Shown: positions 1 to 64,000 of the stretch, piece by piece
Numbering within the stretch: position 1 is the first letter of the stretch
How the letters are laid out: the number at the start of each line of letters is the position of its first letter
Source: an uncultured bacterium
GTDB taxonomy: Bacteria > Patescibacteriota > Minisyncoccia > UBA6257 > 2-01-FULL-56-20
Assembly: GCA_963807165.1 (NCBI GenBank)
Contig: CAWDZM010000001.1
Span: 119,963-183,962, forward strand
Length of the DNA stretch: 64,000 nucleotides
Reading direction: 5' to 3'
Position numbers and translations under genes: made by a program
Notes under the pieces: generated by a model
Databases searched by the model: none
What the model was told of the DNA's origin: nothing
The model's input: the letters and a program-made list of their open reading frames with translations, nothing else

Positions 1-431
1 CGGGCAACCTCGCCGCCTAAGCACGCCGAGAGCGCGATGAGCCCCTCGTGATGTTCGCGCAAGAGATCCTTATCCATGCGCGGCTTGTAATAAAATCCTT
101 CAAGGTGGGCTTTTGAGACGAGTGTGATGAGGTTTTTCCAGCCGGTCTGATTTTCAACGAGCAATATCAAATGGTAATACCGTTCGCCGTTTTCTTTAGA
201 GAACCGGTCGCGCGGCGCGATGTACGCCTCGACGCCGAGGATCGGCTTGATGCCGTGCTTCTTTGCGAGTTTATAAAATTCGACAGCGCCGTAGAGGACG
301 CCGTGATCGGTGAGCGCGATCGAGTCCATGCCCGTCTCCTTGGCGCGCGCCACCATCTGAGGAATCTTCGTCAGCCCGTCGAGCAGGGAATAATGAGAGT
401 GCGTATGTAAGTGGGTAAATTTTGGTTCCAT
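1..431 (-). CDS. dnaE: DNA polymerase III alpha subunit, N-terminal PHP domain (partial; 3' part of gene lies outside window)
   Basis: Reverse-strand translation from ATG at 429-431 reads MEPKFTHLHTHSHYSLLDGLTKIPQMVARAKETGMDSIALTDHGVLYGAVEFYKLAKKHGIKPILGVEAYIAPRDR..., the classic PHP-domain N-terminus of DnaE; the ORF track shows only the antisense ORF. Confidence 0.8.
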   Translation of the reverse strand, partial: MEPKFTHLHTHSHYSLLDGLTKIPQMVARAKETGMDSIALTDHGVLYGAVEFYKLAKKHGIKPILGVEAYIAPRDRFSKENGERYYHLILLVENQTGWKNLITLVSKAHLEGFYYKPRMDKDLLREHHEGLIALSACLGGEVA

Positions 432-555
432 TGTTCTTGGTGTTAGCCCCCGCAAGCGAGGATGCAGAACATTAAATCTGTATTAAAACTTCCCATCTAT
501 ATTACTACAAAAATCAAGGATGACAAAATCGAGCCATATTTAATCATTTTTTAAT

Positions 556-1191
556 GTGAGTGTGCTATCTATATTGGGTATGAATATTCTTAACGAGAAT
601 TTAATAGTAAGAATGTACGTGGAAGATAAACTTTCTGCTATGCAAATTAGCGAATTAACACACCTATCGATTTCAAAGATAGTGCGCATTTTAGAAATAC
701 ATCATATTCAAAAAAGAAGCATAAGCGAGGCCATCACGCAGCTTAATATAACAAAATTTCATAAGGCACCGTTTCAATTGAAGGCAAAACTTTCTTCGGT
801 TGAAAATGATTTGAAAATAACCGGGATAATGTTATATTGGGGCGAGGGAGCAAAGACAAGTGGTTCCGTAAAGCTTGCTAATAGCGATCCTGGAATGGTC
901 AAGGTTTTTCTTCTTTTCTTAAGAAATATTTGCGGAGCCGAAGAGAAAAGAATAAAAATGATCATCCATATGTACCCCGACCAAGATAGAATATTCCTGC
1001 AAAAATTTTGGTCATCGGTGACGGGTATCGGGCCGGAAAATTTTTATAAGCCGCAGATTCTCGCAGGCAAGAAGGGGACTTATAAAAAGAAATCTATTTA
1101 TGGCACCGCCACCATTTATTATGGCGATAAAAAATTACTGAAACAATTGCTAAAATGGATAGACGAATATAAAAATGGATTTTTAGCATAG
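556..1191 (+). CDS. hypothetical HTH-domain protein, member of a 2-copy tRNA-adjacent family (paralog of 57477..58190)
   Basis: 211-aa ORF; HTH-like segment LSAMQISELTHLSISKIV; shares motifs LYWGEGAK / NSDPGMVKVFLLFLR / IHMYPDQDR with the 57477..58190 protein; stop codon lies 2 nt before tRNA-Thr on the same strand. Confidence 0.5.
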   Translation: MSVLSILGMNILNENLIVRMYVEDKLSAMQISELTHLSISKIVRILEIHHIQKRSISEAITQLNITKFHKAPFQLKAKLSSVENDLKITGIMLYWGEGAKTSGSVKLANSDPGMVKVFLLFLRNICGAEEKRIKMIIHMYPDQDRIFLQKFWSSVTGIGPENFYKPQILAGKKGTYKKKSIYGTATIYYGDKKLLKQLLKWIDEYKNGFLA

Positions 1192-1192
1192 T

Positions 1193-1265
1193 GCCACCTT
1201 AGCTCAGCTGGCAGAGCGCTACTTTTGTAAAGTAGATGTCCCCGGTTCGATCCCGGGAGGTGGCT
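1193..1265 (+). tRNA. tRNA-Thr(TGT)
   Basis: Cloverleaf GCCACCT/AGGTGGC acceptor, D-arm AGCTCAGCTGGCAGAGC, anticodon loop TTTGTAA, T-arm CCCGGTTCGATCCCGGG. Confidence 0.85.
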
Positions 1266-1284
1266 CAACTGATATAATAAAACC

Positions 1285-1698
1285 ATGATTCTCCAAGTCG
1301 GCGTTAAAATTTTTCTCAAGGATCCCGAAGGTAAATATCTTTTAATACGCCGCTCGCCAATAAAATATCCAGGCGTAAAGGGCGAATGGGATATCCCCGG
1401 AGGACGAATTAACCCAGGTTCATTGTTAATTGAAAATCTAAAACGTGAAGTAAAAGAAGAAACCCAACTCGAAATAACTTCAGAGCCGAAATTTATTTAT
1501 GCGCAGGATATTATCCCCAATGAGGAAAAGCATGTTGTCCGACTTTCGTATATTGGAAAAACAGATGGTATGCCCATACTCGATACCTCTGAAAATACAG
1601 AATATAAATGGCTTCCTTTGGATGAGTTGAAAAAATACGAAAATGTGGATGTCTATGCGAAGAAAATTATCGATAGCGGATTGTTGGATCAGTTCTAG
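1285..1698 (+). CDS. NUDIX hydrolase
   Basis: Nudix box GGRINPGSLLIENLKREVKEETQLEI (GX5EX7REVXEEXG). Confidence 0.8.
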   Translation: MILQVGVKIFLKDPEGKYLLIRRSPIKYPGVKGEWDIPGGRINPGSLLIENLKREVKEETQLEITSEPKFIYAQDIIPNEEKHVVRLSYIGKTDGMPILDTSENTEYKWLPLDELKKYENVDVYAKKIIDSGLLDQF

Positions 1699-1737
1699 GT
1701 TGGACTTTTATCAAAAATCCAGTACTATAGTCTTGTT

Positions 1738-2019
1738 GCCGTTGTAGCTCAGCTGGTAGAGCAACTCCATGGTGGACTCACAGAGTCATGCCCACGGAAG
1801 GGGAAACCCTTCTGCGAACCCCGAATTACGGTCAAAGGCCAGGAATGGCAGAGACCGTGGCGAAGATGCGAATAGCGCGTGATTCGCCCGAACGACTGAC
1901 AAGGGACGCTGCGCCGTACAAGCGGTATGCGTAAGATACAGTCTAATCCTCATATAAGCATCGCGAAGGTGAGGTATCAATGAAGGAGTAGGTCGCCGGT
2001 TCAATTCCGGCCAACGGCT
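1738..2019 (+). tRNA. tRNA-Thr(GGT) interrupted by a group I intron (exons 1738..1773 and 1983..2019)
   Basis: Acceptor GCCGTTG/CAACGGC, D-arm GCTCAGCTGGTAGAGC, anticodon stem ACTCC/GGAGT, T-arm GCCGGTTCAATTCCGGC; the anticodon loop ATGGT|AA is split after anticodon position 36 by a 209-nt insert. Confidence 0.6.
1774..1982 (+). ncRNA. group I self-splicing intron (small, ORF-less) in tRNA-Thr(GGT)
   Basis: 5' exon ends in U and the intron ends in G; the intron GUCAUG can pair with exon CAUGGU (P1 with a U-G wobble at the splice site); a GAAA-tetraloop hairpin (P2), an ACGGUC/GACCGU stem (P4), a P7-like GACUG/CAGUC pairing and the core-like string AAGAUACAGUCUAAUCC are all present; 209 nt is the size class of the Azoarcus tRNA-Ile intron. 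Confidence 0.55.
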
Positions 2020-2023
2020 CACT

Positions 2024-2110
2024 CGCAGACAGCAAAAATCCCTATCGCTATTTCGCTCCGACGTAAGCACGTCCACTCGCTCAATAGCAATAGGGATTTT
2101 TGCTGTCTGC
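2024..2110 (+). repeat. long hairpin (28-bp stem) carrying the conserved core TCGCTCCGACGTAAGCACGTCCACTCGCTCAA in its loop; copy 1 of a 4-copy family; terminator-like
   Basis: Inverted repeat cagacagcaaaaatccctatcgctatt / aatagcaatagggatttttgctgtctg; the core is shared with 44722..44800, 51181..51247 and 58842..58897. Confidence 0.7.
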
Positions 2111-2401
2111 TTGTTCGTTGGTAATAAAGAAAGGATGATGCCCCCGCATCGTCAGTGGCGATGCGGGGATTGTGCTATTTATGCAGAAATGGCAAAATCG
2201 CGTTGATGACTGCTCCGAAGAGTGACAGCCAAAAAATAAGCATGCTCATTGATTGGTTTAGTAGTTCATTTTATATGATAAAATCACGACCTTTGATCTT
2301 TTGATTTGGGTGAAGTGTACCAAAACGCCGATTAAAACTATCTAAAAATGTGGCCAGGCCTGGATTTGCAATAATGGCGCGGATATAGTATCATCGTTCC
2401 C

Positions 2402-2581
2402 ATGGCCAAGTTAAAACACGCCGACCGGTTGATCACGATGCGTTGCACTGTCTGCAAGCGTCGTAATTATTACACCAATAAAAATAAGAAGTTGGTGGAG
2501 CGGAAGATCGAACTTCAGAAGTTTTGCGACTGGTGCCGCGTGAAAACGCTACACAAAGAGTCCAGGATCTCCGGAAAGTAA
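2402..2581 (+). CDS. rpmG: 50S ribosomal protein L33
   Basis: 59-aa ORF MAKLKHADRLITMRCTVCKRRNYYTNKNKKLVERKIELQKFCDWCRVKTLHKESRISGK with a C-x2-C...C-x2-C zinc ribbon and the L33 signature; too short for the ORF track. Confidence 0.8.
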   Translation: MAKLKHADRLITMRCTVCKRRNYYTNKNKKLVERKIELQKFCDWCRVKTLHKESRISGK

Positions 2582-2595
2582 CGATCGCTCCAGAA

Positions 2596-2640
2596 AAAAT
2601 GCGCGTGGTCTCTATAAAAGGGGAGCAGGCGCATTTTTTA
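2596..2640 (+). terminator. rho-independent terminator after rpmG
   Basis: AATGCGC...GCGCATT hairpin followed by TTTTTT; A-run on the 5' side, so possibly bidirectional. Confidence 0.5.
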
Positions 2641-2670
2641 AATCTGTATTAAAATAGAAGGGAAGAAATT

Positions 2671-2744
2671 GGGGGCTTAGTTAAACGGTATAATAAGCGT
2701 CTCCAAAACGCTTGTCGAAGGTCCGACTCCTTCAGCCCCCGCCA
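2671..2744 (+). tRNA. tRNA-Trp(CCA), CCA encoded, unusual T-loop TCCGACT
   Basis: Acceptor GGGGGCT/AGCCCCC, D-stem GTTA/TAAT, anticodon stem AGCGT/ACGCT with loop CTCCAAA, T-stem GAAGG/CCTTC, discriminator G then CCA. Confidence 0.55.
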
Positions 2745-2748
2745 AAAA

Positions 2749-3477
2749 TTACTGTGGAAAATTCACCCTTTCCCCAGATGATAATGTGACGCTGTTTAAA
2801 ATTCCGAGAATTTTCGATTGTAAGCTGGCCTGCTCCGCATCGGTAAACTGCTGAATCGTGCCGGACGGATAGTTGCCAAAATCGGATTGCCCGATGCGTG
2901 TTTCAAATTCATAGCACGCGCCGTTGTAGGCCAGCCGATAGAGCGTGCCTTTTGCAAAATGGCCGGCGCCAGCATTGCCGATCGGTGTGAACTCACTTAC
3001 TGAATAATCGCCGACGGTGGTGCTGGTGGGAGTGAAGTTTGAAAAACCGGTGGGCGGCGTGGTAAGACATGCGGCCTGCGTCATAAGGTCGGTTCGTTTT
3101 TCTACGCGAATGCCAGCGCTTTCAAAATTGGTGCCTTGATATGCGGTGCCGATGTAGTAAAGGCAATAATCAAGATCCGCATCGCATGGAGGGATGTACG
3201 GATGCACTGCGATGTTTTGAGAAGACGTCGCCAGCGCAAAGTCGGCGGTCGGGTAGATGAGCGCGATTGTTCCATCGGAGATGCTTTGATCTCCCGATGG
3301 CGCAGTGCCGGTCGGAGCGCCGAGTACGAGCGTCGGGGCCGTGCCCTGCGATGTACTCGTCGAACCGGCGGGGTTTATCGCCCCATTTTGATTATTGGCA
3401 TTGATAAACCACAAAAACCCCGCAGCGAGAAAGGCGACGATGACGACAAAGACGATAGCAATGCCAAATTTCCCCAT
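2749..3477 (-). CDS. hypothetical membrane-anchored protein (N-terminal TM helix, Thr/Ser/Gly-rich)
   Basis: 242-aa ORF with N-terminal MGKFGIAIVFVVIVAFLAAGFLWFI; no recognisable catalytic motifs. Confidence 0.55.
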   Translation of the reverse strand: MGKFGIAIVFVVIVAFLAAGFLWFINANNQNGAINPAGSTSTSQGTAPTLVLGAPTGTAPSGDQSISDGTIALIYPTADFALATSSQNIAVHPYIPPCDADLDYCLYYIGTAYQGTNFESAGIRVEKRTDLMTQAACLTTPPTGFSNFTPTSTTVGDYSVSEFTPIGNAGAGHFAKGTLYRLAYNGACYEFETRIGQSDFGNYPSGTIQQFTDAEQASLQSKILGILNSVTLSSGERVNFPQ

Positions 3478-3504
3478 ACCTCTTATTGTACCGCATTACG
3501 GGTT

Positions 3505-3533
3505 GACAAATTTCACTGGTCGGCTATACTTGA
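3505..3533 (+). promoter_or_regulatory. sigma70-like promoter TTGACA-N17-TATACT upstream of rplJ
   Basis: gggTTGACAaatttcactggtcggcTATACTtg. Confidence 0.4.
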
Positions 3534-3539
3534 ACCAAT

Positions 3540-3660
3540 TCCAAAGACCATAGGTTTGCCGCTAAAGGCATGTAATACCTATGAGAGGAGGTTTGGGCAA
3601 TAGCCCTCACATTCTTCGCGGCCTTGGAACGGCCGTTTTCTGTTTTTAAGGAATTATTAA
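3540..3660 (+). promoter_or_regulatory. candidate L10 (rplJ) leader / autoregulatory structure with a terminator-like hairpin
   Basis: ~130-nt 5' UTR before rplJ containing GCGGCCttggaacGGCCGtttt; L10 leaders are known autoregulatory elements. Confidence 0.3.
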
Positions 3661-3672
3661 TAAAAAATTATT

Positions 3673-4350
3673 ATGAAAACACGGGCACAAAAAGAAACAG
3701 AGTTGGCACACGCACGCACGCTTTTTGAAAAGAGCGAAGCGCTGATTTTTGCCGACTTCACTAAGATCACGGCAGAGAACCTTCGCAAACTTCGCACCGA
3801 GCTGAAAAAGTCCGGCGCAAACTTCCTCGTCATCAAGAAGCGCATCCTCGGCATCCTTTTGAAGGAAAAGGGAATCGACGTTGACCTTAAGCAGTTCAAG
3901 ACATCCGTTGGTACGATTTTCTCGGAAGTAGATAGCGAGCACATCGCCGGACCGGCGTTCAAGTTCTTCTCGGGCATGGAAGTTCCGGAAGGCCAGGCGA
4001 AAGACGTTTGGATCAAGAAGATTCTCGCTGGCTATAACATCGTCGCAAAAACACCGATGACTGCCGAAGAGATCGTCTACATCGGCAAGCTCCCGCCGCG
4101 CGAGGTCGTGCTGGCACAACTACTTGGCATGCTCGCCGCGCCGATCCGTTCGTTCCTCTATATCCTTGATGAGAAATCAAAGATGGGTGGTGGCAGCGCA
4201 GAGCCGGTTGCCCAGTCTCCCGAACCCGCGGCGCCGTCCGCGCCGGAAGCAGTTGCAGAACCTGCAGCCGTTGCAGAGCCTGCGGCAGAAACCCCTTCCA
4301 CTGATACCGACATCCCTGAACAAAAGGTCGAGCTAACGCAAGCACAATAA
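3673..4350 (+). CDS. rplJ: 50S ribosomal protein L10 with Ala/Pro/Glu-rich C-terminal extension
   Basis: Sequence similarity to L10 ([58 protein letters not shown]...); located upstream of rplL. Confidence 0.9.
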
Positions 4351-4354
4351 AACA

Positions 4355-4720
4355 ATGGCAAATCACGAAGATTTAATTTCGAAAATAGAGTCTCTCACGG
4401 TAGTTGAGCTCGCGGAGCTCGTGAAGAAGCTTGAAGAGAAGTTCGGCATCTCGGCTGCGGCCCCGGTGGCGGCAGGCGGCGGAGCCGGCGCAGCTGCGGC
4501 GGAAGAGAAGACGGCATTCAACGTTGTCCTCAAATCGGCCGGAGCAAGCAAGTTGAACGTCATCAAGGTTGTCCGCGAAGTGACGACCCTCGGCCTTAAG
4601 GAGGCAAAGGATCTCGTAGACGGCGCACCGAAGACGATCAAAGAGAACGTCAAGAAGGAAGAGGCCGAAGAGATCAAGAAGAAGATCACGGAGGCAGGTG
4701 GAGTTGCGGAGATCGCATAA
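4355..4720 (+). CDS. rplL: 50S ribosomal protein L7/L12
   Basis: [29 protein letters not shown]...[41 protein letters not shown]. Confidence 0.9.
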
Positions 4721-4723
4721 AAC

Positions 4724-4797
4724 AAAAAGCCCCTCTTATTTGACGAGAATGCCACGTAGGAACGTGACCGCCAAATAAGAGGGGCTTTTTGTTTTAT
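4724..4797 (+). terminator. rho-independent terminator after rplL
   Basis: aaaagcccctcttatttg ... caaataagaggggcttttt-gtttt. Confidence 0.7.
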
Positions 4798-4844
4798 TAA
4801 TAGTTGAAAAGAAGAGAGAAGTGAATTACTATAACTTGTGCAAA

Positions 4845-4916
4845 GGGCGTTTAGCTCAGTGGTAGAGCGTTCCGTTCACATCGGAGAGGTCGCAGGTCCG
4901 ATCCCTGCAACGCCCA
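4845..4916 (+). tRNA. tRNA-Val(CAC)
   Basis: Acceptor GGGCGTT/AACGCCC, D-arm GCTCAGTGGTAGAGC, anticodon stem TTCCG/CGGAG with loop TTCACAT, T-arm GCAGGTCCGATCCCTGC. Confidence 0.8.
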
Positions 4917-4920
4917 CAAA

Positions 4921-5036
4921 AAGAATTCCCCATACGTCCTTTCAGGGACGTGTCGCGGCCTACTGGCCGCGCACTCTATCTCGGCGCTCTTCGCGCCTCC
5001 GATGAGCCCCTCAAAGAGTATGGGAATTCTTTTTTA
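4921..5036. repeat. cloverleaf-like multi-hairpin element (17-bp outer stem enclosing three hairpins); probable bidirectional terminator between tRNA-Val and the convergent minus-strand gene
   Basis: Outer stem aaaagaattccccatac/gtatgggaattctttt; inner hairpins cgtcctttcagggacg, gtcgcggcctactggccgcgcac and tcggcgctcttcgcgcctccga. Confidence 0.5.
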
Positions 5037-5039
5037 GAT

Positions 5040-5732
5040 CTATTCAAGTAAAAAAGATCGGATTTTTAAGGCCATGGCAACATGGTCTTCTAGTCGGAGT
5101 GCGGCGATATCGTTTCCGCGCCTTTCGGAAGGAATATATTCTATAAGATCAAAAAATCTAAAATTTGGACGATTTATTTTTTCTACCGCATCTTTAATTC
5201 TCTTGGCCTCGTCGAATTCTATATAAGGATTCATTGTTTCATACACCCAATGATGATGCTTTGCAAAATTTTTTAAATAATCCTCCCCGATAGCCGATTG
5301 AATTAAATCTTCCAATTCGGTATTCCATTCCGGAGGCTGAAACTCCATTTTTTTGGTGTATCCAACAAACGCAGCGCGAATGTTAAGATTTTGATTTTGC
5401 AGTTCTAGATTCCTAACGCCTGTTGGTGGAATGGCAATGCCTTCGATAAGCGCATCTTTTCCTTTACGGCTTAGAAGTTTTATTAATCCGATCGTGCCAA
5501 TCCACGCAGGAGTGTCCTCGCCGGTTCTGAGTTCTGGTATTTCCGGCATCTTTGCCTCGTGGGGATCTCCCTTGGTAATAGACCGATAAAGTTCACTCGT
5601 GCTTGCGCGAATAAAATCCGTCGAATTTTGATACATAGGTTTCTGCGAACAAATGCATGGACCTATGATCGTCGATTTTCGCATTCCAGGCACTCCACCA
5701 ATGAGATAGATCATAAGAAGATTGTAACTCAA
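5040..5732 (-). CDS. hypothetical protein with degenerate P-loop-like motif
   Basis: 230-aa ORF; LIGGVPGMRKST resembles a Walker A variant; no further family assignment possible by eye. Confidence 0.45.
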   Translation of the reverse strand: MSYNLLMIYLIGGVPGMRKSTIIGPCICSQKPMYQNSTDFIRASTSELYRSITKGDPHEAKMPEIPELRTGEDTPAWIGTIGLIKLLSRKGKDALIEGIAIPPTGVRNLELQNQNLNIRAAFVGYTKKMEFQPPEWNTELEDLIQSAIGEDYLKNFAKHHHWVYETMNPYIEFDEAKRIKDAVEKINRPNFRFFDLIEYIPSERRGNDIAALRLEDHVAMALKIRSFLLE

Positions 5733-5879
5733 GTGGGGAATGGGGATTTCTTATAAATGATTTCGCCCTGTGTATATCTCTCATTTTTAGCACCCCCTAA
5801 TTTTTAAAAACCCCAGCAAAATCAATATATATTAGGACGATTGCCCCCGCGAAAGGGGATATTTTGACTATATATAGGA

Positions 5880-5925
5880 GTGGAGTATGATTGTATGTAA
5901 GTGGAGGGTTGTGGAGGAGATTGGG
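5880..5925 (+). promoter_or_regulatory. candidate MraZ operator: three GTGGAG repeats upstream of mraZ
   Basis: GTGGAG at 5880, 5901 and 5911 (10-nt phasing of the last two) plus TTGGGG; MraZ is known to bind direct TGGGN/GTGG-type repeats in its own promoter. Confidence 0.35.
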
Positions 5926-5980
5926 GATAACTGCCACTTTCTGTGCATAACTTGAAACCACACATACATCACATATTTTC

Positions 5981-6412
5981 ATGTTACTAGGCGAATTCAA
6001 ACACAATTTGGACCCCAAAGGCCGGATGGCGATCCCCGCAAAGTTCCGCGATAAATTAACGGCGGGCGCCATCATCACGCGCGGAATTGATAACTGTCTT
6101 TTTGTGTTCGCAAACACGGAGTGGGAAGCATTGGCAGCAAAGCTGATCGCGCTCCCGCTCGCGCAGGCGAACTCGCGGGCGTTCACGCGGCTGATGTTGG
6201 CCGGCGCGAGCGATGTGGAATTGGATGCGCAGGGAAGGATCTTGATCCCCGATTATTTACGAAAGTATGCGGGATTAAAAAAAGGAGTGGTGGTGGCGGG
6301 GTTATATAACCGCATTGAAATTTGGGATGAGGCAGTATGGGCAGCATACAAGACCAAGACGGAGAGTTCTTCTGAAGCGATCGCCGAGCAGTTAGGAGAG
6401 TTGGGAATCTAA
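5981..6412 (+). CDS. mraZ: transcriptional regulator MraZ
   Basis: MLLGEFKHNLDPKGRMAIPAKFRDKL...RILIPDYLRKYAGLKKGVVVAGLYNRIEIWDEAVW, a duplicated MraZ domain. Confidence 0.85.
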   Translation: MLLGEFKHNLDPKGRMAIPAKFRDKLTAGAIITRGIDNCLFVFANTEWEALAAKLIALPLAQANSRAFTRLMLAGASDVELDAQGRILIPDYLRKYAGLKKGVVVAGLYNRIEIWDEAVWAAYKTKTESSSEAIAEQLGELGI

Positions 6413-6413
6413 C

Positions 6414-7387
6414 ATGGCGGCGATTGAAGAGAAGAACGAAGCGCAACGCAGTTTGCATACACCAGTTCTTTTACACGAGGTAATAACGTTTTTAAATCCA
6501 CAGCCGGGAGATTTCATTATTGATGGCACGGTGGATGGCGGCGGACATGCCGCAGCGATCGCCACGATCATCGGATCGACGGGAACATTGCTCGGACTCG
6601 ATTGGGATGAAAAATTGCTCGAGCGATGCAAGGCGCGGTTCGCGAGCCAAAAAAATGTGAAGCTTGTCCACGGCAATTATGCCGAGCTGCCGGAAATCTT
6701 AGAAAAGATTTCTGCAACTGAAAATAATATTGCAGAAGCGCAAGCGGAACTGGATTGCTCATCGATCTTGGATTTTCTTCCGAACAGCTCGAAGCGTCGG
6801 GCAGGGGATTCAGCTTTGGTGAAGCGTATGCCGATGAGCCGTTGCTCATGACCTACGACGATTCGCGGACGCCGGTATGGCAAATCCTTCGTGAAGAGAG
6901 CGAAGAATCGCTCGCGAACATCATCTTTGAATTCGGCGGCGAGCGGGCATCACGGCGCATCGCGAAGGCAATCAAAGATCATGGGCGCAAGAAACCCATT
7001 ATGACCGCTGGCGAACTGGCGGATGTGGTTCGGGAAGCGCTGACGGGCGGCACCGATGCCAAGAGTCGCGGAAAGTACGAGCACGGCAGGATCGATCCCG
7101 CCACGCGCACATTCCAGGCATTCCGGATCTACGCGAACGGAGAACTCGAGAATCTTAAAACATTATTAAAAAACCTCAACGCGATCGTGAAGCCGGGCGG
7201 TCGGGTGGCGATCATCAGCTTCCATTCCACGGAAGACGGGATTGTGAAGAGAGCATTTCAATCATTGGCGAAAGAAGGGAGACTAACAATTATCACAAAG
7301 AAGCCGGTGGAAGCGACACGGGAAGAAATAAAAGAAAATCCGCGAAGCAGATCAGCAAAGATACGAGTAGCAGAAATAAAACAATGA
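6414..7387 (+). CDS. rsmH: 16S rRNA (cytosine1402-N4)-methyltransferase RsmH, interrupted by an apparent frameshift near 6728-6755 (two ORF fragments, 6414..6851 and 6755..7387)
   Basis: Fragment 1 has the N-terminal SAM-binding region (HTPVLLHEVITFL...IDGTVDGGGH...VHGNYAELPEILEKI); fragment 2, in the +1 frame relative to fragment 1, starts with the conserved LIDLGFSSEQLE...RGFSF and ends KIRVAEIKQ. Confidence 0.7.
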
Positions 7388-7698
7388 CATTCATACAACC
7401 ATCAAAACATCTCAATATGCTGAACGCGGTCATCGTGCTGTTGGTGGTTGCACTGCTCGGCGGGACATTTTGGCTGGTTATCGCTTATAATAAGACAGTA
7501 GACCTCAGTCAGGACATCGTTTCGCTTAAATCTCAACTGCAAACCATCGGCGCCCAAAATACTGCGTTGAATAATCAGGTACTCGCCACCTTGGGCGGCG
7601 CTAATTTTACCTCGCTCGCGAGCGCGGACGGGCTAGTGCAGGATAAAAATCCCCAATACTTTACCGTCGACCAACAATGGCCTATCGCTTCACAATAA
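7384..7698 (+). CDS. ftsL: cell division protein FtsL-like (small bitopic membrane protein)
   Basis: 104 aa with one TM helix and a coiled-coil-like region (SLKSQLQTIGAQNTALNNQ); lies between rsmH and ftsI. Confidence 0.5.
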   Translation: MTFIQPSKHLNMLNAVIVLLVVALLGGTFWLVIAYNKTVDLSQDIVSLKSQLQTIGAQNTALNNQVLATLGGANFTSLASADGLVQDKNPQYFTVDQQWPIASQ

Positions 7699-9338
7699 TT
7701 GTCGCATTCCTTCTTGCGGCTTTTACTTATGTAGGATTTCATCTTTATCAATTACAACTGGTGAAGGGAGGATATTATTACGCCCAGGCCGAATCCGAGC
7801 AATCGGCGTCCGCGAGTAATAACGCCGACCGTGGCGCTATTTATTTTACTGATAACAACGGCAACACCCTGCCGGCAGCGATCGATCAGCCATTCCCCAT
7901 CATCTACGCGGTGCCGACCGCGGTAAAAAATCCGGCAACGACGGCGGCGACGTTCGCTCCGATATTAAATATGCCGGTGGCAAAGCTGAAAGCGATTTTT
8001 TCCCGTCCCGGTGATCAATATGAACTTTTAGTAAACAAAGCCGATCCGGCGGTGGCGCAGAAAGTGACGTCGCTCAACATCCCTGGCGTGTATACCGAGC
8101 TTGAGCCGGAGCGATTCTATCCGCTCTCGACCGTTGCATCGCAGGTGCTCGGATATGTCGGGCCGAATGCGTCGAACACCGGCGAGAGCGGGCACTATGG
8201 CTTAGAAGGATATTACAATAGTTTACTCGAAGGAAATTCTTCGACCGGCGGTGCGGGCGGATCGGATCTGACCGTCACAATCGATCCAAATATTCAGATC
8301 GAGGCGGAGAAGATTTTGGATAATTTGGTTTCGACGACCGGCGCAACCGGCGGTGATGTGATGGTGATGGATCCGAAAACGGGGAAAATTTTGGCGATGG
8401 GAAGCACGCCGAGCTTTGATCCCAATAACTATAACGAATCGCCGATCTCTGATTTTTTGAATACTGACGTGCAGGGTGTGTACGAGCCGGGATCCATTAT
8501 GAAGGTTATCACGATGGCAGCGGGCATTGATTCGGGAAAAATCACGCCGGATACGACGTATGATGATAAAGGATATGTAAATATCAATCATGCACGGATC
8601 ACAAACTATAACCTGACGACGGAAGGCGCGTATGGCGCCGATACTACGATGACGGAGGTGATTGAACATTCGATCAACACCGGTGCCATCTGGGCGGAGA
8701 ACGCCACGGGCAATGATATCTATCTCAGCTATTTGAAGAAATTTGGGCTTGGCGAAAAGACGGGGATCGATCTTCCGGGCGAGGTTTCAGGAAACTTGAG
8801 CCAGCTCCAGCCCAACGCGCCGCAGATTGATTGGGACACGGCCGCGTACGGACAGGGCGTTGCGGTAACACCGGTGGAGCTCGTGAGCGCAATCAGTGCG
8901 ATCGCGAATGGGGGCGTGCTCATGCGGCCGTATCTGAATGCATCGTTGCAACCGCAGGAAATCCGGCGCGTGATCAGTTCCAGTACAGCCCAACAGGTGA
9001 CGCAGATGATGGTGGACGCGGTGGACCTCGCGCAGGTGGCGGAGATCAATGGCTACAGCATGGCGGGCAAGACGGGCAGTGCGTATATGCCGAATCCTGC
9101 AGGCGGCGGATATTTGAACGAGCTTACGGATTCATATATCGGTTTTGGGCCGACGTCGAATCCAAAGTTTGTGGCGTTCATTCGCCTGAATACTATTCCA
9201 GTGACTTCGCTCGCGGCAGAAACGGTGGTGCCGGCATGGAATCAGCTCGCGCAATGGATCGTCAATTATTACAACATTGCACCCGATCGGACGACCACAG
9301 ACGTCATTCCAAATTGTAAAAACCTGACATGCCCCTAA
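7677..9338 (+). CDS. ftsI: penicillin-binding protein 2/3 (transpeptidase FtsI)
   Basis: N-terminal TM helix; SIMK (SxxK), HSINTG (SxN) and AGKTGSA (KTG) motifs. Confidence 0.85.
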   Translation: MAYRFTIIVAFLLAAFTYVGFHLYQLQLVKGGYYYAQAESEQSASASNNADRGAIYFTDNNGNTLPAAIDQPFPIIYAVPTAVKNPATTAATFAPILNMPVAKLKAIFSRPGDQYELLVNKADPAVAQKVTSLNIPGVYTELEPERFYPLSTVASQVLGYVGPNASNTGESGHYGLEGYYNSLLEGNSSTGGAGGSDLTVTIDPNIQIEAEKILDNLVSTTGATGGDVMVMDPKTGKILAMGSTPSFDPNNYNESPISDFLNTDVQGVYEPGSIMKVITMAAGIDSGKITPDTTYDDKGYVNINHARITNYNLTTEGAYGADTTMTEVIEHSINTGAIWAENATGNDIYLSYLKKFGLGEKTGIDLPGEVSGNLSQLQPNAPQIDWDTAAYGQGVAVTPVELVSAISAIANGGVLMRPYLNASLQPQEIRRVISSSTAQQVTQMMVDAVDLAQVAEINGYSMAGKTGSAYMPNPAGGGYLNELTDSYIGFGPTSNPKFVAFIRLNTIPVTSLAAETVVPAWNQLAQWIVNYYNIAPDRTTTDVIPNCKNLTCP

Positions 9339-10624
9339 AAATTTTAAAGAAAACATTGCGGAAGCTCGCGCGGCTGACGATCTGGCGCTATCGCCCGGCA
9401 ATCATCGGCGTGACGGGCAGTGCGGGAAAGACCTCCGCAAAGCTTGCGATCAAAGCCGTGCTGGAGCGCGATCGGCGCATTCGCACCTCGTTCGGCAATT
9501 TGAACAGCGACCTCGGCGTGCCACTCACCATCCTTGGCGATTGGAGCGCGGACGATCTGGCGCTCGTCAGCCGCGCGACGCCGCGTGGGACAAAAAAATT
9601 TCAAAAAATAGGATTTTGGATAAAGGTCATCATATTATCGACATGGCGGATTATTTTTGCATCGCGCGGCAGCTATCCGGAATTATTGATCTTGGAATAC
9701 GGCGCGGATCGTCCGGGCGACATTAAATATTTATTAAGCATCGCACGGCCGAACATCAGTGTGATCACCGCCATCGGCGACATTCCGGTGCACGTGGAAT
9801 TCTATGGCGGCCCGGATGAGGTCGCGCGGGAAAAGGGGAGGCTCATCGAATATCTTCCCGCCGGCGGCTTTGCTATATTGAACGGCGATGATGATGTGGT
9901 GATGAATTTGCAATCGCGCACGCGCGCACGCGTGATGACGTTCGGGTTTGATAAGAGCTGTGAGGTGCGGATCTCGCGCTTTGAAAATAAATTGAAGGAC
10001 GGCCAGCCGTCAGGTATTTCCTTCAAGCTGGAGCACGGCAGTGCGATCGTGCCGGTGCGGATCGACAACGTCTTTGGTCGCGCACACGCGTACGCCGCAG
10101 GCGCGGCGGCGGCGATCGGCCTCGCGTTCGGCATGAACCTGGTGGCGATCTCGGAAGCGCTCGCACAATACGCGCCGCCGGAATCGCGCATGCAGCTTTT
10201 GCCCGGCATCAAATACACTTCCATCATTGACGACTCGTATAACGCGAGCGTGATCGCAATGCGCTCAGCGCTCGAAACCCTCGCAGCGCTTCCGGCAAAG
10301 CGAAAGATTGCGGTGTTGGGTGATATGCTAGAGATCGGCAAGTATACGGTGGAGGCACACGAGATGCTCGGTCGCATGGCGGCAAAGGATGCGGATGTGC
10401 TCTTTACCGTCGGTCCGCGCGCAAAGTTCATCGCCGAATCAGCGCGCGAAGCGGGCATGAAGCGCGCGGTGATATTCTCCTTCGACACCGCGAGCGAGGC
10501 GATAAAACCAGTGAAGGATTTTATAAAGAAAGGGGATTTAATATTGCTAAAGGGATCGCACTCAATGGAGCTGAATAAGATCGTGGAAGAGATTCGGGAT
10601 CAAACGCCGCGGGTTATGCAGTAG
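9329..10624 (+). CDS. murF: Mur ligase family protein, MurF-like (UDP-MurNAc-tripeptide--D-Ala-D-Ala ligase); N-terminal domain short
   Basis: P-loop IIGVTGSAGKTS near the N-terminus; Mur ligase central and C-terminal domains (ILNGDD, DDSYNAS, LGDMLELG); position after ftsI. Confidence 0.55.
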   Translation: MPLKILKKTLRKLARLTIWRYRPAIIGVTGSAGKTSAKLAIKAVLERDRRIRTSFGNLNSDLGVPLTILGDWSADDLALVSRATPRGTKKFQKIGFWIKVIILSTWRIIFASRGSYPELLILEYGADRPGDIKYLLSIARPNISVITAIGDIPVHVEFYGGPDEVAREKGRLIEYLPAGGFAILNGDDDVVMNLQSRTRARVMTFGFDKSCEVRISRFENKLKDGQPSGISFKLEHGSAIVPVRIDNVFGRAHAYAAGAAAAIGLAFGMNLVAISEALAQYAPPESRMQLLPGIKYTSIIDDSYNASVIAMRSALETLAALPAKRKIAVLGDMLEIGKYTVEAHEMLGRMAAKDADVLFTVGPRAKFIAESAREAGMKRAVIFSFDTASEAIKPVKDFIKKGDLILLKGSHSMELNKIVEEIRDQTPRVMQ

Positions 10625-10686
10625 CGGGAAACCAAAACCTTGCGGTGCAGCGCTTTTCTCTTTATAATCTCTTCGGTAAGCCATAT

Positions 10687-10761
10687 GCCATCATCGTCTA
10701 GCCTGGTCTAGGACATCGCCCTCTCACGGCGGGAACTCGGGTTCGAATCCCGATGGTGGTA
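10687..10761 (+). tRNA. tRNA-Glu(CTC)
   Basis: Acceptor GCCATCA/TGGTGGT (two G-U pairs), D-arm GTCTAGCCTGGTCTAGGAC, anticodon stem TCGCC/GGCGG with loop CTCTCAC, T-arm TCGGGTTCGAATCCCGA. Confidence 0.75.
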
Positions 10762-10914
10762 CACCGAATCGATGTAGCAAAACAAAGGCATAGAGAAGGG
10801 AATCATAAACGGATTTGAACTTTTACTATTCGTTCGAATTCAGTCCAACGCACTACGCTTTACAATCGTTATAATATTGTTTATGCTACGACCAGCATGA
10901 AGCCCTGAAGCAGG

Positions 10915-11358
10915 ATGCTTCGGATCTCAACCACAACCAACACCCACTTCACCAGGATGGTGAAAGGAGGATTTATGTCGCTAGTTCATAACATGAACGA
11001 TCGCGTCCCCGGTGCCATTCAGGCATTGGCCGAACTCCACAAGGCTGGATTCATTGAAGATGTGGCATACTATCGCTACGCCATATCCAGTCCGCTGAAA
11101 TACGGGGGCATATCCTATGAGAGCGTAATGCTCTCGCGCAGCAAAAAACTAAAACTTCCACGTGATTGCTACGCCGATCCATCAATGCTTTTCGACGAGA
11201 TCGAGATTATTGTATGGAAAGACCTACGCGGCATTGTGCCGGTAGCGCCTAGTGGACGGCGGCTTACGCTCATCTCGATAATGATTGCAACGATGATGCC
11301 CGAAAAGCCCTGTTTTTGTTTCATATTGTTATTATATCAGCTTATCGGCAAAACTTGA
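10915..11358 (+). CDS. hypothetical protein (start uncertain, possibly Met at 10975)
   Basis: ORF only; C-terminal hydrophobic segment. Confidence 0.3.
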   Translation: MLRISTTTNTHFTRMVKGGFMSLVHNMNDRVPGAIQALAELHKAGFIEDVAYYRYAISSPLKYGGISYESVMLSRSKKLKLPRDCYADPSMLFDEIEIIVWKDLRGIVPVAPSGRRLTLISIMIATMMPEKPCFCFILLLYQLIGKT

Positions 11359-11453
11359 CATTTTAATAGCTTTAATGTTATTATGCACCCATTATATAAG
11401 AGGGTCGAAAGGTTGGCTAGGCGCATATAAAAGCAAAAAATAAAAAAATAATT

Positions 11454-13214
11454 ATGAAAAAAATAATCGCAGCTGGTTCGATGTTGGTGTTCGCGTTGGG
11501 AGTTTTTGTTTCTGCGGTGCCGCAGGCATTAGCTGGGGAGTCGGGAACGCTTTCTTCTTTGACGGTATCGGCAGGAACTTTAACGCCAACGTTCGATCCG
11601 GCAATATTTTCATATACCGATGTTCTGCCGTATAACACCACCGTCGTTCCGACGGTATCGGCGTCTACCACTTCTGTTGATGCTACTGAGGTAATTACCC
11701 AAGCTACTAATACTACCGGATCGGCTACGGTTGTAGTGTCGGATACCAGTTCAACTCAAAACTCAACAACCTATACCGTCACTTTTTCACTCGCGCCGAT
11801 ACCGGCACCGGTGTGGAGTGCATCGGCTGATCTGGTGACTGGAGACGTAGTGAGTGGCGGGGGAACAACCCAGCTGACGTCGGCGTTCACGATGCCAGCA
11901 GGTGGTACATATGTGCAAATTCAGACTCCGTCGGCAAATCCTTTTTCCGTTCCGACGGCAAATGCGCTCGTTCCTTTCGTGTTGACCTCTACGGGCGGCG
12001 TTGACCTTGCTTCATACTATAAAGCTACCTATCCGGAAACGGATTGGACGACGGGTTGGGGTCAATACTTTATGAATACGCTTCCGACTGCCGGTGCAAG
12101 CCAGACCGCGATGTTCTACATCGTGAATGGCGGAACGCATTCGGTACAGAGCGGCCCACAGCGTTTTAAAGGAGTGACGGCTCCTCTGTTTCTCCCTGGC
12201 GATCTTCCTTCGGGAACTTATACCGTGGCCGGTGATGTGAATGGAACAACCCTCACGGTTACCTTCATTATTAACAATCCAAATGGATGGACTGCTCCGG
12301 TGAATCCGGTAACGCCAACCTCCACAGCGTCATCTACGCCTTCTTCTACTCCATCATCCACTATATATACATTGAATTATGGAACCGACGGTAATGGCAC
12401 GATCACGGGAAGTTCTACGCAAAACGTAGCTTCTGGCACTGACGGATCAGCAGTGACCGCCATGCCAAACGATGGCTTTCAGTTCGCAAGCTGGAGCGAT
12501 AGCTCGACCGCGAATCCTCGAACCGATACGGATGTAACGAGTAGTATCTCCGTCGTTGCGGATTTCTCTTCAATTCCGGTCACGCCGATCCCTAATATTG
12601 TGACAGGCGGTGGCGGAGGCGGCGGGGGAGGTGGTGGTAGTTTTAGTAGTTTTGGCGGCGGTGGTGCATATCCTTACACCATCCTAATTGATGGCGGTGC
12701 GACGACCACAACGTCATCCAACGTAACGCTCACGCTTGGTACTATCAGCACTGCGGCGGGAAATAATACGATGTGGATCTCGAACGATCCGAGCTTTGCC
12801 ACTTCGACCGGCACGGGATGGATTCCATTCCAAAAAAACTACCCGTGGATTTTAAACACGGTGCCAGCTGGCGTTCCTCGGACGGTCTATGTCCGGTTTG
12901 GCGTTACGAGTACTTCAACCCCAGTAGGATCCGCCCAGGCGAATATTTTCCTCGTAAACAATCAGGGTCAGGTCCTCGGTGCTTCGGCGTTTAACTTTAA
13001 CGTTAATCTTCACTTCGGCATATGTAGCAGCGACGTGATCCAGCTTCAAGATCGGCTTACGCAGGAAGGTTTGTATAGTGGTCCGATCACTGGTTGCTTT
13101 GGTCGGTTGACGCTTGCCGCGGTCAAGGCGTATCAGAAAAAATACGGAATTTCTGCCACGGGTTTTGTTGGTCCGTTGACCAGGGCGCAATTGAACAAAA
13201 TAAACGGCATATAG
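11454..13214 (+). CDS. secreted cell-surface protein: signal peptide, Thr/Ser-rich region, divergent InlB B-repeat-like segment, poly-Gly linker, C-terminal peptidoglycan-binding domain
   Basis: MKKIIAAGSMLVFALGVFVSAVPQALA signal; YTLNYGTDGNGTITG...FQFASWSDSSTANPRTDTDVTSSISVVADF repeat; GGGGGGGGGGGSFSSFGGGG; C-terminal LQDRLTQEGLYSGPITGCFGRLTLAAVKAYQKKYGISATGFVGPLT (PG_binding_1-like). Confidence 0.7.
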   Translation: MKKIIAAGSMLVFALGVFVSAVPQALAGESGTLSSLTVSAGTLTPTFDPAIFSYTDVLPYNTTVVPTVSASTTSVDATEVITQATNTTGSATVVVSDTSSTQNSTTYTVTFSLAPIPAPVWSASADLVTGDVVSGGGTTQLTSAFTMPAGGTYVQIQTPSANPFSVPTANALVPFVLTSTGGVDLASYYKATYPETDWTTGWGQYFMNTLPTAGASQTAMFYIVNGGTHSVQSGPQRFKGVTAPLFLPGDLPSGTYTVAGDVNGTTLTVTFIINNPNGWTAPVNPVTPTSTASSTPSSTPSSTIYTLNYGTDGNGTITGSSTQNVASGTDGSAVTAMPNDGFQFASWSDSSTANPRTDTDVTSSISVVADFSSIPVTPIPNIVTGGGGGGGGGGGSFSSFGGGGAYPYTILIDGGATTTTSSNVTLTLGTISTAAGNNTMWISNDPSFATSTGTGWIPFQKNYPWILNTVPAGVPRTVYVRFGVTSTSTPVGSAQANIFLVNNQGQVLGASAFNFNVNLHFGICSSDVIQLQDRLTQEGLYSGPITGCFGRLTLAAVKAYQKKYGISATGFVGPLTRAQLNKINGI

Positions 13215-13235
13215 GTTCTGTGGTAAAATTGCCCT

Positions 13236-14000
13236 ATGGGCAAGTTGATAGTGGCGAACTGGAAGGAGCATCCAAAGACGGCGGCGCACGCGCTTACGCT
13301 TTTTAAGGCTGTGGCAAAGACGCCACGCGCGAGTGGCGGCGAAGTGGTGGTCTGCCCACCGTTCATCTACTTAGAAGAAGTGGCACGCGAGTTCAAGCGT
13401 ATGCCGGTCGCCGCTCGCGCGCGCCTCGCGCTTGGCGCACAGGATGTGTTTTGGGAAGACGCGGGCGCGTATACCGGCGAAGTTGGTCCCGCGATGCTGC
13501 GCTCGCTCGGTGCAAAGTACGTGATCATTGGTCACTCGGAGCGCCGCCGGTTCGAAAAGGAAACGGATGCGATGATCAATAAAAAGATCGCGCTCGCCGC
13601 CCACGACGGCCTGAAAATAATTTTGTGCGTTGGCGAACCGCTTTCGGTGCGCGAGAAGGGAGCAGAGATCGCAAAGAAGTTCGTGGCACAACAGCTAGCG
13701 AAGGATTTAAATAATATTTCATTAAAAAAACCTGGGGATTTTTACGTTGCATACGAACCGATATGGGCGATCGGCACGGGGAAGAACGACACGCCGGAGG
13801 ATGCGCGCGAGATGGCGATGTTCATTAAATCTCTATTAAAGAAAACCAAGCGTATTTCGCCAAAATTTCTTTACGGCGGTTCGGTGAATGGCAGGAACGC
13901 GCGCGATTATGTACAATTGGATGTAATAGATGGGGCGCTCGTGGGAGGCGCGAGTCTCAAGGCCGATGAGTTCAAAAAAATAATTAATACTATCAAATAA
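13236..14000 (+). CDS. tpiA: triosephosphate isomerase
   Basis: LIVANWKEHPKT, IIGHSERRR (GHSERR signature), AYEPIWAIGTGK. Confidence 0.9.
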   Translation: MGKLIVANWKEHPKTAAHALTLFKAVAKTPRASGGEVVVCPPFIYLEEVAREFKRMPVAARARLALGAQDVFWEDAGAYTGEVGPAMLRSLGAKYVIIGHSERRRFEKETDAMINKKIALAAHDGLKIILCVGEPLSVREKGAEIAKKFVAQQLAKDLNNISLKKPGDFYVAYEPIWAIGTGKNDTPEDAREMAMFIKSLLKKTKRISPKFLYGGSVNGRNARDYVQLDVIDGALVGGASLKADEFKKIINTIK

Positions 14001-14005
14001 ATATT

Positions 14006-14770
14006 ATGAACGAATCAAAGTTTTGGTTTTGGGTGTTGTTGGATGCATTGTTGGCTTCAGTGATCATCGCACTTTTGGGAGTCGGCTTGCCGACGATGGT
14101 GCGATGGGCGGCATCGGTGCCTCCGGCGCGAACAATCATGGTGACGGCGCAGGGCAAGACGACGGCGACGCCTGATCTCGCAGAAATAACGTTCTCCGTG
14201 CTCTCGACGGGGCAAGATCCGCAGACGCTCGCGACGAACAATACCAGTAAGATGAATGCAGCGTTGCAGTTTTTGACGGCACAGAACATCGCGTCAAGCG
14301 ATATCACGACGACGGGCTATGACCTTGAGCCGACGTACAATTACAACAACACCATGCAGAGCAATACCATCACTGGCTATACGCTCACGCAGACGGTAAC
14401 GGTCAAGATTCACGATATTACGAATGTTGCGACGGTGCTCGGCGGCCTCGCCCCGCTTGGCGTGAATCAGATTGGTGGCGTCAACTTCACCTTCAATGAT
14501 CCAGATACCTTTCTGGCGGTCGCACGCATGGATGCGATGAACAAAGCGGAGGTAAAGGCGCAGCAGATGGCGTCCGAGGCGGGCGCATCGCTTGGCGAAG
14601 TGGTCAATGTTTCAGAGAACGGTGTGATTCCACAGCCGTATCCGATGGTCTACAATTCCCAGGCAAGCGGCGGTGTTGCTGCGCCCAGCATGGCCGTTTC
14701 CACTCCAAACATCCAGCCGGGCTCACAGGACGTGACGGATAACGTGACGATCACGTATGCGCTTCGCTAA
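14006..14770 (+). CDS. SIMPL-domain (DUF541) periplasmic protein
   Basis: N-terminal TM/signal; ITFSVLSTGQDPQTLATNNTSKMNAALQFL...GYTLTQTVTVKIHDI... resembles the SIMPL/26-kDa periplasmic immunogenic protein family. Confidence 0.6.
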   Translation: MNESKFWFWVLLDALLASVIIALLGVGLPTMVRWAASVPPARTIMVTAQGKTTATPDLAEITFSVLSTGQDPQTLATNNTSKMNAALQFLTAQNIASSDITTTGYDLEPTYNYNNTMQSNTITGYTLTQTVTVKIHDITNVATVLGGLAPLGVNQIGGVNFTFNDPDTFLAVARMDAMNKAEVKAQQMASEAGASLGEVVNVSENGVIPQPYPMVYNSQASGGVAAPSMAVSTPNIQPGSQDVTDNVTITYALR

Positions 14771-14788
14771 CATTTCATAACCACTCAT

Positions 14789-15394
14789 ATGACAAAAAAA
14801 GATCTTAGTGCGAGCCTTGTCATCGGCGCCGCGGTCGGTCTGCTCATTCAGCCGATCCTTGCGAACACGATCACGAGCATTCATCTGACGATCCTGACGC
14901 GCATCGGCATCTTCGTGTTCTTCTCTGTGTTCGCGCCGTTCGCGCTCTGGCTCTGTTCGCTGATCGCAAAGCTATGGAAGGCATTCTATCAGTTCGGCCA
15001 GTTCGCCGCGGTGGGAACGTTGAACAGTTTCATCGATATCGGCATCTTTAACCTGGAGACGTTCCTTTATGCCGCGCCGATCTCGACACCGATCTTCGCC
15101 GTGTTCAAAGCGATCTCGTTCCTGTGTGCTACCACAAACAGCTTTTTCTGGAACAAGAACTGGACCTTTGGTTCGACGGATAAAGTGAACGTGGGCGAGG
15201 TGACAGGATTCTACACGATTGCGCTCGTCGGATGGGGATTGAACGTCGCCATCGCGACGTTCGTAAAATCAGTCGGCCCAGAGACGAAGTTGTGGATAGA
15301 TATCGTCGCGCCGGTTTCCGGAATTCTCGTCACTTTCATCTGGAACTTCGTGGGATACAAGTACTTCGTGTTCAAGAAAAAAATAACGGTGTAA
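14789..15394 (+). CDS. GtrA-family membrane protein
   Basis: Multi-TM; FAAVGTLNSFIDIGIFN...NKNWTFG...NFVGYKYFVF, the GtrA signature. Confidence 0.65.
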   Translation: MTKKDLSASLVIGAAVGLLIQPILANTITSIHLTILTRIGIFVFFSVFAPFALWLCSLIAKLWKAFYQFGQFAAVGTLNSFIDIGIFNLETFLYAAPISTPIFAVFKAISFLCATTNSFFWNKNWTFGSTDKVNVGEVTGFYTIALVGWGLNVAIATFVKSVGPETKLWIDIVAPVSGILVTFIWNFVGYKYFVFKKKITV

Positions 15395-15398
15395 TTTT

Positions 15399-15480
15399 CC
15401 TGGAGGCACTACCACATCCTTTTCTGACCGTTGCGTCTGGGCACTAGATCAGAAAAGGATGTGGTAGTGCCTCCAGAGGA
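15399..15480. terminator. long perfect hairpin (28-bp stem) downstream of the gtrA-like gene
   Basis: ctggaggcactaccacatccttttctga / tcagaaaaggatgtggtagtgcctccag. Confidence 0.6.
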
Positions 15481-15519
15481 TACCCCTTGCTTTTTCTTAA
15501 ACAACTTGCTATAATACTC

Positions 15520-15617
15520 TCGAATGGGTGCGAGTATAGCTCAACGATGATATCGACTGAGCTATAACCCACACGATTCTGTTTGGCTAAGGCCGCCCGC
15601 AAGGGCGGTTTTAGTTT
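15520..15617 (+). ncRNA. candidate small RNA with its own -10 box and intrinsic terminator
   Basis: TATAAT at 15508-15513; internal inverted repeat gtatagctca/tgagctatac; ends with GCCGCCCgcaaGGGCGGTTTT; no ORF. Confidence 0.25.
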
Positions 15618-15619
15618 CG

Positions 15620-15718
15620 AAAACCTCTGATTTTTGGCTGCGCCTTCATTTTGCCTCGTCATCGTATGGAAATACGATTCCTCGGCAAAATTCGGCTCGC
15701 CTAAAAATCAGAGGTTTT
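15620..15718. repeat. 18-bp inverted repeat enclosing a structured ~63-nt loop
   Basis: aaacctctgatttttgg ... ccaaaaatcagaggttt arms. Confidence 0.4.
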
Positions 15719-15752
15719 ATATATTAGATAGATATATAACAATGCCTTTTGA

Positions 15753-15775
15753 TTTAATATATTTTTAATGTCGGT
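15753..15775 (+). promoter_or_regulatory. 23-nt motif TTTAATATATTTTTAATGTCGGT (identical copy at 23909..23931), 18 nt upstream of an ATG
   Basis: Exact 23/23 identity between the two sites; both are preceded by a long hairpin and followed at the same spacing by a start codon. Confidence 0.45.
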
Positions 15776-15792
15776 CTGCTATATTGCAGTGA

Positions 15793-15921
15793 TGGAATAT
15801 TATCCGATGCCAAGTTTATATAAAGAAGATACCCCGGAAGAAAGCTGGGAGGTAGTTATTGATGTTACCGAGATAGAAAAAGAAGGCATTACCATCACAG
15901 ATCTGCTCTCTCGTTTATAAT
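15793..15921 (+). CDS. hypothetical small protein (42 aa)
   Basis: MEYYPMPSLYKEDTPEESWEVVIDVTEIEKEGITITDLLSRL, located just downstream of the shared motif. Confidence 0.25.
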
Positions 15922-16102
15922 CGTTTTACCTTGCGATACCTATTTGCTATACTACTCATGGAGTGGCTGATTGAGCACTCGTTCAATACAAACAGAACCG
16001 GAGGTCACCACAGCCGCTCCGCCCAGCACTTTGAGCACGTTTGTTAGAGTCTTGGGCGGAGCGGTTTTTGTTTGCGAAAAATATCATCTAATCATTTTAT
16101 TA

Positions 16103-17074
16103 ATGCCACAATTTAAGGAGAACGTATCGTTGTCAAAGTTTAGTCATTACAAGATCGGCGGGCCAGCGCGGTTTTTTTTTGAGGCAAAGAGCGAAAAAGA
16201 TGTGGCATGGGCGGTGAAGGAGGCAAAGAAGCAGAAGCTCGCAGTGTTTGTTCTCGGCGGCGGAACAAATCTATTAATCAGCGATGCGGGCTTTGACGGA
16301 TTGGTTTTGCGTCCGGACATTCGCGACATCAAGATAAAAGGAACGTCAATTACCACTGGCGCTGGTGCGTCAATGGCAGATCTTTTAAGGGTTGCCGCGG
16401 CGCACTCGCTCGCTGGGCTTGAATGGGCAGGCGGCCTTCCCGGCACAGTTGGCGGTGCGGTGCGCGGCAATGCCGGATGTTTTGGGGGGGAGATAAAAGA
16501 TGGCATCATTTCGGTACGAAGCTTTGATACAAAGACGATGAAGTTCGTATTGCGCACTGTGCGTGCGTGTGCGTTTGGCTATCGCCACAGCATCTTCAAG
16601 AAAAAGAATGGCGCGGAGATCATCACGCAGGTAACGCTTTCGCTCGCAAAGGGAAATAAAAAAGAGATCGCGAAGGTAATAAAAGAAAGGATGCAATATC
16701 GCGCGGAGCATCATCCGATGGAACATCCGAATGTTGGGAGCATTTTTAAGAACGTTCCACTGCATGCGGTCCACGCGAAGGGGAGTGCAAAGTATGAAAA
16801 GGCATTGCGCGGTACGGCGCTCACGCTGCGCGGATCATCCTTCAGCGTCAAGACTGATCCATTCCCCGTTATCTCGAGCGCGAAGCTGATCTCCGAATCC
16901 GGTTTGCGCGGCGTGAGCGCCGGCGGCGCGATGATCTCGCCGAAGCATCCCAACTTCATCGTCAACGTGCTCGGTGCTCAGGCGTCGGACGTGCATTGTC
17001 TGATCACGCTCGCCAAGTCGTCGGTGTGGAAAAAGTTCGGCATCGCTTTAGAAGAAGAGATCCAACTGGTATAA
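16103..17074 (+). CDS. murB: UDP-N-acetylenolpyruvoylglucosamine reductase
   Basis: FAD-binding HYKIGGPARFFFEAKSEKDVAWAVKEAKKQKLAVFVLGGGTNLLISDAGFDGLVL...; start taken at MPQFKEN, since the longer ORF from 15971 adds a non-conserved N-terminus. Confidence 0.8.
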   Translation: MPQFKENVSLSKFSHYKIGGPARFFFEAKSEKDVAWAVKEAKKQKLAVFVLGGGTNLLISDAGFDGLVLRPDIRDIKIKGTSITTGAGASMADLLRVAAAHSLAGLEWAGGLPGTVGGAVRGNAGCFGGEIKDGIISVRSFDTKTMKFVLRTVRACAFGYRHSIFKKKNGAEIITQVTLSLAKGNKKEIAKVIKERMQYRAEHHPMEHPNVGSIFKNVPLHAVHAKGSAKYEKALRGTALTLRGSSFSVKTDPFPVISSAKLISESGLRGVSAGGAMISPKHPNFIVNVLGAQASDVHCLITLAKSSVWKKFGIALEEEIQLV

Positions 17075-17082
17075 TAAAAACA

Positions 17083-17418
17083 ATGAAAATAACCATAAAA
17101 GGAGGGCTGGATGTGACCCCGTCGCTTGAGACATATATAGAGGGAAAGCTGATGCCGCTTGCCAAATTAGTGAAGGTGTTCGACGCCGAAGGTGTGGTTG
17201 ATCTAACGCTGGAAGTATCTCGCACGTCGAATCATCACCGGAAAGGGGATGAGGTATTCAAGGCCGCCGCTGACCTCCGCTTGCCGGGAAAAATCTTACG
17301 CAGTGAATCATCCGCGTCGGATATCCGCAAAGCGATCGACGAAGTGCGTACTATGCTTCACATGGAAATAGAAAAATATAAATCAAAGCGTGCGGATTCC
17401 CCGCGTGGAAAAAAATAA
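17083..17418 (+). CDS. hpf: ribosome hibernation promoting factor / RaiA
   Basis: MKITIKGGLDVTPSLETYIEGKLMPLAKLVKVFDAEGVVDLTLEVSRTS... Confidence 0.8.
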   Translation: MKITIKGGLDVTPSLETYIEGKLMPLAKLVKVFDAEGVVDLTLEVSRTSNHHRKGDEVFKAAADLRLPGKILRSESSASDIRKAIDEVRTMLHMEIEKYKSKRADSPRGKK

Positions 17419-17419
17419 T

Positions 17420-17452
17420 CTTAAGCCGCACGACATCGTGCGGCTTTTAAAA
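17420..17452 (+). terminator. rho-independent terminator after hpf
   Basis: aagccgcacgacatcgtgcggctttt. Confidence 0.6.
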
Positions 17453-17559
17453 TAAAAAAGTTATCCACAGAAATTTCAAAAACCGAAAAAACGTTTTGTT
17501 ATACTAAAGTTATTAGATCGGAGTGGTCGCAACCCGATAAATTAATAAATAATTATTCC

Positions 17560-17631
17560 AATGCCAGCAAAGAAAAAGAAAGTTGTGAAGAAAGCAGCAA
17601 AGAAGACCGCGAAGAAGAAGAGCCGCGTATA
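17560..17631 (+). CDS. very small Lys-rich basic peptide (23 aa) with its own terminator
   Basis: MPAKKKKVVKKAAKKTAKKKSRV; upstream TATACT -10; downstream hairpin acacctcggcaatcgccggggtgt followed by a T-run (17640-17675). Confidence 0.3.
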
Positions 17632-17698
17632 GTCTTCCAAAAACACCTCGGCAATCGCCGGGGTGTTTTTTATTTCCGCAATCATTTATAATCGTGGA

Positions 17699-20398
17699 AT
17701 GCTTGAAGGAATCAAAAAAATATTCCAAAAGCGCTCGCTCGTGGCGCTGGAGGAAAAAGTTAAGGAAATCAATGCGTCGGAACCCGCGCTTGCGGCGCTC
17801 TCGAACGAGGAATTGACCGCAAAAAGCCTGGCATTACGGGAGCGGGCAAAGGCAAACGCGCAGGCGGGTGGTCAGGAAAGGGCACTCGATGAGGTTGCCG
17901 TAGAAGCGTTCGCGCTTGTGCGCGAAGCGGCGAAGCGCACGCTCGGCCAGCGCCCCTTCGATGTGCAGTTGCTTGGCGGACTCGTGCTCCATCGCGGCGC
18001 TGTTGCCGAGATGATGACCGGAGAAGGCAAGACGCTCGCCGGCGTCGCGCCGGCATACTTGAACGCACTCGCGGGCAAGGGCGTGCACGTCGTCACCGTC
18101 AACGAATATCTTTCCCGGCGCGACGCCGTGTGGATGGGAAAGATCTATCGCTTACTCGGACTCACCGTCGGATCGATCATCCCGGGTGCGGCGTTCGTCT
18201 ACGATCCGGAATGGGAGATCCCGAAGGCCGACGAGGCCGCAGAAGAAAAGAAAGTGGAGACCACCGGAAGTTTTTTGGTGCAACAGGAATTTTTGCGGCC
18301 GGTTTCGCGGCGCGATGCGTACAAGGCGGACATCACCTACGGCACCAACCACGAATTCGGTTTTGACTATCTGCGCGACAACTTGGTCTATCGCATTGAG
18401 GATCGCGTCCAGCGCGGCCACAACTTTGCCATTATCGACGAGGTGGACAGCATATTAATAGACGAGGCCCGGACACCGCTCATCATCGCCGCGCCGGACG
18501 CCCAGTCGAGCGACTTTTATAAGGCATTTGCCCGGATCGCGACCAATCTGGAAAAAGACGCGGATTACGAGGTTGATGAGAAGAAGAAATCCATCACGAT
18601 CACCGACGCAGGCGTGGAAAAGGTAGAGAAGCTGATTGGCGTGCAAAATATCTACGCGCCAGAGAATATTCGCCTCGTCCACTATATGGAAGAGAGCGTT
18701 AAGGCAAAGGCTCTTTTTACCCGCGATAAGGATTACGTGGTAAAGAATGGGGAGGTATATATAGTAGACGAGTTCACCGGGCGCTTGCTTGTCGGCCGGC
18801 GCTATCAGGCGGGATTACATCAAGCGATCGAAGCAAAGGAGGGCGTGAACGTCCAACAGGAGTCGCGCACCTATGCGAAGGTTTCCATCCAAAACTATTT
18901 CCGCATGTACGCGAAAATTTCCGGTATGACGGGAACAGCGCAGACGTCGGCTGAGGAATTTTTTAAAGTATATAAATTGGAAGTGGAAAGCATTCCGCCG
19001 AACCGCGGGTTGGCGCGCAAAGATTTGAACGATCTTATTTATAAAAACTTTGGTGCAAAGCTGAATGCGATCGCGGCGGATGTTAAGGAGCGGCAGAAAA
19101 AAGGCCAGCCGGTGCTGCTTGGCACAACTTCTATTGCTAAGAATGAACTGATCAGCGCGGCGCTCTCGCAGGCGGGGATTCAGCACGAGGTATTGAACGC
19201 AAAGAACAACGAGCGCGAAGGCGCGATCATCGCACAGGCGGGGCATTCCGGCGCGGTGACGGTGGCGACGAACGTCGCCGGGCGTGGAGTGGATATTCTG
19301 CTTGGCGGCAACCCGCCGGACGCGGCGGAGGCAGAGAAGGTGCGCGGACTCGGCGGCCTCCACGTGATCGGCACCGATCGCCACGAGGCGCGGCGCATCG
19401 ACAACCAGCTACGCGGCCGCGCCGGACGCCAAGGCGATCCTGGCTCATCGCAATTCTTCCTTTCGCTCGATGACGATTTACTCCGCATCTTTGGCGGCGA
19501 CCGCATCAAAGGCATGATGGAGCGTTTTGATCTTCCGGAAAACGAGCCTATCGAGTTTGGTATGGTCACAAAGGCCGTCGAACAGGCGCAGGAAAAAGTG
19601 GAGGGCGCAAACTTCGATATGCGCAAACATCTTCTTGAATACGACGATGTGCTGAATCGTCAGCGTAGTGCTGTCTATAAACGCCGCGCGGAGTTTTTGG
19701 AATTGGCAGATAAGGAGCTGATCGCTGGCGTCATTGCCGATGCGGCGATCGCGCACTTTACCGCGGCGATCGCGCCGGGCTTTGCGCAATTCGGCGCCGA
19801 GCGCGAAGCGGCAGTTGCGGAAGCGAGCAAGGCGTTTAAGGAAGCGGGGATTGCCATGGATGTTGAGGCACTTCATACCGAAGATGATTTCATCCAAGCT
19901 ATCCGCGAAAAGAGCGCCGTCGTTGCCGAACACGCGCTTATCAAAAATCAGATCATTGGAATCCTCGACATGCTGTGGATGACGAACCTGGAGGATCTTG
20001 AAGCGGTGCAGGAAGCCGTCGGCCTCCGCGCATATGCTCAGCATGATCCGCTCGTCGAATACCGACACGAGGCAAGCGTCCTGTTCAAAAATTTCTGGGG
20101 AAATTTCAACGCATGGATATTCAATAACATGTTCAAGCTGGCGGCGCAGGTGCCGCAGGGCGGGGGAGCGACAGGCGCGAGTGCGTCAGGCAATGCCGGT
20201 GGCGCTGCTACGTTCGGTTTGAATATCCCTACCGCCACGCCTGCGAGCGAGATGGGCTCTGGGCCGAAGATCGGGCGCAACGACCCGTGCCCGTGCGGCA
20301 GCAAGAAAAAATGGAAGCATTGCGGGCTTTTGAATACCGAAGAACATCAGATGAATATGGCGCAGGGCGGGGCAAAACACGAGGTTTCTGGGGGATAA
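17699..20398 (+). CDS. secA: preprotein translocase ATPase SecA
   Basis: MLEGIKKIFQKRSLVALEEKV..., Walker A MTGEGKTL, DEAD-like motifs, C-terminal zinc finger CPCGSKKKWKHCG. Confidence 0.9.
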   Translation: MLEGIKKIFQKRSLVALEEKVKEINASEPALAALSNEELTAKSLALRERAKANAQAGGQERALDEVAVEAFALVREAAKRTLGQRPFDVQLLGGLVLHRGAVAEMMTGEGKTLAGVAPAYLNALAGKGVHVVTVNEYLSRRDAVWMGKIYRLLGLTVGSIIPGAAFVYDPEWEIPKADEAAEEKKVETTGSFLVQQEFLRPVSRRDAYKADITYGTNHEFGFDYLRDNLVYRIEDRVQRGHNFAIIDEVDSILIDEARTPLIIAAPDAQSSDFYKAFARIATNLEKDADYEVDEKKKSITITDAGVEKVEKLIGVQNIYAPENIRLVHYMEESVKAKALFTRDKDYVVKNGEVYIVDEFTGRLLVGRRYQAGLHQAIEAKEGVNVQQESRTYAKVSIQNYFRMYAKISGMTGTAQTSAEEFFKVYKLEVESIPPNRGLARKDLNDLIYKNFGAKLNAIAADVKERQKKGQPVLLGTTSIAKNELISAALSQAGIQHEVLNAKNNEREGAIIAQAGHSGAVTVATNVAGRGVDILLGGNPPDAAEAEKVRGLGGLHVIGTDRHEARRIDNQLRGRAGRQGDPGSSQFFLSLDDDLLRIFGGDRIKGMMERFDLPENEPIEFGMVTKAVEQAQEKVEGANFDMRKHLLEYDDVLNRQRSAVYKRRAEFLELADKELIAGVIADAAIAHFTAAIAPGFAQFGAEREAAVAEASKAFKEAGIAMDVEALHTEDDFIQAIREKSAVVAEHALIKNQIIGILDMLWMTNLEDLEAVQEAVGLRAYAQHDPLVEYRHEASVLFKNFWGNFNAWIFNNMFKLAAQVPQGGGATGASASGNAGGAATFGLNIPTATPASEMGSGPKIGRNDPCPCGSKKKWKHCGLLNTEEHQMNMAQGGAKHEVSGG

Positions 20399-20427
20399 AG
20401 CCGGCAAAACGCCATCTCGGTTGAGTA

Positions 20428-21438
20428 TTGACAGTATCTAAAAAAGATGCTAGAATTCAGTCCATGGAGAACAATAGCAATAAAGCCAAGTGGAAAATTG
20501 CGACCCTCCCACGCGTTCAGGCAGATGCCTTGATCTCGTGTTTTTTACTTACTTATTTTGGAGAGGGACAGTATCCCGGGATTAAAGAAGCGGAGTATTG
20601 TTTTTGGGTGGACATTCCGGAAGGAAAAACTTCAGACGAACTTGAGAAGGAAGGATACATTCTTCTTGACATGGGAGGAGGAAAGTTCGACCATCACGTT
20701 GCCGAAGGAAATCATCGCGAAAAATGCATGTCGCAATTGGTGGCGGAACATCTTGGTATCCATAAACAGCAATCGGTCAGAAAACTTTTGGAGTATGCCC
20801 GTCGCGACGATCTTTTGGGAAAGGGGACCATCTCCAACGATCCTATCGATCGCGCATTTGGTCTTTCCGGCCTCATCAATAATTTGAATCGCACGATGCC
20901 CGATGATCAGTTGTCAGTATTGAAGACGATCATGCCGTTGTTCGTCGCGCATTATATAGAAGAGCGAAAACGCTCCGAAGATTTCCCTCGGGAATTTCAG
21001 GAGAAGATAAACAATGGGAAGATGCATATGATTGTCCTTGAGACGGCGCGTGGCGCAATAAAGATGGCGATCATCGAGACGGACGAGATCGGTATGGCGG
21101 GATATCTTCGCGCCCAGCAAGGCGTTGATCTTGTGGTGCAGAAAATGTCGTCCGGGCACGTGAATATCATTACTCAGCAGAAAAAAGAGCTCGAGCTCTC
21201 CCAGATCGCGAAGTTTCTGCGCATGGCGGAAGCGGAGGAGAAGGGGATCGCGGATACACTCCAGGAAGCTGATCTGATAAACCCCGGAAGGATTGCGGGA
21301 GTGGAGGAATGGTATTTCGACATCCGGGCACGAACGATCCAGAACGGCGGCATTCGTCCTCAGTGGACGATCCCGACAAAGCTTTCATTGGCAATGATCG
21401 GCGAGATTATAAGACAAGCAGCAGCTATCAAAATTTAA
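20428..21438 (+). CDS. MYG1/UPF0160-like protein (divergent; metal-ligand His partly replaced)
   Basis: VQADALISCFLL and ILLDMGGGKFDHHV resemble the MYG1 motifs FHCDEALACALL and VVDVGG...YDHHQ (from memory, not searched). Confidence 0.4.
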   Translation: MTVSKKDARIQSMENNSNKAKWKIATLPRVQADALISCFLLTYFGEGQYPGIKEAEYCFWVDIPEGKTSDELEKEGYILLDMGGGKFDHHVAEGNHREKCMSQLVAEHLGIHKQQSVRKLLEYARRDDLLGKGTISNDPIDRAFGLSGLINNLNRTMPDDQLSVLKTIMPLFVAHYIEERKRSEDFPREFQEKINNGKMHMIVLETARGAIKMAIIETDEIGMAGYLRAQQGVDLVVQKMSSGHVNIITQQKKELELSQIAKFLRMAEAEEKGIADTLQEADLINPGRIAGVEEWYFDIRARTIQNGGIRPQWTIPTKLSLAMIGEIIRQAAAIKI

Positions 21439-21614
21439 CAAGCGGTCACGCGATTGTCCGGAACGAATGTTCTTGCCAATCGCGTGACCGCTTACTGGGC
21501 ACGATCGGAGCCGCTGTGGCACTGATAGGGCGTTCTGCAGAATAATGCACCGCCAAGCAGTTCATTTACAACCGCACTTTCGCCTCAAGCGAAAGGATCT
21601 CACTAGGAGGGATC

Positions 21615-22688
21615 ATGCCAGTTTCCAAGCCCGTTAGAGTTATCGTGTTCCCCGCGAACCCCCCAATCGACAAGTATGTTGCCGCTCGCCGGGTTCTCAA
21701 TGACAACACGCAGTATCAGGTGGTCGTCGAGTTCTGCAATGTCAACCAGCCGACGTCCGAGCATCTGGCAAAGTGGAGCGCAAGGTGTTCACCCGGCGTT
21801 GAGCCGTATCTCGTTGATATCGGCGACAAGAAGTATCACGGGTTAGGGTCTTCTGCCGCAGAGGTGGAGCTCGCCGCATCAGAGACGCGGGAAAGCCGAA
21901 TACTCCGGCATCTCGTTGACCTCGTCAACGAAAACAACAGAACCGGCAACCTCAAGAACCGCCTGCATCCGATCGCCAAGATTATGCGGGACGCCTACCA
22001 TGTCATGAACGGCAACGACTCTTCTCAGACTGTGGTCTTTGACCACGGGATGGATGTGGTTAACGCATACTTCATGGATCATGGACGTCGCTCTTGGGAC
22101 ACGCTTTCCAACCCCGAGTATGCTGAACTCAAAACACTGTGGGATGGGTTCAACGTTTCGGAAAATGAAGTGCTTGATTTCACCCTTCCGCTTTACTTCA
22201 AGCAGCTCTTTACGAGCGGCCGAAGCGCGGAGGAGATCGTCGAAAAGATCTCCTGGTGGATCAAGAAAGCCAAGATGGCTGCCGATCGCCGTGCTGCGAT
22301 CAGGGGCACGAAGTATGAGATCCGCAAGTTCAAGATTCAAGGTTACGCTGCGGGGCTCGTTCACATCACGGATTACTTCGAGGCGGAGGAAGCTCCTTAC
22401 AAGCTGTTCGGCGACAAGACTCTCGAGCTTTCGCTGCTGATCATCCGGGACGCGCAGGGGCACGTGCACATCAAGAGCTCCTACCGTTATCCGGGGATCA
22501 ACCTGGATAAGCTGTTCGAGGTGTTGGACAAGCTGGAGCCGGGGCTTTGGTACTTCGAGAAGCGGTTCAAAGCGGGGCCGATGATCATGAACGGCTCTCG
22601 CCAGTTTACCGGAGTTGCCTCCACTGAATTGTCTGACGGAGACATCTGCCAGTTAGCGCACGAGTTTGTAACGTTTGATAAGAAGTAG
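21615..22688 (+). CDS. divergent paralog of the upstream MYG1/UPF0160-like protein; probably non-catalytic; atypical codon usage
   Basis: Collinear similarity to 20428..21438: YLVDIGDKKYHGL vs ILLDMGGGKFDHH, LELSLLIIRDAQGHVHIKSS vs GVDLVVQKMSSGHVNIITQ, and GLWYFEKRF...STELS vs EEWYFDIRA...PTKLS; the gene is richer in GC-ending codons than its neighbours. Confidence 0.4.
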   Translation: MPVSKPVRVIVFPANPPIDKYVAARRVLNDNTQYQVVVEFCNVNQPTSEHLAKWSARCSPGVEPYLVDIGDKKYHGLGSSAAEVELAASETRESRILRHLVDLVNENNRTGNLKNRLHPIAKIMRDAYHVMNGNDSSQTVVFDHGMDVVNAYFMDHGRRSWDTLSNPEYAELKTLWDGFNVSENEVLDFTLPLYFKQLFTSGRSAEEIVEKISWWIKKAKMAADRRAAIRGTKYEIRKFKIQGYAAGLVHITDYFEAEEAPYKLFGDKTLELSLLIIRDAQGHVHIKSSYRYPGINLDKLFEVLDKLEPGLWYFEKRFKAGPMIMNGSRQFTGVASTELSDGDICQLAHEFVTFDKK

Positions 22689-22791
22689 TTCTTTGATCGT
22701 CGAAAGACGATATTCGGCCCAGGCCAGCGATTATTCGCTGCGTTCTGGGCCTTTCTTCTATTCATTATGACTTTTTGTTATACTCATCCCG

Positions 22792-23115
22792 ATGACCATA
22801 GACGAGTTTCAAAAGTCCGACCTGCGGGTCGGAAAAATAGTTTCCGCGGAACGCGTGGAGGGTTCGGAGAAGCTCTTGAAGCTTCAGGTCGACATCGCCG
22901 AGCCGGAACCGCGCCAGATCCTTTCGGGCATCGCCAAGGCGTATGCGCCGGAGGATATTGTGGGCAAGAGCGTGGTGATCATCGCCAACCTCGAGCCGCG
23001 CATGATGATGGGCGAGGAGTCGAATGGGATGCTGCTCGCGGCGCATGGTGTGGACGGGTCGCCCGTGCTTTTCTTTCCGGCAAGCGATGTTCCTCCGGGC
23101 GCAAAAATCTCATAG
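22792..23115 (+). CDS. csaA: tRNA-binding domain protein (CsaA / MetG C-terminal-like)
   Basis: FQKSDLRVGKIVSAERVEGSEKLLKLQVDIAEPEPRQILSGIAKAYAPEDIVGKSVVIIANLEPRMMMGEESNGMLLA. Confidence 0.7.
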   Translation: MTIDEFQKSDLRVGKIVSAERVEGSEKLLKLQVDIAEPEPRQILSGIAKAYAPEDIVGKSVVIIANLEPRMMMGEESNGMLLAAHGVDGSPVLFFPASDVPPGAKIS

Positions 23116-23139
23116 CGTAAAAATTTCTGAAAAACCAGT

Positions 23140-23670
23140 ATGAAAAAAGGTATTTTACTCGCAGTATACGTAGTGGTCGCGGCGGCGATCATCGGGGTGG
23201 GGGCGTGGTATGCGAATACATTGACCCAACCATCCGAACAGCCTTCGGCACAGCCGCAAGTGGCTGCAACACAAACGACGCAGGCAGTAACATCAACACA
23301 GCAGACACAAAATAATACTCAAACAACTATGGATGGATTAGTAATAAAGGATGACGTGGTAGGAACGGGCGCGGTCGCGCAGATGGGCGACACGGTGACG
23401 GTCAATTACACGGGCAAGTTAGACAATGGCACGGTCTTCGACAGTTCGCTCAACCCGGGCCGGACACCGTTCAGCTTTACAATTGGCGGCAACGTCATTC
23501 AGGGATGGAATGAAGGCGTCCCGGGCATGAAGATTGGCGGCACGCGCGAGCTTACCATCCCGCCAGCGCTCGGCTACGGCGCGCAAGGCGCAGGTTCCGT
23601 GATCCCTCCGAACGCAACGTTGCACTTTACCGTCACGCTGCTCTCGGTATCCACGTCTTCCGGGCAGTAA
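23140..23670 (+). CDS. FKBP-type peptidyl-prolyl cis-trans isomerase, membrane-anchored
   Basis: VTVNYTGKLDNGTVFDSS...PFSFTIGGNVIQGWNEGVPGMKIGGTRELTIPPALGYGAQGAGSVIPPNATLHFTVTLL. Confidence 0.8.
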   Translation: MKKGILLAVYVVVAAAIIGVGAWYANTLTQPSEQPSAQPQVAATQTTQAVTSTQQTQNNTQTTMDGLVIKDDVVGTGAVAQMGDTVTVNYTGKLDNGTVFDSSLNPGRTPFSFTIGGNVIQGWNEGVPGMKIGGTRELTIPPALGYGAQGAGSVIPPNATLHFTVTLLSVSTSSGQ

Positions 23671-23761
23671 GTAAAATAGCGAAAAAATATAAAAAGACTC
23701 ATTTTTAAAATGGGTCTTTTTAATATCATTAGTTTTCAGAAAGAAAAGGTAAATAATTTTG

Positions 23762-23880
23762 CCACATACTAGGAGCATGCCCTTTGAGGGTATCGCGGAG
23801 CCGCGAAGGCGGCGAGCGTAAGGGACCGCGCAGCAGCGCGGAACCCGTCCCTCAAGGGGTATGCTCCTGGTATGTGGGTG
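23762..23880. repeat. long hairpin (29-bp stem, ~57-nt GC-rich loop) between the FKBP and response-regulator genes
   Basis: ccacatactaggagcatgccctttgaggg ... ccctcaaggggtatgctcctggtatgtgg. Confidence 0.55.
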
Positions 23881-23908
23881 GTTTTCTTTATCTTTTCTTG
23901 ATAATTTA

Positions 23909-23931
23909 TTTAATATATTTTTAATGTCGGT
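23909..23931 (+). promoter_or_regulatory. second copy of the 23-nt motif TTTAATATATTTTTAATGTCGGT, 17 nt upstream of the response-regulator ATG
   Basis: Exact repeat of 15753..15775. Confidence 0.45.
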
Positions 23932-23947
23932 AGTGTATGGTGGAGGT

Positions 23948-24622
23948 ATGAAAATCTTATTAATCGAGGACGAGCGGGAGATAGCGCATTTTATTATTAA
24001 TGGGCTCAAGGCGGAGCACTTCACGGTCGATTGGGCGGAGGGCGGTGCGAAAGGGCTTATGTGGGCAAAGGTCAATCCATATGATCTTGCGATTATCGAC
24101 ATCAATCTCGGCAACAACGAAAACGGTATCGATATTTGCGGAGAGATTCGCGCGAAGGGCAGAATGTTTCCGATCATTATGCTTTCGGTGGTGAATGACG
24201 CGCACACCAAGATCGAGGCGCTGAACATCGGCGCGGATGATTATCTTACTAAGCCATTTTTTGTGGCGGAGCTCCTTGCCCGCGTCCGCGCGCTTTTGCG
24301 CCGTGAGAAGAAGCTGATCGGGCCAAAGCTCATCATCGCTGACCTTGTGATGGACACGCTCGCGCACACCGTTAGGCGCGCGGGAGTGGAGATCAAGCTG
24401 AACCGCAAGGAGTTCACCTTGCTGGAATATTTTATGCGCAACGCCGGTACTACGCTTACGCGTGGCATGATCCTTGAACACGTGTGGGATATTAACGCCG
24501 ACCCGTTTACCAACACGGTGGACGTGCACGTGCGCTTCCTCCGCGCAAAGATAGACGAAGGGCACGAACAAAAACTTATCAAAACGGTGCATGGATATGG
24601 TTACAGAATCGAAGGTGTATAA
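23948..24622 (+). CDS. OmpR-family response regulator
   Basis: Receiver domain MKILLIEDEREIA...LAIIDINLG...; C-terminal winged helix ...TVHGYGYRIE. Confidence 0.85.
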   Translation: MKILLIEDEREIAHFIINGLKAEHFTVDWAEGGAKGLMWAKVNPYDLAIIDINLGNNENGIDICGEIRAKGRMFPIIMLSVVNDAHTKIEALNIGADDYLTKPFFVAELLARVRALLRREKKLIGPKLIIADLVMDTLAHTVRRAGVEIKLNRKEFTLLEYFMRNAGTTLTRGMILEHVWDINADPFTNTVDVHVRFLRAKIDEGHEQKLIKTVHGYGYRIEGV

Positions 24623-24632
24623 TAGAGAAACC

Positions 24633-27086
24633 ATGACTAACCAAAAATCATCTCTTCCAACCACATTTGTCGTGCTCGGCGTTACGGGCGATCTTATGAC
24701 CAAAAAGATCGCGCCTGCGCTTTTTAATCTGCACGAAAAAGGCCTGTTGCCGCCGCACTTTCGCCTGGTGGGCGTCTCGCGCCGCGACTGGACGGACGAT
24801 GACCTGAAGCGTCACATTCAGGCAATTTTGGAGGTGCGGGTAAAGAACGCCTCGCCAGCGTCCGTCGCATCGTTTTTGAAGACCGTTGTCTATCACAAGA
24901 TCACGTTCGATGCGTTTGCGGATTACGTGGCGCTCGGCGATGCGCTCAAGAAAATCGACGACGAACACGGCGCGTGCTCGAACAAGCTCTTCTATCTTTC
25001 TGTGCCGCCACAGTTCTACGACATGATCTTTACGAACATCCACAAGGCGCGGCTGACGGAGCTATGCGATGCATCGACGGGCGGTTGGACGCGCGTGGTG
25101 GTGGAGAAGCCATTTGGCAGTGATGAGAAGAGCGCGAAGGCGCTCGACGAACGCATTGCGCGGCTATTCAAAGAAGAGCAGGTGTATCGCATTGATCATT
25201 ATTTGGCGAAGGAGACGTTGCAGAATATTTTGACATTCCGGTTCCTTAACAATCTTTTTGAAGATAATTGGGGACGCGATCTGATCGAAAAGATTTATGT
25301 GCGCGAACTGGAGAACGTGGGCGCGGAGGATCGCGGGCCTTTTTATGAAAGCGTCGGCGCTCTGCGTGACGTCGGCCAGAATCATCTGCTCGAGATGATC
25401 GCGCTTATTGCGATGGATCAACCACACGACATGAGCGCCGACGCGATCCGTGCCGCGCGCGCGGCGGTGCTCGAAACGATCAAGCCGATTACGCCATCCG
25501 AAATGTCTAAAAAAACATTCCGCGCGCAGTACGATGGCTATCGCGCTATTAAAGGTGTGGATCCCAAGTCCGGCGTGGAAACGTATTTCAAGCTTGCACT
25601 CCAGCTGACACATCCGCGCTGGCAGGGCGTGCCAATATTTATAGAGGCAGGCAAGCGCATCATCGACCCCAAGCGCAACGAGGAGGTGACGGAGATCGAG
25701 GTGGTGTTCAAGCACGAGACTCCGTGTCTCTGTGCGCTCTACGGCGCCGGTGCGCCGGGCGCGAACGTGCCGATGCACTTCAAGAACTCCATCACATTCC
25801 GGCAGGATCCGCATGAGAGCATTACGATCCGCTTCTGGGCAAAGAAGCCGGGGATCGGCATGGAAATGGAAGAGCGCGTATTCAACGTGGATCTCCGCCA
25901 GGGTGAGCGCAAGTCGCAGTACACGGAAGAGTACGAAAAGCTCTTGCTCGATTGCATCAACGGCGACCAAACACTTTTCGTCTCGAGCCGCGAGGTCGCC
26001 GCAATGTGGCACTTCGTTGATCCCATTGTAAGGGGATGGGCGAAGGGTCTTGTGCCGCTCCGGCGCTACGCGCCGGATAGCGAAGCCGTTGTTGTTGAAG
26101 CGGCGACGTTGCTTGAGCCGCCGGAGAGCGCTACGGAAAAAGGCGCGGGCGCACGTGACAGAATCCGCAAAGAGATCGGTATCTTTGGTCTCGGCAAGAT
26201 GGGCGCAAACGTCGCACGGCAGTTGCACGAAAAGGGCTGGCGCGTCGTCGCATCCAACCGTTCGCCCGGGCCGGTGGAGATGATCCAAAAAGAGGGTATT
26301 CAGGGCGTGTTCACGCATTCGGAACTTGTGGCAGAGTTGAAATCGCCACGCATTATCTGGCTGATGATCACCGCCGGAAAGGGGAACGATGATCTGCTTT
26401 TTGGTAAAGATGGCATCGTGCAACATTTAAAGAAGGGCGATATCGTTATTGATGCCGCGAATGCATTTTACGAGGACTCCGTGCGCCGCGCAAAGCTGCT
26501 CAAAAAGCGCGGCATCCATTTTATGGACGTCGGATTTTCCGGTGGGCCGTCGGGCGCGCGCAACGGCGGATCACTCATGATCGGCGGCGAGCGCGAAATA
26601 TTCCAGCGCTTGGAGCCGCTCTTCCGCGACCTCTCCGTGCCGGGCGGCTATTCGTACTTCGGTTCCGCCGGCGCCGGCCACTTCGTAAAGATGGTGCACA
26701 ACGGCATCGAGTACGGCATGATGCAATCGCTCGCGGAAGGTTTTGCCATTATGAAAAAATCGCCGTTCAAGCTGGATCTCGAACAGGTGGCGAACGTTTA
26801 CAACCAAGGTAGCGTCATCGAGTCGCGCCTCGTGGGATGGTTGGAAGATGCGTATAAGCTCTACGGCCAGGATCTCAAGACCGTTTCCGGTTCCGTCGCG
26901 TACACCGGAGAAGGCGAGTGGACGGTCAAGACTGGCAAAAAATTAAAAGTGCCCGTGCCCGTTATTGAGGACTCGTTCAAGTTCCGCGTCCGCTCAAAGA
27001 AGTCGCCGAGCTATATCGGGAAGGTGTTGTCCGCGCTGCGAAATCGGTTTGGGGGGCATGCGATAGATCAGGGGAAGGGAAAATAG
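24633..27086 (+). CDS. zwf-gnd: fusion protein: glucose-6-phosphate 1-dehydrogenase (Zwf) N-terminal half plus short-form 6-phosphogluconate dehydrogenase (Gnd/YqeC-like) C-terminal half
   Basis: N-terminal VLGVTGDLMTKKIAPALFNL...RIDHYLAKE (G6PD motifs); C-terminal IGIFGLGKMGANVARQL...GSAGAGHFVKMVHNGIEYGMMQ (6PGDH NAD-binding and signature); one continuous 831-aa ORF; alternative start at 24591. Confidence 0.75.
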   Translation: MTNQKSSLPTTFVVLGVTGDLMTKKIAPALFNLHEKGLLPPHFRLVGVSRRDWTDDDLKRHIQAILEVRVKNASPASVASFLKTVVYHKITFDAFADYVALGDALKKIDDEHGACSNKLFYLSVPPQFYDMIFTNIHKARLTELCDASTGGWTRVVVEKPFGSDEKSAKALDERIARLFKEEQVYRIDHYLAKETLQNILTFRFLNNLFEDNWGRDLIEKIYVRELENVGAEDRGPFYESVGALRDVGQNHLLEMIALIAMDQPHDMSADAIRAARAAVLETIKPITPSEMSKKTFRAQYDGYRAIKGVDPKSGVETYFKLALQLTHPRWQGVPIFIEAGKRIIDPKRNEEVTEIEVVFKHETPCLCALYGAGAPGANVPMHFKNSITFRQDPHESITIRFWAKKPGIGMEMEERVFNVDLRQGERKSQYTEEYEKLLLDCINGDQTLFVSSREVAAMWHFVDPIVRGWAKGLVPLRRYAPDSEAVVVEAATLLEPPESATEKGAGARDRIRKEIGIFGLGKMGANVARQLHEKGWRVVASNRSPGPVEMIQKEGIQGVFTHSELVAELKSPRIIWLMITAGKGNDDLLFGKDGIVQHLKKGDIVIDAANAFYEDSVRRAKLLKKRGIHFMDVGFSGGPSGARNGGSLMIGGEREIFQRLEPLFRDLSVPGGYSYFGSAGAGHFVKMVHNGIEYGMMQSLAEGFAIMKKSPFKLDLEQVANVYNQGSVIESRLVGWLEDAYKLYGQDLKTVSGSVAYTGEGEWTVKTGKKLKVPVPVIEDSFKFRVRSKKSPSYIGKVLSALRNRFGGHAIDQGKGK

Positions 27087-27190
27087 AAGAAAGAAAAGAA
27101 ATCACAGATGGTGGAGGCTGAATATGATAGAGATACTGTTCCCATGGATAACCCTGAAACTTTATGTTATAGTAATACGTATAAAGAGAC

Positions 27191-27397
27191 ATGAAAAAAC
27201 TCCTGAAATTTATGGGGATCAATAGACATCCAGAAGGTGTGGCGCTGGATAGAGCAGAGAAAAAAGAGCTTTTTGCCCTCTCTTCGAAGCGTTTTACCGA
27301 TTTGGATCACGAAGGAAGGCGAAGGCTTTTAGAGATTAGTGCTAAAGATTTTTCCAGAAAATTTTCTGGAGTGATTAAAGATCTTTCTCGTGAGTAA
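27191..27397 (+). CDS. hypothetical small protein in an AT-rich islet
   Basis: ORF only. Confidence 0.2.
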   Translation: MKKLLKFMGINRHPEGVALDRAEKKELFALSSKRFTDLDHEGRRRLLEISAKDFSRKFSGVIKDLSRE

Positions 27398-27608
27398 GTG
27401 GATCTATCCAGATAGAGAAACATTAAAATGGTGGGGAGAATATCTTGAAGACCCCACTATTCTTTGCATGAATTGCCGCTTACGCCAGGAATGGGTCAAC
27501 ACGGTATCTAACACCTTATTGTTATTAAATTCGATCATTATAACGATGAAATTTATCATAATGGAGCTCATGTCCTATATAAAGTTTGCAAAAATCATCA
27601 TTTTATAA
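27390..27608 (+). CDS. hypothetical small protein in an AT-rich islet
   Basis: ORF only, overlaps the previous one by 8 nt. Confidence 0.2.
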   Translation: MSKWIYPDRETLKWWGEYLEDPTILCMNCRLRQEWVNTVSNTLLLLNSIIITMKFIIMELMSYIKFAKIIIL

Positions 27609-27880
27609 ACGGAAATAAGAGAGCTCCCTTATTGTTTTATGTCTTTTTTGCATCATTAATGGATATATGACACGTGATATACGGAAGAAATAAATAATCT
27701 TGCCAAACAAACTGCTGATATCAATGGAAGTCAAAATTATGAAGAGACATTAGGAATATCCAAAAAATATTAAAAGGGGTAATCGTCCCGATTTCAAAGG
27801 GTTAGGATGTTTAAATATTAAATCCCCCATTTTGACCAGTTTATGACCATGGACACCCAAAATCTCTGAAATAGCGTATA

Positions 27881-28870
27881 ATGGAGGGTATGATCCCGGA
27901 CGACATAAAAGCCTACGGTAAACAGTTCGATTTTGAGCCAAATATCGAAAACGCCGCCAAACTCAAGAAGTTTGGCAAATTTGTGGTTGTGGGCATGGGC
28001 GGATCTCATTTGGCGGCCGATATCATCAAGGCGTGGCATCCGGAGATCGACATTGTGGTGTGGTCCAATTACGGACTGCCGCCGCTTGCCGAGAAAGACC
28101 TCAAAGAGCGCCTCATCATCTTGAGCTCATATTCGGGAAGCACTGAAGAGGTGCTCGATGCGTTCGCCGTGGCGAAGACAAAGAAACTTTCGATGGTGGC
28201 GCTCGCGACGCACGGAAAATTGATCTCGCTTGCCGATAAGGCAAAGATTCCGTATGTGCGCATTCCGGACACGCACATCCAGCCGCGCATGGCGACGGGT
28301 TTGATGCTCAAAGCGTTGCTTGCGCTGATGGGCGAGAAGAACCTGCTCGCGGAAGCGAAGGCGCTTTCCACTCAGATACATCCGTCGCGGGAAGAGTTGC
28401 GTGGCAAAGATCTCGCGCGGCGCATTCACGGTGTGGTGCCGATTATCTATGCGTCCACGCGCAATCAGGCGCTGGCTTATAACTGGAAGATCAAGTTCAA
28501 CGAGACGAGCAAGATCCCGGCGTTCTATAATATCGTCCCCGAGCTGAACCATAACGAGATGACGAGCTTCGACGTGAAGACGAAAACCATGCCGCTTTCG
28601 CGCAATTTTCATTTTATATTTTTGAAGGATGCGGGCGACGATCGCCGCCTCATTAAGCGCATGAATGTGCTCGAAAAACTGTATCGTGATCGTGGATTCA
28701 AGACAGAGATCATTTTGCTCCAGGGAAAAACGGAACTAAATAAGATTTTTAACGCGCTCAACCTTGCGGATTGGACGGCGTACTATAGCGCAAAGATGTA
28801 TGGCGTGGAAGCGGAGCAGGTGCCGATGGTGGAAGAGTTTAAAAAGCTGATCGCGCGGAACACTCAATAG
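27881..28870 (+). CDS. pgi: bifunctional phosphoglucose/phosphomannose isomerase (SIS domain, archaeal-type PGI/PMI)
   Basis: FVVVGMGGSHLAADIIKAW...SYSGSTEEVLDAF (SIS motif), ~330 aa; TATAAT immediately upstream. Confidence 0.7.
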   Translation: MEGMIPDDIKAYGKQFDFEPNIENAAKLKKFGKFVVVGMGGSHLAADIIKAWHPEIDIVVWSNYGLPPLAEKDLKERLIILSSYSGSTEEVLDAFAVAKTKKLSMVALATHGKLISLADKAKIPYVRIPDTHIQPRMATGLMLKALLALMGEKNLLAEAKALSTQIHPSREELRGKDLARRIHGVVPIIYASTRNQALAYNWKIKFNETSKIPAFYNIVPELNHNEMTSFDVKTKTMPLSRNFHFIFLKDAGDDRRLIKRMNVLEKLYRDRGFKTEIILLQGKTELNKIFNALNLADWTAYYSAKMYGVEAEQVPMVEEFKKLIARNTQ

Positions 28871-28945
28871 AGAGTGGAGGGTGCGCACCAAATAGTGTAA
28901 GATAATCGTATAGCGAGGTGTAGTAAGCAGCAGTACCTTGTTGTA

Positions 28946-29257
28946 TTGAGAATTCATTTTCATCCCCAGGAGGAAGAAAATTTGAAAAAGAAAAAAGGAA
29001 AGATTTCCGAATTGTTTTCTCCGCTGTTGTTCGCGATGTTTTACCTTGTGGTGTTCTTCTTTTTGAAGTCGCGCTTTCATTTGATGGCAAATTCGATCGG
29101 ACTGGAGCGATTCATCGGACACCAAAACGCGAGCTATGCGCCATCATTTCTGTCAGGGATCGTTACGCTTTTCCTCTTGTACATCGGGTGGCTCTATATA
29201 TCCACGAGGAATAAAGCGAAGTCCTCTTTGCCGGAAAAATACTCCACGCGTCCCTAG
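28946..29257 (+). CDS. hypothetical small membrane protein
   Basis: ORF with two hydrophobic segments; start uncertain. Confidence 0.3.
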   Translation: MRIHFHPQEEENLKKKKGKISELFSPLLFAMFYLVVFFFLKSRFHLMANSIGLERFIGHQNASYAPSFLSGIVTLFLLYIGWLYISTRNKAKSSLPEKYSTRP

Positions 29258-29351
29258 CGTGAAACATTACACCATGCCGTCTATCGTTGCCGGGCGCCTC
29301 ATCGGCACCTGGCAATTTTTTTAGAAACTTTTAACAGCGGCACGGGGTATA

Positions 29352-29732
29352 ATGGAGGAGATGGCATTTCTTAAGAAGCCGATCCAATTGCAGTGGACAC
29401 TCCATGCGCGGGCAAAGATGAACCATTATCGGTTGAGCCCTGCGCGGGTGCGGCACGTGCTCCATTCACCAAAGCGGGTGGAAGAAGGCGTTGCGCCGAA
29501 GACGGTGGCGATGATGCAGCCGGTTTCGATAAAAACCGCCGGTGGCCGGCCGGGCGCTCATCTTGCTCATGCTGGTGCAAAGCCGGAGTCGTGGACGCAG
29601 GAGATCTGGGTGATGGTGCAGGACGTGGCTGGCGCGCGGAAAGTGATCAGCGCGTGGCGCTATCCGGGCGTCACAAAACCCCGGGCACTGGCATTCCTTA
29701 AAAAAGAATATGGCGAATTTATAAATTCATGA
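29352..29732 (+). CDS. hypothetical protein, DUF4258-like
   Basis: WTLHARAKMNHYRLSPARVRHVL resembles the HAxxRMxxRxI...VxxVL motif of DUF4258. Confidence 0.35.
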   Translation: MEEMAFLKKPIQLQWTLHARAKMNHYRLSPARVRHVLHSPKRVEEGVAPKTVAMMQPVSIKTAGGRPGAHLAHAGAKPESWTQEIWVMVQDVAGARKVISAWRYPGVTKPRALAFLKKEYGEFINS

Positions 29733-30172
29733 TCATCACCAGCCCTTCATTTGACGACGGGGGCACGATCCCGAAAAAATTTACGTGCGATGGCGGGGAT
29801 ATGAACCCCGAGCTTTTAATACAAAATGTGCCGATGGAGGCACAAAGCCTCGCGTTGATCCTCCATGATCCAGATGCGCCAATGCCCGGAGGTTTTACGC
29901 ACTGGGTGGTTTGGAATATCGATCCGCGCACGACGATCATCAAAGATGAGAGTATCCCGCCGGGGAGCGTGGAAGGGGAGAATGACGCGCGCCACACCGG
30001 ATATTTTGCCCCTTGCCCGCCGCCCGGAGCGCCGCATCATTATCATTTCCAACTCTATGCGCTCGACGCGGTCCTCGATCTGTCCGAAGGCACGCCCGCA
30101 GCGGCGCTTCGGGCAGAGATCGAAAAACACCTCATCGCGGGCGCAGAGCTCGTTGGAACTTACGGACGATGA
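29729..30172 (+). CDS. YbhB/YbcL-family PEBP (Raf kinase inhibitor-like) protein
   Basis: LILHDPDAPMPGGFTHWVVWNI...HHYHFQLYALD. Confidence 0.8.
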   Translation: MIITSPSFDDGGTIPKKFTCDGGDMNPELLIQNVPMEAQSLALILHDPDAPMPGGFTHWVVWNIDPRTTIIKDESIPPGSVEGENDARHTGYFAPCPPPGAPHHYHFQLYALDAVLDLSEGTPAAALRAEIEKHLIAGAELVGTYGR

Positions 30173-30789
30173 AAAAAATAAAACAGAGCCTCGCCGAAGT
30201 GCGTGTGGCGCATGCGGCGGACGATGATGCACAACTGATCGCGGCGTTTATGAAGGGTGATGGCGATTCGTTCGCGGCGCTCGTAGACCGGTACATGCCG
30301 ATGGTCTATAAGTTTATCTATCGCTATGCGGGCAACGCCGACGCCGCGAACGATATCGTGCAGGACGTGTTTATTAAAGTATGGAAGAACATTAAAAAAT
30401 TCGATCAGAAAAAGAATTTTAAGACGTGGCTGCTTACTATTGCCAAAAATACCGCACTTGATGCCATCAAAAAGAAAAAAGGAATTTTATTCTCAAGGAT
30501 AGAAGACGGCGAAACCGACCTTGATGCGTTCCTTGCGCCGTACATCGAGAGCCCGGATTTGCCGGACGAATTACTCCAAAAAAAGCAGACGAAGGCGGAG
30601 CTTGCCCGGGTGCTCCAGGAGTTAAATCCTTCCTATCGGAGCGTTCTTTTGTTGCGTTATGCCGAGCATCTGAAGTTCCGGGAAATAGCAGCCACACTCC
30701 AGGAACCCGTCGATACCATCAAAAGCAAACATCGCCGGGCTCTTATCCAATTAAGGGCAATGCTCTCCGGCACCCAAATAGAAGAATAG
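30169..30789 (+). CDS. ECF-subfamily RNA polymerase sigma factor
   Basis: Sigma-70 region 2 (VQDVFIKVWKNIKKFD...FKTWLLTIAKN) and region 4 (SVLLLRYAEHLKFREIAATLQEPVDTIKSKHRRALIQLR); ATGA overlap with the upstream gene. Confidence 0.8.
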   Translation: MKKIKQSLAEVRVAHAADDDAQLIAAFMKGDGDSFAALVDRYMPMVYKFIYRYAGNADAANDIVQDVFIKVWKNIKKFDQKKNFKTWLLTIAKNTALDAIKKKKGILFSRIEDGETDLDAFLAPYIESPDLPDELLQKKQTKAELARVLQELNPSYRSVLLLRYAEHLKFREIAATLQEPVDTIKSKHRRALIQLRAMLSGTQIEE

Positions 30790-30800
30790 TTCGTATAATA

Positions 30801-31247
30801 ATGAAAGGTAATCAGACCTCCCTTATGGATATGGATCATCAATTCGAAAAACTTCTCTCCACCTTCCAGGCTCCTGAGCCGCCAGCCGGTTTGACGGAGA
30901 GGATACTGTTGCGGATCGAACGGCACGAACGGCGGGTGCTTGGGTTTAAGATCGCCGCTTCGGCGTGCGCGTTTGGCGTATCGGTAGGCGTTGCAGTAGC
31001 GGGATATATCAATCTGGTCGCGAGCCTTTCGCAGTCGGGATTCTTCCAGATATTCTCGCTTATGTTTTCTGACTTCTCATCGATGGCCGCGAACTTTCCA
31101 GACTTTGCAATATCCCTTACCGAATCATTCCCGATCTTTACGACTGCGTTGCTTTTGGCCGGGGTGATGTTTGCCATCTGGTCCATGGCGGCGCTTATCG
31201 ACGAAGCATCCGTGATGCGTACGGGCAGATTTTTTGCGGCACAATAA
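30801..31247 (+). CDS. putative anti-sigma factor (membrane protein downstream of ECF sigma)
   Basis: Gene order; TM helices; no conserved motif. Confidence 0.45.
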   Translation: MKGNQTSLMDMDHQFEKLLSTFQAPEPPAGLTERILLRIERHERRVLGFKIAASACAFGVSVGVAVAGYINLVASLSQSGFFQIFSLMFSDFSSMAANFPDFAISLTESFPIFTTALLLAGVMFAIWSMAALIDEASVMRTGRFFAAQ

Positions 31248-31259
31248 TATAAAAATGTA

Positions 31260-31721
31260 ATGAGCAATCTTTTGGAATCAAGAAAGGTGCGGGCGGTGCT
31301 GTATATATTAGGAGGACTGATCGTCCTCTTTGTGGTGTTTGGATTGGGTATCGCCGTCGGATATGACCGCGCGGGGTTCGCCGCAGGCTTCGACCAGAAT
31401 TATTATCGAAATTTTTATGGAGGAGTCCCGCGTGGAGCGGTGGGGATTATGGCACCGCCGATGCCGGTAGCTATCCATGGCGTGGTGGGAATGGTCATTG
31501 ATGTCGGTACGTCTACTATCTCGGTAAAGGATAGCCAAAATAATGAACAGTCGATAGCGGTGTCCTCGGGAACCGCTATCCGGAGCGGCGGAGCCGACAT
31601 TGCGATCGGGGATGTGGCGCCGGGCGATCAAATCGCGGTGATCGGAGAGCCCAATGCCGAAGGCCAGATAGATGCCCGCTTTATTCGCGTGCTTATAACA
31701 TCATCGTCGACCACAAATTAA
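31260..31721 (+). CDS. hypothetical membrane-anchored protein (DUF5666-like C-terminus)
   Basis: N-terminal TM; C-terminal GDQIAVIGEPNAEGQIDARFIRVL. Confidence 0.45.
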   Translation: MSNLLESRKVRAVLYILGGLIVLFVVFGLGIAVGYDRAGFAAGFDQNYYRNFYGGVPRGAVGIMAPPMPVAIHGVVGMVIDVGTSTISVKDSQNNEQSIAVSSGTAIRSGGADIAIGDVAPGDQIAVIGEPNAEGQIDARFIRVLITSSSTTN

Positions 31722-31738
31722 TTTAATTTTATTTTCAT

Positions 31739-33616
31739 ATGTTCAGCAGTATAAAAAACAAACTGGGCGGCGTAGTGCGATATGCACGGGTGCATAAGAG
31801 TATCTCGGTGATTGTTATCGTTGTGGTCGTCGGTGGCGGATATTATTGGTATAGCGCCGCAAGCGTTGCGCCGACCGTCACAAAGTATGTCGTAGAAAAT
31901 GCGACTGATGGAACGATCGTCTCGTCGGTCTCCGGCACTGGCCAGGTACAGGCGGGCACGACGATCAATGTGGCTGCAAAAGTTTCTGAGACGGTGACTT
32001 CTATACCGGTGACGGTCGGAGAGCATGTTGCCGCGGGGCAAACATTGGTACGTCTTGATCCCACGAACGAGCAACGCGCACTCGCGCAGGCCCAGCTTGC
32101 GCTGGAACAGGCGCAGTTGACCGCGCAGGAAACCGATCAAGTGGCGACGACGACGCTCTTGCAACAGCAGGATGCTGTGACGACGGGTGAACAGGCGGTG
32201 GTGAATGCTTCGACAACGCTTGCCCAGGATTACATCACCGGATTCAATAATCTTGGCGGGACTTTTGTTAATTTACAGACGGTGATCACGGGATTGCAGA
32301 ATTTCATGAAAGGACGGGATGTGAGCGCGAACCAGGATGACCCCGATGCATTCCTCAACTTGATGCCAGTCTATCTTCAGCCAGGACTCACTCCTTATGA
32401 AACCGCTTTGACCGCGCAATATGCGACCGCGCTTGCTGCGTATCAGCAAAACATCACAGATTATCACGCAGTAAGCGCGAGCTCCAGTCCGGCGACACTC
32501 GATGCGCTTTTTGCGGAAACGAATAATACTGCCGAAGCGATCAGTGCGACCGTCAAAGATGGAAAGGATTTCTTTAATTATATATTTAACAACTATCCGG
32601 TCAGCGCGAACGGGAGTCAGGCGTTGCCGGCGGTCACCAACACGTTCCAAACGGATTTCTCCACCTACACAACAACGATGGATAGCGTGGTCTCTGGTTT
32701 ACAGGGCACAATAAGTGGCATCGCCGCAGATCAAAACAGTATCATTAATACGAATAATTCTCTGACGCAGGCGAGCGAGACGCTTGCAGAAACGCTCGCC
32801 GGACCCACACCGACAACGCTTCTTGGTCAGCAGATCAGCCTGCAGACTGCGCAGAACAATCTTACGACCGCGCAGGAAAATCTTGCGTACACATCGGTGA
32901 CTGCCCCGATCTCGGGAATCGTCTCTGCGATTACCGCCACCATCGGTGCTACGCCCGGTTCTAACGCAGTGACGATCGTGGGGGACGGCGAAGTTGCCCA
33001 GGTGACGTTGAACGAGATTGATGCAGCGAAGGTTTCGTTGGGCGACAAAGCAACATTGAACTTCGACGCGATCAGCGGGCTTTCCCTCGCAGGAACGGTC
33101 GTGGAGATCGATCCGGTGGGAACGGTGAGTCAGGGGGTAGTAAGTTACAACGTACAGATCGGTTTTTCTCAGCCGACAGACACCTCGAGTACCGATCAGG
33201 TCAAGCCGGGCATGAGTGTGACGGCAAATATCGTGACGCAAGTGGATCAGAATGTGATCGCCGTGCCGAACGCAGCGATTGTGACGTCAGGCGGTTCATC
33301 ATATATTCTTGAGCCTGCCACTCCACTTTCCGCTACGGATCTTGCATCAAGCGCAAATGGCGGCATCGTGATCGCGGCAACAAAGCAGGTGCCGGTGAGG
33401 CTCGGATTGACGAATGACACGATGTCCGAGGTTTCTTCGGGAGTGAACATTGGCGACCAAATTATCGTGCAAACTATTAAATCTACGACTGCCGCAAAAA
33501 CGACGGCATCGGCAGGCGGCACGAGCGCACTCCAGTTGCTCGGCGGCGCTGGCGGTGGCACTCGGGTAGGCGGCGCTGGCGGCGGTGGATTTACCCGTGG
33601 CGCGGCAATACCATAA
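31739..33616 (+). CDS. HlyD/MacA-family periplasmic adaptor (membrane fusion protein) with long coiled coil
   Basis: N-terminal TM, biotin-lipoyl-like VQAGTTINVAAKVSETVTSIPVTVGEHVAAGQTLVRLD, long Gln/Ala coiled coil, beta-barrel and C-terminal Gly-rich tail. Confidence 0.7.
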   Translation: MFSSIKNKLGGVVRYARVHKSISVIVIVVVVGGGYYWYSAASVAPTVTKYVVENATDGTIVSSVSGTGQVQAGTTINVAAKVSETVTSIPVTVGEHVAAGQTLVRLDPTNEQRALAQAQLALEQAQLTAQETDQVATTTLLQQQDAVTTGEQAVVNASTTLAQDYITGFNNLGGTFVNLQTVITGLQNFMKGRDVSANQDDPDAFLNLMPVYLQPGLTPYETALTAQYATALAAYQQNITDYHAVSASSSPATLDALFAETNNTAEAISATVKDGKDFFNYIFNNYPVSANGSQALPAVTNTFQTDFSTYTTTMDSVVSGLQGTISGIAADQNSIINTNNSLTQASETLAETLAGPTPTTLLGQQISLQTAQNNLTTAQENLAYTSVTAPISGIVSAITATIGATPGSNAVTIVGDGEVAQVTLNEIDAAKVSLGDKATLNFDAISGLSLAGTVVEIDPVGTVSQGVVSYNVQIGFSQPTDTSSTDQVKPGMSVTANIVTQVDQNVIAVPNAAIVTSGGSSYILEPATPLSATDLASSANGGIVIAATKQVPVRLGLTNDTMSEVSSGVNIGDQIIVQTIKSTTAAKTTASAGGTSALQLLGGAGGGTRVGGAGGGGFTRGAAIP

Positions 33617-33629
33617 CAACAGCCAACGA

Positions 33630-34379
33630 ATGGAAAAAGAAAAGGATATTATTGTCTGCAGGGACATTAAAAAAGCATACGGCATGGGCGAGACGGAAGT
33701 GACGGTCTTAAAGGGGATCACGTTCTCCATAAAAGAAGGGGAGTTCGTGGCGATTATGGGACCATCGGGCTCTGGCAAATCCACATTGATGCATATTCTT
33801 GGAGCACTCGACACGCCGACCAGTGGAGAATATTTTTTGGATGGCAAGGATGTTTCCAAACTTTCGGATGAGGAGCTGGCGGATATCCGGCGCGAAAAAA
33901 TTGGGTTTGTCTTCCAAGCCTTCAACCTACTTCCGCGCACAAGCGTTTTGCGTAACGTTTCTTTGCCGCTTATTTATGCCAATATGCCAAAATTTGAACG
34001 AGAAGAGATTGCAAAGAAGGCGCTTACCGATGCAGCGTTCCCGGAAGCATTCTGGGGTTATCATTCCAACCAAATTTCAGGCGGTATGATGCAACGCGTC
34101 GCGATTGCTCGATCGCTTGTGAATAATCCGGCGCTCATCCTTGCCGATGAGCCGACGGGAAATCTTGATTCCAAGACTGGCGAGATCGTGTTGCATACGT
34201 TTCAGAATCTCAACATGACACAGGGGAAGACGGTGGTGCTCATCACTCACGAGCCATATGTGGCGGAGCATGCCGACCGCATCATCCACATTCTTGACGG
34301 CAATATCGTGACCGACGAAAAAAACCATAAAAAGCGCATTGCGCGCAACGAAAAAGATATTCCCCATGACAACACGTGA
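33630..34379 (+). CDS. ABC transporter ATP-binding protein (MacB/LolD-type)
   Basis: Walker [10 protein letters not shown], signature [15 protein letters not shown], Walker [12 protein letters not shown]. Confidence 0.9.
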
Positions 34380-35610
34380 TCTTTTAGAGGAAACATGGAG
34401 CGCAGTGACCGTCAACAAAGTACGGTCCGGTTTGACGATGCTTGGCATCGTGATCGGCATCGCATCCGTGATCGCGCTCGTCGCGGTCGGACAGGGCTCG
34501 CAGGCGTCCATCCAGGCAAGCGTTGATTCCCTCGGCGCCAATTTGGTCATGATCACGCCGGGCGCAACGGCATCGTTCGGCTCCGGCGTTCGCGCCGCCG
34601 CGGGCAGTGCGCAGACGCTCACGCCCGACGATGCGACCGCGATCGCTTCCGTCAATAACGTTGCGGCCGTCGCGCCGGAGGTGAGCGGTCGCTATCAAGT
34701 CATCTATAAAGGAGAAAACACCAACACAAGTGTGATGGGGACGACCCCGGCATACGAGCAGGTGCGTGATATTTCGATCGACACAGGAAATTTCTTTAGC
34801 GATACCGATGTGACTGATTCAAATCGCGTGGCGGTGATCGGTCCCACGGTATTGCAAACGCTTTTCGCGCCGAGCGCCGATGCGAGCGCGACGCCCGATA
34901 TGGCGATCGGGGCTACCATCCAGATAAAAGGAAATGAGTTTACGGTAATCGGGGTGACGGTTGCGAAGGGTGGAAGTGGATTCAGCAATCAGGATGACAT
35001 GATTTATGTTCCGCTGAATACCGCCCAGCACTATCTTTTGGGAAGCAGTGCATATGTGACAGAAGTTGATGTGGAGGCGTCGACCCAGAGCGCGATGACG
35101 CAGGTGCAGAACGATATCACGACGCTTCTGCTCCAGCGCCATAACATCGCCCTTCCGACGCAGGCCGACTTTACCGTACTAAACCAGGCAAGTATTGTTT
35201 CCACAGCATCGAGCGTCACCGGCACATTTACGACGCTTCTTGCCGCCATCGCGGCAATCTCGCTTGTGGTTGGTGGTATCGGCATCATGAATATGATGCT
35301 TACGACCGTGACCGAGCGCACGCGCGAGATCGGTTTGCGCAAAGCGATCGGCGCAAAAAAGCAGGACATCACGCTCCAGTTCCTCGCCGAGTCGGTGATG
35401 CTTACCTTTGGCGGCGGATTGATCGGGATTATTTTGGGCTGGGCAGCGGCAACGGCCATATCCCTCGTCACCGGTGTCGCCACGAGTGTATCCATTCCTT
35501 ATATCTTGCTCGCATTCTTCGTCTCGGCCGCGATCGGCATCATCTTTGGATATTATCCTGCGCGGCGTGCAGCCGGTTTAAATCCGATCGAGGCTCTTCG
35601 CTATGAATAA
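34366..35610 (+). CDS. ABC transporter permease (MacB-type, FtsX domain)
   Basis: N-terminal TM, large periplasmic domain, C-terminal four TM with GIMNMMLTTVTERTREIGLRKAIGA. Confidence 0.85.
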   Translation: MTTRDLLEETWSAVTVNKVRSGLTMLGIVIGIASVIALVAVGQGSQASIQASVDSLGANLVMITPGATASFGSGVRAAAGSAQTLTPDDATAIASVNNVAAVAPEVSGRYQVIYKGENTNTSVMGTTPAYEQVRDISIDTGNFFSDTDVTDSNRVAVIGPTVLQTLFAPSADASATPDMAIGATIQIKGNEFTVIGVTVAKGGSGFSNQDDMIYVPLNTAQHYLLGSSAYVTEVDVEASTQSAMTQVQNDITTLLLQRHNIALPTQADFTVLNQASIVSTASSVTGTFTTLLAAIAAISLVVGGIGIMNMMLTTVTERTREIGLRKAIGAKKQDITLQFLAESVMLTFGGGLIGIILGWAAATAISLVTGVATSVSIPYILLAFFVSAAIGIIFGYYPARRAAGLNPIEALRYE

Positions 35611-35657
35611 AAAGTCGAAAAAATAAAAAGATTAAAAAATTATTAAATAAAAAAAAT

Positions 35658-36086
35658 ATGAAAAAATATACCGTTCACATTGTTTGGTTAGTGATCGCAC
35701 TGGTAGCATTAGGCGGGGGATACTTCTGGGGAAAGGCAAGCGCCGTACCAACGCGCACGGGATTTGCCGGTGCAGGGACATTTGGTTCTTCTACGCGCAG
35801 GCTGGCAGGCGGTGCGGCAGGGGGAGGATTTACTACGGGGCAGATCCTGACGATGGATAGCTCGAGTATCACACTTCAACTCCCGAACGGAAATTCGCAG
35901 GTGGTATTTTATTCCAGTTCAACGATGGTATCCGAGCCGACGATGGTATCGCCGAGCGCGCTCAAGACGGGAACCATGGTGATGGTGGGAGGAACATCAA
36001 ATTCCGACGGCAGTTTGACCGCAACAACGATTCAGGTGCGCACGAGCGGTACTGCCGGGGGCGCTCCTACGGGAGCCGGACAATAG
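35658..36086 (+). CDS. hypothetical secreted/membrane-anchored protein (DUF5666-like)
   Basis: TM/signal sequence, Gly/Thr-rich, ITLQLPNGNSQVV...TATTIQVR. Confidence 0.45.
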   Translation: MKKYTVHIVWLVIALVALGGGYFWGKASAVPTRTGFAGAGTFGSSTRRLAGGAAGGGFTTGQILTMDSSSITLQLPNGNSQVVFYSSSTMVSEPTMVSPSALKTGTMVMVGGTSNSDGSLTATTIQVRTSGTAGGAPTGAGQ

Positions 36087-36092
36087 ACAGTC

Positions 36093-36127
36093 GATAGCAT
36101 AAAAAACCTCCGTGCGCACGGAGGTTT
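36093..36127 (+). terminator. rho-independent terminator
   Basis: aaaaaacctccgtgcgcacggaggtttttt. Confidence 0.8.
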
Positions 36128-36224
36128 TTTAGTTATGCACAACGCAGGATTTGTCCATAAGAAAAGAGTTATATAATACGCGTATGGTCTGCCGCGGATC
36201 ACTGGTCGGCGGTTTCAGCGTTCC

Positions 36225-37448
36225 TTGCCAAATACTTTTACGATGCCGATAAAAAAAGCCAGCACAAAAAAGCCAGGACTTCAAAAGGAAAAAACGATGC
36301 GCAAAAAAGTTGCGCCGGTATCTCGCGCGCAACGGCAGAAAAAATTGCTTCGTATCGTTCAGCGCGCAAAGCCGATCGTGATACAAAAACGGGTGCATCA
36401 ACTTGAACGGCATGAGAGCAATCCGATCATCGAACCGCGCCCGGCGAATTATTGGGAGATGAAGGCGACATTCAACCCCGGTGCGATCTATGCCGACCAC
36501 CGTGTCCACTTGCTCTATCGCGCGATCGGCGGCGATGATGTTTCGGTGTTGGGGTACGCCGCGAGTGATGACGGCGTTTCATTTGCCGAACGGCCGAATG
36601 AACCGGCGTATCGTCCATTCACTATAAAGAGTACGACGCCAAAGAAACAACAAAAAATGCTCAGCCCCGCATATTTTTCCGGCGGGGGATGGAACGGCGG
36701 ATGCGAAGACCCGCGCCTCACACTCATTGATGACACGGTCTACCTTACCTATACCGCGTTCGATGGCTGGGGTTCGATCCGCATCGCGCTTTCCTCGATC
36801 GGACTCGAAGATTTTTTGAATAAACAGTGGAAGTGGAAGAAGCCGGCGATGATATCGCCGCCCGGACAGATCCATAAAAACTGGGTGATCTTTCCGGAGA
36901 AGATCCATGGAAAGTTTGCGATCCTGCACGGGATTACGCCGGAGGTGCTCGTTGAGTATGTTGACTCGTTGGATTTTGATGACTCTGCTTTTATTAAAAG
37001 CTCACGGCCTTCCAATGATAGAGTGGAGCTTCGGAAGGGAGTGTGGGATAGTCGCGTGAGGGGAGTGGGCCCGTCGCCGATGAAGACCAGTGAAGGATGG
37101 CTGGTGCTCTATCACGCGATTGATGAGGAGCACGATCCGGGTCGCTATAAACTTGGCGCGATGATCCTTGCCCTCGATGATCCGACAAAAGTGCTCTATC
37201 GTTCGCGCATGCCGATCCTTGAACCGGATTTTGATTATGAGAACAGCGGGTTCAAGGCGGGCGTGGTCTATTCCTGTGGCGCGGTCATAAAAGACGGCGA
37301 GCTCTATGTCTATTACGGCGGTGCCGACTCGGTGACGTGCGTCGCGATGGCGAACCTGAAAAAATTTTTACATGAGCTCAAAATACACGGCGCGCCAAAG
37401 TTACAGCAAGAAAAAACAACGGCACCAAAGACCAATGGCTGGCGCTAA
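36225..37448 (+). CDS. glycoside hydrolase family 130 (DUF377; beta-mannoside phosphorylase/glycosidase-like) with Lys-rich N-terminus
   Basis: NPIIEPRP..WEMKATFNPGAIY...GGCEDPRLTLIDDTVYLTYTAFDG...LYHAID...YYGGAD; start could be 36297. Confidence 0.7.
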   Translation: MPNTFTMPIKKASTKKPGLQKEKTMRKKVAPVSRAQRQKKLLRIVQRAKPIVIQKRVHQLERHESNPIIEPRPANYWEMKATFNPGAIYADHRVHLLYRAIGGDDVSVLGYAASDDGVSFAERPNEPAYRPFTIKSTTPKKQQKMLSPAYFSGGGWNGGCEDPRLTLIDDTVYLTYTAFDGWGSIRIALSSIGLEDFLNKQWKWKKPAMISPPGQIHKNWVIFPEKIHGKFAILHGITPEVLVEYVDSLDFDDSAFIKSSRPSNDRVELRKGVWDSRVRGVGPSPMKTSEGWLVLYHAIDEEHDPGRYKLGAMILALDDPTKVLYRSRMPILEPDFDYENSGFKAGVVYSCGAVIKDGELYVYYGGADSVTCVAMANLKKFLHELKIHGAPKLQQEKTTAPKTNGWR

Positions 37449-39363
37449 ACGATCATCTGAAAATCCGATACTCATTCCGGATGCGTCTTTGGCGTGGGAA
37501 GCAGAAGCGGCGTTCAACCCGTCGGTAGTGGGCGGTCGCGACGGCAAAGTGCATATGCTTTTTCGCGCCGCCGGTATAAAACAAAATATTGCCGGCGCCG
37601 AAGTGGAAGTTTCAACCATCGGCCATGCGATAGGTAAAAACGCGATAGATTTTGGTAGTGAGCGGGAGCAGCTTGTTGTACCAGTCGAATCATGGGAACG
37701 GTACGGATGTGAGGATCCGCGGGTGACAGAGTTCGAGGGAAGGTATTATATTTTTTATACCGCGGTTTCAGATTTCTCTGCGGACGGCATCAAGGTGGCG
37801 GTTGCCATCACAAAAGATCTTAAAACGATAGACGAGCGGCATCTCGTGACACCGTTCAACGCAAAAGCTATGGCGCTTTTCCCTGAGCGCATCGGTGGCA
37901 AGATCGCCGCGCTCGTCACGGTAAACACCGACCGGCCGCCGGCAAAGATCGCTGTGGCATTTTTTGATCGCGTGGAAGATATATGGTCCAAGGAATATTG
38001 GGATGTGTGGTACAAAGATTTTGAGCACCATGTGATCGATATTGAGCAGAATGAGAAAGATCAGATCGAGGTAGGATCCGCGCCGCTCAAGACCAAGGAT
38101 GGTTGGCTCATCTTCTATTCCTATATCTATAACTATTTTGCTCCGCCGCCGATATTCGGCATCCAGGCGGCGCTGCTTGATTTGAATGATCCACAGAAGA
38201 TCGTTGGTGAAGTAAAGCGACCGTTTATTGTGCCGCAAGAGGAGTACGAATTCTATGGTCGCGTACCGCACGTTGTTTTCCCGTCAGGCGCGCTCATCCG
38301 CGCCGCGGATGTGTATCTCTATTATGGCGCGACGGATACGACCTCGTGCGTGGCGACGTTCAAAAAAAAGGAACTTCTGGAACAATTGGTGTTCACGGCA
38401 AAGCGGCAGCTACGTCGTTTTGAAAAAAATCCCATCATTACGCCGATGCCGGAACATGCGTGGGAGTCAAAGGCGACGTTCAACCCTGCCGCGATCTATG
38501 AAGGCGGTATTGTTCATATTCTGTATCGCGCAATGTCGGAGGATAATACGTCGGTGATCGGCTATGCATCGTCGCCGGACGGTGTGGACATCACTGAACG
38601 ATTGCCCGACCCTATCTACACGCCGCGCGCAGACTTTGAGCAGAAGAAAAATCCTGGCGGCAACTCTGGTTGTGAAGATCCGCGCATCACGAAGATCGGC
38701 GAGCGCATCTATATGTGCTATACCGCGTACGACGGCGTTGACGCGCCCCGCGTCGCATTCACTTCTATTGACGCAAATGATTTTGTGGCGCATCAATGGA
38801 AGTGGACACCGCCGCTATTGATCTCGCCGCCCGGCATGGATGACAAGGATGCTGCAGTGTTTCCAAAGAAGATCGGCGGGAAATATATCTTCCTCCATCG
38901 GCTCGGTTCGGAGATCTGGATCGATCGCGTGGATGACCTCGAATTTAACAATGGAAAATTTTTGGGTGGTGAAGTGTTGATGCATCCGCGCGATACCGCA
39001 TGGGATTCCAAACGCATCGGCATCTCCGCACCGCCGATCGAAACAAAGTACGGATGGCTCCTTTTATATCATGGCATCTCCAAGCGCAGCGGGTATTATA
39101 CTGTTCGCGCCGCGTTGCTCGATCTTAAAGACCCCTCAAAGATCTTATATCGCACGCACGATCCACTACTCGAACCCACGCTCACATATGAACGCCAGGG
39201 GATTGTTTCGAACGTTGTATTCCCGTGCGGTGCCGTCGTTCTGCGGCATCAGCTATATATCTATTATGGTGGCGCGGATAAAGTGGTGGGCGTGGCATCC
39301 ATCGATATCGATTTTCTTATCGAGGGACTCGTGAAGGAAGCAAAGATGGGAGGGAGTGGATAA
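37435..39363 (+). CDS. tandem double GH130-domain protein
   Basis: Two collinear GH130 modules: NPILIPDASLAWEAEAAFNP...GCEDPRVTEF...YYGATD and NPIITPMPEHAWESKATFNP...GCEDPRITKIG...YYGGAD; 14-nt overlap with the upstream GH130 gene. Confidence 0.7.
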   Translation: MAGAKRSSENPILIPDASLAWEAEAAFNPSVVGGRDGKVHMLFRAAGIKQNIAGAEVEVSTIGHAIGKNAIDFGSEREQLVVPVESWERYGCEDPRVTEFEGRYYIFYTAVSDFSADGIKVAVAITKDLKTIDERHLVTPFNAKAMALFPERIGGKIAALVTVNTDRPPAKIAVAFFDRVEDIWSKEYWDVWYKDFEHHVIDIEQNEKDQIEVGSAPLKTKDGWLIFYSYIYNYFAPPPIFGIQAALLDLNDPQKIVGEVKRPFIVPQEEYEFYGRVPHVVFPSGALIRAADVYLYYGATDTTSCVATFKKKELLEQLVFTAKRQLRRFEKNPIITPMPEHAWESKATFNPAAIYEGGIVHILYRAMSEDNTSVIGYASSPDGVDITERLPDPIYTPRADFEQKKNPGGNSGCEDPRITKIGERIYMCYTAYDGVDAPRVAFTSIDANDFVAHQWKWTPPLLISPPGMDDKDAAVFPKKIGGKYIFLHRLGSEIWIDRVDDLEFNNGKFLGGEVLMHPRDTAWDSKRIGISAPPIETKYGWLLLYHGISKRSGYYTVRAALLDLKDPSKILYRTHDPLLEPTLTYERQGIVSNVVFPCGAVVLRHQLYIYYGGADKVVGVASIDIDFLIEGLVKEAKMGGSG

Positions 39364-39458
39364 ATGGTTATCCACCATTGACGCTTCACGCCCCTCCGCG
39401 CTAAAATAGTTAAGTAACCTAATAGTTATATTTTCTAATATCGCTTGATAGTATTGAT

Positions 39459-39890
39459 ATGGCACAAAAACCCGCAACAATGGAAGAGCTCGTATCGCAC
39501 ATGTTCATCATGGGGCGGCTGATGCGCGATAAGATGCATAAGAATATCAGCACGGGACAGTGCTCGCTGTTGGAATTTGAGACGCTTAAATATGTAAAGG
39601 ACGTGGGCCGGCCGCATATGAGGGATGTGGCAAAGAATTTTCATGTAACACCGCCTGCGGCAACGCTCCTCATAGACTCACTCGTAAAGGCAAGATTACT
39701 CGCGCGGGTGCTGGATCCAAAGGATCGTCGTTCGGTGCGGGTAAGCGTCACGCTAAAGGGAAGGCAACTACTCGAGCGGGGGATGGCAAAGAAAGTAAAC
39801 GAGATAAAGAAAGTTTTCGGTTCGCTCACTCCTGCCGAGCGCACACATTTCGTCGTAGTACTTAAAAAAATAATTAAAAATAATCTATAA
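39459..39890 (+). CDS. MarR-family transcriptional regulator
   Basis: Winged HTH: CSLLEFETLKYVKDVGRPHMRDVAKNFHVTPPAATLLIDSLVKARLLARVLDPKDRRSVRVSVTLKG. Confidence 0.8.
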   Translation: MAQKPATMEELVSHMFIMGRLMRDKMHKNISTGQCSLLEFETLKYVKDVGRPHMRDVAKNFHVTPPAATLLIDSLVKARLLARVLDPKDRRSVRVSVTLKGRQLLERGMAKKVNEIKKVFGSLTPAERTHFVVVLKKIIKNNL

Positions 39891-39898
39891 CGCCCCCC

Positions 39899-41413
39899 AT
39901 GAAAACATTCTTTTCAACATATTATAAATGGATAGCGGTCGTGGCGTTGGTGCTCGTCGCGGCTGGTGTATGGTGGTACGTCGGCTCCGCAACGCCGCCG
40001 ACATTCGGCCAGGTTACCGTGGCTAGAGGAAATGTTGTTCAATCGGTGGATGAGGCCGGAACGGTGCTCGCCGAAAATAGCGCGGCAGTTTCATTCCAGG
40101 AACCAGGGCAGATCGCGCATGTCTATGTAAGCGAAGGCAGTCAGGTGCAGGCTGGAGCAGTACTCGCGGATCTTGATTCGGCACAGCTTAATGCGGCGGT
40201 GGAACAGGCGAATGCCGGCCTCGCGGCCGCGCAGGCACAGCTTGGCCAGCTCGCAAGCGGTACCCGCCCGGAGCAATTGACTATTGATGAGAGCGCGGTC
40301 GCGAGTGCGGATCAATCGCTCGGCATCGCGGTCGGGAACGCATACAGTGCATCGGATGATGCGGTGCGTAACCAGCTCGACAATATGTTTACAAACCCGA
40401 ATTCCGAAAGTCCGGTGTTTGTGGTGCAGGGTGGGAACGGCCAATCCAATAATCCAGGAACGATAAATAATATCCAGAATAATCGCGTGCAGATCGGGGT
40501 CGCGCTTGGAGAGTGGTATACGGCATTGAATGCATCCAGCTCCAACGTGGACTCTACAACGTTTTCGGCAACTGCCACCACCGACCTTGAACAGATTGAA
40601 TCGTACATCAATCAAATCGCCCTCGTAGTGAACGGTGCGACAAGCGGCTCGACGCTTTCTCCTGCGGCCATCGCGCAGTACAAGGCAAATATTGCAACCG
40701 CTCGCGCGGAGATAGAGGCATCCATCAGTGCTGTTTCCGGGGATCAATCGGCATTAACCGCGGCGGAGAACGTGCTTACGCTTGCGCAAGCGGGAGCGAC
40801 GCCCCAGCAGATCGCAACGCAGCAGGCAGTCGTCGCACAAGCGCAGGCGGCCGCGGCGAGCGCACAGGTGGCGCTCAATAACGCATCGCTCGTCGCACCA
40901 TTCTCTGGAACAGTACAGAATCTGACCGCGCAGGTAGGCCAGGTGGTATCGCCCGGCGTGCCGATGATGTCGCTCATCAACAATAGCGGATTAAAGATCC
41001 AAACGTACGTTTCTGAGAAAGATGTGGCAAATATAAAAACGGGTGAGGTGGCAGACGTGACCCTCGATGCTTTTGGCACTGGCACGATATTTCCCGCGAC
41101 GGTGACCACGGTGGACGCGGCACAGACGCAGGTGAATGGTTCGGCGGCATATCTGGTAACACTGCATTTCACCAATCCGAACGGCCAGATAAAAGATGGC
41201 ATGACAGGAAATGTTCATATCGTCGAAGCGGAGCACGATAACGTGGTTGAGGTGCCAAGCAATGTGGTGGTCAATGACGGCAATAATTATTTTGTGCTGA
41301 TGCAAAAAGGAGGGAGTGCCATACAAGAACCGGTGACGATAGGACTCGTAGGGAGCAGTACGACAGAGATCACTTCGGGGTTGAATCCTGGCGATGTAAT
41401 AAATAATTTTTAA
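39899..41413 (+). CDS. HlyD/EmrA-family membrane fusion protein
   Basis: N-terminal TM, biotin-lipoyl-like VSEGSQVQAGAVLADLD, coiled coil, beta-barrel. Confidence 0.65.
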   Translation: MKTFFSTYYKWIAVVALVLVAAGVWWYVGSATPPTFGQVTVARGNVVQSVDEAGTVLAENSAAVSFQEPGQIAHVYVSEGSQVQAGAVLADLDSAQLNAAVEQANAGLAAAQAQLGQLASGTRPEQLTIDESAVASADQSLGIAVGNAYSASDDAVRNQLDNMFTNPNSESPVFVVQGGNGQSNNPGTINNIQNNRVQIGVALGEWYTALNASSSNVDSTTFSATATTDLEQIESYINQIALVVNGATSGSTLSPAAIAQYKANIATARAEIEASISAVSGDQSALTAAENVLTLAQAGATPQQIATQQAVVAQAQAAAASAQVALNNASLVAPFSGTVQNLTAQVGQVVSPGVPMMSLINNSGLKIQTYVSEKDVANIKTGEVADVTLDAFGTGTIFPATVTTVDAAQTQVNGSAAYLVTLHFTNPNGQIKDGMTGNVHIVEAEHDNVVEVPSNVVVNDGNNYFVLMQKGGSAIQEPVTIGLVGSSTTEITSGLNPGDVINNF

Positions 41414-41418
41414 CGATC

Positions 41419-42069
41419 ATGTCCGAGAACGAACAAAAAAAATCAGGGGGTAGCCGTGCAAAACTCATCACGTGGATCATAGCGATTCTTGTCATCGTCG
41501 GTGGTGCAGGCGCCGGACTCTATTATTATGTGTCCTCAAAAACGGTCTACATCGATCTCTCGCAGATCCAGGCACCACTCATCAACCTTTCGCCGACGAA
41601 TTCCGGTGTGTTGCAGGCGCTCTATGTGAATCCCGGCGATACGGTGACAGCGAATGAGCCGGTGGCATTGGTGGGTAATGAGGTGGTGGAAGCGCAGACA
41701 GCAGGTGAGATCGTTACGACCAACAATAATATCGGGCAATTTATGAACACGCTGACCGGACAGGGGACAGTGGCGACGATGATCGATCCAACCCAGCTCC
41801 GCGTGGTCGGCAACCTCGATGAGAATAAGGGATTGAGTAATATAAAGATCGGTGATTCGGCGACGTTTACCGTGGATGCGTTCGGTGGCCAGGTGTTCAA
41901 GGGTGTCGTGGATGAAGTGGCGCCAACATCCGAACAGAGCGATGTGGTATTCAATATCTCCGATGCTCGCCCCACGAATCAATTCGCCGTGTATGTACGC
42001 TTTGATCCGACCCAATATCCTCAACTGAAGAACGGCATGTCGGCCAGAATTTGGGTGTACACGCAGTAG
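41419..42069 (+). CDS. second, short HlyD-like adaptor protein
   Basis: N-terminal TM; LYVNPGDTVTANEPVALV (lipoyl-like); GDSATFTVDAFGGQVFKGVV (beta-barrel). Confidence 0.55.
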   Translation: MSENEQKKSGGSRAKLITWIIAILVIVGGAGAGLYYYVSSKTVYIDLSQIQAPLINLSPTNSGVLQALYVNPGDTVTANEPVALVGNEVVEAQTAGEIVTTNNNIGQFMNTLTGQGTVATMIDPTQLRVVGNLDENKGLSNIKIGDSATFTVDAFGGQVFKGVVDEVAPTSEQSDVVFNISDARPTNQFAVYVRFDPTQYPQLKNGMSARIWVYTQ

Positions 42070-42072
42070 CCA

Positions 42073-43581
42073 GTGGCAGAAGTAATAGGAGAAGTAAAAA
42101 AAGACAGAAGCAACCTGCGTTGGTGGGTGCTCGGTACTGTCATCTTCGGAACATTTTTGGGCCGTCTCGATCAGACGGTGGTCAACCTTGCACTCCCAAA
42201 GATCATTGGCGATTTTAGTATCAGCGTCTCGGATGCGGCGTGGATCTCCACGGCGTATATTTTGGCGAACGCGGTGTTCGTCCCCGTATGGGGGAAATTG
42301 GGAGATACCGCTGGGCGAAAAAAAATCTACCTGATCGGTTTCATCGGCTTTATTGTCGCATCGGCATTGTGTGCCATCGCATGGAATCTACCCTCGATGA
42401 TCATCTTCCGCGTCGTTCAAGGATTTGCCGTATCGGCAGACTATCCAACTGCCATGGCGATCATCGCAATCACTTTTACCGATATGAAGGAGCGCGCACA
42501 GGCGCTCGGTATTTGGTCCGCGGGATTCGCGGTGGCATCGGTATTTGGTCCGCTTATCGGCGGTCCGCTTATCGACAATTTTAATTGGCGTTCGGTCTTC
42601 TTCATCAATATTCCGCTCGGCATCATCGGGTTATTCTTGGCGCTCACATTTATCGATGAATCCGTGGGAGTTAAACGCAGCGCAAAATTCGACTGGTGGG
42701 GTGCAAGTACGCTTGGCGCCGCGCTCTTTACACTCACCCTTGTGCTCGATCAAGGGCAGACATGGGGATGGTTATCGCTTGCCAGTGTCGCATGTTATAT
42801 AGGCACGATCGCGTTCAGCTTTTTGTTCTATGAGATCGAGACGCGACAAGATGAGCCTATCGTGGACTTCAAATTCTTCAAGATACCGGCGTTTGTCTAT
42901 ACGTTGCTCAATAACTTTATCGTCTTTATGGCGCTCATCGGAGCCATCTTCCTCATTCCAATCTTTGCGGAAACCTTTTTAGGATATGACGCCACGCAGA
43001 CCGGCTATCTTTTTTTACCCCTCGCCATATCCCTCATGATCGCCGCACCACTCGGTGGCCGTTTGATCGGCAAGGTAAAGCCAAGCTATGTTATTTTCCT
43101 CAGTACTTTCTTCTGTGGCTTTGGTATTCTGCTGCTTTCACTCATCGATCCGCGCTCGACGGCAATCGATATTATGATCCCGATGAGTATCATGGCCTTT
43201 TCCCTCGGTTTCGGTATGGCGCAACGTACCAACCTGGTTGCCGTCGTCGTGCCACAAAATGAGATCGGCGAAGCGTCCGCGATCCTCGCCCTCGTGCGCA
43301 ACATCTCCGGCGCATTCGGCGTGGCGATCTTCAGCACGATCCTTGATAATTCTATCAATGGAAATGTTTTCAAGATTGCCCAACAGAGCATTTTGAATGG
43401 ATCCGGGAGGCAGTTGATGGAAGAGTTCACCAGTCTTATTATTCTCAAAGCACAGGTGGCGGGGTATGCCACCGTATTCGAAGTGGCAGCAATCATTGTG
43501 ATACTCGGATCATTCACTGCATTACTCATCAATGTTCCTAAAGAAGCGATCAATGCCGCGCACCACGTCGTGGCGGAATAA
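42073..43581 (+). CDS. MFS drug-efflux transporter (DHA2/EmrB-like, 14 TM)
   Basis: GRLDQTVVNLALPKI, VWGKLGDTAGRKK, 14 predicted TM. Confidence 0.85.
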   Translation: MAEVIGEVKKDRSNLRWWVLGTVIFGTFLGRLDQTVVNLALPKIIGDFSISVSDAAWISTAYILANAVFVPVWGKLGDTAGRKKIYLIGFIGFIVASALCAIAWNLPSMIIFRVVQGFAVSADYPTAMAIIAITFTDMKERAQALGIWSAGFAVASVFGPLIGGPLIDNFNWRSVFFINIPLGIIGLFLALTFIDESVGVKRSAKFDWWGASTLGAALFTLTLVLDQGQTWGWLSLASVACYIGTIAFSFLFYEIETRQDEPIVDFKFFKIPAFVYTLLNNFIVFMALIGAIFLIPIFAETFLGYDATQTGYLFLPLAISLMIAAPLGGRLIGKVKPSYVIFLSTFFCGFGILLLSLIDPRSTAIDIMIPMSIMAFSLGFGMAQRTNLVAVVVPQNEIGEASAILALVRNISGAFGVAIFSTILDNSINGNVFKIAQQSILNGSGRQLMEEFTSLIILKAQVAGYATVFEVAAIIVILGSFTALLINVPKEAINAAHHVVAE

Positions 43582-43606
43582 CATATTTTTTTATAGAATC
43601 ATTTTC

Positions 43607-44719
43607 ATGCCTATCATTCTTATCCTGACACTGATCGTTTTTGAGGTTCTCCTTATTATCGTCCACCTGGCCGTATACGCTACGCTCGTTGCGGCTTTTG
43701 GTATTGGTGGCATGTGGCTCAAAGTTCTGTTCGTCGCATTGGCACTCACGTTTGTTTCGGCGTCAGCGCTTTCGCATTTTTATAAAAGCGAAATTTTGGA
43801 TCGCTATTATCAGTTTTCCGCATATTGGTTTGGGCTGGTGCATTTTCTCTTCGGCGCGGCAGTGATATTTTATTTCACATTGAATATTTTTTATGCACAT
43901 GGCGTGTATATTTCTCCGGCGCTCGTCGGCGGGATCTGTTTTGGCGCCGCATTCCTTTTACATCTCTATGGCACTGTGCACAGCCAGTGTCCGAAGGTTG
44001 TCCGGGTAAAGATTCCATTCTCATCATTGCCTGGATTCCGCGCCGATTTTTGGAAAGATAAAAAAATTGTGTTTGTGAGCGATTTCCAGCTGGGAAATAT
44101 TTATAGACAGAATTTCACCGCGCGGGTGGCACAAAAGATCGCCGTGCTCGATCCGTATGCCGTGCTGATCGGCGGTGATCTGTACGATGGCGTTGTTTGC
44201 AATGAAGCAAAGTTGATCGAGCCGTTGCGCTCTCTGCATCCCACGGGCGGTGTCTATATGATCACCGGCAATCACGAATATTATTTGCCCGACGTCCCGC
44301 GCGCACTTGATGCGATTCGCGCGGCGGGGATTACTGTGTTGGATGATAAGAAAATAGATATCGGTGGCATCGACCTCATCGGCGTCGATTATCGATCGTC
44401 ACATAAGCGCGATGATTTTAAAAATACCCTCGCACGGATTGGTGTTGATCGCACGCGGCCGAGCATTCTTCTTAAGCACGAGCCGATCGATCTCGACGTC
44501 GCTGCCGACGCCGGTGTATCGCTCGACCTCTCGGGCCACACGCACCACGGGCAAATATTCCCGCTTATGTTCTTTACCTGGCAGATCTATAAAGGATTCG
44601 ACTATGGATTAAAACATCACGGCGTGATGCAGGTTTTTACCTCCAGCGGCGCAGGCACGTGGGGTCCACCCCTCCGGCTTGGCACAAAATCGGAGATTGT
44701 CCTTATTGAATTTGTATAA
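43607..44719 (+). CDS. calcineurin-like metallophosphoesterase with N-terminal membrane domain
   Basis: VFVSDFQLG, GGDLYDG, ITGNHEYY, LKHEP, GHTHHGQ. Confidence 0.75.
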   Translation: MPIILILTLIVFEVLLIIVHLAVYATLVAAFGIGGMWLKVLFVALALTFVSASALSHFYKSEILDRYYQFSAYWFGLVHFLFGAAVIFYFTLNIFYAHGVYISPALVGGICFGAAFLLHLYGTVHSQCPKVVRVKIPFSSLPGFRADFWKDKKIVFVSDFQLGNIYRQNFTARVAQKIAVLDPYAVLIGGDLYDGVVCNEAKLIEPLRSLHPTGGVYMITGNHEYYLPDVPRALDAIRAAGITVLDDKKIDIGGIDLIGVDYRSSHKRDDFKNTLARIGVDRTRPSILLKHEPIDLDVAADAGVSLDLSGHTHHGQIFPLMFFTWQIYKGFDYGLKHHGVMQVFTSSGAGTWGPPLRLGTKSEIVLIEFV

Positions 44720-44721
44720 AC

Positions 44722-44800
44722 TAAATAAAATAGGGATAGGTGTTGAGCGAGTGGACGTTCTTACGTCGGAGTGAAATATCTATCCCTATTTTATTTTTGG
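44722..44800. repeat. hairpin carrying the conserved core (copy 3, reverse orientation); bidirectional terminator between convergent genes
   Basis: aaaatagggatag...GAGCGAGTGGACGTTCTTACGTCGGAG...ctatccctatttt; overlaps the stop of the minus-strand dsbB-like gene. Confidence 0.7.
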
Positions 44801-45352
44801 CCGATGCAATAACATAAAGCACAATATGAGTGCGAATGCGGTCAGCGACATCGTCGGGATGGTGATGTAGCCGTACATAAGGAAATAGACATAAGAGCAC
44901 GTGGGACCGATTGCCGAGCAGGGGACGATCGCACCGCCGCCGAACTGAAGATACATATGATAGGCGGCGATGGGGAATCCGATCGCAGAAAGAATAAGGC
45001 ACGCTTTTTGGGTAAAGTTTTGGAATTTGCGCACGTGTTCTTCTTTACGCGCAAAGAGCGCGAGGAAGAGGATCACTGACTGCGTGTAGAGAAGTCCGCG
45101 CTGGATCCAGCAGAGCTCACACGGCGCAAAGTGCGCGAACTCGGAATAGAAGAGGCTTCCCGCCACACCGCCGGCGGCGACAAGGAGCGAAAGAAGTATG
45201 GCGCGATCTCCAGTCAACGATGCTATTTTTTTACCCCAGCGCGTTTCGCTCAGCGGCGTGAGGATGATCGCAAAAAGAAATACGATCGCGACATCAGCCG
45301 CGATGGTGCCAAGGGAAAGAACATTGGTAACAGCTTGGACGAAAGGGGTCAT
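44786..45352 (-). CDS. dsbB: disulfide bond formation protein B (DsbB/BdbC-like)
   Basis: 4-5 TM; CELCWIQR (CxxC) and a second Cys pair CSAIGPTC. Confidence 0.65.
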   Translation of the reverse strand: MTPFVQAVTNVLSLGTIAADVAIVFLFAIILTPLSETRWGKKIASLTGDRAILLSLLVAAGGVAGSLFYSEFAHFAPCELCWIQRGLLYTQSVILFLALFARKEEHVRKFQNFTQKACLILSAIGFPIAAYHMYLQFGGGAIVPCSAIGPTCSYVYFLMYGYITIPTMSLTAFALILCFMLLHRPKIK

Positions 45353-45394
45353 AAAAAGATATTAAAAGTAGATTAATTATATCACAGCGCGCCG

Positions 45395-45805
45395 TTACAG
45401 CGTGCAGCCGGTTTTTGCCGCGAGCGTCGCAGGGGTTTGCACGCCGACAAGGCGCGAGCCATCGGCAAAAACCCACGTCGGATATTGCACGATATCGTGA
45501 TCGATACACACCTGCGTTTGCCCAGAGCCGCTGGGAAGTGAGCACTCAACATACGGGAGATATTGTGCTCCGGTGCCGAACTTTGTCTTCTGTGCCTCGC
45601 AATGCGGGCACCAGAACGCACCATAGAACGTGGTGCTGCTTTGTGCGATGCATTTTGCGAGCGAATCATATTCATGGGCTGGCGGCGGCAGTCCCTGCCA
45701 ATATACAAACGCGCCGAGCGCGACACAAATAGCGAGCATCACCCAGATGGAAATCCGAATCCGCCGCAGGCTGCGTTTTTGTTCTTCGGTAGCACCCTTC
45801 ACCAT
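45395..45805 (-). CDS. membrane-anchored thioredoxin-like thiol-disulfide oxidoreductase
   Basis: N-terminal TM; active site WCPHC; adjacent to the dsbB-like gene. Confidence 0.65.
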   Translation of the reverse strand: MVKGATEEQKRSLRRIRISIWVMLAICVALGAFVYWQGLPPPAHEYDSLAKCIAQSSTTFYGAFWCPHCEAQKTKFGTGAQYLPYVECSLPSGSGQTQVCIDHDIVQYPTWVFADGSRLVGVQTPATLAAKTGCTL

Positions 45806-45887
45806 TGGTTAATCGTACTACTTTTTATAACGTGGTGGAAATGGGATAATGAAATAAATCAATTTTCATGCTGTATTAGATTTACAG

Positions 45888-46472
45888 GTGCCTACCAATC
45901 ATATGCCGGAACTATCAGCAGACATAGAAAAGAATGACGAAGAGATAGCGATGCTGGTGCAAAAGGGAAATGTAGAGTCGTTCCGCGTTTTAGTGGAGCG
46001 GTATGAACCGAAGATGACGCGGTATGCCAAGCGGTTCTTTTTTGATGGTGACGATGGCAAAGACCTCGTGCAAGAGGTCTTTATAAAGGCGTATGTGAAC
46101 ATCAAAAGTTTTGACGTCTCCCGGCGCTTCTCGCCATGGATCTACCGCATTGCACATAACGAGTTTGTTAATAATATCAAACGGCGGCAAAGGGATCGGG
46201 ATACCACCTCGGTCTTTGATTTCGACGTGTTATTTCCTCATTTAACGGCAAAGGAGACCGCGGATGATGGATCCAATAAAGCAGAACTGAAGCAGATGCT
46301 CGAGAAGTCTCTTGATATGCTAAACGAAAAATATAAAGAACCCCTCGTGTTGTATTATTTTGAAGATATGGATTATAAAGAGATCGCAGATATTCTGCAT
46401 ATTCCGATATCAACGGTCGGCGTGCGTTTACAGCGGGGGAGGGCAATGTTAAAAAAAATCGTCAAGGAATAA
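45888..46472 (+). CDS. ECF-subfamily RNA polymerase sigma factor
   Basis: Region 2 (DLVQEVFIKAYVNIKSFD...FSPWIYRIAHNEF) and region 4 (LVLYYFEDMDYKEIADILHIPISTVGVRLQRGRAMLKK). Confidence 0.8.
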   Translation: MPTNHMPELSADIEKNDEEIAMLVQKGNVESFRVLVERYEPKMTRYAKRFFFDGDDGKDLVQEVFIKAYVNIKSFDVSRRFSPWIYRIAHNEFVNNIKRRQRDRDTTSVFDFDVLFPHLTAKETADDGSNKAELKQMLEKSLDMLNEKYKEPLVLYYFEDMDYKEIADILHIPISTVGVRLQRGRAMLKKIVKE

Positions 46473-46487
46473 TACTATAGTAAAAAA

Positions 46488-47177
46488 ATGGAAAACAGTG
46501 AGGAGATCATCAATACCATACAGAGCGGCGAGGCAAAGATGCATTCGCAGGCTTACTTTGTCGTGCAAGCGGTGCTTGCGATCATCGCCGCGCTCGTACT
46601 CTTCTTCCTTATCGTTTTCATCGCCACGTTCATCATCTTTGCCCTTCAGCAAAATGGCGGATTCTTTGCGACGAACTTCGGGTTGGGCGGTTGGGCAATA
46701 TTCTTGGAATCATTGCCGTGGGTAATTTTTCTTCTCTCCATCGCGCTCTTACTCATTCTGTGGCTGCTCCTGCGGCGCTACTCAGTTGTTTATCATCAGC
46801 CGGTGCTCTACACATTGCTTATCCTTATTGTTGCTATAGGGCTCATCGCAGTTTTCCTATTCCCGGATTCTATCCACGGCGGCATTCTCCGTTACGCATC
46901 AAGGAATCAAATGCCGATCGTGGCGGGAGTGTATGAATTTGAAACCGCCCCAATGAGCGGAATCTATCGCGGCCAGGTGGTTGTGCTTGCGACGAGCAGC
47001 TTTATCCTTGGAAATTCGCTTGGACAGACTTCAACCGTGCTCATTGTGCCGCCCTCTAGCGCATCATCGGAGCTCGGTGATATCGAGCCGGGGAATTACG
47101 TCATTATTTTTGGCCACGGTGTTGCAACCGCCACCATTGAGGCCTCGGGCGTAGAGAAAATCGTAGATTACGAGTAA
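46488..47177 (+). CDS. hypothetical membrane protein, possible anti-sigma factor
   Basis: Gene order; four TM helices; no motif. Confidence 0.4.
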   Translation: MENSEEIINTIQSGEAKMHSQAYFVVQAVLAIIAALVLFFLIVFIATFIIFALQQNGGFFATNFGLGGWAIFLESLPWVIFLLSIALLLILWLLLRRYSVVYHQPVLYTLLILIVAIGLIAVFLFPDSIHGGILRYASRNQMPIVAGVYEFETAPMSGIYRGQVVVLATSSFILGNSLGQTSTVLIVPPSSASSELGDIEPGNYVIIFGHGVATATIEASGVEKIVDYE

Positions 47178-47304
47178 GTGAAAGAAAGGAATTGAGGAGG
47201 TGTATTAAGTGATGAGCAGCAAAGGTCACAAATCAATAAAAAAATATGCCTATGGTCCGCTTTGGGCGGAGTGAATAAAACCAATAAAAAAATATCATGC
47301 ATAA

Positions 47305-47465
47305 ATAGAGCAAACCCTCCCTCGCTTTCGACCCGAGTGGAGGGTTGCTGTTTATCCTGGCTCTTGAAAGGACGGCGTTCCGGCCTGCTGACCGGCCGCC
47401 TTGGCTCTCAGCGCCTTCGCGCTTCCGAGACACCTTTCAAAAGCCAGGATAAGCAGCAACCCATC
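47305..47465. ncRNA. candidate structured ncRNA (long irregular hairpin, ~25-bp closing helix); strand undetermined; SRP-RNA-like or 6S-like
   Basis: Closing helix GCTGTTTATCCTGGCTCTTGAAAGG / CCTTTCAAAAGCCAGGATAAGCAGC; inner hairpins; overlapping spurious ORFs on both strands; 5' string GUUGCUGUUUAUCCUGG resembles the bacterial SRP RNA 5' consensus. Confidence 0.3.
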
Positions 47466-47489
47466 CCACGCTAGTGTTATAATTAAAAG

Positions 47490-47882
47490 ATGCTTGGAAG
47501 AGATTATATCGCACCCTATTGCGCAATTCTTTTTGTATTTGCGGTTGCAAGCATTTGGTTTGGCCGGGTTGGACATTTTTTCTACGCTTCTTTAGCGGGT
47601 TGTATCATCTATTCTTCCTTATTAATATGGTTTCTACTTCCTTTTATAAAACAAAAATTGCCAATTATTATAGGTAGGTCTCTTTTTCGTATTGCGAAAG
47701 TCGTAGAAGGTTGGGATGCTATTTTCCTTTCTCTGATATTTTTAGTTCCCCTAATAGCAGCCGGGGTGGTAATCGAGATTCTTTTTCCGATTAACATCTA
47801 TAGCTTTCTTATCTCCCTTCCCATCGGAGGAGGCGTGAGCTATTGGTTTTTTTCTAAAACAACGGCCGTAAAGCCTTTTTAA
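47490..47882 (+). CDS. hypothetical membrane protein (4 TM)
   Basis: ORF plus hydrophobicity pattern. Confidence 0.4.
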   Translation: MLGRDYIAPYCAILFVFAVASIWFGRVGHFFYASLAGCIIYSSLLIWFLLPFIKQKLPIIIGRSLFRIAKVVEGWDAIFLSLIFLVPLIAAGVVIEILFPINIYSFLISLPIGGGVSYWFFSKTTAVKPF

Positions 47883-47921
47883 GATAGCTATTATCGGCTA
47901 TCTGTGTTACGGTTAGCCCAT

Positions 47922-49430
47922 ATGGAAACAAGTTCAAGTTCAGGTCAAGGGTTTTATGGATTGGGCATCGCGCCCAATATTTTAACTATCCTTGATAAAT
48001 TGGGATTTAAGACGCCTACGCCGATTCAGGAGAAATCGATTCCGGGGGGTATTGAAGGAAAAGACGTGATGGGGCTTGCGCAGACGGGCACCGGCAAGAC
48101 GCTGGCCTTTGGCATTCCTTTGATACAGGCGGCTTTGAACGGCAAACATGGCCTGGTGATCCTTCCGACGCGGGAATTGGCCCTGCAGGTGCAGGAGACG
48201 ATCAATAAAGTGGGCGGGCCGCTTGGCATCCGCACGGCGCTTTTGGTGGGCGGAGAGTCCAATTATCGCCAAGTGCAGGCCATTCACCGCCTGCCACAGA
48301 TCATCATCGGCACGCCAGGCCGTATTATGGATCATATGCAGCAGAAGACATTAAATTTAACTAAAACCAGTTTGTTGGTGTTGGACGAGGCGGATCGGAT
48401 GCTCGACATGGGTTTTGCGCCGCAACTCAAGCGGATTATGACGGGCGTCCCGCGCGAGCGGCAGACGATGCTTTTTTCCGCAACGATGCCGCAGAGTATT
48501 CTTGCGCTGGCGCAATCGTATATGAAGCTGCCGTTGCGGATTGAAATCGCGCCGCCGGGTACGACGATCGACAAGATCACGCAGGAATTATATTTTATTT
48601 CAAAGCCGGACAAGTCGCGCTTGCTTGAAAAATTATTGTACGAATATCGTGGATCGGTGTTGGTCTTCTCGCGCACTAAGCATGGTGCAAAAAAGATCGC
48701 CGCGTCGGTGCGCGCGCTCGGCCACACCGCAGCCGAGCTCCACGCCAATCGCTCGCTCGGCCAGCGCCGTGAAGCGCTCGATGGATTCCGTAACGGCAAG
48801 TATCGCGTGCTGATCGCCACGGACATCGCCGCGCGTGGCATTGATGTAAAAGGGATCGAGCTTGTGATCAACTATGATCTTCCGGACAACGCCGAGGATT
48901 ATGTGCATCGCATCGGCCGCACCGGGCGCGCCGGCGCCGCGGGCCACGCCATTTCCTTTGCCACGCCGGATCAGCGCGGCGATGTGTATGGCATCGAACG
49001 CCTCACGCGCACAAAGTTGCCGCTTTCCAAGACTCCAGAGTTGCCGCCGGCGCGCGCCGAGCAATATATTCCGCGGGAACCGTTCACGCCATATCGCGGG
49101 AAAACAGGAGTAGGCGCATCGCACGGATCTTCATCTCATGGCGCACGGCCTTCGTATAGCGGCGGTGCTTCATCTGCCCGTCGCCCGGCATTCAATCGGC
49201 CTGCATATGGCAGTGCCAAGCCAGCATATGGAGCCGCAAATAGCGCGCGACCTGCGTTTGGTTCACGGCCATCGTATGGTAGCTCAAAACCCTCATATGG
49301 CGGTGCTTCACGCCCCGCGTCATCCGGCTCCGCTTCCGCCCGCCGCCCCTTCCACAAACCAGGCGGCTTTGGTGGTCCGCGCAAGCCAGGTTCTAGCCAT
49401 TCCAGCTCCGGCCGTTATCCGCGGAGATAA
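47922..49430 (+). CDS. DEAD-box ATP-dependent RNA helicase with Ser/Gly/Arg-rich C-terminal tail
   Basis: Q-motif, AQTGTGKT, PTRELA, DEAD, SAT and HRIGRTGRAG motifs; low-complexity C-terminus. Confidence 0.85.
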   Translation: METSSSSGQGFYGLGIAPNILTILDKLGFKTPTPIQEKSIPGGIEGKDVMGLAQTGTGKTLAFGIPLIQAALNGKHGLVILPTRELALQVQETINKVGGPLGIRTALLVGGESNYRQVQAIHRLPQIIIGTPGRIMDHMQQKTLNLTKTSLLVLDEADRMLDMGFAPQLKRIMTGVPRERQTMLFSATMPQSILALAQSYMKLPLRIEIAPPGTTIDKITQELYFISKPDKSRLLEKLLYEYRGSVLVFSRTKHGAKKIAASVRALGHTAAELHANRSLGQRREALDGFRNGKYRVLIATDIAARGIDVKGIELVINYDLPDNAEDYVHRIGRTGRAGAAGHAISFATPDQRGDVYGIERLTRTKLPLSKTPELPPARAEQYIPREPFTPYRGKTGVGASHGSSSHGARPSYSGGASSARRPAFNRPAYGSAKPAYGAANSARPAFGSRPSYGSSKPSYGGASRPASSGSASARRPFHKPGGFGGPRKPGSSHSSSGRYPRR

Positions 49431-49486
49431 AAAAATTGTAATTGTAGGTTTGCCTTTGCTGTAGTAAGAGGGGAAGTGAACATTTC

Positions 49487-49750
49487 ATGAACTCGCACAA
49501 TAAAAAAATAATACTCGCAGGAGTCGGGCTTGTCGTTGTGGTCTTTGCCGCATTCGCGATCGATCAATTTTTGGTTTTGCAAAAAGCGCATAGCACCTTC
49601 GATAATTATTACGCTTTCCGTGGTTGTACACAGCTCATTTCCCAAACCGCAACCTCCGGTGTTTGTAAAACTACTTCGGGCGATACGATCACGATTGTAC
49701 AGATAAATAACCAGTGGTATCTCCAGGGCGATGGCCCGGGCGTTTGGTAG
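49487..49750 (+). CDS. hypothetical small membrane-anchored protein
   Basis: ORF with N-terminal TM. Confidence 0.3.
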   Translation: MNSHNKKIILAGVGLVVVVFAAFAIDQFLVLQKAHSTFDNYYAFRGCTQLISQTATSGVCKTTSGDTITIVQINNQWYLQGDGPGVW

Positions 49751-49768
49751 GGAATACGATTGCGGTCG

Positions 49769-50410
49769 CTACCCGGCCCTCTCTATCATTTTATAATCCT
49801 CCGCAAAGAAATATTGCGACATCTTAAAGATGCCGTAGGTCATGTATGGCGCGGCGAGTACGTCCATCGTGTAATGAATGTGGGCAAAGAGTACCGCGAT
49901 GCCGAACACAATGGATAAGATAATGTATGCATAGCGCCAAAACTTTTTATTCCAAAGAATGAGCGCCATAAGGAGGGGGAGTCCGGTGTGCCCGGAAAAA
50001 AAGAATCCTGCTTCCAATCCAAAGCCGGTATAAATGCGATCAAAGAACCCGGTGTCGGGATTAATCTGACCCGGATAGATGCCGATGTGCGTCACCGCGA
50101 TGAACATCGCGCGCGTGGCGATGAAGATCGCTGCGGCTTTTAATGTAAATAATAAATATTGTGGCTTCGCAAGAATGAGGATGATGCTAAAGGCGATGGC
50201 GAAGAGCGCACCCTCCACAATAAGCAGATTAAGGTTAACGACCGGGAGAATGCTAAGGAAAAGATCAAATGCCGGATTGCCGGGCGTGCGTTCGATGTAC
50301 GCCGAGGCATAGAACTGGAAGATAACGGCAAGTGCAAGGAGGATGAGGGCGTTAATAAGCGACCGGACGTGTTCCCGAGTGAAGAATCCTTTATAGTTGA
50401 AGTACTTCAT
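49769..50410 (-). CDS. PAP2-superfamily-like integral membrane protein
   Basis: Six TM; FSGHTG and HIHYTMDV resemble PAP2 motifs 2 and 3. Confidence 0.45.
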   Translation of the reverse strand: MKYFNYKGFFTREHVRSLINALILLALAVIFQFYASAYIERTPGNPAFDLFLSILPVVNLNLLIVEGALFAIAFSIILILAKPQYLLFTLKAAAIFIATRAMFIAVTHIGIYPGQINPDTGFFDRIYTGFGLEAGFFFSGHTGLPLLMALILWNKKFWRYAYIILSIVFGIAVLFAHIHYTMDVLAAPYMTYGIFKMSQYFFAEDYKMIERAG

Positions 50411-50464
50411 TTCCTCTTATTCTAGCATTTTTATGGGTATTTACAGCGCTCCAAGTGCTTGTCA

Positions 50465-50503
50465 AGGTTGTCCACAGTTACGCTTGACAATAATAGTTAA
50501 AGG
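50465..50503. promoter_or_regulatory. palindrome TTGTCAAG-N16-CTTGACAA in the lexA / divergent-gene promoter region (candidate LexA operator)
   Basis: cTTGTCAAGgttgtccacagttacgCTTGACAAtaat immediately upstream of lexA. Confidence 0.35.
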
Positions 50504-50517
50504 ATTAAACTGTAGTT

Positions 50518-51180
50518 ATGCACACCATACAACAAAAACTGTTAGCGCTGGCGGAAAAGAAAAACTTGGGTAACTTCACCCTGCGGGAGATTGGTGGGTT
50601 CGTGGGCGAGACGTCGCCACAGAAGATAAAACATCACCTTCAACAGCTTGAGAAGCGGGGATTCATTCATATCAATAAAATGGAACACACAATAAAAACC
50701 ACAAAACAGCAGGGCCCGACGGTAAAAGGGATACTAGGAAATGCCAAACTGCTTTCCATCCCGATTCTTGGATCAGCCAACGCCGGCCCGGCAATGGTCT
50801 TCGCCGCCTCAAATATCGAGGGCTATCTCCGCGTTTCGAGCTCTCTCGTCGCACGACCTCGATTGTCGCACCGGCTGTTTGCCCTTAAGGTGGATGGCCC
50901 GTCCATGAATATGGCGTACGTTGGTGGGAAGAAGATCGATAATGGGGATTATGTGATCATCGACAGCGAAGACCGGGAAGCGATGAATGATGATATTGTG
51001 CTTTCCGTTATTGATGGAATGGCAAACATCAAAAAATATTATGTTGATAAGGAAAATAACCAGATCCTTCTCATGTCCGAATCCACGCACGATTTCCCGG
51101 CGATCCACATCCATGAGAATGATGATTTTTCAATCAACGGCAAAGTGGTGGGCGTGATCAAGACACCGAAGAAGAAATAA
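50518..51180 (+). CDS. lexA: LexA-family repressor (wHTH plus S24 peptidase)
   Basis: N-terminal wHTH; cleavage-site-like ANAG; VDGPSMNMAY (Ser nucleophile) and ...MANIKKYY (Lys). Confidence 0.7.
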   Translation: MHTIQQKLLALAEKKNLGNFTLREIGGFVGETSPQKIKHHLQQLEKRGFIHINKMEHTIKTTKQQGPTVKGILGNAKLLSIPILGSANAGPAMVFAASNIEGYLRVSSSLVARPRLSHRLFALKVDGPSMNMAYVGGKKIDNGDYVIIDSEDREAMNDDIVLSVIDGMANIKKYYVDKENNQILLMSESTHDFPAIHIHENDDFSINGKVVGVIKTPKKK

Positions 51181-51247
51181 AAACACCCCTAGCTATTTCG
51201 CTCCAGCGTAGGAACGCCCACTCGCTCAATAGCTAGGGGTGTTTTTA
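51181..51247 (+). repeat. hairpin carrying the conserved core (copy 2) with T-run; terminator after lexA
   Basis: aaaacacccctagctattTCGCTCCAGCGTAGGAACGCCCACTCGCTCAATAGCtaggggtgttttt. Confidence 0.7.
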
Positions 51248-51317
51248 TTTCTTGTGACAACAATTTGACGATATGGCTATAGAAATGCTATGATATTTCG
51301 GCACGGAGGAAATCAAA

Positions 51318-51491
51318 ATGAATCAAGTGCATCAGAACATTGTCATAATTCTTATTGCCGCGTTGGTGTTTGTCGGATTGGTAATCTTTATCCGTCGAGA
51401 CCGACAGCGTGTGCAATATCGTTTGAGTGAGAGCGATCAACTCAAAGCCAGCGCTAATCGCGCACTCAAAGAACAACAACTGGGAGGTTGA
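51318..51491 (+). CDS. small membrane protein (57 aa) with strong RBS
   Basis: GGAGG-N7-ATG; MNQVHQNIVIILIAALVFVGLVIFIRRDRQRVQY...; followed by a terminator. Confidence 0.4.
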   Translation: MNQVHQNIVIILIAALVFVGLVIFIRRDRQRVQYRLSESDQLKASANRALKEQQLGG

Positions 51492-51498
51492 GTAGCAA

Positions 51499-51540
51499 GG
51501 CCGTGCAGGGAGATTTTTTCTCTGCACGGCCTTTTTTCTA
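51499..51540 (+). terminator. rho-independent terminator
   Basis: GGCCGTGCAGGGAGAttttttCTCTGCACGGCCTTTTTT. Confidence 0.7.
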
Positions 51541-51568
51541 TCGTAAAAGCATCGTATACTGGATAGTA

Positions 51569-52483
51569 ATGAAGAAAAGAGTATGGATTATTGTCGGAGT
51601 TGTCGTCGTGCTCATCTTGGGCGCGTATCTTTTTATCACATTTGGCCACGCGGACGAGCCCGCGAATACCGCTGGTGGTGCAATAAAGATCGTCGCCGCG
51701 GAGGATTTTTATGGCAACATTGCCCAGCAATTGGGTGGCGATAAGGTCTCGGTGACGAGCATTCTTTCGGATCCGAACGTGGATCCGCACGAATATGAAT
51801 CCGATGTGCAGGATGGCATTGCGATCACGAATGCGAACATCGTCATCGAAAACGGCCTGCAGTACGACACGTGGATGGATAAGCTTATCGCCGCAGCGCC
51901 AAATCCGAATCGCATGGTGATCATCGCCGGTGCCATCGCGCCGGATCCGCTCCAAGAGAATCCGCATGTGTGGTATGGCATTGATAATATTTCGGCTATC
52001 GCGGGCGCCATCACGACCGCGCTCATAAAGACCGATCCCGCGGACGTAGCGCTGTTTCAAAATAACCTTGCGGCTTTCAATGTATCGCTTGCGCCGATCA
52101 CGGCAAAGATGGCAGAGATCAGAACAAATTATGCAGGCACGGCAGTCGGCCTGACAGAGACGATCTATCTTTATCAAACCGAGCCGATGGGGCTGGGCGT
52201 GCTGACGCCATTCAGTTTTGAGAAGGCGATTGCGGAAGGAAACGATCCGTCGGCGCAGGATGTGAATACTGCCAACCAGCAGATCGCTCAGAAAAAGATA
52301 AGCGTGTTGATCTATAACAGCCAGACGGTGACGCCGATCACGACCAACCTGGAAAACGCCGCGCTCGCGAACGGGATTCCGGTGGTGCCAGTGACGGAAA
52401 CGATGCCGCCGAACAATACCTATCAGTCGTGGATGATGGATGAACTAAACGCGCTCGAAGCGGCGCTCGCAAAAAACCAATGA
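51569..52483 (+). CDS. znuA: metal (Zn/Mn) ABC transporter substrate-binding protein, ZnuA/TroA-like
   Basis: Signal/TM then IKIVAAEDFYGNIAQQLGGDKVSVTSIL..DPHEYE (the metal-binding His pattern of cluster A-I SBPs). Confidence 0.75.
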   Translation: MKKRVWIIVGVVVVLILGAYLFITFGHADEPANTAGGAIKIVAAEDFYGNIAQQLGGDKVSVTSILSDPNVDPHEYESDVQDGIAITNANIVIENGLQYDTWMDKLIAAAPNPNRMVIIAGAIAPDPLQENPHVWYGIDNISAIAGAITTALIKTDPADVALFQNNLAAFNVSLAPITAKMAEIRTNYAGTAVGLTETIYLYQTEPMGLGVLTPFSFEKAIAEGNDPSAQDVNTANQQIAQKKISVLIYNSQTVTPITTNLENAALANGIPVVPVTETMPPNNTYQSWMMDELNALEAALAKNQ

Positions 52484-53250
52484 ACGCTGATACAATCATT
52501 TCTCTTGATGGGGTTACGGTCGAGCTTGGCGGTCGTGCCATATTTGATGCGGTACGTTTTGAAGTAAAAAAGGGTGAATTTGTTGCGATTCTTGGGCCAA
52601 ACGGCGCGGGGAAGACGACGCTCTTTAAGTTATTGCTCGGATTATTAAAGCCGAGCAAGGGCGAAGTGCGCGTGCTTGGCGCGATTCCACGCCGCGGTGA
52701 TGGCAACATCGGCTATGCACCGCAACATCGGGTGCTCGAAACCGATCTGGCATTGCGTGCGCGTGATGTCGTCGGATTTGGATTGGATGGAAATAAATGG
52801 GGGATCGGCTTTGGCAGTCGCGCGCGTGACACGATGATCGACGCGGTGCTCAAAGAAGTCGATGCATATCAGTTTGCCGACGCGGCGGTGGGATATCTTT
52901 CCGGCGGCGAGCAACAGCGATTGCTCATTGCGCAGGCGCTTATCACCGACCCAAAAATATTATTGCTCGACGAGCCGCTTTCTAATTTGGATATCAGTCA
53001 CGCGCAGGAGATCATCGCATTACTTACGGAGATCTCAAAACATCGCGGCGTGACGATCATGCTCGTGTCGCATGATATCAATCCGCTTTTGCCGGCGGCG
53101 AACCGCGTTTTGTATATGGCGCACGGACATAGTGCGATGGGAACGCCGGACGAGATCGTGACGAGCGTGACGCTTTCCAAATTGTACGATACCAATGTGG
53201 AAGTGATACGGAGCGGCGACCATGTCTTTGTGGTTGGCGCAGAAATATAA
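52480..53250 (+). CDS. znuC: metal ABC transporter ATP-binding protein
   Basis: GPNGAGKTT, LSGGEQQRLLIAQAL, LLLDEP. Confidence 0.85.
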   Translation: MNADTIISLDGVTVELGGRAIFDAVRFEVKKGEFVAILGPNGAGKTTLFKLLLGLLKPSKGEVRVLGAIPRRGDGNIGYAPQHRVLETDLALRARDVVGFGLDGNKWGIGFGSRARDTMIDAVLKEVDAYQFADAAVGYLSGGEQQRLLIAQALITDPKILLLDEPLSNLDISHAQEIIALLTEISKHRGVTIMLVSHDINPLLPAANRVLYMAHGHSAMGTPDEIVTSVTLSKLYDTNVEVIRSGDHVFVVGAEI

Positions 53251-53266
53251 CGACACCGTTTTTTTT

Positions 53267-54064
53267 ATGTTTTCCATTTTTCAATATTCATTTATCCAAA
53301 ATGCATTCCTCGCCGGATCGGTCGTGGCGATCGTCGCCGGCTTTGTGGGATATTTTTTGGTGACGCGTGGGCTCACGTTTGCTGGTCATGCGCTTTCGCA
53401 CATCGGCTTCGCCGGCGCGGCGGCGGCATTGTTGGTCGGCGTTGATCCGATGTACGGACTTTTGCTTTTTACGATCGTTTCGGGAGTCGGTATCGGAGTT
53501 TTTGGAAAAGATTTGAGAGAAGAGGATGTGAACATCGGCATCATTATGACGCTCATGCTGGGGCTTGGCGCTCTGTTTATTGCTCTTTATAACGGCTATG
53601 CGGAACAGGCATACAGTATTTTATTCGGAACAATTTTGGGGATCAGTCACGTGAATGTTTTGATCACGCTGATATTCGGTATTGTGGCGATTGCGGTGCT
53701 TGCCGCCATCTTCCGCCCACTGCTCTTTAGCTCCATTGATCCGGAAGTTGCGGAAGCCCGCGGCGTGCCCGTGCGCGCGCTCGGCATCATTTTTTTAGTG
53801 CTCGTTGCGATTGCCGTATCGATGTCGGTGCAGGTCGTCGGTGTGTTGCTTATTTTTACACTTCTCGTCGGTCCTGCAGCCACCGCTATTCGCATCGTTC
53901 ATAATCCGCTTGGAGCGGTGACGGTTTCTATCGTACTCGCACTCGCATACACATGGCTTGGAATATTTTTGGCGGCGACAGGGAGTTGGCCAGTAACGTT
54001 CTACATCGCAACGATATCATTTGCGGTTTATCTTCCGGTACGATTACTCACTATACGCTCATGA
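53267..54064 (+). CDS. znuB: metal ABC transporter permease (ZnuB-like)
   Basis: ABC-3 family permease pattern: FIQNAFLAGSVVAIVAGFVGYFLVTRG, 8 TM. Confidence 0.8.
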   Translation: MFSIFQYSFIQNAFLAGSVVAIVAGFVGYFLVTRGLTFAGHALSHIGFAGAAAALLVGVDPMYGLLLFTIVSGVGIGVFGKDLREEDVNIGIIMTLMLGLGALFIALYNGYAEQAYSILFGTILGISHVNVLITLIFGIVAIAVLAAIFRPLLFSSIDPEVAEARGVPVRALGIIFLVLVAIAVSMSVQVVGVLLIFTLLVGPAATAIRIVHNPLGAVTVSIVLALAYTWLGIFLAATGSWPVTFYIATISFAVYLPVRLLTIRS

Positions 54065-54921
54065 ATACTTTTATCGAGCTGCTACAACAACCATTTATCG
54101 AGAACGCATTTATGGCGGGAACGTTGATTGCGATCATATCGGCGATCGTGGGCTATTTTGTGGTGTTGCGTGCGCAGGCATTCGCCGCGCATGCGCTCTC
54201 GCACGTCGGCTTTGCCGGCGCGACACTTGCAGCAGTACTTGGCATAAGCGGCTTGCTTGGTATGTCGGGATTCACCGTCGCGGCCGCACTCGGCATGGGA
54301 GCGCTGGGCAAGCGCATCCGCGGCCGCGACGTGGAGATCGGCATGATACTTTCATTTGCACTCGGACTCGGCGTGTTATTCCTGCGGCTCTATAGCAATT
54401 CGGCGAGCGAAACGGTCAGCGTGCTCTTTGGTTCAATTTTGAGCGTCACGCATGCGGACATTATTCTTACGCTCGTGTTCGGGTTCGGCACGCTCGCGAT
54501 TCTTGCCGCTATCTTCCGCCCGCTCCTTTTTAGCTCGATCGATCCGGAGGTTGCGGAGGCGCGCGGCGTGCCGATCAAAATGTTATCCATACTATTTATG
54601 TTTCTGCTCGCGATCACCGTTGCGGAGGCGATCCAGGTGGTGGGAGTGCTGCTTGTGTTTGCGCTCATCGTCGCGCCCGCTGCTGCGGCGCAGCACCTGA
54701 CGCGTAAGCCGTTTTCGGCCATCGCCATTTCTGTCGCGCTCGGCATCGCGTTCACGTGGGGCGGTCTGCTCCTTGCCGTGCTTACCAGCTGGCCGGTGAG
54801 TTTCTACATCGCGGCGCTGGCGGCGCTTACGTATTTTGCGGCGATCAGGATCGGTCATTGCGTATGGCCGCACGCGCGCATTGCGCACGAGCATCCCGGA
54901 AGGGAAGTGGGTATTATATAA
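54061..54921 (+). CDS. second metal ABC transporter permease (paralog of the upstream one)
   Basis: Collinear similarity to 53267..54064 (FIENAFMAGTLIAIISAIVGYFVVLRA...); ATGA overlap. Confidence 0.8.
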   Translation: MNTFIELLQQPFIENAFMAGTLIAIISAIVGYFVVLRAQAFAAHALSHVGFAGATLAAVLGISGLLGMSGFTVAAALGMGALGKRIRGRDVEIGMILSFALGLGVLFLRLYSNSASETVSVLFGSILSVTHADIILTLVFGFGTLAILAAIFRPLLFSSIDPEVAEARGVPIKMLSILFMFLLAITVAEAIQVVGVLLVFALIVAPAAAAQHLTRKPFSAIAISVALGIAFTWGGLLLAVLTSWPVSFYIAALAALTYFAAIRIGHCVWPHARIAHEHPGREVGII

Positions 54922-54925
54922 AAAA

Positions 54926-54958
54926 TGCCGTAGAGGGATGTTCTCCTCTACGGCATCA
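54926..54958. terminator. bidirectional terminator hairpin between convergent genes
   Basis: atgccgtagagggatgttctcctctacggcat. Confidence 0.6.
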
Positions 54959-54971
54959 TTGCCGAACCCGC

Positions 54972-55391
54972 TCATTTGATGATTTCGACACCATCTAGGC
55001 ATTGTTTATTGGTATTGTAGACCTCCTGGGACATCATCAAGTGCCACTTGGACCGCCTACTATCGTCCATTCCGATGATGACCGCTGTCGGAACGACCTT
55101 CATTGGGTCGATGATGATTTTGACGTTATCAACGGGGGGAACGTCGTTGCCTATTTTCCCCGTTGAGTCCATCGCATAGTTGAAGCTTATACGTTGGAGG
55201 CTCGTGCCGAGTGTCGTCCAGAAGAAATATAGACACCCGCGTTCGTTCTTCTCCAATCGGGGAAGGGTAAGTTTGGCCAGTGTGAATTCCGGGCCTACTA
55301 CCGTGACCGTCTGGGCCGCTGCAGGTACCGACATGACGCCGCTGCCAACAAGCAGCGCCGTTGCTAACAAAACGATGAAATGGGACTTCAT
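54972..55391 (-). CDS. hypothetical secreted protein
   Basis: Signal peptide MKSHFIVLLATALLVGSGVMSVPAAA. Confidence 0.5.
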   Translation of the reverse strand: MKSHFIVLLATALLVGSGVMSVPAAAQTVTVVGPEFTLAKLTLPRLEKNERGCLYFFWTTLGTSLQRISFNYAMDSTGKIGNDVPPVDNVKIIIDPMKVVPTAVIIGMDDSRRSKWHLMMSQEVYNTNKQCLDGVEIIK

Positions 55392-55430
55392 GAGTCCACC
55401 TCCTTCTACCGTTCTCCTTATACAATAATA

Positions 55431-55706
55431 CTAAAGCTTTGTCCAGCCTTTTCTGCGATTGCTCGGCGTGGCGGCAAGCGCTATTTTTTTCTTTCGGGAA
55501 AATCGTTTTACCTCCGCTTCGCGCCGCAACGCTTCACTGCGCGTTTTATATTTCTCTGTATGGAGAATTTTTTTCGCACCATGCGTACGGGTATATCGTG
55601 CGCCGATCTTTTTCTTGTGTTCGTCGAATCGCCGCGCGACATCGGTGGTGATCCCGGTATAGATACTTTTGTCGGAACACTCAAGAAGATAGACAAAGTA
55701 GGACAT
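55431..55706 (-). CDS. GIY-YIG nuclease-domain protein (small, YhbQ-like)
   Basis: MSYFVYLLECSDKSIYTGITTDVARRFDEHKKK...YTRTHGAKKILHTEKY...EALRREAEVKRFSRKKK; the 305-aa track ORF is an antisense extension over the neighbouring gene. Confidence 0.65.
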   Translation of the reverse strand: MSYFVYLLECSDKSIYTGITTDVARRFDEHKKKIGARYTRTHGAKKILHTEKYKTRSEALRREAEVKRFSRKKKIALAATPSNRRKGWTKL

Positions 55707-55745
55707 AAAATAACGGTAGCATTTTTCTGATATAATAAGTACATT

Positions 55746-56843
55746 ATGAAGCCGCGGCCGATTGTTTTTCCAAAAGATACTCAGCCACACGATACCATCA
55801 TTGAATGGTGGTACTTTAACGGCTACCTCACCGGCGAGCGCGGTAAGAAATATGCCTTTATGGATTGTCTTTTTCGGGCGAACGTGGATAAGGTCAAGAT
55901 CCCTTATTTCAAAAATATTTTTGCGCGGACAAAATCCGGACGGTTCGCGCTTTTCGCGCATTCCATGCTGGCGGATCTTGGTGTAAAGAAGAGCGTGAAG
56001 GATGTTCAAAACATCTCGCTCGCGTCGCGCGACAGCTTTCGGCGGCCGCAGTTCTATGCGAGCTATATTGATCCGGTTTCCGTCGCCGGCGGCTTTGTGG
56101 CGCACGAGATGATGGAGATCGCGCCGGGGAAGTTTCACATCAAGACGGAGACACTCGATCTTATAATGGAATCGCGTCGCGCGCCAATGCTCGAAGGCGG
56201 CAATGGCTTCATCACCGTACGCTCGCGCGAAAGCTTTTACTATTCGCTGACCGACCTCAAGACAACCGGCATGGTTCGTGTTGGCGTATCCGGCGGCGAG
56301 GCGGAAGGCGAGTGGGTGCCTGTGAAGGGCCGGTCGTGGATGGATCACCAGTGGGCCGACGCGGCGTATGCGAAGGATAAGTGGACATGGTTCTCTATTC
56401 AGCTGGATGACGGCACGGATATTATGTGCGTGGAGTACGACGACGGAAAAGGAAAAGATTATGTTATTGATATTTTAGATGCGCGCGGCCGTGCGGCGCA
56501 TGCTGATCAGGCAACGTTTGTCCCAGGCCCGACGATATGGAAGAGTAAGGCGACGAAGGCAGAATATCCGCTCTCTTGGACAGTTACCATCCCCGAAAAA
56601 AATATCGTTCTTACCACGTCGGCGTTGCTTGCCGATCAGGAAATGATCTTCGGCGCGATCAGTTATTGGGAAGGCCCGGTGGCGGTGTCCGCCATCGTTA
56701 ATGGCAAAAAAGTAAAAGGCGTCGGGTTTATGGAACTCGCCGGATATCCTTCGGATTATAATTTCCTCCTCCTCGCCGGCAAAAAAGTGAACGCGCGAGT
56801 GCAGAAGGAGATCGGGGAGAGGATTAAAAATTTCTGGGGATAA
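55746..56843 (+). CDS. CrtC/AttH-like (hydroxyneurosporene synthase / lipocalin-like) family protein
   Basis: HDTIIEWWYFNGYLTGERGKKYAFMDCLF...WMDHQW...FSIQLDDGTDIM resembles the CrtC N- and C-terminal domains. Confidence 0.55.
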   Translation: MKPRPIVFPKDTQPHDTIIEWWYFNGYLTGERGKKYAFMDCLFRANVDKVKIPYFKNIFARTKSGRFALFAHSMLADLGVKKSVKDVQNISLASRDSFRRPQFYASYIDPVSVAGGFVAHEMMEIAPGKFHIKTETLDLIMESRRAPMLEGGNGFITVRSRESFYYSLTDLKTTGMVRVGVSGGEAEGEWVPVKGRSWMDHQWADAAYAKDKWTWFSIQLDDGTDIMCVEYDDGKGKDYVIDILDARGRAAHADQATFVPGPTIWKSKATKAEYPLSWTVTIPEKNIVLTTSALLADQEMIFGAISYWEGPVAVSAIVNGKKVKGVGFMELAGYPSDYNFLLLAGKKVNARVQKEIGERIKNFWG

Positions 56844-57135
56844 AATAGCTGACGAAGAGCTCCAAGATCGAGCGAATGTGTGAGTTCTATCGGGGGATGA
56901 CTCAAGAGCTTGCACTGGATCAGTTAGACGACATTTTTTCCGGAAAGGAGGTGATATCTAGTGAAGGAAATTTCGGAAACGGAAAAGAAAGTATTGCCGA
57001 AAATGCATGTTGAACCGCGCCCCATGGTGCCAATCAACAACACATGCCGGCAACCAAGCAACTGCCATTAGAAACTAATGGCACTCAACCGGGCCCGAGG
57101 ACAGTGGTATACTGTTCTTGGGCCCTTTTATTCAT

Positions 57136-57420
57136 ATGACAAGCCAGAAAAAGTCTACAATTTTGCAAAATATCGCTGACAAGTATAAACGACAATCGGA
57201 TGTTTTGGGCGTCCTTGTTTTTGGATCGTTCGTGAGGGGAAATTTCGACAAATACTCTGATATTGATGTTTACATACTCCAAAATAAAAAACCTACTTAC
57301 TCCCGCGAAAGCTATATGCTTAATGCCATTCGGGTGGATGTCACGATTGATGGAAAAATATTTGCCGAACAATCTTTAAAAGCCGAAAATCATTCGGTGG
57401 GGGCCAGGGCTCGAACCTGA
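57136..57420 (+). CDS. nucleotidyltransferase-domain (MNT-like) protein; 3' end overlaps tRNA-Gln
   Basis: GVLVFGSFVRGNFDKYSDIDVYIL (the GS-X9-DxD minimal NTase motif); stop codon lies inside the antisense tRNA. Confidence 0.5.
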   Translation: MTSQKKSTILQNIADKYKRQSDVLGVLVFGSFVRGNFDKYSDIDVYILQNKKPTYSRESYMLNAIRVDVTIDGKIFAEQSLKAENHSVGARART

Positions 57421-57468
57421 ACTCTTCTGCTTCAAAGGCAGACGTGTTACCGATTACACCACCCCCCA
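57396..57468 (-). tRNA. tRNA-Gln(TTG)
   Basis: Reverse complement TGGGGGGTGGTGTAATCGGTAACACGTCTGCCTTTGAAGCAGAAGAGTTCAGGTTCGAGCCCTGGCCCCCACC: D-arm GTGT/ACAC, anticodon stem TCTGC/GCAGA with loop CTTTGAA, T-arm TCAGGTTCGAGCCCTGG; the acceptor stem has 1-2 mismatches. Confidence 0.65.
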
Positions 57469-57476
57469 ATAAATGA

Positions 57477-58190
57477 TTAACGAAAAAATTCTACCACGCC
57501 TTGGGTCCATCCGGCAATGCGGCGGTTCAGCGAGATGCTTGATCGCACCCTGATTCGTATGACACCGAAATAAGTATCATCGATATTTTTTCGATTAGTT
57601 TTTATATTAGCTTTTTTGAAATAGATACGAGAAAAATAATCCGGGGCAATTCCAATTTTCTCTGACCAAAAATCGATTATTTGTTTTACGCGATGCCGGT
57701 GGGTATCGTGAATATAGATTTCAAAAATGAGCTCAGTGTTATCGATATAGCAAACATCTTTAAGCCAGCGGAGAAATAAGCAAATCATGGTCGGATCCAT
57801 ATTGGTAAATTGGACTCCCGAGCCCGGGCGATACTCTTTTTCTTTTGATCCTTCTGCCCAATAGAGCATAGTTCCCATAAGCCATAATTCTCGATTGCTT
57901 ATTGGACCGATCTCAGATTTCGCAATATCCATAATTGCTTTTGTTCTATCGAGGCGTTGCTGGTGTTTTGCAGCACCACCACGCTTTGCTGATGCCAGCT
58001 TCTTTTCAGTCAATCGCTGTTTTTGATGTTTTGACAATCCAACGCTATGAAGCCAATCCGATAGTGTTGATTTGGCAATAGGTACCTTTTTTAATATTTC
58101 CGTATATGAGAGCCCATTTTTGCGCAATATAATAGCCTTTTCTTTTATAAGATATGTTTCATATTTAGCGTTGTAGTAGTAAGTATGCAC
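57477..58190 (-). CDS. hypothetical HTH-domain protein, paralog of 556..1191; stop lies 9 nt before the 5' end of tRNA-Gln on the same strand
   Basis: LSYTEILKKVPIAKSTLSDWL (HTH); LYWAEGSK, NMDPTMICLFLRWLK and IYIHDTHRHR are collinear with the other copy. Confidence 0.5.
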   Translation of the reverse strand: MHTYYYNAKYETYLIKEKAIILRKNGLSYTEILKKVPIAKSTLSDWLHSVGLSKHQKQRLTEKKLASAKRGGAAKHQQRLDRTKAIMDIAKSEIGPISNRELWLMGTMLYWAEGSKEKEYRPGSGVQFTNMDPTMICLFLRWLKDVCYIDNTELIFEIYIHDTHRHRVKQIIDFWSEKIGIAPDYFSRIYFKKANIKTNRKNIDDTYFGVIRIRVRSSISLNRRIAGWTQGVVEFFR

Positions 58191-58225
58191 ATCTCACATT
58201 AAAAATATGTTAAAATAATCTTGAC

Positions 58226-58837
58226 ATGAAATACGAACTACCAAAACTTCCTTATGCGTACGATGCGCTCGAACCGTACATTGATGCACGCACGATGGAA
58301 ATCCATTACACCAAGCATCACCAGACGTATGTGAACAAGCTGAACGAGGCGCTTGATAAGCATCCGGAGATCGCGGATAAACCGCTCGAAGAATTACTCG
58401 CCAACCTGGATGCGGTGCCGGAAGATATTCGCGGCGCGGTGCGCAATCACGGCGGCGGTCATTTAAATCATTCATTCTTTTGGACGATCATGGGACCACG
58501 CGCGTCTGGTAGCGATAACGCGCCGATCGGCGCGATGGCGGATGGTATCGCGAGCGCGTTCGGCAACTTCGCCACATTCAAAGAGGAATTTACCAAAGCC
58601 GCCGCCGGTGTGTTTGGCTCGGGCTGGGCATGGCTTGTGGTGGATGCCGATGGCAAGCTTGCGGTAACCTCAACGCCAAACCAGGACAGTCCGCTTTCAA
58701 AGCATCAAAAGCCATTGCTTGGGCTCGATGTATGGGAGCATGCCTATTATCTCAAGTACCAAAATATGCGCCCCGATTATATCAACGCGTGGTGGAGTGT
58801 GGTAAATTGGAAATCAGTAAACGAAAAATATAGCTAA
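58226..58837 (+). CDS. sodA: Fe/Mn superoxide dismutase
   Basis: [38 protein letters not shown]...GSGWAWL...DVWEHAYYL. Confidence 0.9.
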
Positions 58838-58841
58838 CACC

Positions 58842-58897
58842 CTTGAGCGAGTGGACGTTCTTACGTTGGAGCGAGGGGGTCTTAGCTATATTTTTTT
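58842..58897. repeat. hairpin carrying the conserved core (copy 4, reverse orientation); bidirectional terminator between sodA and fmt
   Basis: tagctaacaccctTGAGCGAGTGGACGTTCTTACGTTGGAGCGAgggggtcttagcta. Confidence 0.65.
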
Positions 58898-59754
58898 GCT
58901 TTCTGGCCTTCTTCTTGGATCGTAATCAATTTCAGTGCGCCGCTATCCATCCGTGCTTCGAGTAGTTTTATTCGCTTGCCGTTTTGCAGTGTCCAACAGC
59001 CCGGTTCGGGATTCAATGCATGAATAGTGCGCACGATCAATTCCGCTTTGTCGCTATTGCCAGCGATCGCGGCGTCGAGCTCTGAATATTCAATAAATCC
59101 ATTATCAGTGGTGAATTTTTTTGTGAAGGTTGCGCTGGATTCATCCTGCGTCTGCGGTGAAACAGTTCCATCTAAAAGTGCTGGAATGACCTGTATTAAA
59201 AGCTTTGCTGATAATGTGGCCAGTTGCTCCTCGAGCGCCGGATAGCCAGTAATGAGCGCATCCAGCGCCAGCTCCTCTTGGGCAAAAATCGCGCCATGGT
59301 CCATCTTTTCGTCCATTTGATAGATAGTGGAGCCGGTCATGGTTTCGCCTGCCAAGATAACGGATTGAATAGGCGATGCGCCGCGGTACGCGGGCAGAAG
59401 CGATGGGTGGGTGCCGAGCGTGCCACGGCGCGGGATGCCAAGCACCGCATTCGGAATAATTTTTGCGTATGCAGCAACGACAAAGAAATCTGGCTTACGT
59501 GCCTGGAGTTGTGCAATAAAATTATCATCTAATTTTTCCGGCTGAAGAATGGCAATCTCCGCTCCATGCGCGGCATTATATTTTTCTATCAGCTGTTTTG
59601 TTAGCGGGGGAGTGATGACTTTTTTCCGGCCGAGCGGTCGGTCGGGATTACAGATAAGCGCGGCTGGAACAAACCCGCCCGCAATCAAACCGTTTAAAAC
59701 GACCTCCGCAAAGCGCGGCGTGCCGAAGAAGACATAGTTAGAATGAGGATTCAT
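58882..59754 (-). CDS. fmt: methionyl-tRNA formyltransferase
   Basis: VFFGTPRFAEVVLNGL...GTLGTHPSLLPAYRGASPIQ (formyltransferase motif), C-terminal domain. Confidence 0.85.
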   Translation of the reverse strand: MNPHSNYVFFGTPRFAEVVLNGLIAGGFVPAALICNPDRPLGRKKVITPPLTKQLIEKYNAAHGAEIAILQPEKLDDNFIAQLQARKPDFFVVAAYAKIIPNAVLGIPRRGTLGTHPSLLPAYRGASPIQSVILAGETMTGSTIYQMDEKMDHGAIFAQEELALDALITGYPALEEQLATLSAKLLIQVIPALLDGTVSPQTQDESSATFTKKFTTDNGFIEYSELDAAIAGNSDKAELIVRTIHALNPEPGCWTLQNGKRIKLLEARMDSGALKLITIQEEGQKAKKYS

Positions 59755-60257
59755 TATTCAGAAGTTTGTTCGGATGTATAGACTTTCTTTGCACGATCAA
59801 TGAAGAGCTTTCCGTTCAAGTGGTCAATTTCGTGCTGGAATATCCGTGCGAGCAACCCCCACGCCTTTACTTTGACTGGCTTCCCCATTTTGTTGTAGCC
59901 GCTGACGACGATTTGCTCCGCGCGCGTTACTTCGCCCCATTTTCCCGGGATACTGAGGCATCCTTCCTCGAAAGAGATCGTCGTTTTCTCCACCTTTTCT
60001 ATTTTTGGATTGAACACCGCATAAAATTTTGTGCCGCCATCTGGGTCGGGTATCTCCGCGACGAAGACAGAAAAGCTGAGTCCGATCTGATTCGCTGAAA
60101 GCCCGATACCGTTCGCCGCGTGCATGAGGCGCCGCATGCGTACGACGAGATCGTTTATCTCTTTACGCGTGAATTTTTTAAACTCGAACGGAACAGTTTT
60201 TTTTCGCAAAAACTTTTCATCTTTTTTGGTGGCGACAGTAACGATTTCGGGGACCAT
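59754..60257 (-). CDS. def: peptide deformylase
   Basis: GIGLSANQIG, EGCLSIPG, QHEIDHLNG. Confidence 0.85.
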   Translation of the reverse strand: MVPEIVTVATKKDEKFLRKKTVPFEFKKFTRKEINDLVVRMRRLMHAANGIGLSANQIGLSFSVFVAEIPDPDGGTKFYAVFNPKIEKVEKTTISFEEGCLSIPGKWGEVTRAEQIVVSGYNKMGKPVKVKAWGLLARIFQHEIDHLNGKLFIDRAKKVYTSEQTSE

Positions 60258-60258
60258 A

Positions 60259-60525
60259 TTATTTCTTTTTTGCGGTGCCTTTTACGAGGCTCATAAAATA
60301 TGCACCGCGGTTCTTTATGTTTGCGCGCTGAGCCACGTCCTTTGCAAGACGCATAAGGCCATCAGCATCGTTTTCTTTGGCGAGTTTAATATAGAGCGCT
60401 TTATGCTTTTCGTCTGCCAATATTTGGGAGATCTCAAGGCCGATAAGCTGGTACTTTTTATAAACATGCGATTCCTTGCCACGACGCTTGAGCTCTGCCA
60501 CGTATTTCTCCCGCATGCGTGCCAT
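60259..60525 (-). CDS. hypothetical small protein, basic C-terminus
   Basis: 88-aa ORF immediately upstream of def on the same strand. Confidence 0.4.
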   Translation of the reverse strand: MARMREKYVAELKRRGKESHVYKKYQLIGLEISQILADEKHKALYIKLAKENDADGLMRLAKDVAQRANIKNRGAYFMSLVKGTAKKK

Positions 60526-60728
60526 AGGTCTATTTTAGCGCATTTGATGATTATTGGCGACTTTTATTTAAGATAGTTTTAATGGTGAAATTGTTATGGT
60601 GGTGTGAAAATGATGGATTTTATCAACTCAAAAAAGGAGCACATATTTTTAGACCAGAGAAGGGGTGATCCTCCCATCGAGCACCGCTCTTTTAGCTTTT
60701 AATGATTTTTTAATAAGTTAATGTTAAA

Positions 60729-62057
60729 ATGAATTCCATGACAAAAGAGCTCAAAAAGAAGATCTTAGGGATCATTGCGATCGTATTGCTCGGATGCGTA
60801 ATCTTGGGAAGCGGTGCATGGATTGGATGGACGGCGGGAAGGAGATATCCGGAAAATATCGTGGTAAGCGATGCAACGAACATCACCCCCGATGCCTCCA
60901 CGACGACAGCCGACTTCAGCACATTTTGGGCGGCATGGCAGGATATTAATAACGATTCACTCTGGACGCCGAGCACGACGCCAACGGAACGGATGTATGG
61001 CGCGATCAGCGGTATGGTGGGATCGCTCGGTGATCCATACACGGAATTTTTCTCGCCTGCGGATAGTAGCCAGTTCACGCAGGACATTACCGGCAATTTC
61101 GGCGGCATCGGCGCGGAGCTTGGCGAGAATAGCAGCACAGAGATCGTCGTCATTTCGGCGATCAGCAGTACGCCCGCGTTTGCGGCGGGATTAAAGCCGG
61201 AGGATGTCATCACTTCTATCAATGGAAGTTCTACTGCGAATATGAATATCGATAATGCAGTGAACTTGATCCGTGGAACGGTGGGCACAAATGTGACGCT
61301 TGGCATCTTGCGCAACGGCTGGAGTGCGCCAAAAAACTTTACGATTACCCGCGCAGATATTCAGGTGCCAACGGTGGAATTTTCTATGAAGGGCGATATC
61401 GCAGACATCCAGCTGAATGAATTCACGCAGGATGCGGACGATCTTTTCTATAAAGCGCTTCAAAATGCAGTGAATGCCAATGCAAAAGGGATCGTGCTGG
61501 ATCTTCGTGGCGATCCGGGAGGATATTTGCAGGTTGCCGTGGATATCTCCGGATATTTCCTTAAGCCAGGTTCTCCGGTGGTAAAAGAAGTAGGACGCAC
61601 GGTGCCGGAGCAGGATTATACGGCGAGCGGTAGTGGCGCGTTGGGTACTATGCCGATGGCGATTTTGATCGATGGCGGTTCTGCGTCCGCGGCGGAGATC
61701 CTTTCGGGAGCGTTGAATGATGATCGTAATGTTCCGTTGGTCGGTGCAAAGAGTTTTGGAAAGGGGACGGTTCAACAGCTCGAGGATCTTCCGGACGGTT
61801 CATCGCTTAAGATAACCGTGGCGCATTGGGTGTTGCCATCGGGACGCATTTTGGATCACGACGGTCTGTTGCCGAACTATCCGGTGGCTATCACCGATGC
61901 ACAGATCGCGGCCGGGCAGGATCCTCAGCTCACGAAGGCATTACAGATTGTGACGGATGAGATCAACGGCACGCCGTTGCCTCCATCGGCAGATACGAGT
62001 GCCGCAGCGGCAGCGGCTGCCACGGCGGCGGCAAACGCAAGCAGTAGCGCACAATGA
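60729..62057 (+). CDS. ctpA: C-terminal processing peptidase (S41 family) with PDZ domain
   Basis: N-terminal TM; PDZ (GGIGAELG...[29 protein letters not shown]); S41 motifs LDLRGDPGG and FGKGTVQ. Confidence 0.8.
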
Positions 62058-62503
62058 AAGTAATATTTTTAAGTGACGTACGCAACGTCGCCAAGAAATA
62101 CGATATCAAAGAGGTGAGCGATGGCTATGCCCGAAATTTTCTTTTCCCGGCAAAACTCGCCGAGACCGCCACGCCGGAGGCGATGAAGAAGCTCGAGTCC
62201 ATGAAGGCCACGCACGATAAGGAGGATAGGGAAGTGCTTGCACAGCTTCAATCACTCGCAAAGAAGATCAACGAAACAAAGATTCGTTTTGAGCTGAAGG
62301 CCGACAAATCCGGCGCGGTATTCGGTTCGGTCAATAAGGAGACTATTTTAAAAGCGATGCGTGAGCATAAGCTGATCGGCGCGGAGCGGATCGATATTGA
62401 TCTAAAATATCCAATTAAAGAACTCGGCGAATTTTCTGTGATGATCGATCTAAAGAAAGGAGTGACCGCGAAGCTTGGGTTGATAGTTGACAAAATGCAA
62501 TAA
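62054..62503 (+). CDS. rplI: 50S ribosomal protein L9
   Basis: [48 protein letters not shown]... Confidence 0.85.
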
Positions 62504-62534
62504 TAGATTTATTATTTAGACAGAGGTAATTGCG

Positions 62535-62666
62535 ATGAAGTATACCTTTCTTCAGGTGGCTACGTCGGTTGCCGTGGTGGCACTATGCGCCGCAGCATAT
62601 TTCGGCGGCCCAACGCATTTCGGTCACGGACTGCAGTTGAGCCATGTATTATATCTTGGCCATTAA
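62535..62666 (+). CDS. hypothetical small hydrophobic peptide (43 aa)
   Basis: GAGG RBS; MKYTFLQVATSVAVVALCAAAYFGGPTHFGHGLQLSHVLYLGH; followed by a terminator. Confidence 0.25.
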   Translation: MKYTFLQVATSVAVVALCAAAYFGGPTHFGHGLQLSHVLYLGH

Positions 62667-62671
62667 GGCCT

Positions 62672-62722
62672 CGCACAAAGGGGAGGGTTGGCGCACAAAT
62701 GTGCGGCAACCCTCCCCTTTTT
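62672..62722. terminator. bidirectional rho-independent terminator (small ORF / rpmA)
   Basis: aaggggagggttggcgcacaaatgtgcggcaaccctcccctttttacttt. Confidence 0.7.
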
Positions 62723-62772
62723 ACTTTTAATATTATCCAACATAAAAAATCCCCTTAAGGGGATTTTTATTA

Positions 62773-63051
62773 CTACGCCGCTACGATCTGTACGATTGTT
62801 GCTTTGCGCCGTGAGCCATCAAAGTGCCCCTTCATTTTTGTGGTGAACTTGACTGTGCCGTTTTTGCCGGCAAAGAGGGTGTCATCATCAGCGCGGAGGA
62901 CGTTTGCGCCCGGGGTGTACTTGGTGCCGCGCTGGCGGACGATGATCTGGCCGACCATGACCTTCTGGCCGTCCTGAAGCTTGACGCCGAGCCGTTTGGC
63001 AACGGAATCGCGTCCTAATTTGGTAGAGCCGATGGCTTTGGTATGTGCCAT
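62773..63051 (-). CDS. rpmA: 50S ribosomal protein L27
   Basis: [51 protein letters not shown]... Confidence 0.85.
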
Positions 63052-63108
63052 AAGATAATTAAATAGTGATTAAATGTTATTTCAAACGTCATTCCATTTT
63101 ATGGTAGA

Positions 63109-63837
63109 ATGCAGGTAATGTCAACCACTAGCAAGCTCGTAATCGATATAGAGACCATTGGCGAGGACTTTGAGTCGCTCGACGATGCCACGCAGGAAAA
63201 TATTACCCGCTGGATCAAGCGCGAGTCCGGTAGCGAGGAGGAATACAAGATCGCGCTCGAAGACCTTAAGAACGGCCTTGGGTTTTCGCCGCTGACCGGC
63301 GAAATCGTCGCGATTGGACTGCTCGACTATCACAAGAACGAGGGCGCGGTGTATTACCAGGCGCCCGGGCAAAGGAACGCGGAGGTAAAAGAGGATGGCG
63401 TCAGCTTTAAACAGATGACGGAAAAAGATATGCTCGCAAAGTTTTGGGAGCTCGCCGAGCGTTATCAAGTGTTTATTACGTTCAACGGTCGCGCGTTCGA
63501 CATGCCGTTTATCATGATCCGTTCCGCGATCCACGGCATTCGGCCGACGAAGGATCTGATGCGGGGGCGATATCTCTACCAAAATAATCCGGAAGCGCTA
63601 CATATCGATCTCGCGGAGCAACTTTCGTTTTATGGCGCAACGCGACGGAAGGGGAGTTTGCATCTATGGTCTCGCGCCTTCGGCATCCCGAGCCCAAAAG
63701 CCGGCGGAGTGACCGGCGACGATGTGGGTCCGCTCTTCAAAAAGAAAAAGTTTTTGGATATCGCAAAGTATAATGTGCGCGACATCCGCGCCACACGGGA
63801 TCTGTATACCAAGTGGGAGAGCTATCTGCAGTTTTAA
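63109..63837 (+). CDS. RNase H-like 3'-5' exonuclease (PolB-exonuclease-like / YprB-type)
   Basis: LVIDIETIG (Exo I DxE), ITFNGRAFDMPF (Exo II), YNVRDIRATRDLY (Exo III YxxxD). Confidence 0.65.
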   Translation: MQVMSTTSKLVIDIETIGEDFESLDDATQENITRWIKRESGSEEEYKIALEDLKNGLGFSPLTGEIVAIGLLDYHKNEGAVYYQAPGQRNAEVKEDGVSFKQMTEKDMLAKFWELAERYQVFITFNGRAFDMPFIMIRSAIHGIRPTKDLMRGRYLYQNNPEALHIDLAEQLSFYGATRRKGSLHLWSRAFGIPSPKAGGVTGDDVGPLFKKKKFLDIAKYNVRDIRATRDLYTKWESYLQF

Positions 63838-63886
63838 CGCCGGCGATTTTAGATAATTTTAATGCGCTGCGTGGTAGTATTTTGGG

Positions 63887-64000
63887 GTGAATAAAATAAA
63901 AATATATATTGCGGAATATAAGCGCGAGGTCGCGTTTGGCGTAATCATATTCTTCGTTGCATCACTTGGTTTTGCTCTGGGATATTCTGCCAACCGGCAA
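63887..64000 (+). CDS. hypothetical membrane protein, 5' fragment running off the window (GTG start)
   Basis: VNKIKIYIAEYKREVAFGVIIFFVASLGFALGYSANRQ...; open to the window end. Confidence 0.25.
   Translation, partial: MNKIKIYIAEYKREVAFGVIIFFVASLGFALGYSANRQ

Follow-up and report, generated by a model that had tools for sequence, protein, structure and literature searches.

Among the promoter elements described so far, the closest to the one studied here are the binding sites of response regulators of the OmpR/PhoB type. The pmra-box, the site of PmrA/BasR in Salmonella, Klebsiella and E. coli, has the form XTTAAY-N5-XTTAAY and overlaps the -35 region (PMC10570014), and the Pho boxes of E. coli are built of 8-bp repeats in tandem, joined by an A/T-rich linker of 3 bp and placed 10 bp upstream of the -10 hexamer (PMC1906773); in the pstS promoter, the PhoB site spans -41 to -25 (PMC10570014). 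The window, by which we mean the whole 64-kb stretch of DNA analysed, contains a repeat, TTTAAT-N5-TTTAAT, that shares features with both. It fits the pmra-box consensus exactly, and the two elements alike overlap or replace the -35; moreover, the pmra-box is also found before its regulator's own operon, pmrCAB. With the sites of E. coli PhoB and cyanobacterial SphR, the box has in common a tandem repeat with an 11-bp period that ends 10 bp before the -10, and its location at -39 to -23 is close to that of PhoB on pstS. The cyanobacterial Pho half-site, CTTAACCT, resembles CTTAATCT of one of the relatives that we compared (L007), whereas the E. coli half-site, CTGTCATA, differs from the box. 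A final likeness is the autoregulation of the two-component genes, which for the response regulator (RR) encoded in the window is a prediction.

The resemblance does not extend to the regulators and their targets. The RR is no ortholog of PmrA, its DNA-binding domain scoring 36 bits against BasR but 77 bits against PcoR and about 70 bits against M. tuberculosis PhoP; in addition, the host belongs to the CPR, the promoters are leaderless, no kinase gene lies adjacent and the candidate targets are unrelated to lipopolysaccharide modification. As for membership in the PmrA/BasR regulon, the locus thus agrees in the consensus but neither in orthology nor in lipopolysaccharide targets. The contrast with the Pho system is similar: pst, pho and phosphatase genes are missing from the candidate targets found in the window, and the RR is an orphan beside genes of the pentose-phosphate pathway. 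Judged by sequence, the box resembles the pmra- and Pho-box sites in its way of working and is a member of neither regulon, the regulator being non-orthologous and the targets different. Most likely, we are dealing with an ordinary kind of switch, found as a new instance in a poorly studied lineage: the nearest named relatives of the SecA encoded at 17699-20398 are Candidatus Paceibacterota of the CPR/Patescibacteria. Transcriptional regulation in this group is, to our knowledge, essentially uncharted; a full-text literature search returned no paper on leaderless promoters in Patescibacteria, and a search on CPR promoters or regulators found nothing relevant. The finding offers a cis-element of defined geometry, a candidate regulator and a first candidate regulon.

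The starting point was an original prediction that two identical 23-nt sequences stand at the same distance before two genes, a small ORF leading into murB-hpf (15753-15775) and an OmpR-type response regulator (23909-23931). Both the identity and the nature of the genes, the first being an ORF of 42 codons, were borne out. As the copies are also both preceded by an A, the identity in fact covers 24 nt, and ATTTAATATATTTTTAATGTCGGT occurs as an exact repeat twice in the 64-kb window, at 15752-15775 and 23908-23931 on the forward strand, the copies forming direct repeats 8156 bp apart. For the 23-mer, no third match was found in the 64 kb at up to three mismatches, and there were no matches in 100 dinucleotide-preserving shuffles; an abundance of the motif in non-promoter contexts, which had been named as the observation that would speak against a regulatory role, was not seen in the 64 kb scanned. 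The distance to the ATG is indeed the same at both copies, though it is exactly 16 nt (ATG at 15792 and 23948) and not the 17-18 nt given earlier, and these 16 nt are made up of 4 nt, a -10-like hexamer and a further 6 nt. At copy 1, the box TTTAAT-ATATT-TTTAAT (15753-15769) is followed after 10 nt by the hexamer TATATT (15780-15785), which with the TGC just before it forms an extended -10, TGCTATATT (15777-15785, forward strand), 6 nt from the ATG. At copy 2, upstream of the RR gene, the box occupies 23909-23925, and at the same distances of 10 nt from the box and 6 nt from the ATG there is a weak -10, TATGGT (23936-23941, forward strand), that has no TGn and is kept as TATGGT or TATTGT in close relatives. 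The layout is leaderless, and with the -10 sitting 6 nt from the ATG, the suggestion of a conserved promoter-plus-UTR cassette is not supported. Copy 2 is further preceded on the same strand by the half-site-like hexamers TTTATC (23887-23892) and TTGATA (23898-23903), 22 and 11 bp upstream of the box and in phase with it; they are kept in close relatives and may represent a second, weaker box.

Two other ways of reading the motif itself were tried and rejected. An in-frame ATG lies inside both copies (15768 and 23924), eight codons before the annotated ATG, but as a start codon it is contradicted by an in-frame stop in one relative (L002) and a shift out of frame in another (L003). Likewise, TATATT within the box of copy 1 could be combined with ATAACA as a -35 into a sigma-70 promoter, but copy 2 has no matching -35, and such a promoter would hence not be shared.

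The core common to the two copies is the direct repeat TTTAAT-N5-TTTAAT with a period of 11 bp, ending in both cases 10 bp upstream of the -10; it can alternatively be parsed into 8-bp units, TTTAATRT, two of which are joined by a T-rich linker of 3 bp, the period again being 11 bp. The repeat is found eight times in the window, as against 0.02 expected from shuffles, while TTTAAT pairs at any other spacing from N0 to N15 give 0-1 matches, and a ranking of direct repeats over every one of the 4096 hexamers and spacings N0-N12 puts it first in the window. The same peak, confined to N5, was seen around secA in relatives with a SecA identity of at least 84% (nine versus none) and in the group at 63-82% (10), and it was absent around secA in relatives below 63%. 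Such specificity for spacing and clade indicates a base-specific reading by a tandem dimer and not generic AT-richness, and on this sequence evidence the box is very probably a protein-binding promoter element that depends on the spacing of its halves. We also scanned species-representative genomes with an 18-mer, TTAATATATTTTTAATGT; among the matches listed, most come from unrelated phyla with AT-rich genomes and are noise, while at least eight Paceibacterota-like loci were usable.

The position of the box relative to the -10 is nearly as regular as its internal spacing. In the window, the boxes at 15753, 23909, 539, 60698, 60567, 63847 and 2347 all end 10-11 nt before a -10, and the same distance is found in the murB promoters of L051 and L012 and in L099 and L129. 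This location does not suit a sigma-70 -35 element: the half-sites end 10 and 21 bp before the -10, no TTTAAT stands at 16-18 bp, and the hexamers that do occupy the -35 spacing in the two copies are ATATAT-like. Nor does it suit an UP element bound by alpha-CTD, which would be an A/T-rich stretch between -40 and -60, ahead of the -35 and free of strict hexamer spacing: the box occupies about -39 to -23 and has one exact hexamer spacing. What is found instead is the set of features of a class II site of the OmpR/PhoB type: direct half-sites, replacement of the -35 at about 10 bp from the -10, conservation at the regulator's own promoter and a regulator of the right family encoded in the genome.

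The last two features are seen most clearly at copy 2. The gene that follows (23948-24622, forward strand) encodes a complete OmpR/PhoB-family RR with Pfam Response_reg and Trans_reg_C domains and with the receiver residues Asp51 and Lys102 present; its closest solved relatives are DrrD, PhoP, RegX3 and PcoR, and within the class, proteins at least 66% identical to it make up more than 100 clusters. The box stands upstream of the RR gene in 15 of 15 orthologous loci, in which the RR itself is 64-93% identical. In an alignment of 10 of these sequences, the invariant positions are TT.A of the first half-site, TT.TTAATGT, that is, the second half-site with the next two bases, and the A and T of the -10, while the spacer, the upstream flank and the 4-6 nt between box and -10 vary; the five additional orthologs (L101, L111, L199, L200 and L201) all agree. 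The variants are themselves repeats of the same form, CTTAAT-N5-CTTAAT in L007 and TTTTAG-N5-TTTAAT in L012 and L201, and the gap between box and -10 stays at 10-11 nt across the RR orthologs. With its weak -10, without TGn, and no -35 hexamer, the RR promoter fits one that is dependent on an activator.

On the protein side, the receiver domain diverges, while LTR.MILEHVWD.NADPFTNTVDVH.RFLR, comprising the turn and the recognition helix, does not change between the window and the ortholog with 64% identity, and the helix TNTVDVH(V/I)RFLR is unchanged across the lineages that keep the box. In a gapless alignment with K. pneumoniae PmrA, T188, N189 and V193 of the RR correspond to T187, N188 and V192 of PmrA, and R196 takes the place of H195; in PmrA, it is T187, N188 and V192 that touch the TAA within the half-site (PMC10570014). 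From sequence, the helix appears compatible with a half-site containing TTAA, a comparison that does not discriminate among regulators, as PcoR shares the T-N-x-x-x-V pattern. The RR stop codon is followed after 11 nt by a gene of 831 aa (24633-27086, forward strand). We considered this as the missing sensor kinase, but Pfam identifies it as a fusion of G6PD and 6PGD, which is why we call the RR an orphan; furthermore, the H-box motif of histidine kinases was found nowhere in the 64-kb window, and there is no kinase next to the RR in three complete-genome-scale contigs of relatives.

The box is shared by further promoters of the window, and several of these are conserved too. Two are upstream of ctpA, on the forward strand. 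The perfect box TTTAAT-GATTT-TTTAAT (60698-60714) is followed by 10 nt, TAAAAT and 7 nt up to the ATG at 60738 of the S41 peptidase (ctpA)-rplI operon, and a variant, TTTAAG-ATAGT-TTTAAT (60567-60583; 11 nt to TATGGT), precedes a 30-codon ORF (60610-60702) and is kept in L202. Upstream of ctpA, L203 has a perfect box and L204 one with a single mismatch, both at other distances to the -10, such that the box is conserved at this gene in four lineages with the distance varying as 10, 16, 28 and 38 nt. A small membrane protein that starts with GTG has the variant TTTTAG-ATAAT-TTTAAT (63847-63863, forward strand), then 11 nt, TAGTAT and 6 nt; here, both the box and the 10-11-nt geometry are kept in four lineages (also L202, L203 and L204). 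The perfect box TTTAAT-CATTT-TTTAAT at 539-555, 10 nt before TATCTA on the forward strand, belongs to a homing-endonuclease-like gene with its ATG at 580, and a paralog of that gene (57477-58190) has on the reverse strand the near-copy TTTAAC-ATATT-TTTAAT-GTGAGA (58198-58214), which is kept in L202 and overlaps the -10 of the divergent sodA promoter; at the homing-endonuclease-like gene, the box is conserved in two lineages. Also on the reverse strand, TTTTAG-ATAGT-TTTAAT (2331-2347; 11 nt to TACACT) lies upstream of a hydrophobic ORF of 24 codons (2175-2249). Lastly, the gene of a 126-aa protein (p126) has a weak box in the window, TTTTAG-AAACT-TTTAAC (29319-29335, forward strand), 12 nt before TATAAT; the second half-site is TTTAAT, 11 nt from TATAAT, in L001, L003, L004 and L045, and in L007 the box reads CTTAAT-N5-CTTGAT, so that this promoter is conserved in six lineages. 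Here and at the other three promoters with conserved boxes in orthologous positions (63847, ctpA and 58214), the spacers vary. L007 thereby has CTTAAT half-sites at both its RR and its p126 promoter. Counting the variants, there are about nine box promoters in the 64 kb, which make up 9% of the genome.

The leaderless layout, in contrast, is not tied to the box. Many genes of the window have TGnTAnnnT or TATAAT, then 6-7 nt and then the start codon, examples being those starting at 1285, 13236, 17083, 17699, 20465, 22792, 47490, 60738 and 63109; from this arrangement we infer where their transcription would begin. Most of the leaderless promoters in the window have no box, and some have an ordinary TTGACA as the -35 (TTGACA-17-(-10)). 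With boxless promoters this common, the box is not a general promoter feature, and leaderless promoters with an extended -10 are apparently common in this organism.

We think that the box is the autoregulatory and regulon site of the neighbouring RR, placed at the -35 position of leaderless promoters, and would give this reading a probability of roughly 55%. The link between RR and box is drawn from the family-typical architecture and from the presence of the site at the RR's own promoter. The phosphorylated RR would bind as a head-to-tail dimer to the two half-sites at about -39 to -23, and the occupied site, ending 10 bp before the -10, would stand in for the -35 element and recruit RNA polymerase through the bound dimer, in the manner of class II activation at the pho-box and the pmra-box. 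With the ATG 6 nt past the -10, transcription would begin on its A or on a neighbouring base and yield a leaderless mRNA. At 23909, the outcome would be positive autoregulation of the RR, probably together with a co-transcribed G6PD-6PGD gene; at 15753, the site would drive the remnant of a Phd/ParE insert, and the transcript could continue into murB-hpf. The original prediction of a shared operator, possibly the RR's autoregulatory site, thus holds in outline, in the OmpR/PhoB-type repeat, its position and the 15 orthologous loci, and the binding by the RR is what we infer from these.

The strongest competitor accepts the box as real but has it read by something else: another factor that binds in tandem, two alpha-CTDs on a displaced UP-like element, or the intrinsic curvature of phased T-tracts, the box promoters then being a class of strong promoters that includes those of selfish genes. 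We consider this unlikely, although several observations agree with it. The genes with a box are heterogeneous, comprising antitoxins, homing-endonuclease-like genes and, in other genomes, an HTH gene; about nine promoters in 64 kb carry it; the RR promoter has four phased T-rich hexamers over 44 bp; and no kinase partner is visible in the window or in the three large contigs. However, exact hexamers at a single spacing (8 vs. 0-1) argue against curvature alone, a box at -39 to -23 is misplaced for an UP element at -40 to -60, and the hexamer-N5-hexamer pattern equals the pmra-box consensus XTTAAY-N5-XTTAAY (PMC10570014). The instance that is most conserved and nearest to the consensus, moreover, is the one before the RR gene itself, present in 15 lineages, as is classically seen in autoregulation.

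The number of box promoters also bears on the autoregulatory reading itself: nine or so in 64 kb are many for the regulon of a single RR, and as several of them drive selfish genes, a mobile type of promoter is possible. The varying distance between box and -10 at the ctpA orthologs also counts against it, as do the few boxes of irregular layout described at the end. A speculative extension, to which we attach a rather low probability, would turn the orphan RR into a near-global regulator in the reduced genomes of Paceibacterota, with selfish genes joining the circuit by means of a copied autoregulatory promoter whose identity, down to neutral bases of the flank, is kept by repeated copying or gene conversion. 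Its targets would be the RR's own operon and oxidative pentose-phosphate genes, ctpA, in some lineages murB-hpf, and several tiny membrane peptides; the selfish genes concerned would be toxin-antitoxin cassettes and homing-endonuclease-like genes.

A third possibility, which we regard as improbable, is that the 24-nt identity is mainly historical: a short stretch of promoter sequence passed by duplication or gene conversion between the RR gene and an inserted toxin-antitoxin cassette, and copy 1 is the promoter of a decaying selfish element with no present role. This is compatible with the autoregulatory reading and does not exclude it, and the surroundings of copy 1 speak for it. Gene order at the locus is kept as TIM-SIMPL-GtrA-[sRNA]-MurB-HPF-SecA-...-FKBP-RR-(G6PD/6PGD)-PGI, and a small RNA gene is conserved in every instance of the spacer between GtrA and murB, with variable content downstream of it: L001 and L004 are empty at this place, L006 has a hairpin element, L045 a gene for a peptidase and L003 a box promoter with a Phd/YefM-ParE cassette, the Pfam matches of the cassette being at or just below the family cut-offs. 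Copy 1 is missing from the orthologous spacer in L001, L004, L006, L045, L034 and L007, and in the window it drives only a remnant of the antitoxin, the 42-codon ORF at 15792-15920 (forward strand), which is of the Phd/YefM type and has an identity of 45-50% with the C-terminus of the antitoxin in L003. The ORF and this antitoxin also agree in sequence immediately behind the ATG, and of the cassette operator the left half, CAAGTTTAT, survives at about 15810-15818; from the shared ORF, post-ATG sequence and operator half, we conclude that the window has a deleted version of the L003 insertion.

Standing before an antitoxin gene that is intact in L003 and truncated in the window, copy 1 invites comparison with the promoter/operators of type II toxin-antitoxin systems. 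The cassette of L003, however, has a promoter of its own, TTGACG-17-TAAACT, and a palindromic operator, AAGTTTATCTTTAGATAAACTT, both downstream of the box, and the same promoter and operator are present in L047, which has no box. The box promoter is thus an extra, upstream one and not that of the cassette; moreover, the palindrome is separate from the box, which is a direct repeat common to genes outside toxin-antitoxin systems.

The flanks of the box point in the same historical direction. The function of the box would explain about 20 of the 24 identical bases, ATTTAATATATTTTTAATGT, but not the final CGGT. Among the RR orthologs, the flank after the box varies freely. Even so, the antitoxin and RR copies agree in this flank within each of three genomes, reading CGGT in the window, GCATA in L003 and GCG in L099/L101, while other boxes of these genomes differ in both N5 and flank. 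A match within genomes combined with divergence between orthologs indicates recent copying or gene conversion, and this process appears a better explanation than binding for the identity of CGGT. With the concerted flanks of its RR and antitoxin promoters, a minimal genome offers a small example of promoter copying that lends itself to study. History alone, though, accounts for the extra identity and not for the conserved, spacing-specific box itself, and copy 1 still has an intact promoter, with box, extended -10 and ATG. Nor does a terminator separate it from murB-hpf: murB, which starts with TTG at 15971, keeps its own promoter, but there is no terminator between 15920 and murB, making read-through plausible. 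Control of murB-hpf by the box also recurs elsewhere, as L051 and L012 have a perfect box directly on the murB promoter (TTTAAT-N5-TTTAAT, 10 nt, TATACT). For the proposal that the murB-region transcript belongs to the regulon, this means that copy 1 is no conserved murB element, the insert being present only in the window and L003, whereas read-through could still bring murB under its influence; in the window genome, the link between box and murB is indirect.

That the copies are att- or dif-like recombination sites bounding an 8.2-kb mobile segment, or an AT-rich repeat arisen by chance, has next to nothing to recommend it beyond their arrangement as direct repeats 8156 bp apart and a likeness, which we take to be faint, of the left part of the 24-mer, ATTTAAYATA, to the XerD arm of dif: murB-hpf-secA...FKBP are syntenic in all relatives, whether or not these have copy 1, a conservation that effectively refutes a dif/Xer-like site with an 8-kb island, no recombinase gene is nearby, chance is excluded by the shuffles (0/100, and 8 vs. 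0.02 expected for TTTAAT-N5), and the occurrences of the 18-mer in AT-rich genomes of unrelated organisms amount to noise.

The hairpins that were said to lie just upstream of both copies, each long and perfect, turned out to be of two different kinds. The first is indeed perfect, with 28-nt arms (15400-15476), but it is about 275 nt away from copy 1, from which it is separated by the small RNA gene and a second, imperfect hairpin (15620-15718). A search of Rfam at both sites yielded no family and only meaningless matches of miRNA precursors to the long hairpins. The second element, at 23762-23880, is no perfect palindrome; as plus-strand RNA, it folds into a three-way junction with G.U pairs (-88 kcal/mol, z = -10.6). 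Finally, a few boxes of the window depart from the common layout: one perfect box lies inside the coding sequence of TIM, the perfect box at 35631-35647 has no gene in matching orientation, and in the box before rpmA (63058-63074), the second TTTAAT seems to act as the -10 itself.

The spacer between the GtrA gene and murB carries a small RNA gene of ~95 nt (15521-15618, plus strand), which has its own extended -10 promoter (TGCTATAAT, 15509-15517) and ends in an intrinsic terminator. The gene is kept in 10 relatives, across which compensatory changes are found at 11 base pairs and a single-stranded stretch, CACGAUUCUGUUUGGCU, is invariant; a search of Rfam returned no matching family. Immediately 3' of the terminator, at 15620-15718 on the plus strand, lies an imperfect hairpin of ~100 nt with 25-nt arms that are 84% complementary. 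This hairpin is found only in the window and in one related locus (L006, 6085-6190) and is absent from the other relatives, so that it could represent a small mobile element.

A second structured element, 119 nt long (23762-23880, plus strand), sits between the terminator of the FKBP gene on one side and the promoter of the orphan OmpR/PhoB-family response regulator on the other. It has an outer stem of 29 bp with two small hairpins inside, forming a three-way junction with a folding energy of -88 kcal/mol (z = -10.6), and the fold is stronger on the plus strand because of G.U pairs; at the same position, relatives carry different hairpins. Directly 3' of the regulator gene, a single gene (24633-27086, plus strand) encodes an 818-aa protein in which glucose-6-phosphate dehydrogenase is fused to 6-phosphogluconate dehydrogenase. 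This fusion is also present in locus L200; L199 has separate gene calls for the two enzymes. The fusion gene is followed by one for a bacterial-type PGI, whose promoter (~27850-27880, plus strand) has a conserved upstream block of another kind, CACCCAAAA.CCCTCAAATAGCG, immediately ahead of TATAAT. At least five relatives share this block, to which another factor may bind.

The box putatively bound by the response regulator, a TTTAAT-N5-TTTAAT direct repeat, also occurs elsewhere in the window. A perfect copy lies at 13824-13840 (minus strand), antisense to the coding sequence of triosephosphate isomerase (gene 13236-14000); across orthologs (L001, L003, L006, L007, L034, L045, L199 and L200) the half-sites are retained and the N5 is variable. 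This copy may be kept through coding constraint (I-K-x-L-L-K) or as an internal site. The two homing-endonuclease-like genes (580-1191 and 57477-58190), paralogs with 27% identity, are both preceded by a flank consisting of the box and GTGAG(T)GTGC (539-579 and, on the minus strand, 58175-58214). An identical flank, GTGAGTGTGCTA, stands ahead of a non-homologous 188-aa gene in two other genomes (loci L084 and L154). This suggests that promoter modules travel with or between accessory genes.

Box promoters precede three very small ORFs, which encode a 24-aa hydrophobic peptide (2175-2249, minus strand), a 30-aa peptide (60610-60702, plus strand) and a membrane protein of ~50 aa (from 63887, plus strand). 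Small membrane peptides typically serve two-component systems as feedback partners, and we speculate that these three play such a part here. Another short ORF, lysine-rich and 23 codons long (MPAKKKKVVKKAAKKTAKKKSRV; 17562-17633, plus strand), lies between hpf and secA and has its own promoter, TGTTATACT.

By eye, a tRNA-like gene in two halves is visible at ~1745-2030 (plus strand), with an acceptor stem GCCGTTG...CAACGGC and D and T arms, the halves being split at the anticodon loop, where a few hundred nucleotides are inserted; ARAGORN and Rfam reported neither a tRNA nor a group I intron in this region. Finally, a family of long hairpins is found at the 3' ends of genes at four sites in the window (2034-2101, 44743-44774, 51179-51246 and 58843-58874), with outer stems that vary and an inner core, TTGAGCGAGTGGACGT.CTTACGTCGGAGCGA, that is conserved and occurs in either orientation.

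Follow-up and report, generated by a model that had tools for sequence, protein, structure and literature searches.

Two adjacent genes, A and B, lie in a 64-kb stretch of DNA (the whole stretch analysed, hereafter the window) from a member of the Patescibacteria, also called the CPR. What do they encode, and why does one stand beside a second, strongly altered version of itself? The first-pass annotation had read them as tandem MYG1/UPF0160-like paralogs, an active enzyme next to a degenerate partner that might be regulatory or recently acquired. We found that A and B are paralogs that diverged long ago, within a branch of the DHH/DHHA1 phosphoesterase superfamily that had not been annotated before, and that they form a conserved two-gene module of the Patescibacteria. 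As had been noted, they are flanked by secA (PF07517 and others) and a tRNA_bind/CsaA-like gene (PF01588, 2e-28).

Both open reading frames had been placed correctly except for the start of A, which had been put at position 20428. The TTG at that position belongs to the −35 hexamer of a promoter. The start of A is the ATG at 20464, and the resulting product agrees with public gene calls and with all homologs. The promoter matches 11 of 12 consensus positions and includes an extended −10 TG, and the arrangement TTGACA-N17-TGnTAnAAT is also found upstream of A in 10 further loci. Across A-type loci, the ATG usually lies 6 to 8 nt past the −10 element and has no SD. Gene A appears to be leaderless.

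Table. Features of the A-B module in the window (all coordinates are window positions).
Feature	Position	Strand	Description
Gene A promoter	20428..20456	+	TTGACA, 17 nt, (TG)cTAGAAT; near-consensus
Gene A	20464..21438	+	324 aa; DHH/DHHA1-fold protein with intact metal-ligand motifs; presumed catalytic subunit
A motif I, Q19-A-D21	20518..20526	+	Family consensus [Q/H]-x-D; D21 invariant (n=40 sequences); aligns to MYG1 FHCD57E
A motifs II and III, D69-M-G-G-G-K-F-D76-H77-H78	20668..20697	+	D69, D76, H77 and H78 invariant
A motif IV region, R113-R114-D115-D116	20800..20811	+	R114 and D116 invariant
A C-terminal Q293-N294-G295-G296	21340..21351	+	Invariant; putative positional counterpart of DHHA1 GGGH and MYG1 F-I-G-G
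Long hairpin	21440..21493	+	Directly 3' of the A stop; 17-nt perfect arms AAGCGGTCACGCGATTG / CAATCGCGTGACCGCTT; no U-tract
B leader element	21565..21617	+	Single-stranded TTTACAACCGCAC, 7-bp hairpin, GGATCTCA, SD AGGAGG, ATG
B leader 7-bp hairpin	21577..21595	+	CTTTCGC/GCGAAAG
B SD AGGAGG	21605..21610	+	Within the leader element, 5' of the ATG
Gene B	21615..22688	+	357 aa; DHH/DHHA1-fold paralog of A; conserved remodelled "active-site" region; presumed non-catalytic or neofunctional partner
B D19	21669..21671	+	Motif I Asp kept in P-P-I-D-K; invariant in 44 diverse B-type sequences; aligned to A D21
B D68-I-G-D-K-K-Y74-H75	21816..21839	+	Motif II Asp kept, DHH replaced; register from hhalign
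B N105-E-N107-N108-R-T-G111-N-L-K114	21927..21956	+	Replaces A R-R-D-D-x-x-G; motif IV Asp to Asn
B M325-N326-G327-S328	22587..22598	+	Counterpart of A Q-N-G-G; N326 and S328 invariant; high-confidence alignment

The proposal that A and B are collinear, homologous and divergent paralogs with the fold of DHH-motif phosphoesterases held up. Because a BLASTP comparison of A and B was not significant (E 0.44), profiles and intermediate sequences were needed to establish the paralogy. With narrow family profiles, hhalign joined only the C-terminal domains (89%). With a broadened B profile, A aligned over its full length (99.8%, E 3e-29, 273 columns), and intermediate sequences match both the A and the B HMMs. 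The predicted models of the two proteins have the same two-domain alpha/beta fold, consisting of a DHH domain, a linker and a DHHA1-like domain (pLDDT 91.7 for B), and B has a helical insertion of ~70 residues. The GGGH motif of DHHA1 has become QNGG in A and MNGS in B.

Library searches did not name these families. PF01368 (DHH) and PF02272 (DHHA1) had no matches at E<=10 among 40 A-family and 29 B-family members, and searches of PDB sequences with A, B and the A profile returned chance matches only. NCBIfam, PADLOC and Pfam searches of 113 family members gave nothing meaningful. Weak matches to DUF6715 (4 of 40 A members) and DUF6687 (5 of 29 B members) were rejected, and none occurred in the broader B set (0/44). 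In the literature, we found no earlier description of DHH proteins in Patescibacteria or of a DHH fusion to a 2H phosphoesterase.

MYG1/UPF0160 (PF03690) is a 3'-5' RNA exonuclease with a DHH motif, present in eukaryotes and in some bacteria, and to our knowledge MYG1 is a single gene with no degenerate paralog partner. The assignment of A and B to that family fails because neither protein matches PF03690 at E<=1, a result set beforehand as decisive against it. There was no match at E<=10 among the 40 A-family and 29 B-family members and none at E<=0.01 among 44 extended B-type sequences, while human MYG1, the positive control, scored 458.7 bits against a gathering score of 22.1 bits. The milder claim, that A resembles MYG1, proved reasonable for a distant relative. 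In hhalign, the A family matched MYG1 at 80.7% (E 1.3e-5, 119 columns), with the N-terminal domain aligned at confidence and a MYG1 alignment that is vertebrate-biased (Neff 2.5). QxD and HxD, D-x-GG...[FY]DHH, the motif IV Asp and LS...LN are all in register, and motifs II and III of A match VVDVGGEYDPRRHRYDHHQ of MYG1 across a 6-residue gap. The B profiles reached 0.2% and 0.4%, which is no profile link. The A profile found no match among PDB sequences, although MYG1 chains (24ah etc.) are in that set. MYG1 chains were also absent from the fold-search lists, whose libraries may not include them. By profile comparison, MYG1/UPF0160 appears to be the nearest named relative of the module, and only a distant cousin.

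A and MYG1 are both two-domain DHH-superfamily proteins of similar size (core ~320 to 330 aa), both hold motifs II and III unusually close together (7 residues in A, 13 in MYG1), and both have a GG in the C-terminal part, possibly at equivalent positions. The differences begin at motif I, where MYG1 has H-x-G-x-F-H-x-D-E (two His, one Asp), A has P-R-V-Q19-A-D21 and B has P-P-I-D19-K. The two motif-I His of MYG1 are thus missing in A and B alike, and A retains Q/H at the −2 position. The MYG1 motif D-V-G-G...[Y/F]-D-H-H-Q is matched by A (L-L-D69-M-G-G-G-K-F-D76-H77-H78), with a 6-residue deletion, but not by B, and A is without the 6-residue EYDPRRH loop of MYG1. At the C terminus, F-V-H344-A-S-G-F-I-G-G of MYG1 faces W-Y-F-D286-x-x-A-x-T-I-Q-N-G-G of A. 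The IQNGG of A is paired with FIGG of MYG1 in a low-confidence hhalign extension and with MNGS of B at high confidence. In MYG1, the DHH triad is essential, its change to ALL inactivates the enzyme, and His344 determines RNA specificity (PMC6582341). A has no conserved His counterpart of His344 and carries an invariant Asp near that position. A divergent B-type protein (locus L025) has HFVHCG, which resembles FVHASGF of MYG1.

It is distinctly unlikely that A and B are bona fide orthologs or co-orthologs of MYG1/UPF0160, with A a 3'-5' RNA exonuclease like MYG1. The hhalign match, the motifs in register, the tight spacing of motifs II and III and the HFVHCG of the L025 protein argue for such membership. 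Against it stand the silence of PF03690 in both families beside a strong control, the lack of conservation in A of the motif I His (H50, H55) and the specificity His344, the negligible B profile scores and the lack of a PDB sequence match for the A profile.

The canonical DHH/DHHA1 enzymes (NrnA nanoRNase/pAp phosphatase, TM1595 PDE, GdpP/DhhP, PggH, RecJ, PPX1 and family II pyrophosphatase) are at 7 to 20% sequence identity, carry DxD as motif I where A carries QxD, and space motifs II and III by ~22 to 25 residues, against 7 in A. We know of no conserved pair in which one of them is encoded beside a degenerate paralog. Cdc45 and the archaeal RecJ-Cdc45 proteins (GAN), with inactive or variably active DHH folds, have only the fold in common (8 to 13% identity), and their structural ranking may owe something to how the domains are oriented in the model. 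Cdc45 belongs to the replisome and carries large insertions; B, by contrast, is a bacterial protein of 357 aa that has an active-looking paralog as its partner.

The motifs noted in the first-pass annotation, QADALISCFLL and LLDMGGGKFDHH in A and DIGDKKYHGL in B, were confirmed. A keeps [Q/H]xD, D, DHH and RRDD, and as judged from sequence it has the DHH superfamily motif set I to IV (D21, D69, D76-H77-H78 and D116) with a variant motif I, QxD. The counterpart of this motif is DxD in canonical DHH enzymes and H55-x-D57 in MYG1, and in the A of this genome Gln stands in place of the first Asp/His. In hhalign, D116 of A pairs with D173 of MYG1 (EEID173AIDNG); it also pairs with N108 of B.

B had been described as lacking the N-terminal His/Asp ligands and as having degraded metal-ligand motifs, and each description was half right. 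The His is absent, but the Asp is not, for D19 aligns with D21 of A and is invariant (n=44). Likewise, the DHH triad is lost, as is the Asp of motif IV, but the region is remodelled and conserved rather than degraded. F-D-H-H of A corresponds to Y-H-x-x of B, and N107/N108 of B align with D115/D116 of A. Across the narrow B family, D68, K73, Y74, H75, N105, N107, N108, G111 and K114 do not vary. The motif D-[IVL]-G-x-x-K-Y-H recurs across 148 B-type representatives (DHH occurs in just one of them), and N-x-N-N-x-x-G is found throughout the extended family. The DHH motif set of B is therefore incomplete, with one Asp each in motifs I and II, H75 alone in motif III and N108 in motif IV. Since the remodelled motifs recur in ~190 representative clusters, down to ~21% identity, B belongs to an old sister family and is not a fresh decay product.

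The two genes travel together. In every one of the 17 distinct loci examined that have a B-type gene (the window and 16 others), an A-type gene lies next to it, with A before B in most and B before A in two. The surroundings of the pair are unrelated from locus to locus: secA/csaA; ABC transporters/msrA; UPF0102/integrase/NYN; uvrC/GIY-YIG; or an M50 peptidase. Because the pair stays together while its neighbors change completely, we rejected the secA/csaA context as a functional clue, and the neighborhood offers no consistent one. In four loci (L004, L005, L029 and L030), an A-type gene, solo or 2H-fused, has no B-type gene within ±4 to 5 kb, so B is not universally required for the function of A. 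The unannotated proteins encoded 5' of the solo A in L004 (290 aa) and L005 (274 aa) show no relationship to one another or to B. Domains of 2H (LigT-like) phosphoesterases are independently fused to A-type proteins, N-terminally in three (P0046, P0087 and P0095) and C-terminally in one (P0059), and these fusions point to RNA-end chemistry.

The codon usage of B had been singled out as richer in C- and G-ending codons, with recent acquisition as a possible cause. The excess is real. Its GC3 of 0.709 ranks second among the 45 genes of the window, and its synonymous-codon distance ranks fourth of 45 and is the most deviant among genes of >250 codons. However, B is not an outlier: measured against the spread among the 45 genes, it lies only ~+1.5 to +1.9 SD out, in the upper tail, with secA (0.661) and zwf-gnd (0.692) not far below it. 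GC3 is higher in B than in A in 12 of 12 loci, including orthologs at 26 to 44% identity, and the excess is therefore a property of gene B that is inherited with it. The order murB-hpf-secA-A-B-csaA-FKBP is conserved in relatives with B 54 to 69% identical. A recent horizontal transfer of B would account for the two high ranks, but given this synteny, the adjacency in 17 loci, the ~190-cluster family of its own and the shared GC3 excess, we regard it as extremely improbable. Horizontal transfer was rejected as the source of the codon bias because the bias recurs across all 12 loci.

The RNA of the 176-nt A-B spacer is predicted to be structured. The long hairpin behind A is kept with compensatory changes in three loci, an alternative downstream pairing is possible for its 3' arm, and RNAalifold on 10 loci proposed mutually exclusive pairings. 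For the B leader we chose a covariance model, R1, because in the most divergent loci the leader hairpin came out misaligned with MAFFT. R1 scored 82 bits at the B leader, with one copy in the window, and recovered five held-out loci (E 3e-17 to 1e-5) and, weakly, two more, always just 5' of B. It missed L010, in which ACCGTAC and a CCAAGCA/TGCTTGG hairpin can be seen by eye before the SD. In the leader hairpin, 98.1% of the cells are paired and five of seven pairs show compensatory changes; the observed score was reached by 0 of 500 shuffles. B is thus preceded by a conserved structured RNA leader with covariation. None of 4227 Rfam covariance models matches the A-B spacer or the B leader, and the sub-threshold chance matches were miRNA- and snoRNA-type, at 28.6 bits against a gathering score of 83, on both strands. 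The + strand of the spacer has no promoter-like site.

What the module does can be proposed from these features. We lean, by a modest majority of our confidence, toward a pair that acts on the ends of RNA or nucleotides, with A as the catalytic subunit and B as its non-catalytic partner. With a full DHH-type set of metal and catalytic residues ([Q/H]xD, D, DHH, D), A would be the active member, most likely a divalent-metal-dependent phosphoesterase of RNA or oligonucleotide ends (an exoribonuclease, nanoRNase or pAp-type enzyme). B, which has (K)YH for DHH and Asn-Asn for the two Asp of motif IV, keeps only two of the acidic ligands and has gained a helical insertion; it most likely could not build a binuclear metal site and would be inactive. 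It would most likely serve as a substrate-binding or regulatory partner, probably in an A-B heterodimer; NrnA-type DHH enzymes, by analogy, form homodimers. One conserved promoter would drive a leaderless A cistron, then the conserved, structured RNA of the spacer, and last the B cistron, which has a strong SD. This layout may explain the differing codon bias of A and B. Some observations count against such a catalytic pair: the A-MYG1 link is just 80.7%, A has Gln in motif I, and there are A genes without B. Another is that the B replacements K73, Y74, H75, N105, N107, N108 and K114 are very strongly conserved, a pattern that a changed catalytic or ligand-binding site would explain no worse than a dead site would.

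That conservation is the basis of a serious but clearly less probable reading, in which B is a neofunctionalised enzyme or a ligand sensor and A and B act sequentially on one substrate, for example by end-healing and then exonucleolysis. D19, D68, K73, Y74, H75, N105, N107, N108 and K114 would then form a new active or binding site, perhaps mononuclear or metal-independent. The replacements are invariant in the narrow family and recur throughout the extended one, the B model is very confident, and a mere scaffold usually needs less conservation than B shows. Solo A genes, some fused to a second RNA-end enzyme (2H), also suggest that the usual companion of A is another enzyme. On the other side, all characterised DHH enzymes known to us need both the DHH triad and the Asp of motif IV for catalysis, Asp-to-Asn change at metal ligands is a classic inactivation, and we know of no enzyme family that uses a KYH/NxNN site on a DHH fold. 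The dead DHH-to-ALL form of MYG1 (PMC6582341) argues in the same direction.

We also weighed a conflict or defense module, such as a signal-nucleotide-degrading DHH enzyme with a sensor partner. NrN, a DHH enzyme of SAM-AMP degradation, is among the structural neighbors of A in the fold search, and genes for 2H phosphoesterases, GIY-YIG, NYN and integrase proteins lie nearby in some loci. However, A, B and the 2H fusions match no PADLOC model, the family is inherited vertically and occurs widely, and in the clade of the window the pair is surrounded by a stable set of housekeeping genes (murB, hpf, secA, csaA, FKBP, zwf-gnd, pgi), which makes a defense role highly unlikely. Returning to the catalytic pair, a bolder form of it, which we hold to be rather unlikely as a whole, is an RNA-end-processing enzyme that is obligately heteromeric and confined to Patescibacteria. 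Its active DHH subunit would be guided or gated by the remodelled paralog, and the enzyme would fill a nanoRNase or 3'-5' exoribonuclease role missing from these reduced genomes. The new spacer RNA, with its leaderless A and its hairpin-guarded, SD-led B, would set the stoichiometry post-transcriptionally, possibly as a switch that responds to a ligand or a protein and senses the substrate or product of the enzyme itself.

Patescibacteria have small genomes, many hypothetical proteins and a poorly defined RNA turnover machinery. The fold and a plausible chemistry can now be offered for two sizeable families outside the curated libraries (at least 322 A-type proteins and ~190 B-type clusters), and every B-type gene examined, in 17 loci, is linked to an A-type gene. 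A covarying leader RNA new to Rfam comes with them. The fold and the motif logic are familiar, and current understanding is not overturned. Within the DHH superfamily, the module would be a natural case of an enzyme with a remodelled-paralog partner, and it suggests that a MYG1-like branch of the superfamily reaches the CPR bacteria.

Profile comparisons show that the neighboring genes A and B are paralogs. BLASTP of A against B was uninformative (E = 0.44), and the narrow A and B family profiles matched each other (89%) in the C-terminal domain alone. HMMER, run exhaustively with the B profile, returned 190 representative clusters at E ≤ 1e-3 (126 at ≤ 1e-10). The B profile far outscored the A profile for every one of the best 148 B representatives, and DHH is present in the N-terminal part of 1 of the 148; about 60% also reached the A HMM, at up to 45 bits. 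An alignment of 44 B-type sequences matched the A family with 99.8% probability (E = 3e-29) over 273 columns spanning both domains, and a plain HMM built from it matched A-type proteins at 54 to 95 bits. AlphaFold2 models from the family alignments were confident for A (pLDDT 89.6, pTM 0.80) and B (pLDDT 91.7, pTM 0.87). Foldseek matched DHH-type enzymes, namely TM1595 (E = 2.7e-4, probability 0.98) and family II pyrophosphatase (probability 0.99). Both modeled proteins carry the DHH/DHHA1 fold.

Compared with A, B has gained a helical insertion of about 70 residues, and its motifs are altered. The first-pass annotation was right that DHH is gone from motif III of B. It had also reported the loss of the N-terminal Asp ligand; however, D19 aligns with D21 of A and is invariant in 44/44 diverse B-type sequences. 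Because of this invariance, and because the replacement motifs D-[IVL]-G-x-x-K-Y-H and N-x-N-N-x-x-G recur throughout the extended B family, the substitutions in B are not the product of random decay.

Correspondence of motifs between A and B and between A and MYG1
Motif	A	Counterpart	Register
I	D21	B D19	full-length
II	D69	B D68	full-length
III	F75-D76-H77-H78	B Y74-H75-x-x	full-length
IV	D115-D116	B N107-N108	full-length
C-terminal	Q-N-G-G	B M-N-G-S	full-length
	Q-x-D21	MYG1 F-H-C-D57-E	profile-profile
	L-L-D69-M-G-G-G-(6-residue gap)-K-F-D76-H-H	MYG1 V-V-D-V-G-G-E-Y-D-P-R-R-H-R-Y-D-H-H-Q	profile-profile
	R-R-D-D116	MYG1 E-E-I-D173	profile-profile
	G-L-S-G-L-x-x-N-L-N	MYG1 N-L-S-A-R-V-x-x-L-N-P	profile-profile

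By sequence criteria, neither A nor B belongs to UPF0160. Both lacked Pfam and NCBIfam matches; 40 A-family and 29 B-family members scanned singly at E ≤ 10 did not match UPF0160, DHH, or DHHA1, and the 44 diverse B-type proteins had zero Pfam matches at E ≤ 0.01. A positive control with a human MYG1 sequence gave 458.7 bits on PF03690 and hits to PDB "MYG1 exonuclease" chains at ~1e-228. We collected genuine PF03690 proteins, aligned 16 of them, and compared the resulting profile with the A and B families. Over 119 columns, the A family and the N-terminal domain of MYG1 aligned with 80.7% probability (E = 1.3e-5), and the motifs were in register. In a laxer local run, the alignment reached the C-terminal IQNGG/FIGG, at low confidence. 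This alignment makes A plausibly a distant cousin of MYG1 inside the DHH superfamily. The B family showed no link to the MYG1 profile (0.2% and 0.4%). The earlier description of a MYG1/UPF0160-like pair failed for the curated family, as the PF03690 search was empty for A, B, and their family members, but its intuition was good at the level of the fold; its interpretation overall is partly supported.

Both ORFs and both flanking genes of the first-pass annotation were found. The TTG at 20428, taken there as the start of A, is the -35 hexamer of a promoter. We instead place the start at ATG 20464, because the resulting 324-aa product has the same length as all close homologs and is identical to the public-record product of the contig. 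The listed secA ORF has a GTG start (17663..17698) that adds about 12 residues (MFFISAIIYNRG) ahead of MLEGIKK, and the true start is probably an internal Met. Further downstream, an 831-aa ORF (24591..27086) is an apparent fusion of glucose-6-phosphate dehydrogenase with a 6-phosphogluconate-dehydrogenase-like NAD-binding domain, followed by a bacterial PGI (27881..28870). Its syntenic homolog in the related locus L001 has G6PD_N/G6PD_C, NAD_binding_2, and 6PGD.

Features of the A-B region, in window coordinates
Feature	Coordinates	Strand	Remarks
secA	17663..20398		5' flank of pair; SecA_DEAD 7.6e-115
A promoter	20428..20456	+	near-consensus sigma-70 type; TTGACA, 17 nt, TAGAAT; 11/12 matches, extended -10 TG
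Gene A	20464..21438	+	ATG start, 324 aa
A-B spacer	21439..21614	+	176 nt; multi-hairpin RNA, nucleotide conservation above flanking-CDS prediction
Long hairpin	21440..21493		spacer start; perfect 17-nt arms
B leader element	21565..21617		invariant ACAACCG[C/T]AC, 7-bp hairpin, GGATCTCA, strong SD
Gene B	21615..22688	+	ORF as first annotated
tRNA_bind/CsaA-like gene	22792..23115		3' flank of pair; 107 aa; PF01588, 2e-28

A and B are strictly linked wherever B exists: an adjacent A was found in 17/17 distinct B-containing loci, window included. The block murB-hpf-secA-A-B-csaA-FKBP...zwf/gnd is syntenic in relatives whose B is 54 to 69% identical. The neighborhoods of the pair are wholly different in L007 (identities of 60% for A and 49% for B) and L008 (52% for A and 43% for B). 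Genome and metagenome scans added further loci, two from GTDB matches labeled Candidatus Doudnabacteria and the rest from unclassified Patescibacteria or uncultured MAGs. In each of the 15 distinct loci whose sequence reaches far enough 5' of B, A immediately precedes B; these A-to-B loci include L025, whose B-type gene is just 26% identical and matches both HMMs. The order is B to A for two very distant B-type genes (P0332 and P0296), which precede A-type genes (500 and 344 bits), and a small GIY-YIG ORF intervenes in one of these two loci. Solo A-type genes (42 to 46% identity) in L004 and L005 have no B-type gene nearby.

Several other features of these loci were recorded. An A-type gene is immediately or closely upstream of ftsH in L005/L006, L008, and L029, a UPF0102 (YraN-like) gene is upstream of the A-type gene in L008 and L029, and in L005 the second gene upstream is of beta-CASP/RMMBL (RNase J-like) type. 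In L008, the A-B pair and an integrase are closely followed by a gene for a 336-aa protein (3995..5005) without Pfam, A HMM, or B HMM matches, and next to it by an NYN ribonuclease-domain gene (5020..5508). In L003 (contig_8567), secA, A, and zwf-gnd are each broken into at least two ORFs (around 1361..4154, 4848..5823, and 11657..13089), probably by frameshift errors of long-read assembly rather than as real pseudogenes.

The A promoter, TTGACA-N17-TGnTAnAAT, is kept in 11 loci (window, L001, L003, L014, L022, L008, L016, L007, L010, L011, and L025). In these, the ATG usually lies 6 to 8 nt past the -10 and lacks a Shine-Dalgarno sequence, implying a leaderless or near-leaderless A cistron. 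In contrast, B is preceded by a long, structured leader and by a strong AGGAGG. R1, a covariance model of this leader element built from eight sequences, recovered held-out L023, L019, L017, L008, and L020 (E of 3e-17 to 1e-5) and, weakly, L021 and L011, always just 5' of B. R1 finds a single copy of the element in the window, and all of its matches lie 5' of B-type genes of the A-to-B clade, with none in B-to-A or solo-A loci. In the R1-fitted alignment, 98.1% of cells pair, versus 86% in shuffles and 34 to 59% when slid. Compensatory changes affect 5/7 pairs of the leader hairpin, G-U pairs are present, and 0/500 shuffles reached the observed covariation. By eye, L010, L011, and L021 have a hairpin of wholly different sequence at the same position. 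RNAalifold on 10 spacers suggests mutually exclusive pairings involving the invariant leader segment. No Rfam family matches the spacer, which is a candidate new cis-regulatory leader of B. A and B are apparently co-transcribed; the lack of a promoter-like site on the + strand of the spacer is consistent with this, although not proof.

The first-pass annotation had also found B richer in C/G-ending codons and possibly recently acquired. The enrichment is real: the GC3 of B is 0.709, against a window mean of 0.576 (SD 0.091) for 64 mechanical ORFs and 0.594 (SD 0.078) for 45 cleaner genes, among which B ranks second. By synonymous-codon distance B ranks 4/45, behind three AT-rich genes (GC3 ~0.37). 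B is thus in the upper tail and is not an outlier. GC3 of B exceeds that of its partner A in 12/12 loci (window, L001, L003, L007, L008, L010, L011, L013, L015, L016, L021, and L025) by up to +0.41, for example 0.82 versus 0.51 in L011 and 0.79 versus 0.38 in L021. The excess is therefore conserved with the gene rather than left over from a recent transfer, and horizontal acquisition of B has little or no support; a possible cause is stronger translational selection on B. Genes at 556..1191, 5040..5732, and 57477..58190 (and also at 1285..1698 and 47490..47882) have a much lower GC3 (0.34 to 0.38) than the window mean of ~0.59. Their codon usage deviates most within the window, and they lie inside local low-GC patches (GC 0.38 to 0.44). 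They are more plausible foreign-DNA candidates than B.

The motif residues kept by A are the catalytic residues of DHH enzymes. A-type proteins also occur fused to a 2H (LigT-like) phosphoesterase domain, N-terminally in P0046, P0051, P0073, P0077, P0080, P0087, P0095, P0099, P0103, P0107, and P0119 and C-terminally in P0059; fusion at either end implies independent events. The fused domains bear paired H-x-T/S motifs, and no B gene is near the fusions examined (P0046, P0087, and P0095, N-terminal; P0059, C-terminal). Substrates of 2H phosphoesterases are 2',3'-cyclic or 2'-5' phosphate ends, and the fusions imply a link of A-type proteins to this RNA-end chemistry. In MYG1, changing DHH to ALL abolished function, and His344 tunes the preference for RNA versus DNA (PMC6582341). 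Given the DHH-superfamily precedent, the affinity to MYG1, and the recurrent 2H fusions, we suggest that A is probably a metal-dependent phosphoesterase acting on the ends of RNA or oligonucleotides.

In B, both DHH and the motif IV Asp are lost, and a different polar set is conserved. We suggest that B serves as a non-catalytic partner or specificity subunit, probably in a heterodimer with A. The main rival holds that the conserved KYH and NxNN of B make up a new catalytic or ligand-binding site, with A and B acting in sequence. A defense-system role for the pair has little or no support. Neither family is named in curated libraries, and literature searches returned no description of either. 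The fold and motif logic of DHH enzymes are well known; what is new is the conserved pairing of an apparent enzyme with a remodeled paralog, in CPR-wide families with a weak bridge to MYG1 and a candidate leader RNA.

Follow-up and report, generated by a model that had tools for sequence, protein, structure and literature searches.

[quoted passage not shown] The closest to the bacterial protein considered here is found in the diatom Phaeodactylum tricornutum, namely the G6PDH/6PGDH protein 54663 / XP_002183714.1 discussed by Kroth et al. 2008 (PMC2173943) and Stover et al. 2011 (PMC3148214). Like the bacterial fusion, it combines G6PDH and then 6-phosphogluconate dehydrogenase (6PGDH), as the papers name them, across a short spacer (8-25 aa, or 39 nt) and skips 6-phosphogluconolactonase (6PGL), and the activity of each of the two fusions is uncharacterised. 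The diatom protein is eukaryotic and was reported only from that species and its nearest relatives, nr holding no further example in 2011; it is also disputed, a later JGI annotation having split the gene. The G6PD::6PGL enzymes, e.g. Plasmodium GluPho, those of Giardia and Trichomonas, and metazoan H6PD, likewise pair G6PD with another oxidative PPP enzyme and have several independent origins (PMC3148214); the proposed gain is channelling or co-regulation. Their partner is a lactonase (PF01182) acting at the consecutive step, whereas the partner in the present fusion is the dehydrogenase of step 3.

Stand-alone counterparts of the two halves are canonical Zwf, e.g. L. mesenteroides G6PD (1dpg/1e77), and the free short-chain 6PGDHs of Gluconobacter oxydans (Gox1705, 6vpb), M. 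tuberculosis (Gnd2, 8ihe), Geobacter (4e21) and Gluconacetobacter (6xeq). Short-chain 6PGDHs require a tetramer, within which the C-terminal RX2FGXH tail (motif as defined in PMC12871650) enters the active site of the neighbouring subunit (PMC12871650, PMC8900737). They are said to be prokaryote-only (PMC8900737), so the 6PGDH part of the diatom protein is probably of the long-chain type. The fusion described below is, unlike that of Phaeodactylum, prokaryotic, present in at least two phyla and built with a short-chain, tetramer-type 6PGDH. Full-text literature searches found no natural prokaryotic Zwf-Gnd fusion, the matches to 'zwf-gnd' being engineered co-expression constructs. The first-pass annotation of this locus had called such a fusion rarely reported, which is right for the literature, with its single Phaeodactylum case, and wrong for the sequence databases, where the arrangement is common in Patescibacteria and in some Coriobacteriia. 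The bacterial Zwf-Gnd fusion is conserved in many uncultured bacteria and has apparently never been studied before.

The gene lies in a 64,000-nucleotide stretch of a patescibacterial contig, hereafter the window, to which all coordinates refer. It occupies 24633..27086 on the + strand, with 817 codons, a TAG stop and neither an internal stop nor a frameshift. The + strand ORF is uninterrupted over 24591..27086 and counts 831 aa from its first ATG; the ATG at 24633, giving 817 aa, is likely to be the true start, and the response-regulator ORF upstream ends with a TAA at 24620-24622. An 831-aa ORF had been placed at 24633-27086 by the first-pass annotation; the open frame is as claimed, and the length is that from the 24591 start and therefore does not fit those coordinates, a minor inconsistency. 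Homologues are 780-845 aa long and align over 97-98% of the query, which was the 831-aa ORF. Four Pfam domains are found in the protein (G6PD_N, E = 7.9e-56; G6PD_C, 8.6e-72; NAD_binding_2, 2.2e-41; 6PGD, 6.9e-19), and the NCBIfam models zwf, gnd_rel and PRK09599 each exceed their curated cut-offs, far beyond chance. The motifs GVTGDLMTKK, RIDHYLAKE, GIFGLGKMG and GSAGAGHFVKMVHNGIEYG, on which the fusion had been proposed, were all recovered. Promoter and terminator signals near the gene were no more than expected by chance.

From its domains and residues, the polypeptide is very probably an N-terminal G6PD and a C-terminal short-chain 6PGDH on a flexible tether, both active as predicted. The first module would convert glucose-6-phosphate to 6-phosphoglucono-delta-lactone, the second would oxidatively decarboxylate 6-phosphogluconate to ribulose-5-phosphate, and a tether of roughly 11 residues would link the two. 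Since both modules carry NADP-type determinants, the predicted yield per glucose-6-phosphate is 2 NADPH, CO2 and ribulose-5-phosphate. Across the 86-89 fused sequences compared, neither half varies at any catalytic or substrate-binding residue, and on this ground the idea that one half is degenerate or regulatory was rejected.

The G6PD module (residues 1-498; 24633..26126, +) is supported by the TIGR00871 profile, Foldseek and pLDDT. It scores 432.7 bits with TIGR00871 (NCBIfam zwf) against an equivalog cut-off of 400.6, and contains both G6PD Pfam domains (PF00479 and PF02781), as expected of the Zwf family. Its AlphaFold2 model has the G6PD fold, a Rossmann and a beta+alpha domain, with block-mean pLDDT mostly 85-96 and lower values in a few loops, and matches L. 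mesenteroides G6PD 1e77 with a Foldseek TM-score of 0.88, normalised to the target. The coenzyme fingerprint, the EKPFG lysine, the substrate motif and the QNH catalytic histidine are all present and invariant or almost so in the 86 fused sequences. Within the dinucleotide-binding fingerprint GVTGDLMTKK (residues 16-25; 24678..24707, +) this holds for G16, G19 and D20. Arg50 (codon 24780-24782, +), the equivalent of human R72 and L. mesenteroides R46, which contact the NADP 2'-phosphate, is found in 85/86. In the substrate-binding motif RIDHYLAKE (residues 186-194; 25188..25214, +) D188, H189 and K193 are invariant (n=86), and at position 192 Ala (72 sequences), Gly (eight) and other residues (six) are found; judged from these sequences, the Gly-to-Ala change is a clade trait. 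The predicted catalytic base, His251 in RDVGQNHLL (25383..25385, +), is invariant in all 86 and corresponds to H240 of L. mesenteroides and H263 of the human enzyme.

The module thus shares its fold and all catalytic residues with canonical Zwf and differs from it in reading RIDHYLAKE rather than RIDHYLGKE, in running at its C-terminus into a second enzyme, and in carrying a clade-specific H-x3-C-x-C...H loop (H361, C365, C367, H382; 25713..25781, +) in the beta+alpha domain. This loop, modelled with low pLDDT, occurs in 68/86 fused proteins and in their closest unfused Zwf relatives, and was not found in the Zwf of Vibrio, Bacteroides or Brucella.

The Gnd module (residues 510-817; 26160..27083, +) is supported by TIGR00872, NF007161 and solved relatives. 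Its fold is common to short-chain 6PGDHs and other beta-hydroxyacid dehydrogenases, and weak NCBIfam matches to tartronate semialdehyde reductase and 3-hydroxyisobutyrate dehydrogenase (HIBADH) could suggest an enzyme of that type, which would leave steps 1 and 3 of the pathway unlinked. Those matches reach 75-84 bits against cut-offs of 290-397, whereas the two 6PGDH models score above theirs (TIGR00872 gnd_rel, 335.6 vs 297.2; NF007161, 342 vs 271), and the best solved relatives are all 6PGDHs, namely the short-chain enzymes 8ihe, 6vpb, 4e21 and 6xeq (332-358 aa; E = 1e-54 to 1e-57). The 6PGDH-specific set of Lys, His, Asn and Glu and the RX2FGXH tail (PMC12871650) are, moreover, invariant, so that a different substrate for this module is very improbable. 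Long-chain 6PGDH models stay far under their cut-offs (216 vs 413, 205 vs 427), and the Pfam 6PGD match covers profile positions 1-115 of 290 only, which indicates a single helical hemi-domain and not the duplicated long-chain type.

The motifs of a 6PGDH are found throughout: Lys, Glu, His and Asn in HFVKMVHNGIEYG, Ser in GxSGG (S636, invariant, n=89), and the tail. The catalytic motif AGHFVKMVHNGIEYG (residues 680-694; 26670..26714, +) holds K686 as predicted general base, H689, N690 and E693 as predicted general acid, and these four are invariant in 89 fused sequences, as are R803, F806 and H809 of the substrate-binding tail R-N-R-F-G-G-H (residues 803-809; 27039..27059, +), which lies near the free C-terminus. 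In the Rossmann fingerprint GIFGLGKMG (residues 516-524; 26178..26204, +) G519, G521 and G524 are invariant. The cofactor-specificity triad N542-R543-S544 (26256..26264, +) is N-R-[S/T] in about 80/89 fused sequences. NRS/NRT is an NADP signature in long-chain 6PGDH, and NAD-preferring short-chain structures have Asp at this site (DHD, DRD, DLN, DRT). The NAD+ preference implied by the name of TIGR00872 and by the solved short-chain enzymes is therefore not matched in the residues, N-R-S standing where those have Asp, and the module is predicted to use NADP+, in agreement with the subfamily name of NF007161, 'NADP-dependent'. About eight fused proteins carry the NAD-type Asp in the Gnd half, so cofactor use varies across the family.

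With the free short-chain 6PGDHs the module has in common its length of about 300 aa, the single hemi-domain, the K/H/N/E set and the RX2FGXH tail. The solved enzymes differ in being stand-alone, with an NAD-type Asp ending beta2 in place of N-R-S, and in carrying a roughly 10-18-residue insertion before the GY.h.G segment that the fused module lacks; the latter bears a 500-aa G6PD on its N-terminus.

Between the modules lies the flexible tether PESATEKGAGA (residues 499-509; 26127..26159, +), the only internal segment with pLDDT <50. The first-pass annotation had estimated a linker of ~40 aa, which is too long: the low-confidence segment is confined to residues 499-509, and the conserved blocks are separated by a variable 20-35 aa, the normal G6PD C-terminal helix included. 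The AlphaFold2 monomer model of the whole protein has a mean pLDDT of 87.9 and a pTM of 0.63, a value that fits two rigid modules on a tether. No confident interface between the modules is predicted, and the model therefore lends channelling no structural support; a Foldseek search of the PDB returned no solved chain spanning both modules.

A disordered and exposed tether could also be a site at which a precursor is cleaved, as has been suggested post-translationally for diatom metabolic fusion proteins (PMC2173943), or the Gnd part might additionally be translated alone, either of which would leave two separate enzymes in the cell. Against cleavage, the tether varies in length and sequence among homologues and has no conserved cleavage motif, and no protease gene is conserved nearby. 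Against separate translation, the sequence at the junction is ...RKEIGIFGLGKMG, in place of the MKKEIG with which a free Gnd would start; at that position, ahead of the Rossmann motif, the window has neither a Met nor an alternative start codon, and the first downstream Met lies inside GLGKMG. Two separate products are accordingly regarded as quite unlikely.

For an intact fusion, the order Zwf then Gnd would leave the RX2FGXH tail free to enter a neighbouring subunit. With the tail free, the 6PGDH modules may form tetramers as in the free short-chain enzymes, with G6PD dimers around them; the free C-terminus and conserved tail are compatible with a homotetramer. The benefit would be obligatory 1:1 co-expression and co-localisation of two NADPH-producing steps.

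Homologous fusions, a search for which had been proposed as a check on the assembly, were found in many uncultured bacteria. The best 120 protein clusters at 90% identity (54-92% identical to the window protein) have the same architecture, a few truncated entries aside, and at the 50% level about 14 representative clusters are fused, the most distant at 38% identity; no fused protein of about 1000 aa was among the best 150 representatives. One ORF covers both halves in 76 of the best 80 GTDB species loci, the exceptions being two contig-end cuts, one frameshift and one genuinely split gene pair. Four further loci from exact protein look-up are also fused, one of them duplicating a GTDB locus. 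The fused loci belong to several lineages of Patescibacteria and to a coherent clade of Coriobacteriia; a complete 2.67-Mb Coriobacteriia chromosome is among them, with all four Pfam domains confirmed.

These data bear on whether the single frame could be an assembly or sequencing artefact, such as would follow from a missed stop, chimeric joining or a corrected frameshift. A related long-read assembly (L029) is frameshifted in the GC-rich linker region, so errors or real splits do occur there. The in-frame architecture nevertheless recurs in those 76 genomes, out of 80 independent ones at species level, as well as in the best 120 clusters, drawn from JGI, ENA, NCBI and Logan, and base composition is smooth over the zwf/gnd junction. 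An artefact is excluded for practical purposes, because the fusion recurs, its halves keep every catalytic residue and the halves share one history. On the same three grounds the single-polypeptide Zwf-Gnd fusion proposed in the first-pass annotation stands.

Pairwise distances in one half track those in the other (r = 0.74, with 0/999 Mantel permutations as high), and the halves have one common evolutionary history. The unfused pair at locus L081 has the order zwf-stop-stop-gnd, reading KVS, two stops, I and then MKKEIG, where fused proteins read xKKEIG. Most likely, the fusion arose via stop-codon loss in a tightly packed zwf-gnd pair and has since been passed on as one unit, in many Patescibacteria as well as in one Coriobacteriia clade. 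Crude neighbour-joining trees (without bootstrap) place unfused Zwf and Gnd relatives scattered among the fused ones. A single fused clade was not obtained: the smallest clade to take in every fused protein also contains 36 sequences classed as unfused. Four of these 36 are ORFs from the loci, cut off by a contig end, frameshifted or split, and some of the 36 may be contig-truncated fragments. Given this interspersion, the fusion is not obligatory and may be selectively near-neutral.

A near-neutral fusion would be real, the stop having been lost in a compact operon and the fused state lasting because fission is hard, with co-expression the only gain and a separate 6PGL encoded elsewhere to complete an ordinary pathway. 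This account is a serious contender, held at somewhat less than an even chance. Fused and unfused (L081) forms differ by only two stop codons and one ATG, close unfused relatives lie among the fused, and the tether is unconserved and disordered with no interface predicted; for G6PD fusions, Stover et al. consider such an explanation as well (PMC3148214), and at least one patescibacterium has been reported with a 6PGL (bioRxiv 10.1101/2024.03.08.584096). Neutrality fits less well with retention of the fusion over very deep divergence (to 38% identity) in two phyla, with the constant orientation and co-evolution of the halves, and with the finding that no DevB-type 6PGL lies near any of the 84 loci, though zwf-pgl adjacency is common in other bacteria.

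The search for 6PGL covered the 64-kb window plus 6-10 kb flanks of the 84 loci. Pfam scans of about 57 window ORFs gave no PF01182 or PF10282, and for the DevB type phmmer with two annotated Pgl probes against ORFs >=80 aa of the window and the 84 loci gave 0 matches (positive control between the two probes, 3.5e-45); within the window this bears out the earlier remark that no 6PGL gene is adjacent. Unannotated ORFs beside the PPP genes showed nothing lactonase-like. The fusion protein itself has no PF01182 domain at E <= 0.01 and so is no G6PD::6PGL enzyme; its two active sites therefore exchange no direct product. With the 6PGL step skipped, direct channelling between them is chemically impossible without lactone hydrolysis, which would be spontaneous or due to a lactonase encoded elsewhere.

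A more far-reaching proposal is that Zwf-Gnd makes a dedicated 6PGL dispensable, carriers being without any 6PGL genome-wide. The labile delta-lactone might be held by the 6PGDH tetramer core and its surrounding G6PD dimers until hydrolysed, or one of the modules itself might speed hydrolysis, perhaps via the clade-specific HxxxCxC...H loop. In E. coli, spontaneous intracellular lactone hydrolysis is no substitute for Pgl (bioRxiv 10.1101/2023.11.29.569206), and the proposal is considered unlikely. If it were true, one gene product would make up the whole oxidative branch, a minimal oxidative PPP with two active sites, and would be a natural counter-example to Pgl being indispensable for efficient flux.

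Two neighbouring genes of sugar phosphate metabolism noted earlier were confirmed by Pfam: tpiA (13236-14000) and a phosphoglucose isomerase (PGI) of SIS / bact-PGI_C type (27881..28870, +; PF10432, 2.9e-37). Flanking sequence of 28 fused loci contains a homologous PGI; the gene is directly downstream of the fusion at loci L001 and L003, and one gene further on at L002. With this frequently adjacent PGI, fructose-6-phosphate could be returned to glucose-6-phosphate in a cyclic oxidative PPP.

A fusion that skips the intermediate enzyme offers a test of channelling versus mere stoichiometric co-expression as the selected trait, and tethering a dimer-forming module to a tetramer-forming one raises the question of which oligomer forms. 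The disputed diatom G6PDH/6PGDH fusion gains credibility as a solution that arose more than once, and a compact single-gene source of 2 NADPH could serve cofactor regeneration. Databases annotate the fused proteins simply as 'glucose-6-phosphate dehydrogenase', which hides the 6PGDH half, so that pathway reconstructions may wrongly take the oxidative PPP for incomplete. The central metabolism of Patescibacteria is minimal and poorly understood, and the fusion, if active as predicted, would be the main enzyme by which many of them generate NADPH and pentose.

The Zwf-Gnd fusion lies in a stop-free open reading frame at 24591..27086 on the forward strand, 831 aa when counted from the first ATG. 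Because the OmpR-type response-regulator ORF upstream ends with a TAA at 24620-24622, and because homologues of the fusion, at 780-845 aa, span 97-98% of the query ORF (831 aa), the true start is most likely the ATG at 24633, giving a protein of 817 aa. The first-pass annotation had described an uninterrupted fusion, which holds, but had given its length as 831 aa, whereas its own coordinates yield 817 aa. In the 831-aa frame, Pfam places four domains on the forward strand: G6PD_N (residues 27-212), G6PD_C (214-498), NAD_binding_2 (528-682) and 6PGD (696-804, profile positions 1-115 of 290). The N-terminal part scores 432.7 against the NCBIfam zwf model, above the equivalog cut-off of 400.6. 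The C-terminal part passes the short 6PGDH models TIGR00872 (335.6, cut-off 297.2) and NF007161 (342, cut-off 271), with long-chain gnd and other beta-hydroxyacid dehydrogenase NCBIfam models scoring far under their cut-offs. Sequence searches of the PDB return G6PDs for the first half and short-chain 6PGDHs for the second, and every motif quoted at first pass is found in the protein. Base composition is smooth over the junction. A start codon is absent there: the sequence runs ...IRKEIGIFGLGKMG, with no Met before the one inside the Rossmann motif.

The architecture recurs widely. Across 5.8 billion protein clusters searched, the best 120 matches are 54-92% identical to the window protein and, a few truncated entries excepted, share its four domains and a length of 780-845 aa. 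They derive from JGI, ENA, NCBI and Logan assemblies, with Paceibacterota, Minisyncoccia and Patescibacteria as the named sources. At the 50% identity level, where HMMER was run exhaustively over 1.84 billion cluster representatives, about 14 fused clusters appeared (730-808 aa, 38-52% identical to the window protein), with unfused Zwf (~470 aa) and short Gnd (~300 aa) ranked beneath them. A GTDB scan of one genome per species, with a junction-spanning alignment as query, confirmed 292 relatives; among the best 80, which were retained, one stop-free ORF spans both halves at 76 loci. The four exceptions are two loci cut by contig ends, one frameshift and one genuinely split pair. An assembly artefact is excluded by the presence of the same architecture at these 76 species loci and in the best 120 clusters from several sources. 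The proposal of a single-polypeptide fusion is thus supported by the continuous ORF, the domain models and recurrence across genomes. Public records of the fusion are annotated as 'glucose-6-phosphate dehydrogenase' or, in one case, 'decarboxylating 6-phosphogluconate dehydrogenase'.

By record title, carriers include Paceibacterota, Parcubacteria and Minisyncoccia, together with Wolfe-, Nealson-, Nomura- and Uhrbacteria and Woese-, Levyi- and Roizmanbacteria. Spechtbacterales is also among the titles, its locus being cut by a contig end after the Zwf half. Sixteen carriers are titled Coriobacteriia, Anaerosomatales or other Actinomycetota, among them a complete 2.67-Mb chromosome encoding a 798-aa protein with all four domains. 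Carriers whose genomes are complete or nearly so include OY970126.1, OY970175.1, OY970216.1, CAVOJZ010000002.1 (914 kb) and the Coriobacteriia chromosome OY968780.1. A few bins are titled Woesearchaeota, Bathyarchaeia, Saccharibacteria or Gammaproteobacteria, labels that are doubtful.

The history of the fusion can be approached from the exceptions and from neighbour-joining trees of both halves, built without support values. The split pair (locus L081, 4660-7119, in a bin titled Gammaproteobacteria) is an unfused, tight zwf/gnd arrangement reading ...KDAKVS-TGA-TAA-ATT-ATG-KKEIGIVGLGKMG, in which the free Gnd begins MKKEIG at the exact position of xKKEIG in the fused proteins. Loss of the stop codons, or the reverse fission, would therefore convert one state into the other, and this locus is, as judged from its sequence, a snapshot of a pre-fusion or post-fission state. 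In those unsupported trees, unfused relatives such as a 480-aa Minisyncoccota Zwf are interspersed among the fused proteins, which makes it likely that fusion or fission happened more than once. Sister genomes with an unfused zwf include that of the Minisyncoccota encoding MHB0865486.1. The Coriobacteriia fusions group as a single clade in these trees for both halves, their nearest relatives being Patescibacteria fusions at 60-63% identity; this grouping is compatible with transfer of an already fused gene. At the frameshifted locus (L029, 6150-6420 of OY970354.1, a long-read MAG chromosome) the fusion is disrupted in its GC-rich linker and an in-frame ATG (MALRREIG) stands ahead of the Gnd part; the frameshift could reflect either sequencing error at a homopolymer or a genuine split that happened recently.

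Both modules (residues 1-498 and 510-817) are confidently folded in an AlphaFold2 model built from an input alignment of 108 sequences (mean pLDDT 87.9); inside the protein, pLDDT drops below 50 only at residues 499-509 (PESATEKGAGA). A pTM of 0.63 would be expected of two rigid bodies that share no fixed interface. Sequence in the tether region is not conserved, measuring 20-35 residues between conserved blocks, and the linker of about 40 aa first suggested is an overestimate, the true one being shorter than 40 aa. Foldseek against the PDB matched the G6PD half only, with a target-normalised TM of 0.88 to 1e77, and found no solved chain covering both modules.

Catalytic residues are retained throughout. 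Among 86 Zwf modules, all from fused proteins, the GxxGDL fingerprint, the EKPFG lysine, D188/H189/K193 of RIDHYLAKE and the catalytic His251 are invariant or nearly so. Among 89 Gnd modules, likewise from fused proteins, the Rossmann glycines, Ser636, the catalytic K686/H689/N690/E693 and the C-terminal R803-x2-F-G-x-H809 are invariant. In short-chain 6PGDHs the C-terminal RX2FGXH motif is supplied by the adjacent subunit of the tetramer (PMC12871650, PMC8900737), and the order Zwf-then-Gnd would keep the Gnd C-terminal tail free, as inter-subunit tail exchange requires. The predicted oligomer has a tetrameric core of 6PGDH type, with the G6PD modules in pairs. Pairwise distances in the two halves of 80 fused proteins are strongly correlated (r = 0.74, reached by none of 999 permutations), which shows joint evolution of the two modules. 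A further, nearly invariant segment, H-x3-C-x-C...H (residues 361-382, window 25713-25781), with cysteines C365 and C367, lies in a G6PD-half loop modelled with low confidence. Of the 86 fused proteins 68 have it, among them 15 of the 16 Coriobacteriia ones, as do the most closely related unfused Zwf proteins; Vibrio, Bacteroides and Brucella Zwf do not. It could serve as a redox switch or bind a metal, for instance Zn.

Cofactor signatures differ from those of the solved short-chain 6PGDHs, which prefer NAD and bear an Asp-containing triad at the end of beta2, namely DHD (8ihe), DRD (6vpb), DLN (4e21) and DRT (6xeq). Here the window protein instead reads N542-R543-S544, and N-R-[S/T] occurs there in approximately 80 of 89 fused sequences. 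NADP-specific long-chain 6PGDHs are marked by this triad (sheep N32-R33-T34). The Zwf-half residue R50, kept in 85/86 sequences, is equivalent by alignment to human R72 and L. mesenteroides R46, both contacts of the NADP 2'-phosphate. Given the Gnd N-R-S triad and Zwf R50, both steps are predicted to use NADP+. Approximately eight fused proteins (L044, L047, L050, L053, L071 and others) have an NAD-type Asp in Gnd while retaining S-R-R in Zwf. The family may thus be mixed in its cofactor use, and an Asp-type polypeptide might yield one NADPH and one NADH.

The surroundings of the gene are conserved, with synteny between the window and a contig of 914 kb (66% protein identity). Both have the gene order tpiA, SIMPL, GtrA, MurB, SecA, ... 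tRNA-binding protein, FKBP, response regulator, fusion and PGI, and the window looks like part of a Patescibacteria genome. Two ORFs flanked by secA and the gene for the tRNA-binding protein, at 20428-21438 (336 aa) and 21615-22688 (357 aa), have no Pfam match at E <= 1; in their place a related locus, L001, encodes a sigma factor and a DUF5667 protein. A SIS-type (bact-PGI_C) PGI is found within the flanks of 28 fused loci; it directly follows the fusion in L001 and L003 and is one gene further away in L002. L003 also has rpiB, rpe and a split transketolase within 10 kb. The gap between fusion and PGI is only ~50-70 bp in L001 and L003. In the window, a low-GC spacer (27100-27880, 0.35 vs ~0.55 around it) separates the fusion stop from PGI; it contains a 68-aa ORF (27191-27397) and a stop-interrupted frame, ...HNGAHVLYKVCKNHHFINGNKRAPLLF..., matching the Fic/Doc core motif HxFxxGNKR, and resembles a degraded toxin-antitoxin insertion of the Phd/Doc type. 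Two consecutive GH130 (beta-1,4-mannooligosaccharide phosphorylase family) genes lie at 36225-39363, the second with two GH130 stretches, and the syntenic position in L001 also carries this family; these genes may supply sugar phosphates to the PGI and Zwf-Gnd route.

No DevB-type 6PGL was detected by phmmer in the window or in 84 locus flanks of 6-10 kb, using two Pgl probes validated on each other (3.5e-45), nor did unannotated ORFs nearby show lactonase-like features. In ordinary bacteria, by contrast, pgl directly adjoins zwf. Spontaneous intracellular lactone hydrolysis does not compensate for Pgl loss in E. coli (bioRxiv 10.1101/2023.11.29.569206), which is why the presence or absence of a 6PGL genome-wide matters.

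It is likely, from the sequence evidence, that the fusion is a real bifunctional enzyme, and one that probably uses NADP+. [quoted passage not shown] With the adjoining PGI returning F6P to G6P, a cyclic oxidative pathway of maximal NADPH yield would be possible. Lactone hydrolysis would still be required, whether spontaneous or by a lactonase encoded elsewhere, and therefore true active-site-to-active-site channelling in the simple sense would not be possible; proximity would at most restrict how much of the labile lactone is lost. Any kinetic advantage over simple co-expression is put forward far more tentatively than bifunctionality itself.

The well-known G6PD-6PGL fusions of Plasmodium, Giardia, Trichomonas and metazoan H6PD differ in having the PF01182 domain that defines them, which the window protein lacks. 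In the searchable full-text literature a G6PD-6PGDH fusion was found only for the diatom Phaeodactylum tricornutum and no prokaryotic case was found; 6PGDH specialist papers of 2022 and 2026 make no mention of fusions. The diatom protein (XP_002183714.1) was found nowhere else in nr in 2011, was split by later annotation and was never characterised (PMC2173943, PMC3148214). Among individual proteins from the cluster searches, P0224 (735 aa; NCBI/Logan, 102-kb contig) is a different fusion from the same area of metabolism, with an N-terminal phosphoglucose isomerase (PF00342) and a C-terminal short-chain 6PGDH (NAD_binding_2 + 6PGD) bearing the NAD-type Asp. In P0140 (868 aa; JGI, 4.2-kb contig), G6PD residues 1-447 are followed by ~420 residues to which Pfam assigns nothing at E <= 1e-5; these may be another fusion partner or a mis-called gene. 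A specialist would not be startled, since pathway-enzyme fusions are common and a eukaryotic precedent exists; what appears to be new, as read from sequence, is a prokaryotic and widespread form whose short-chain 6PGDH carries an NADP-type signature. The fusion raises two testable questions, how the lactone is handled and how an oligomer is built from dimer-forming and tetramer-forming modules, and represents a conserved enzyme architecture central to the carbon and redox metabolism of a large uncultured radiation.
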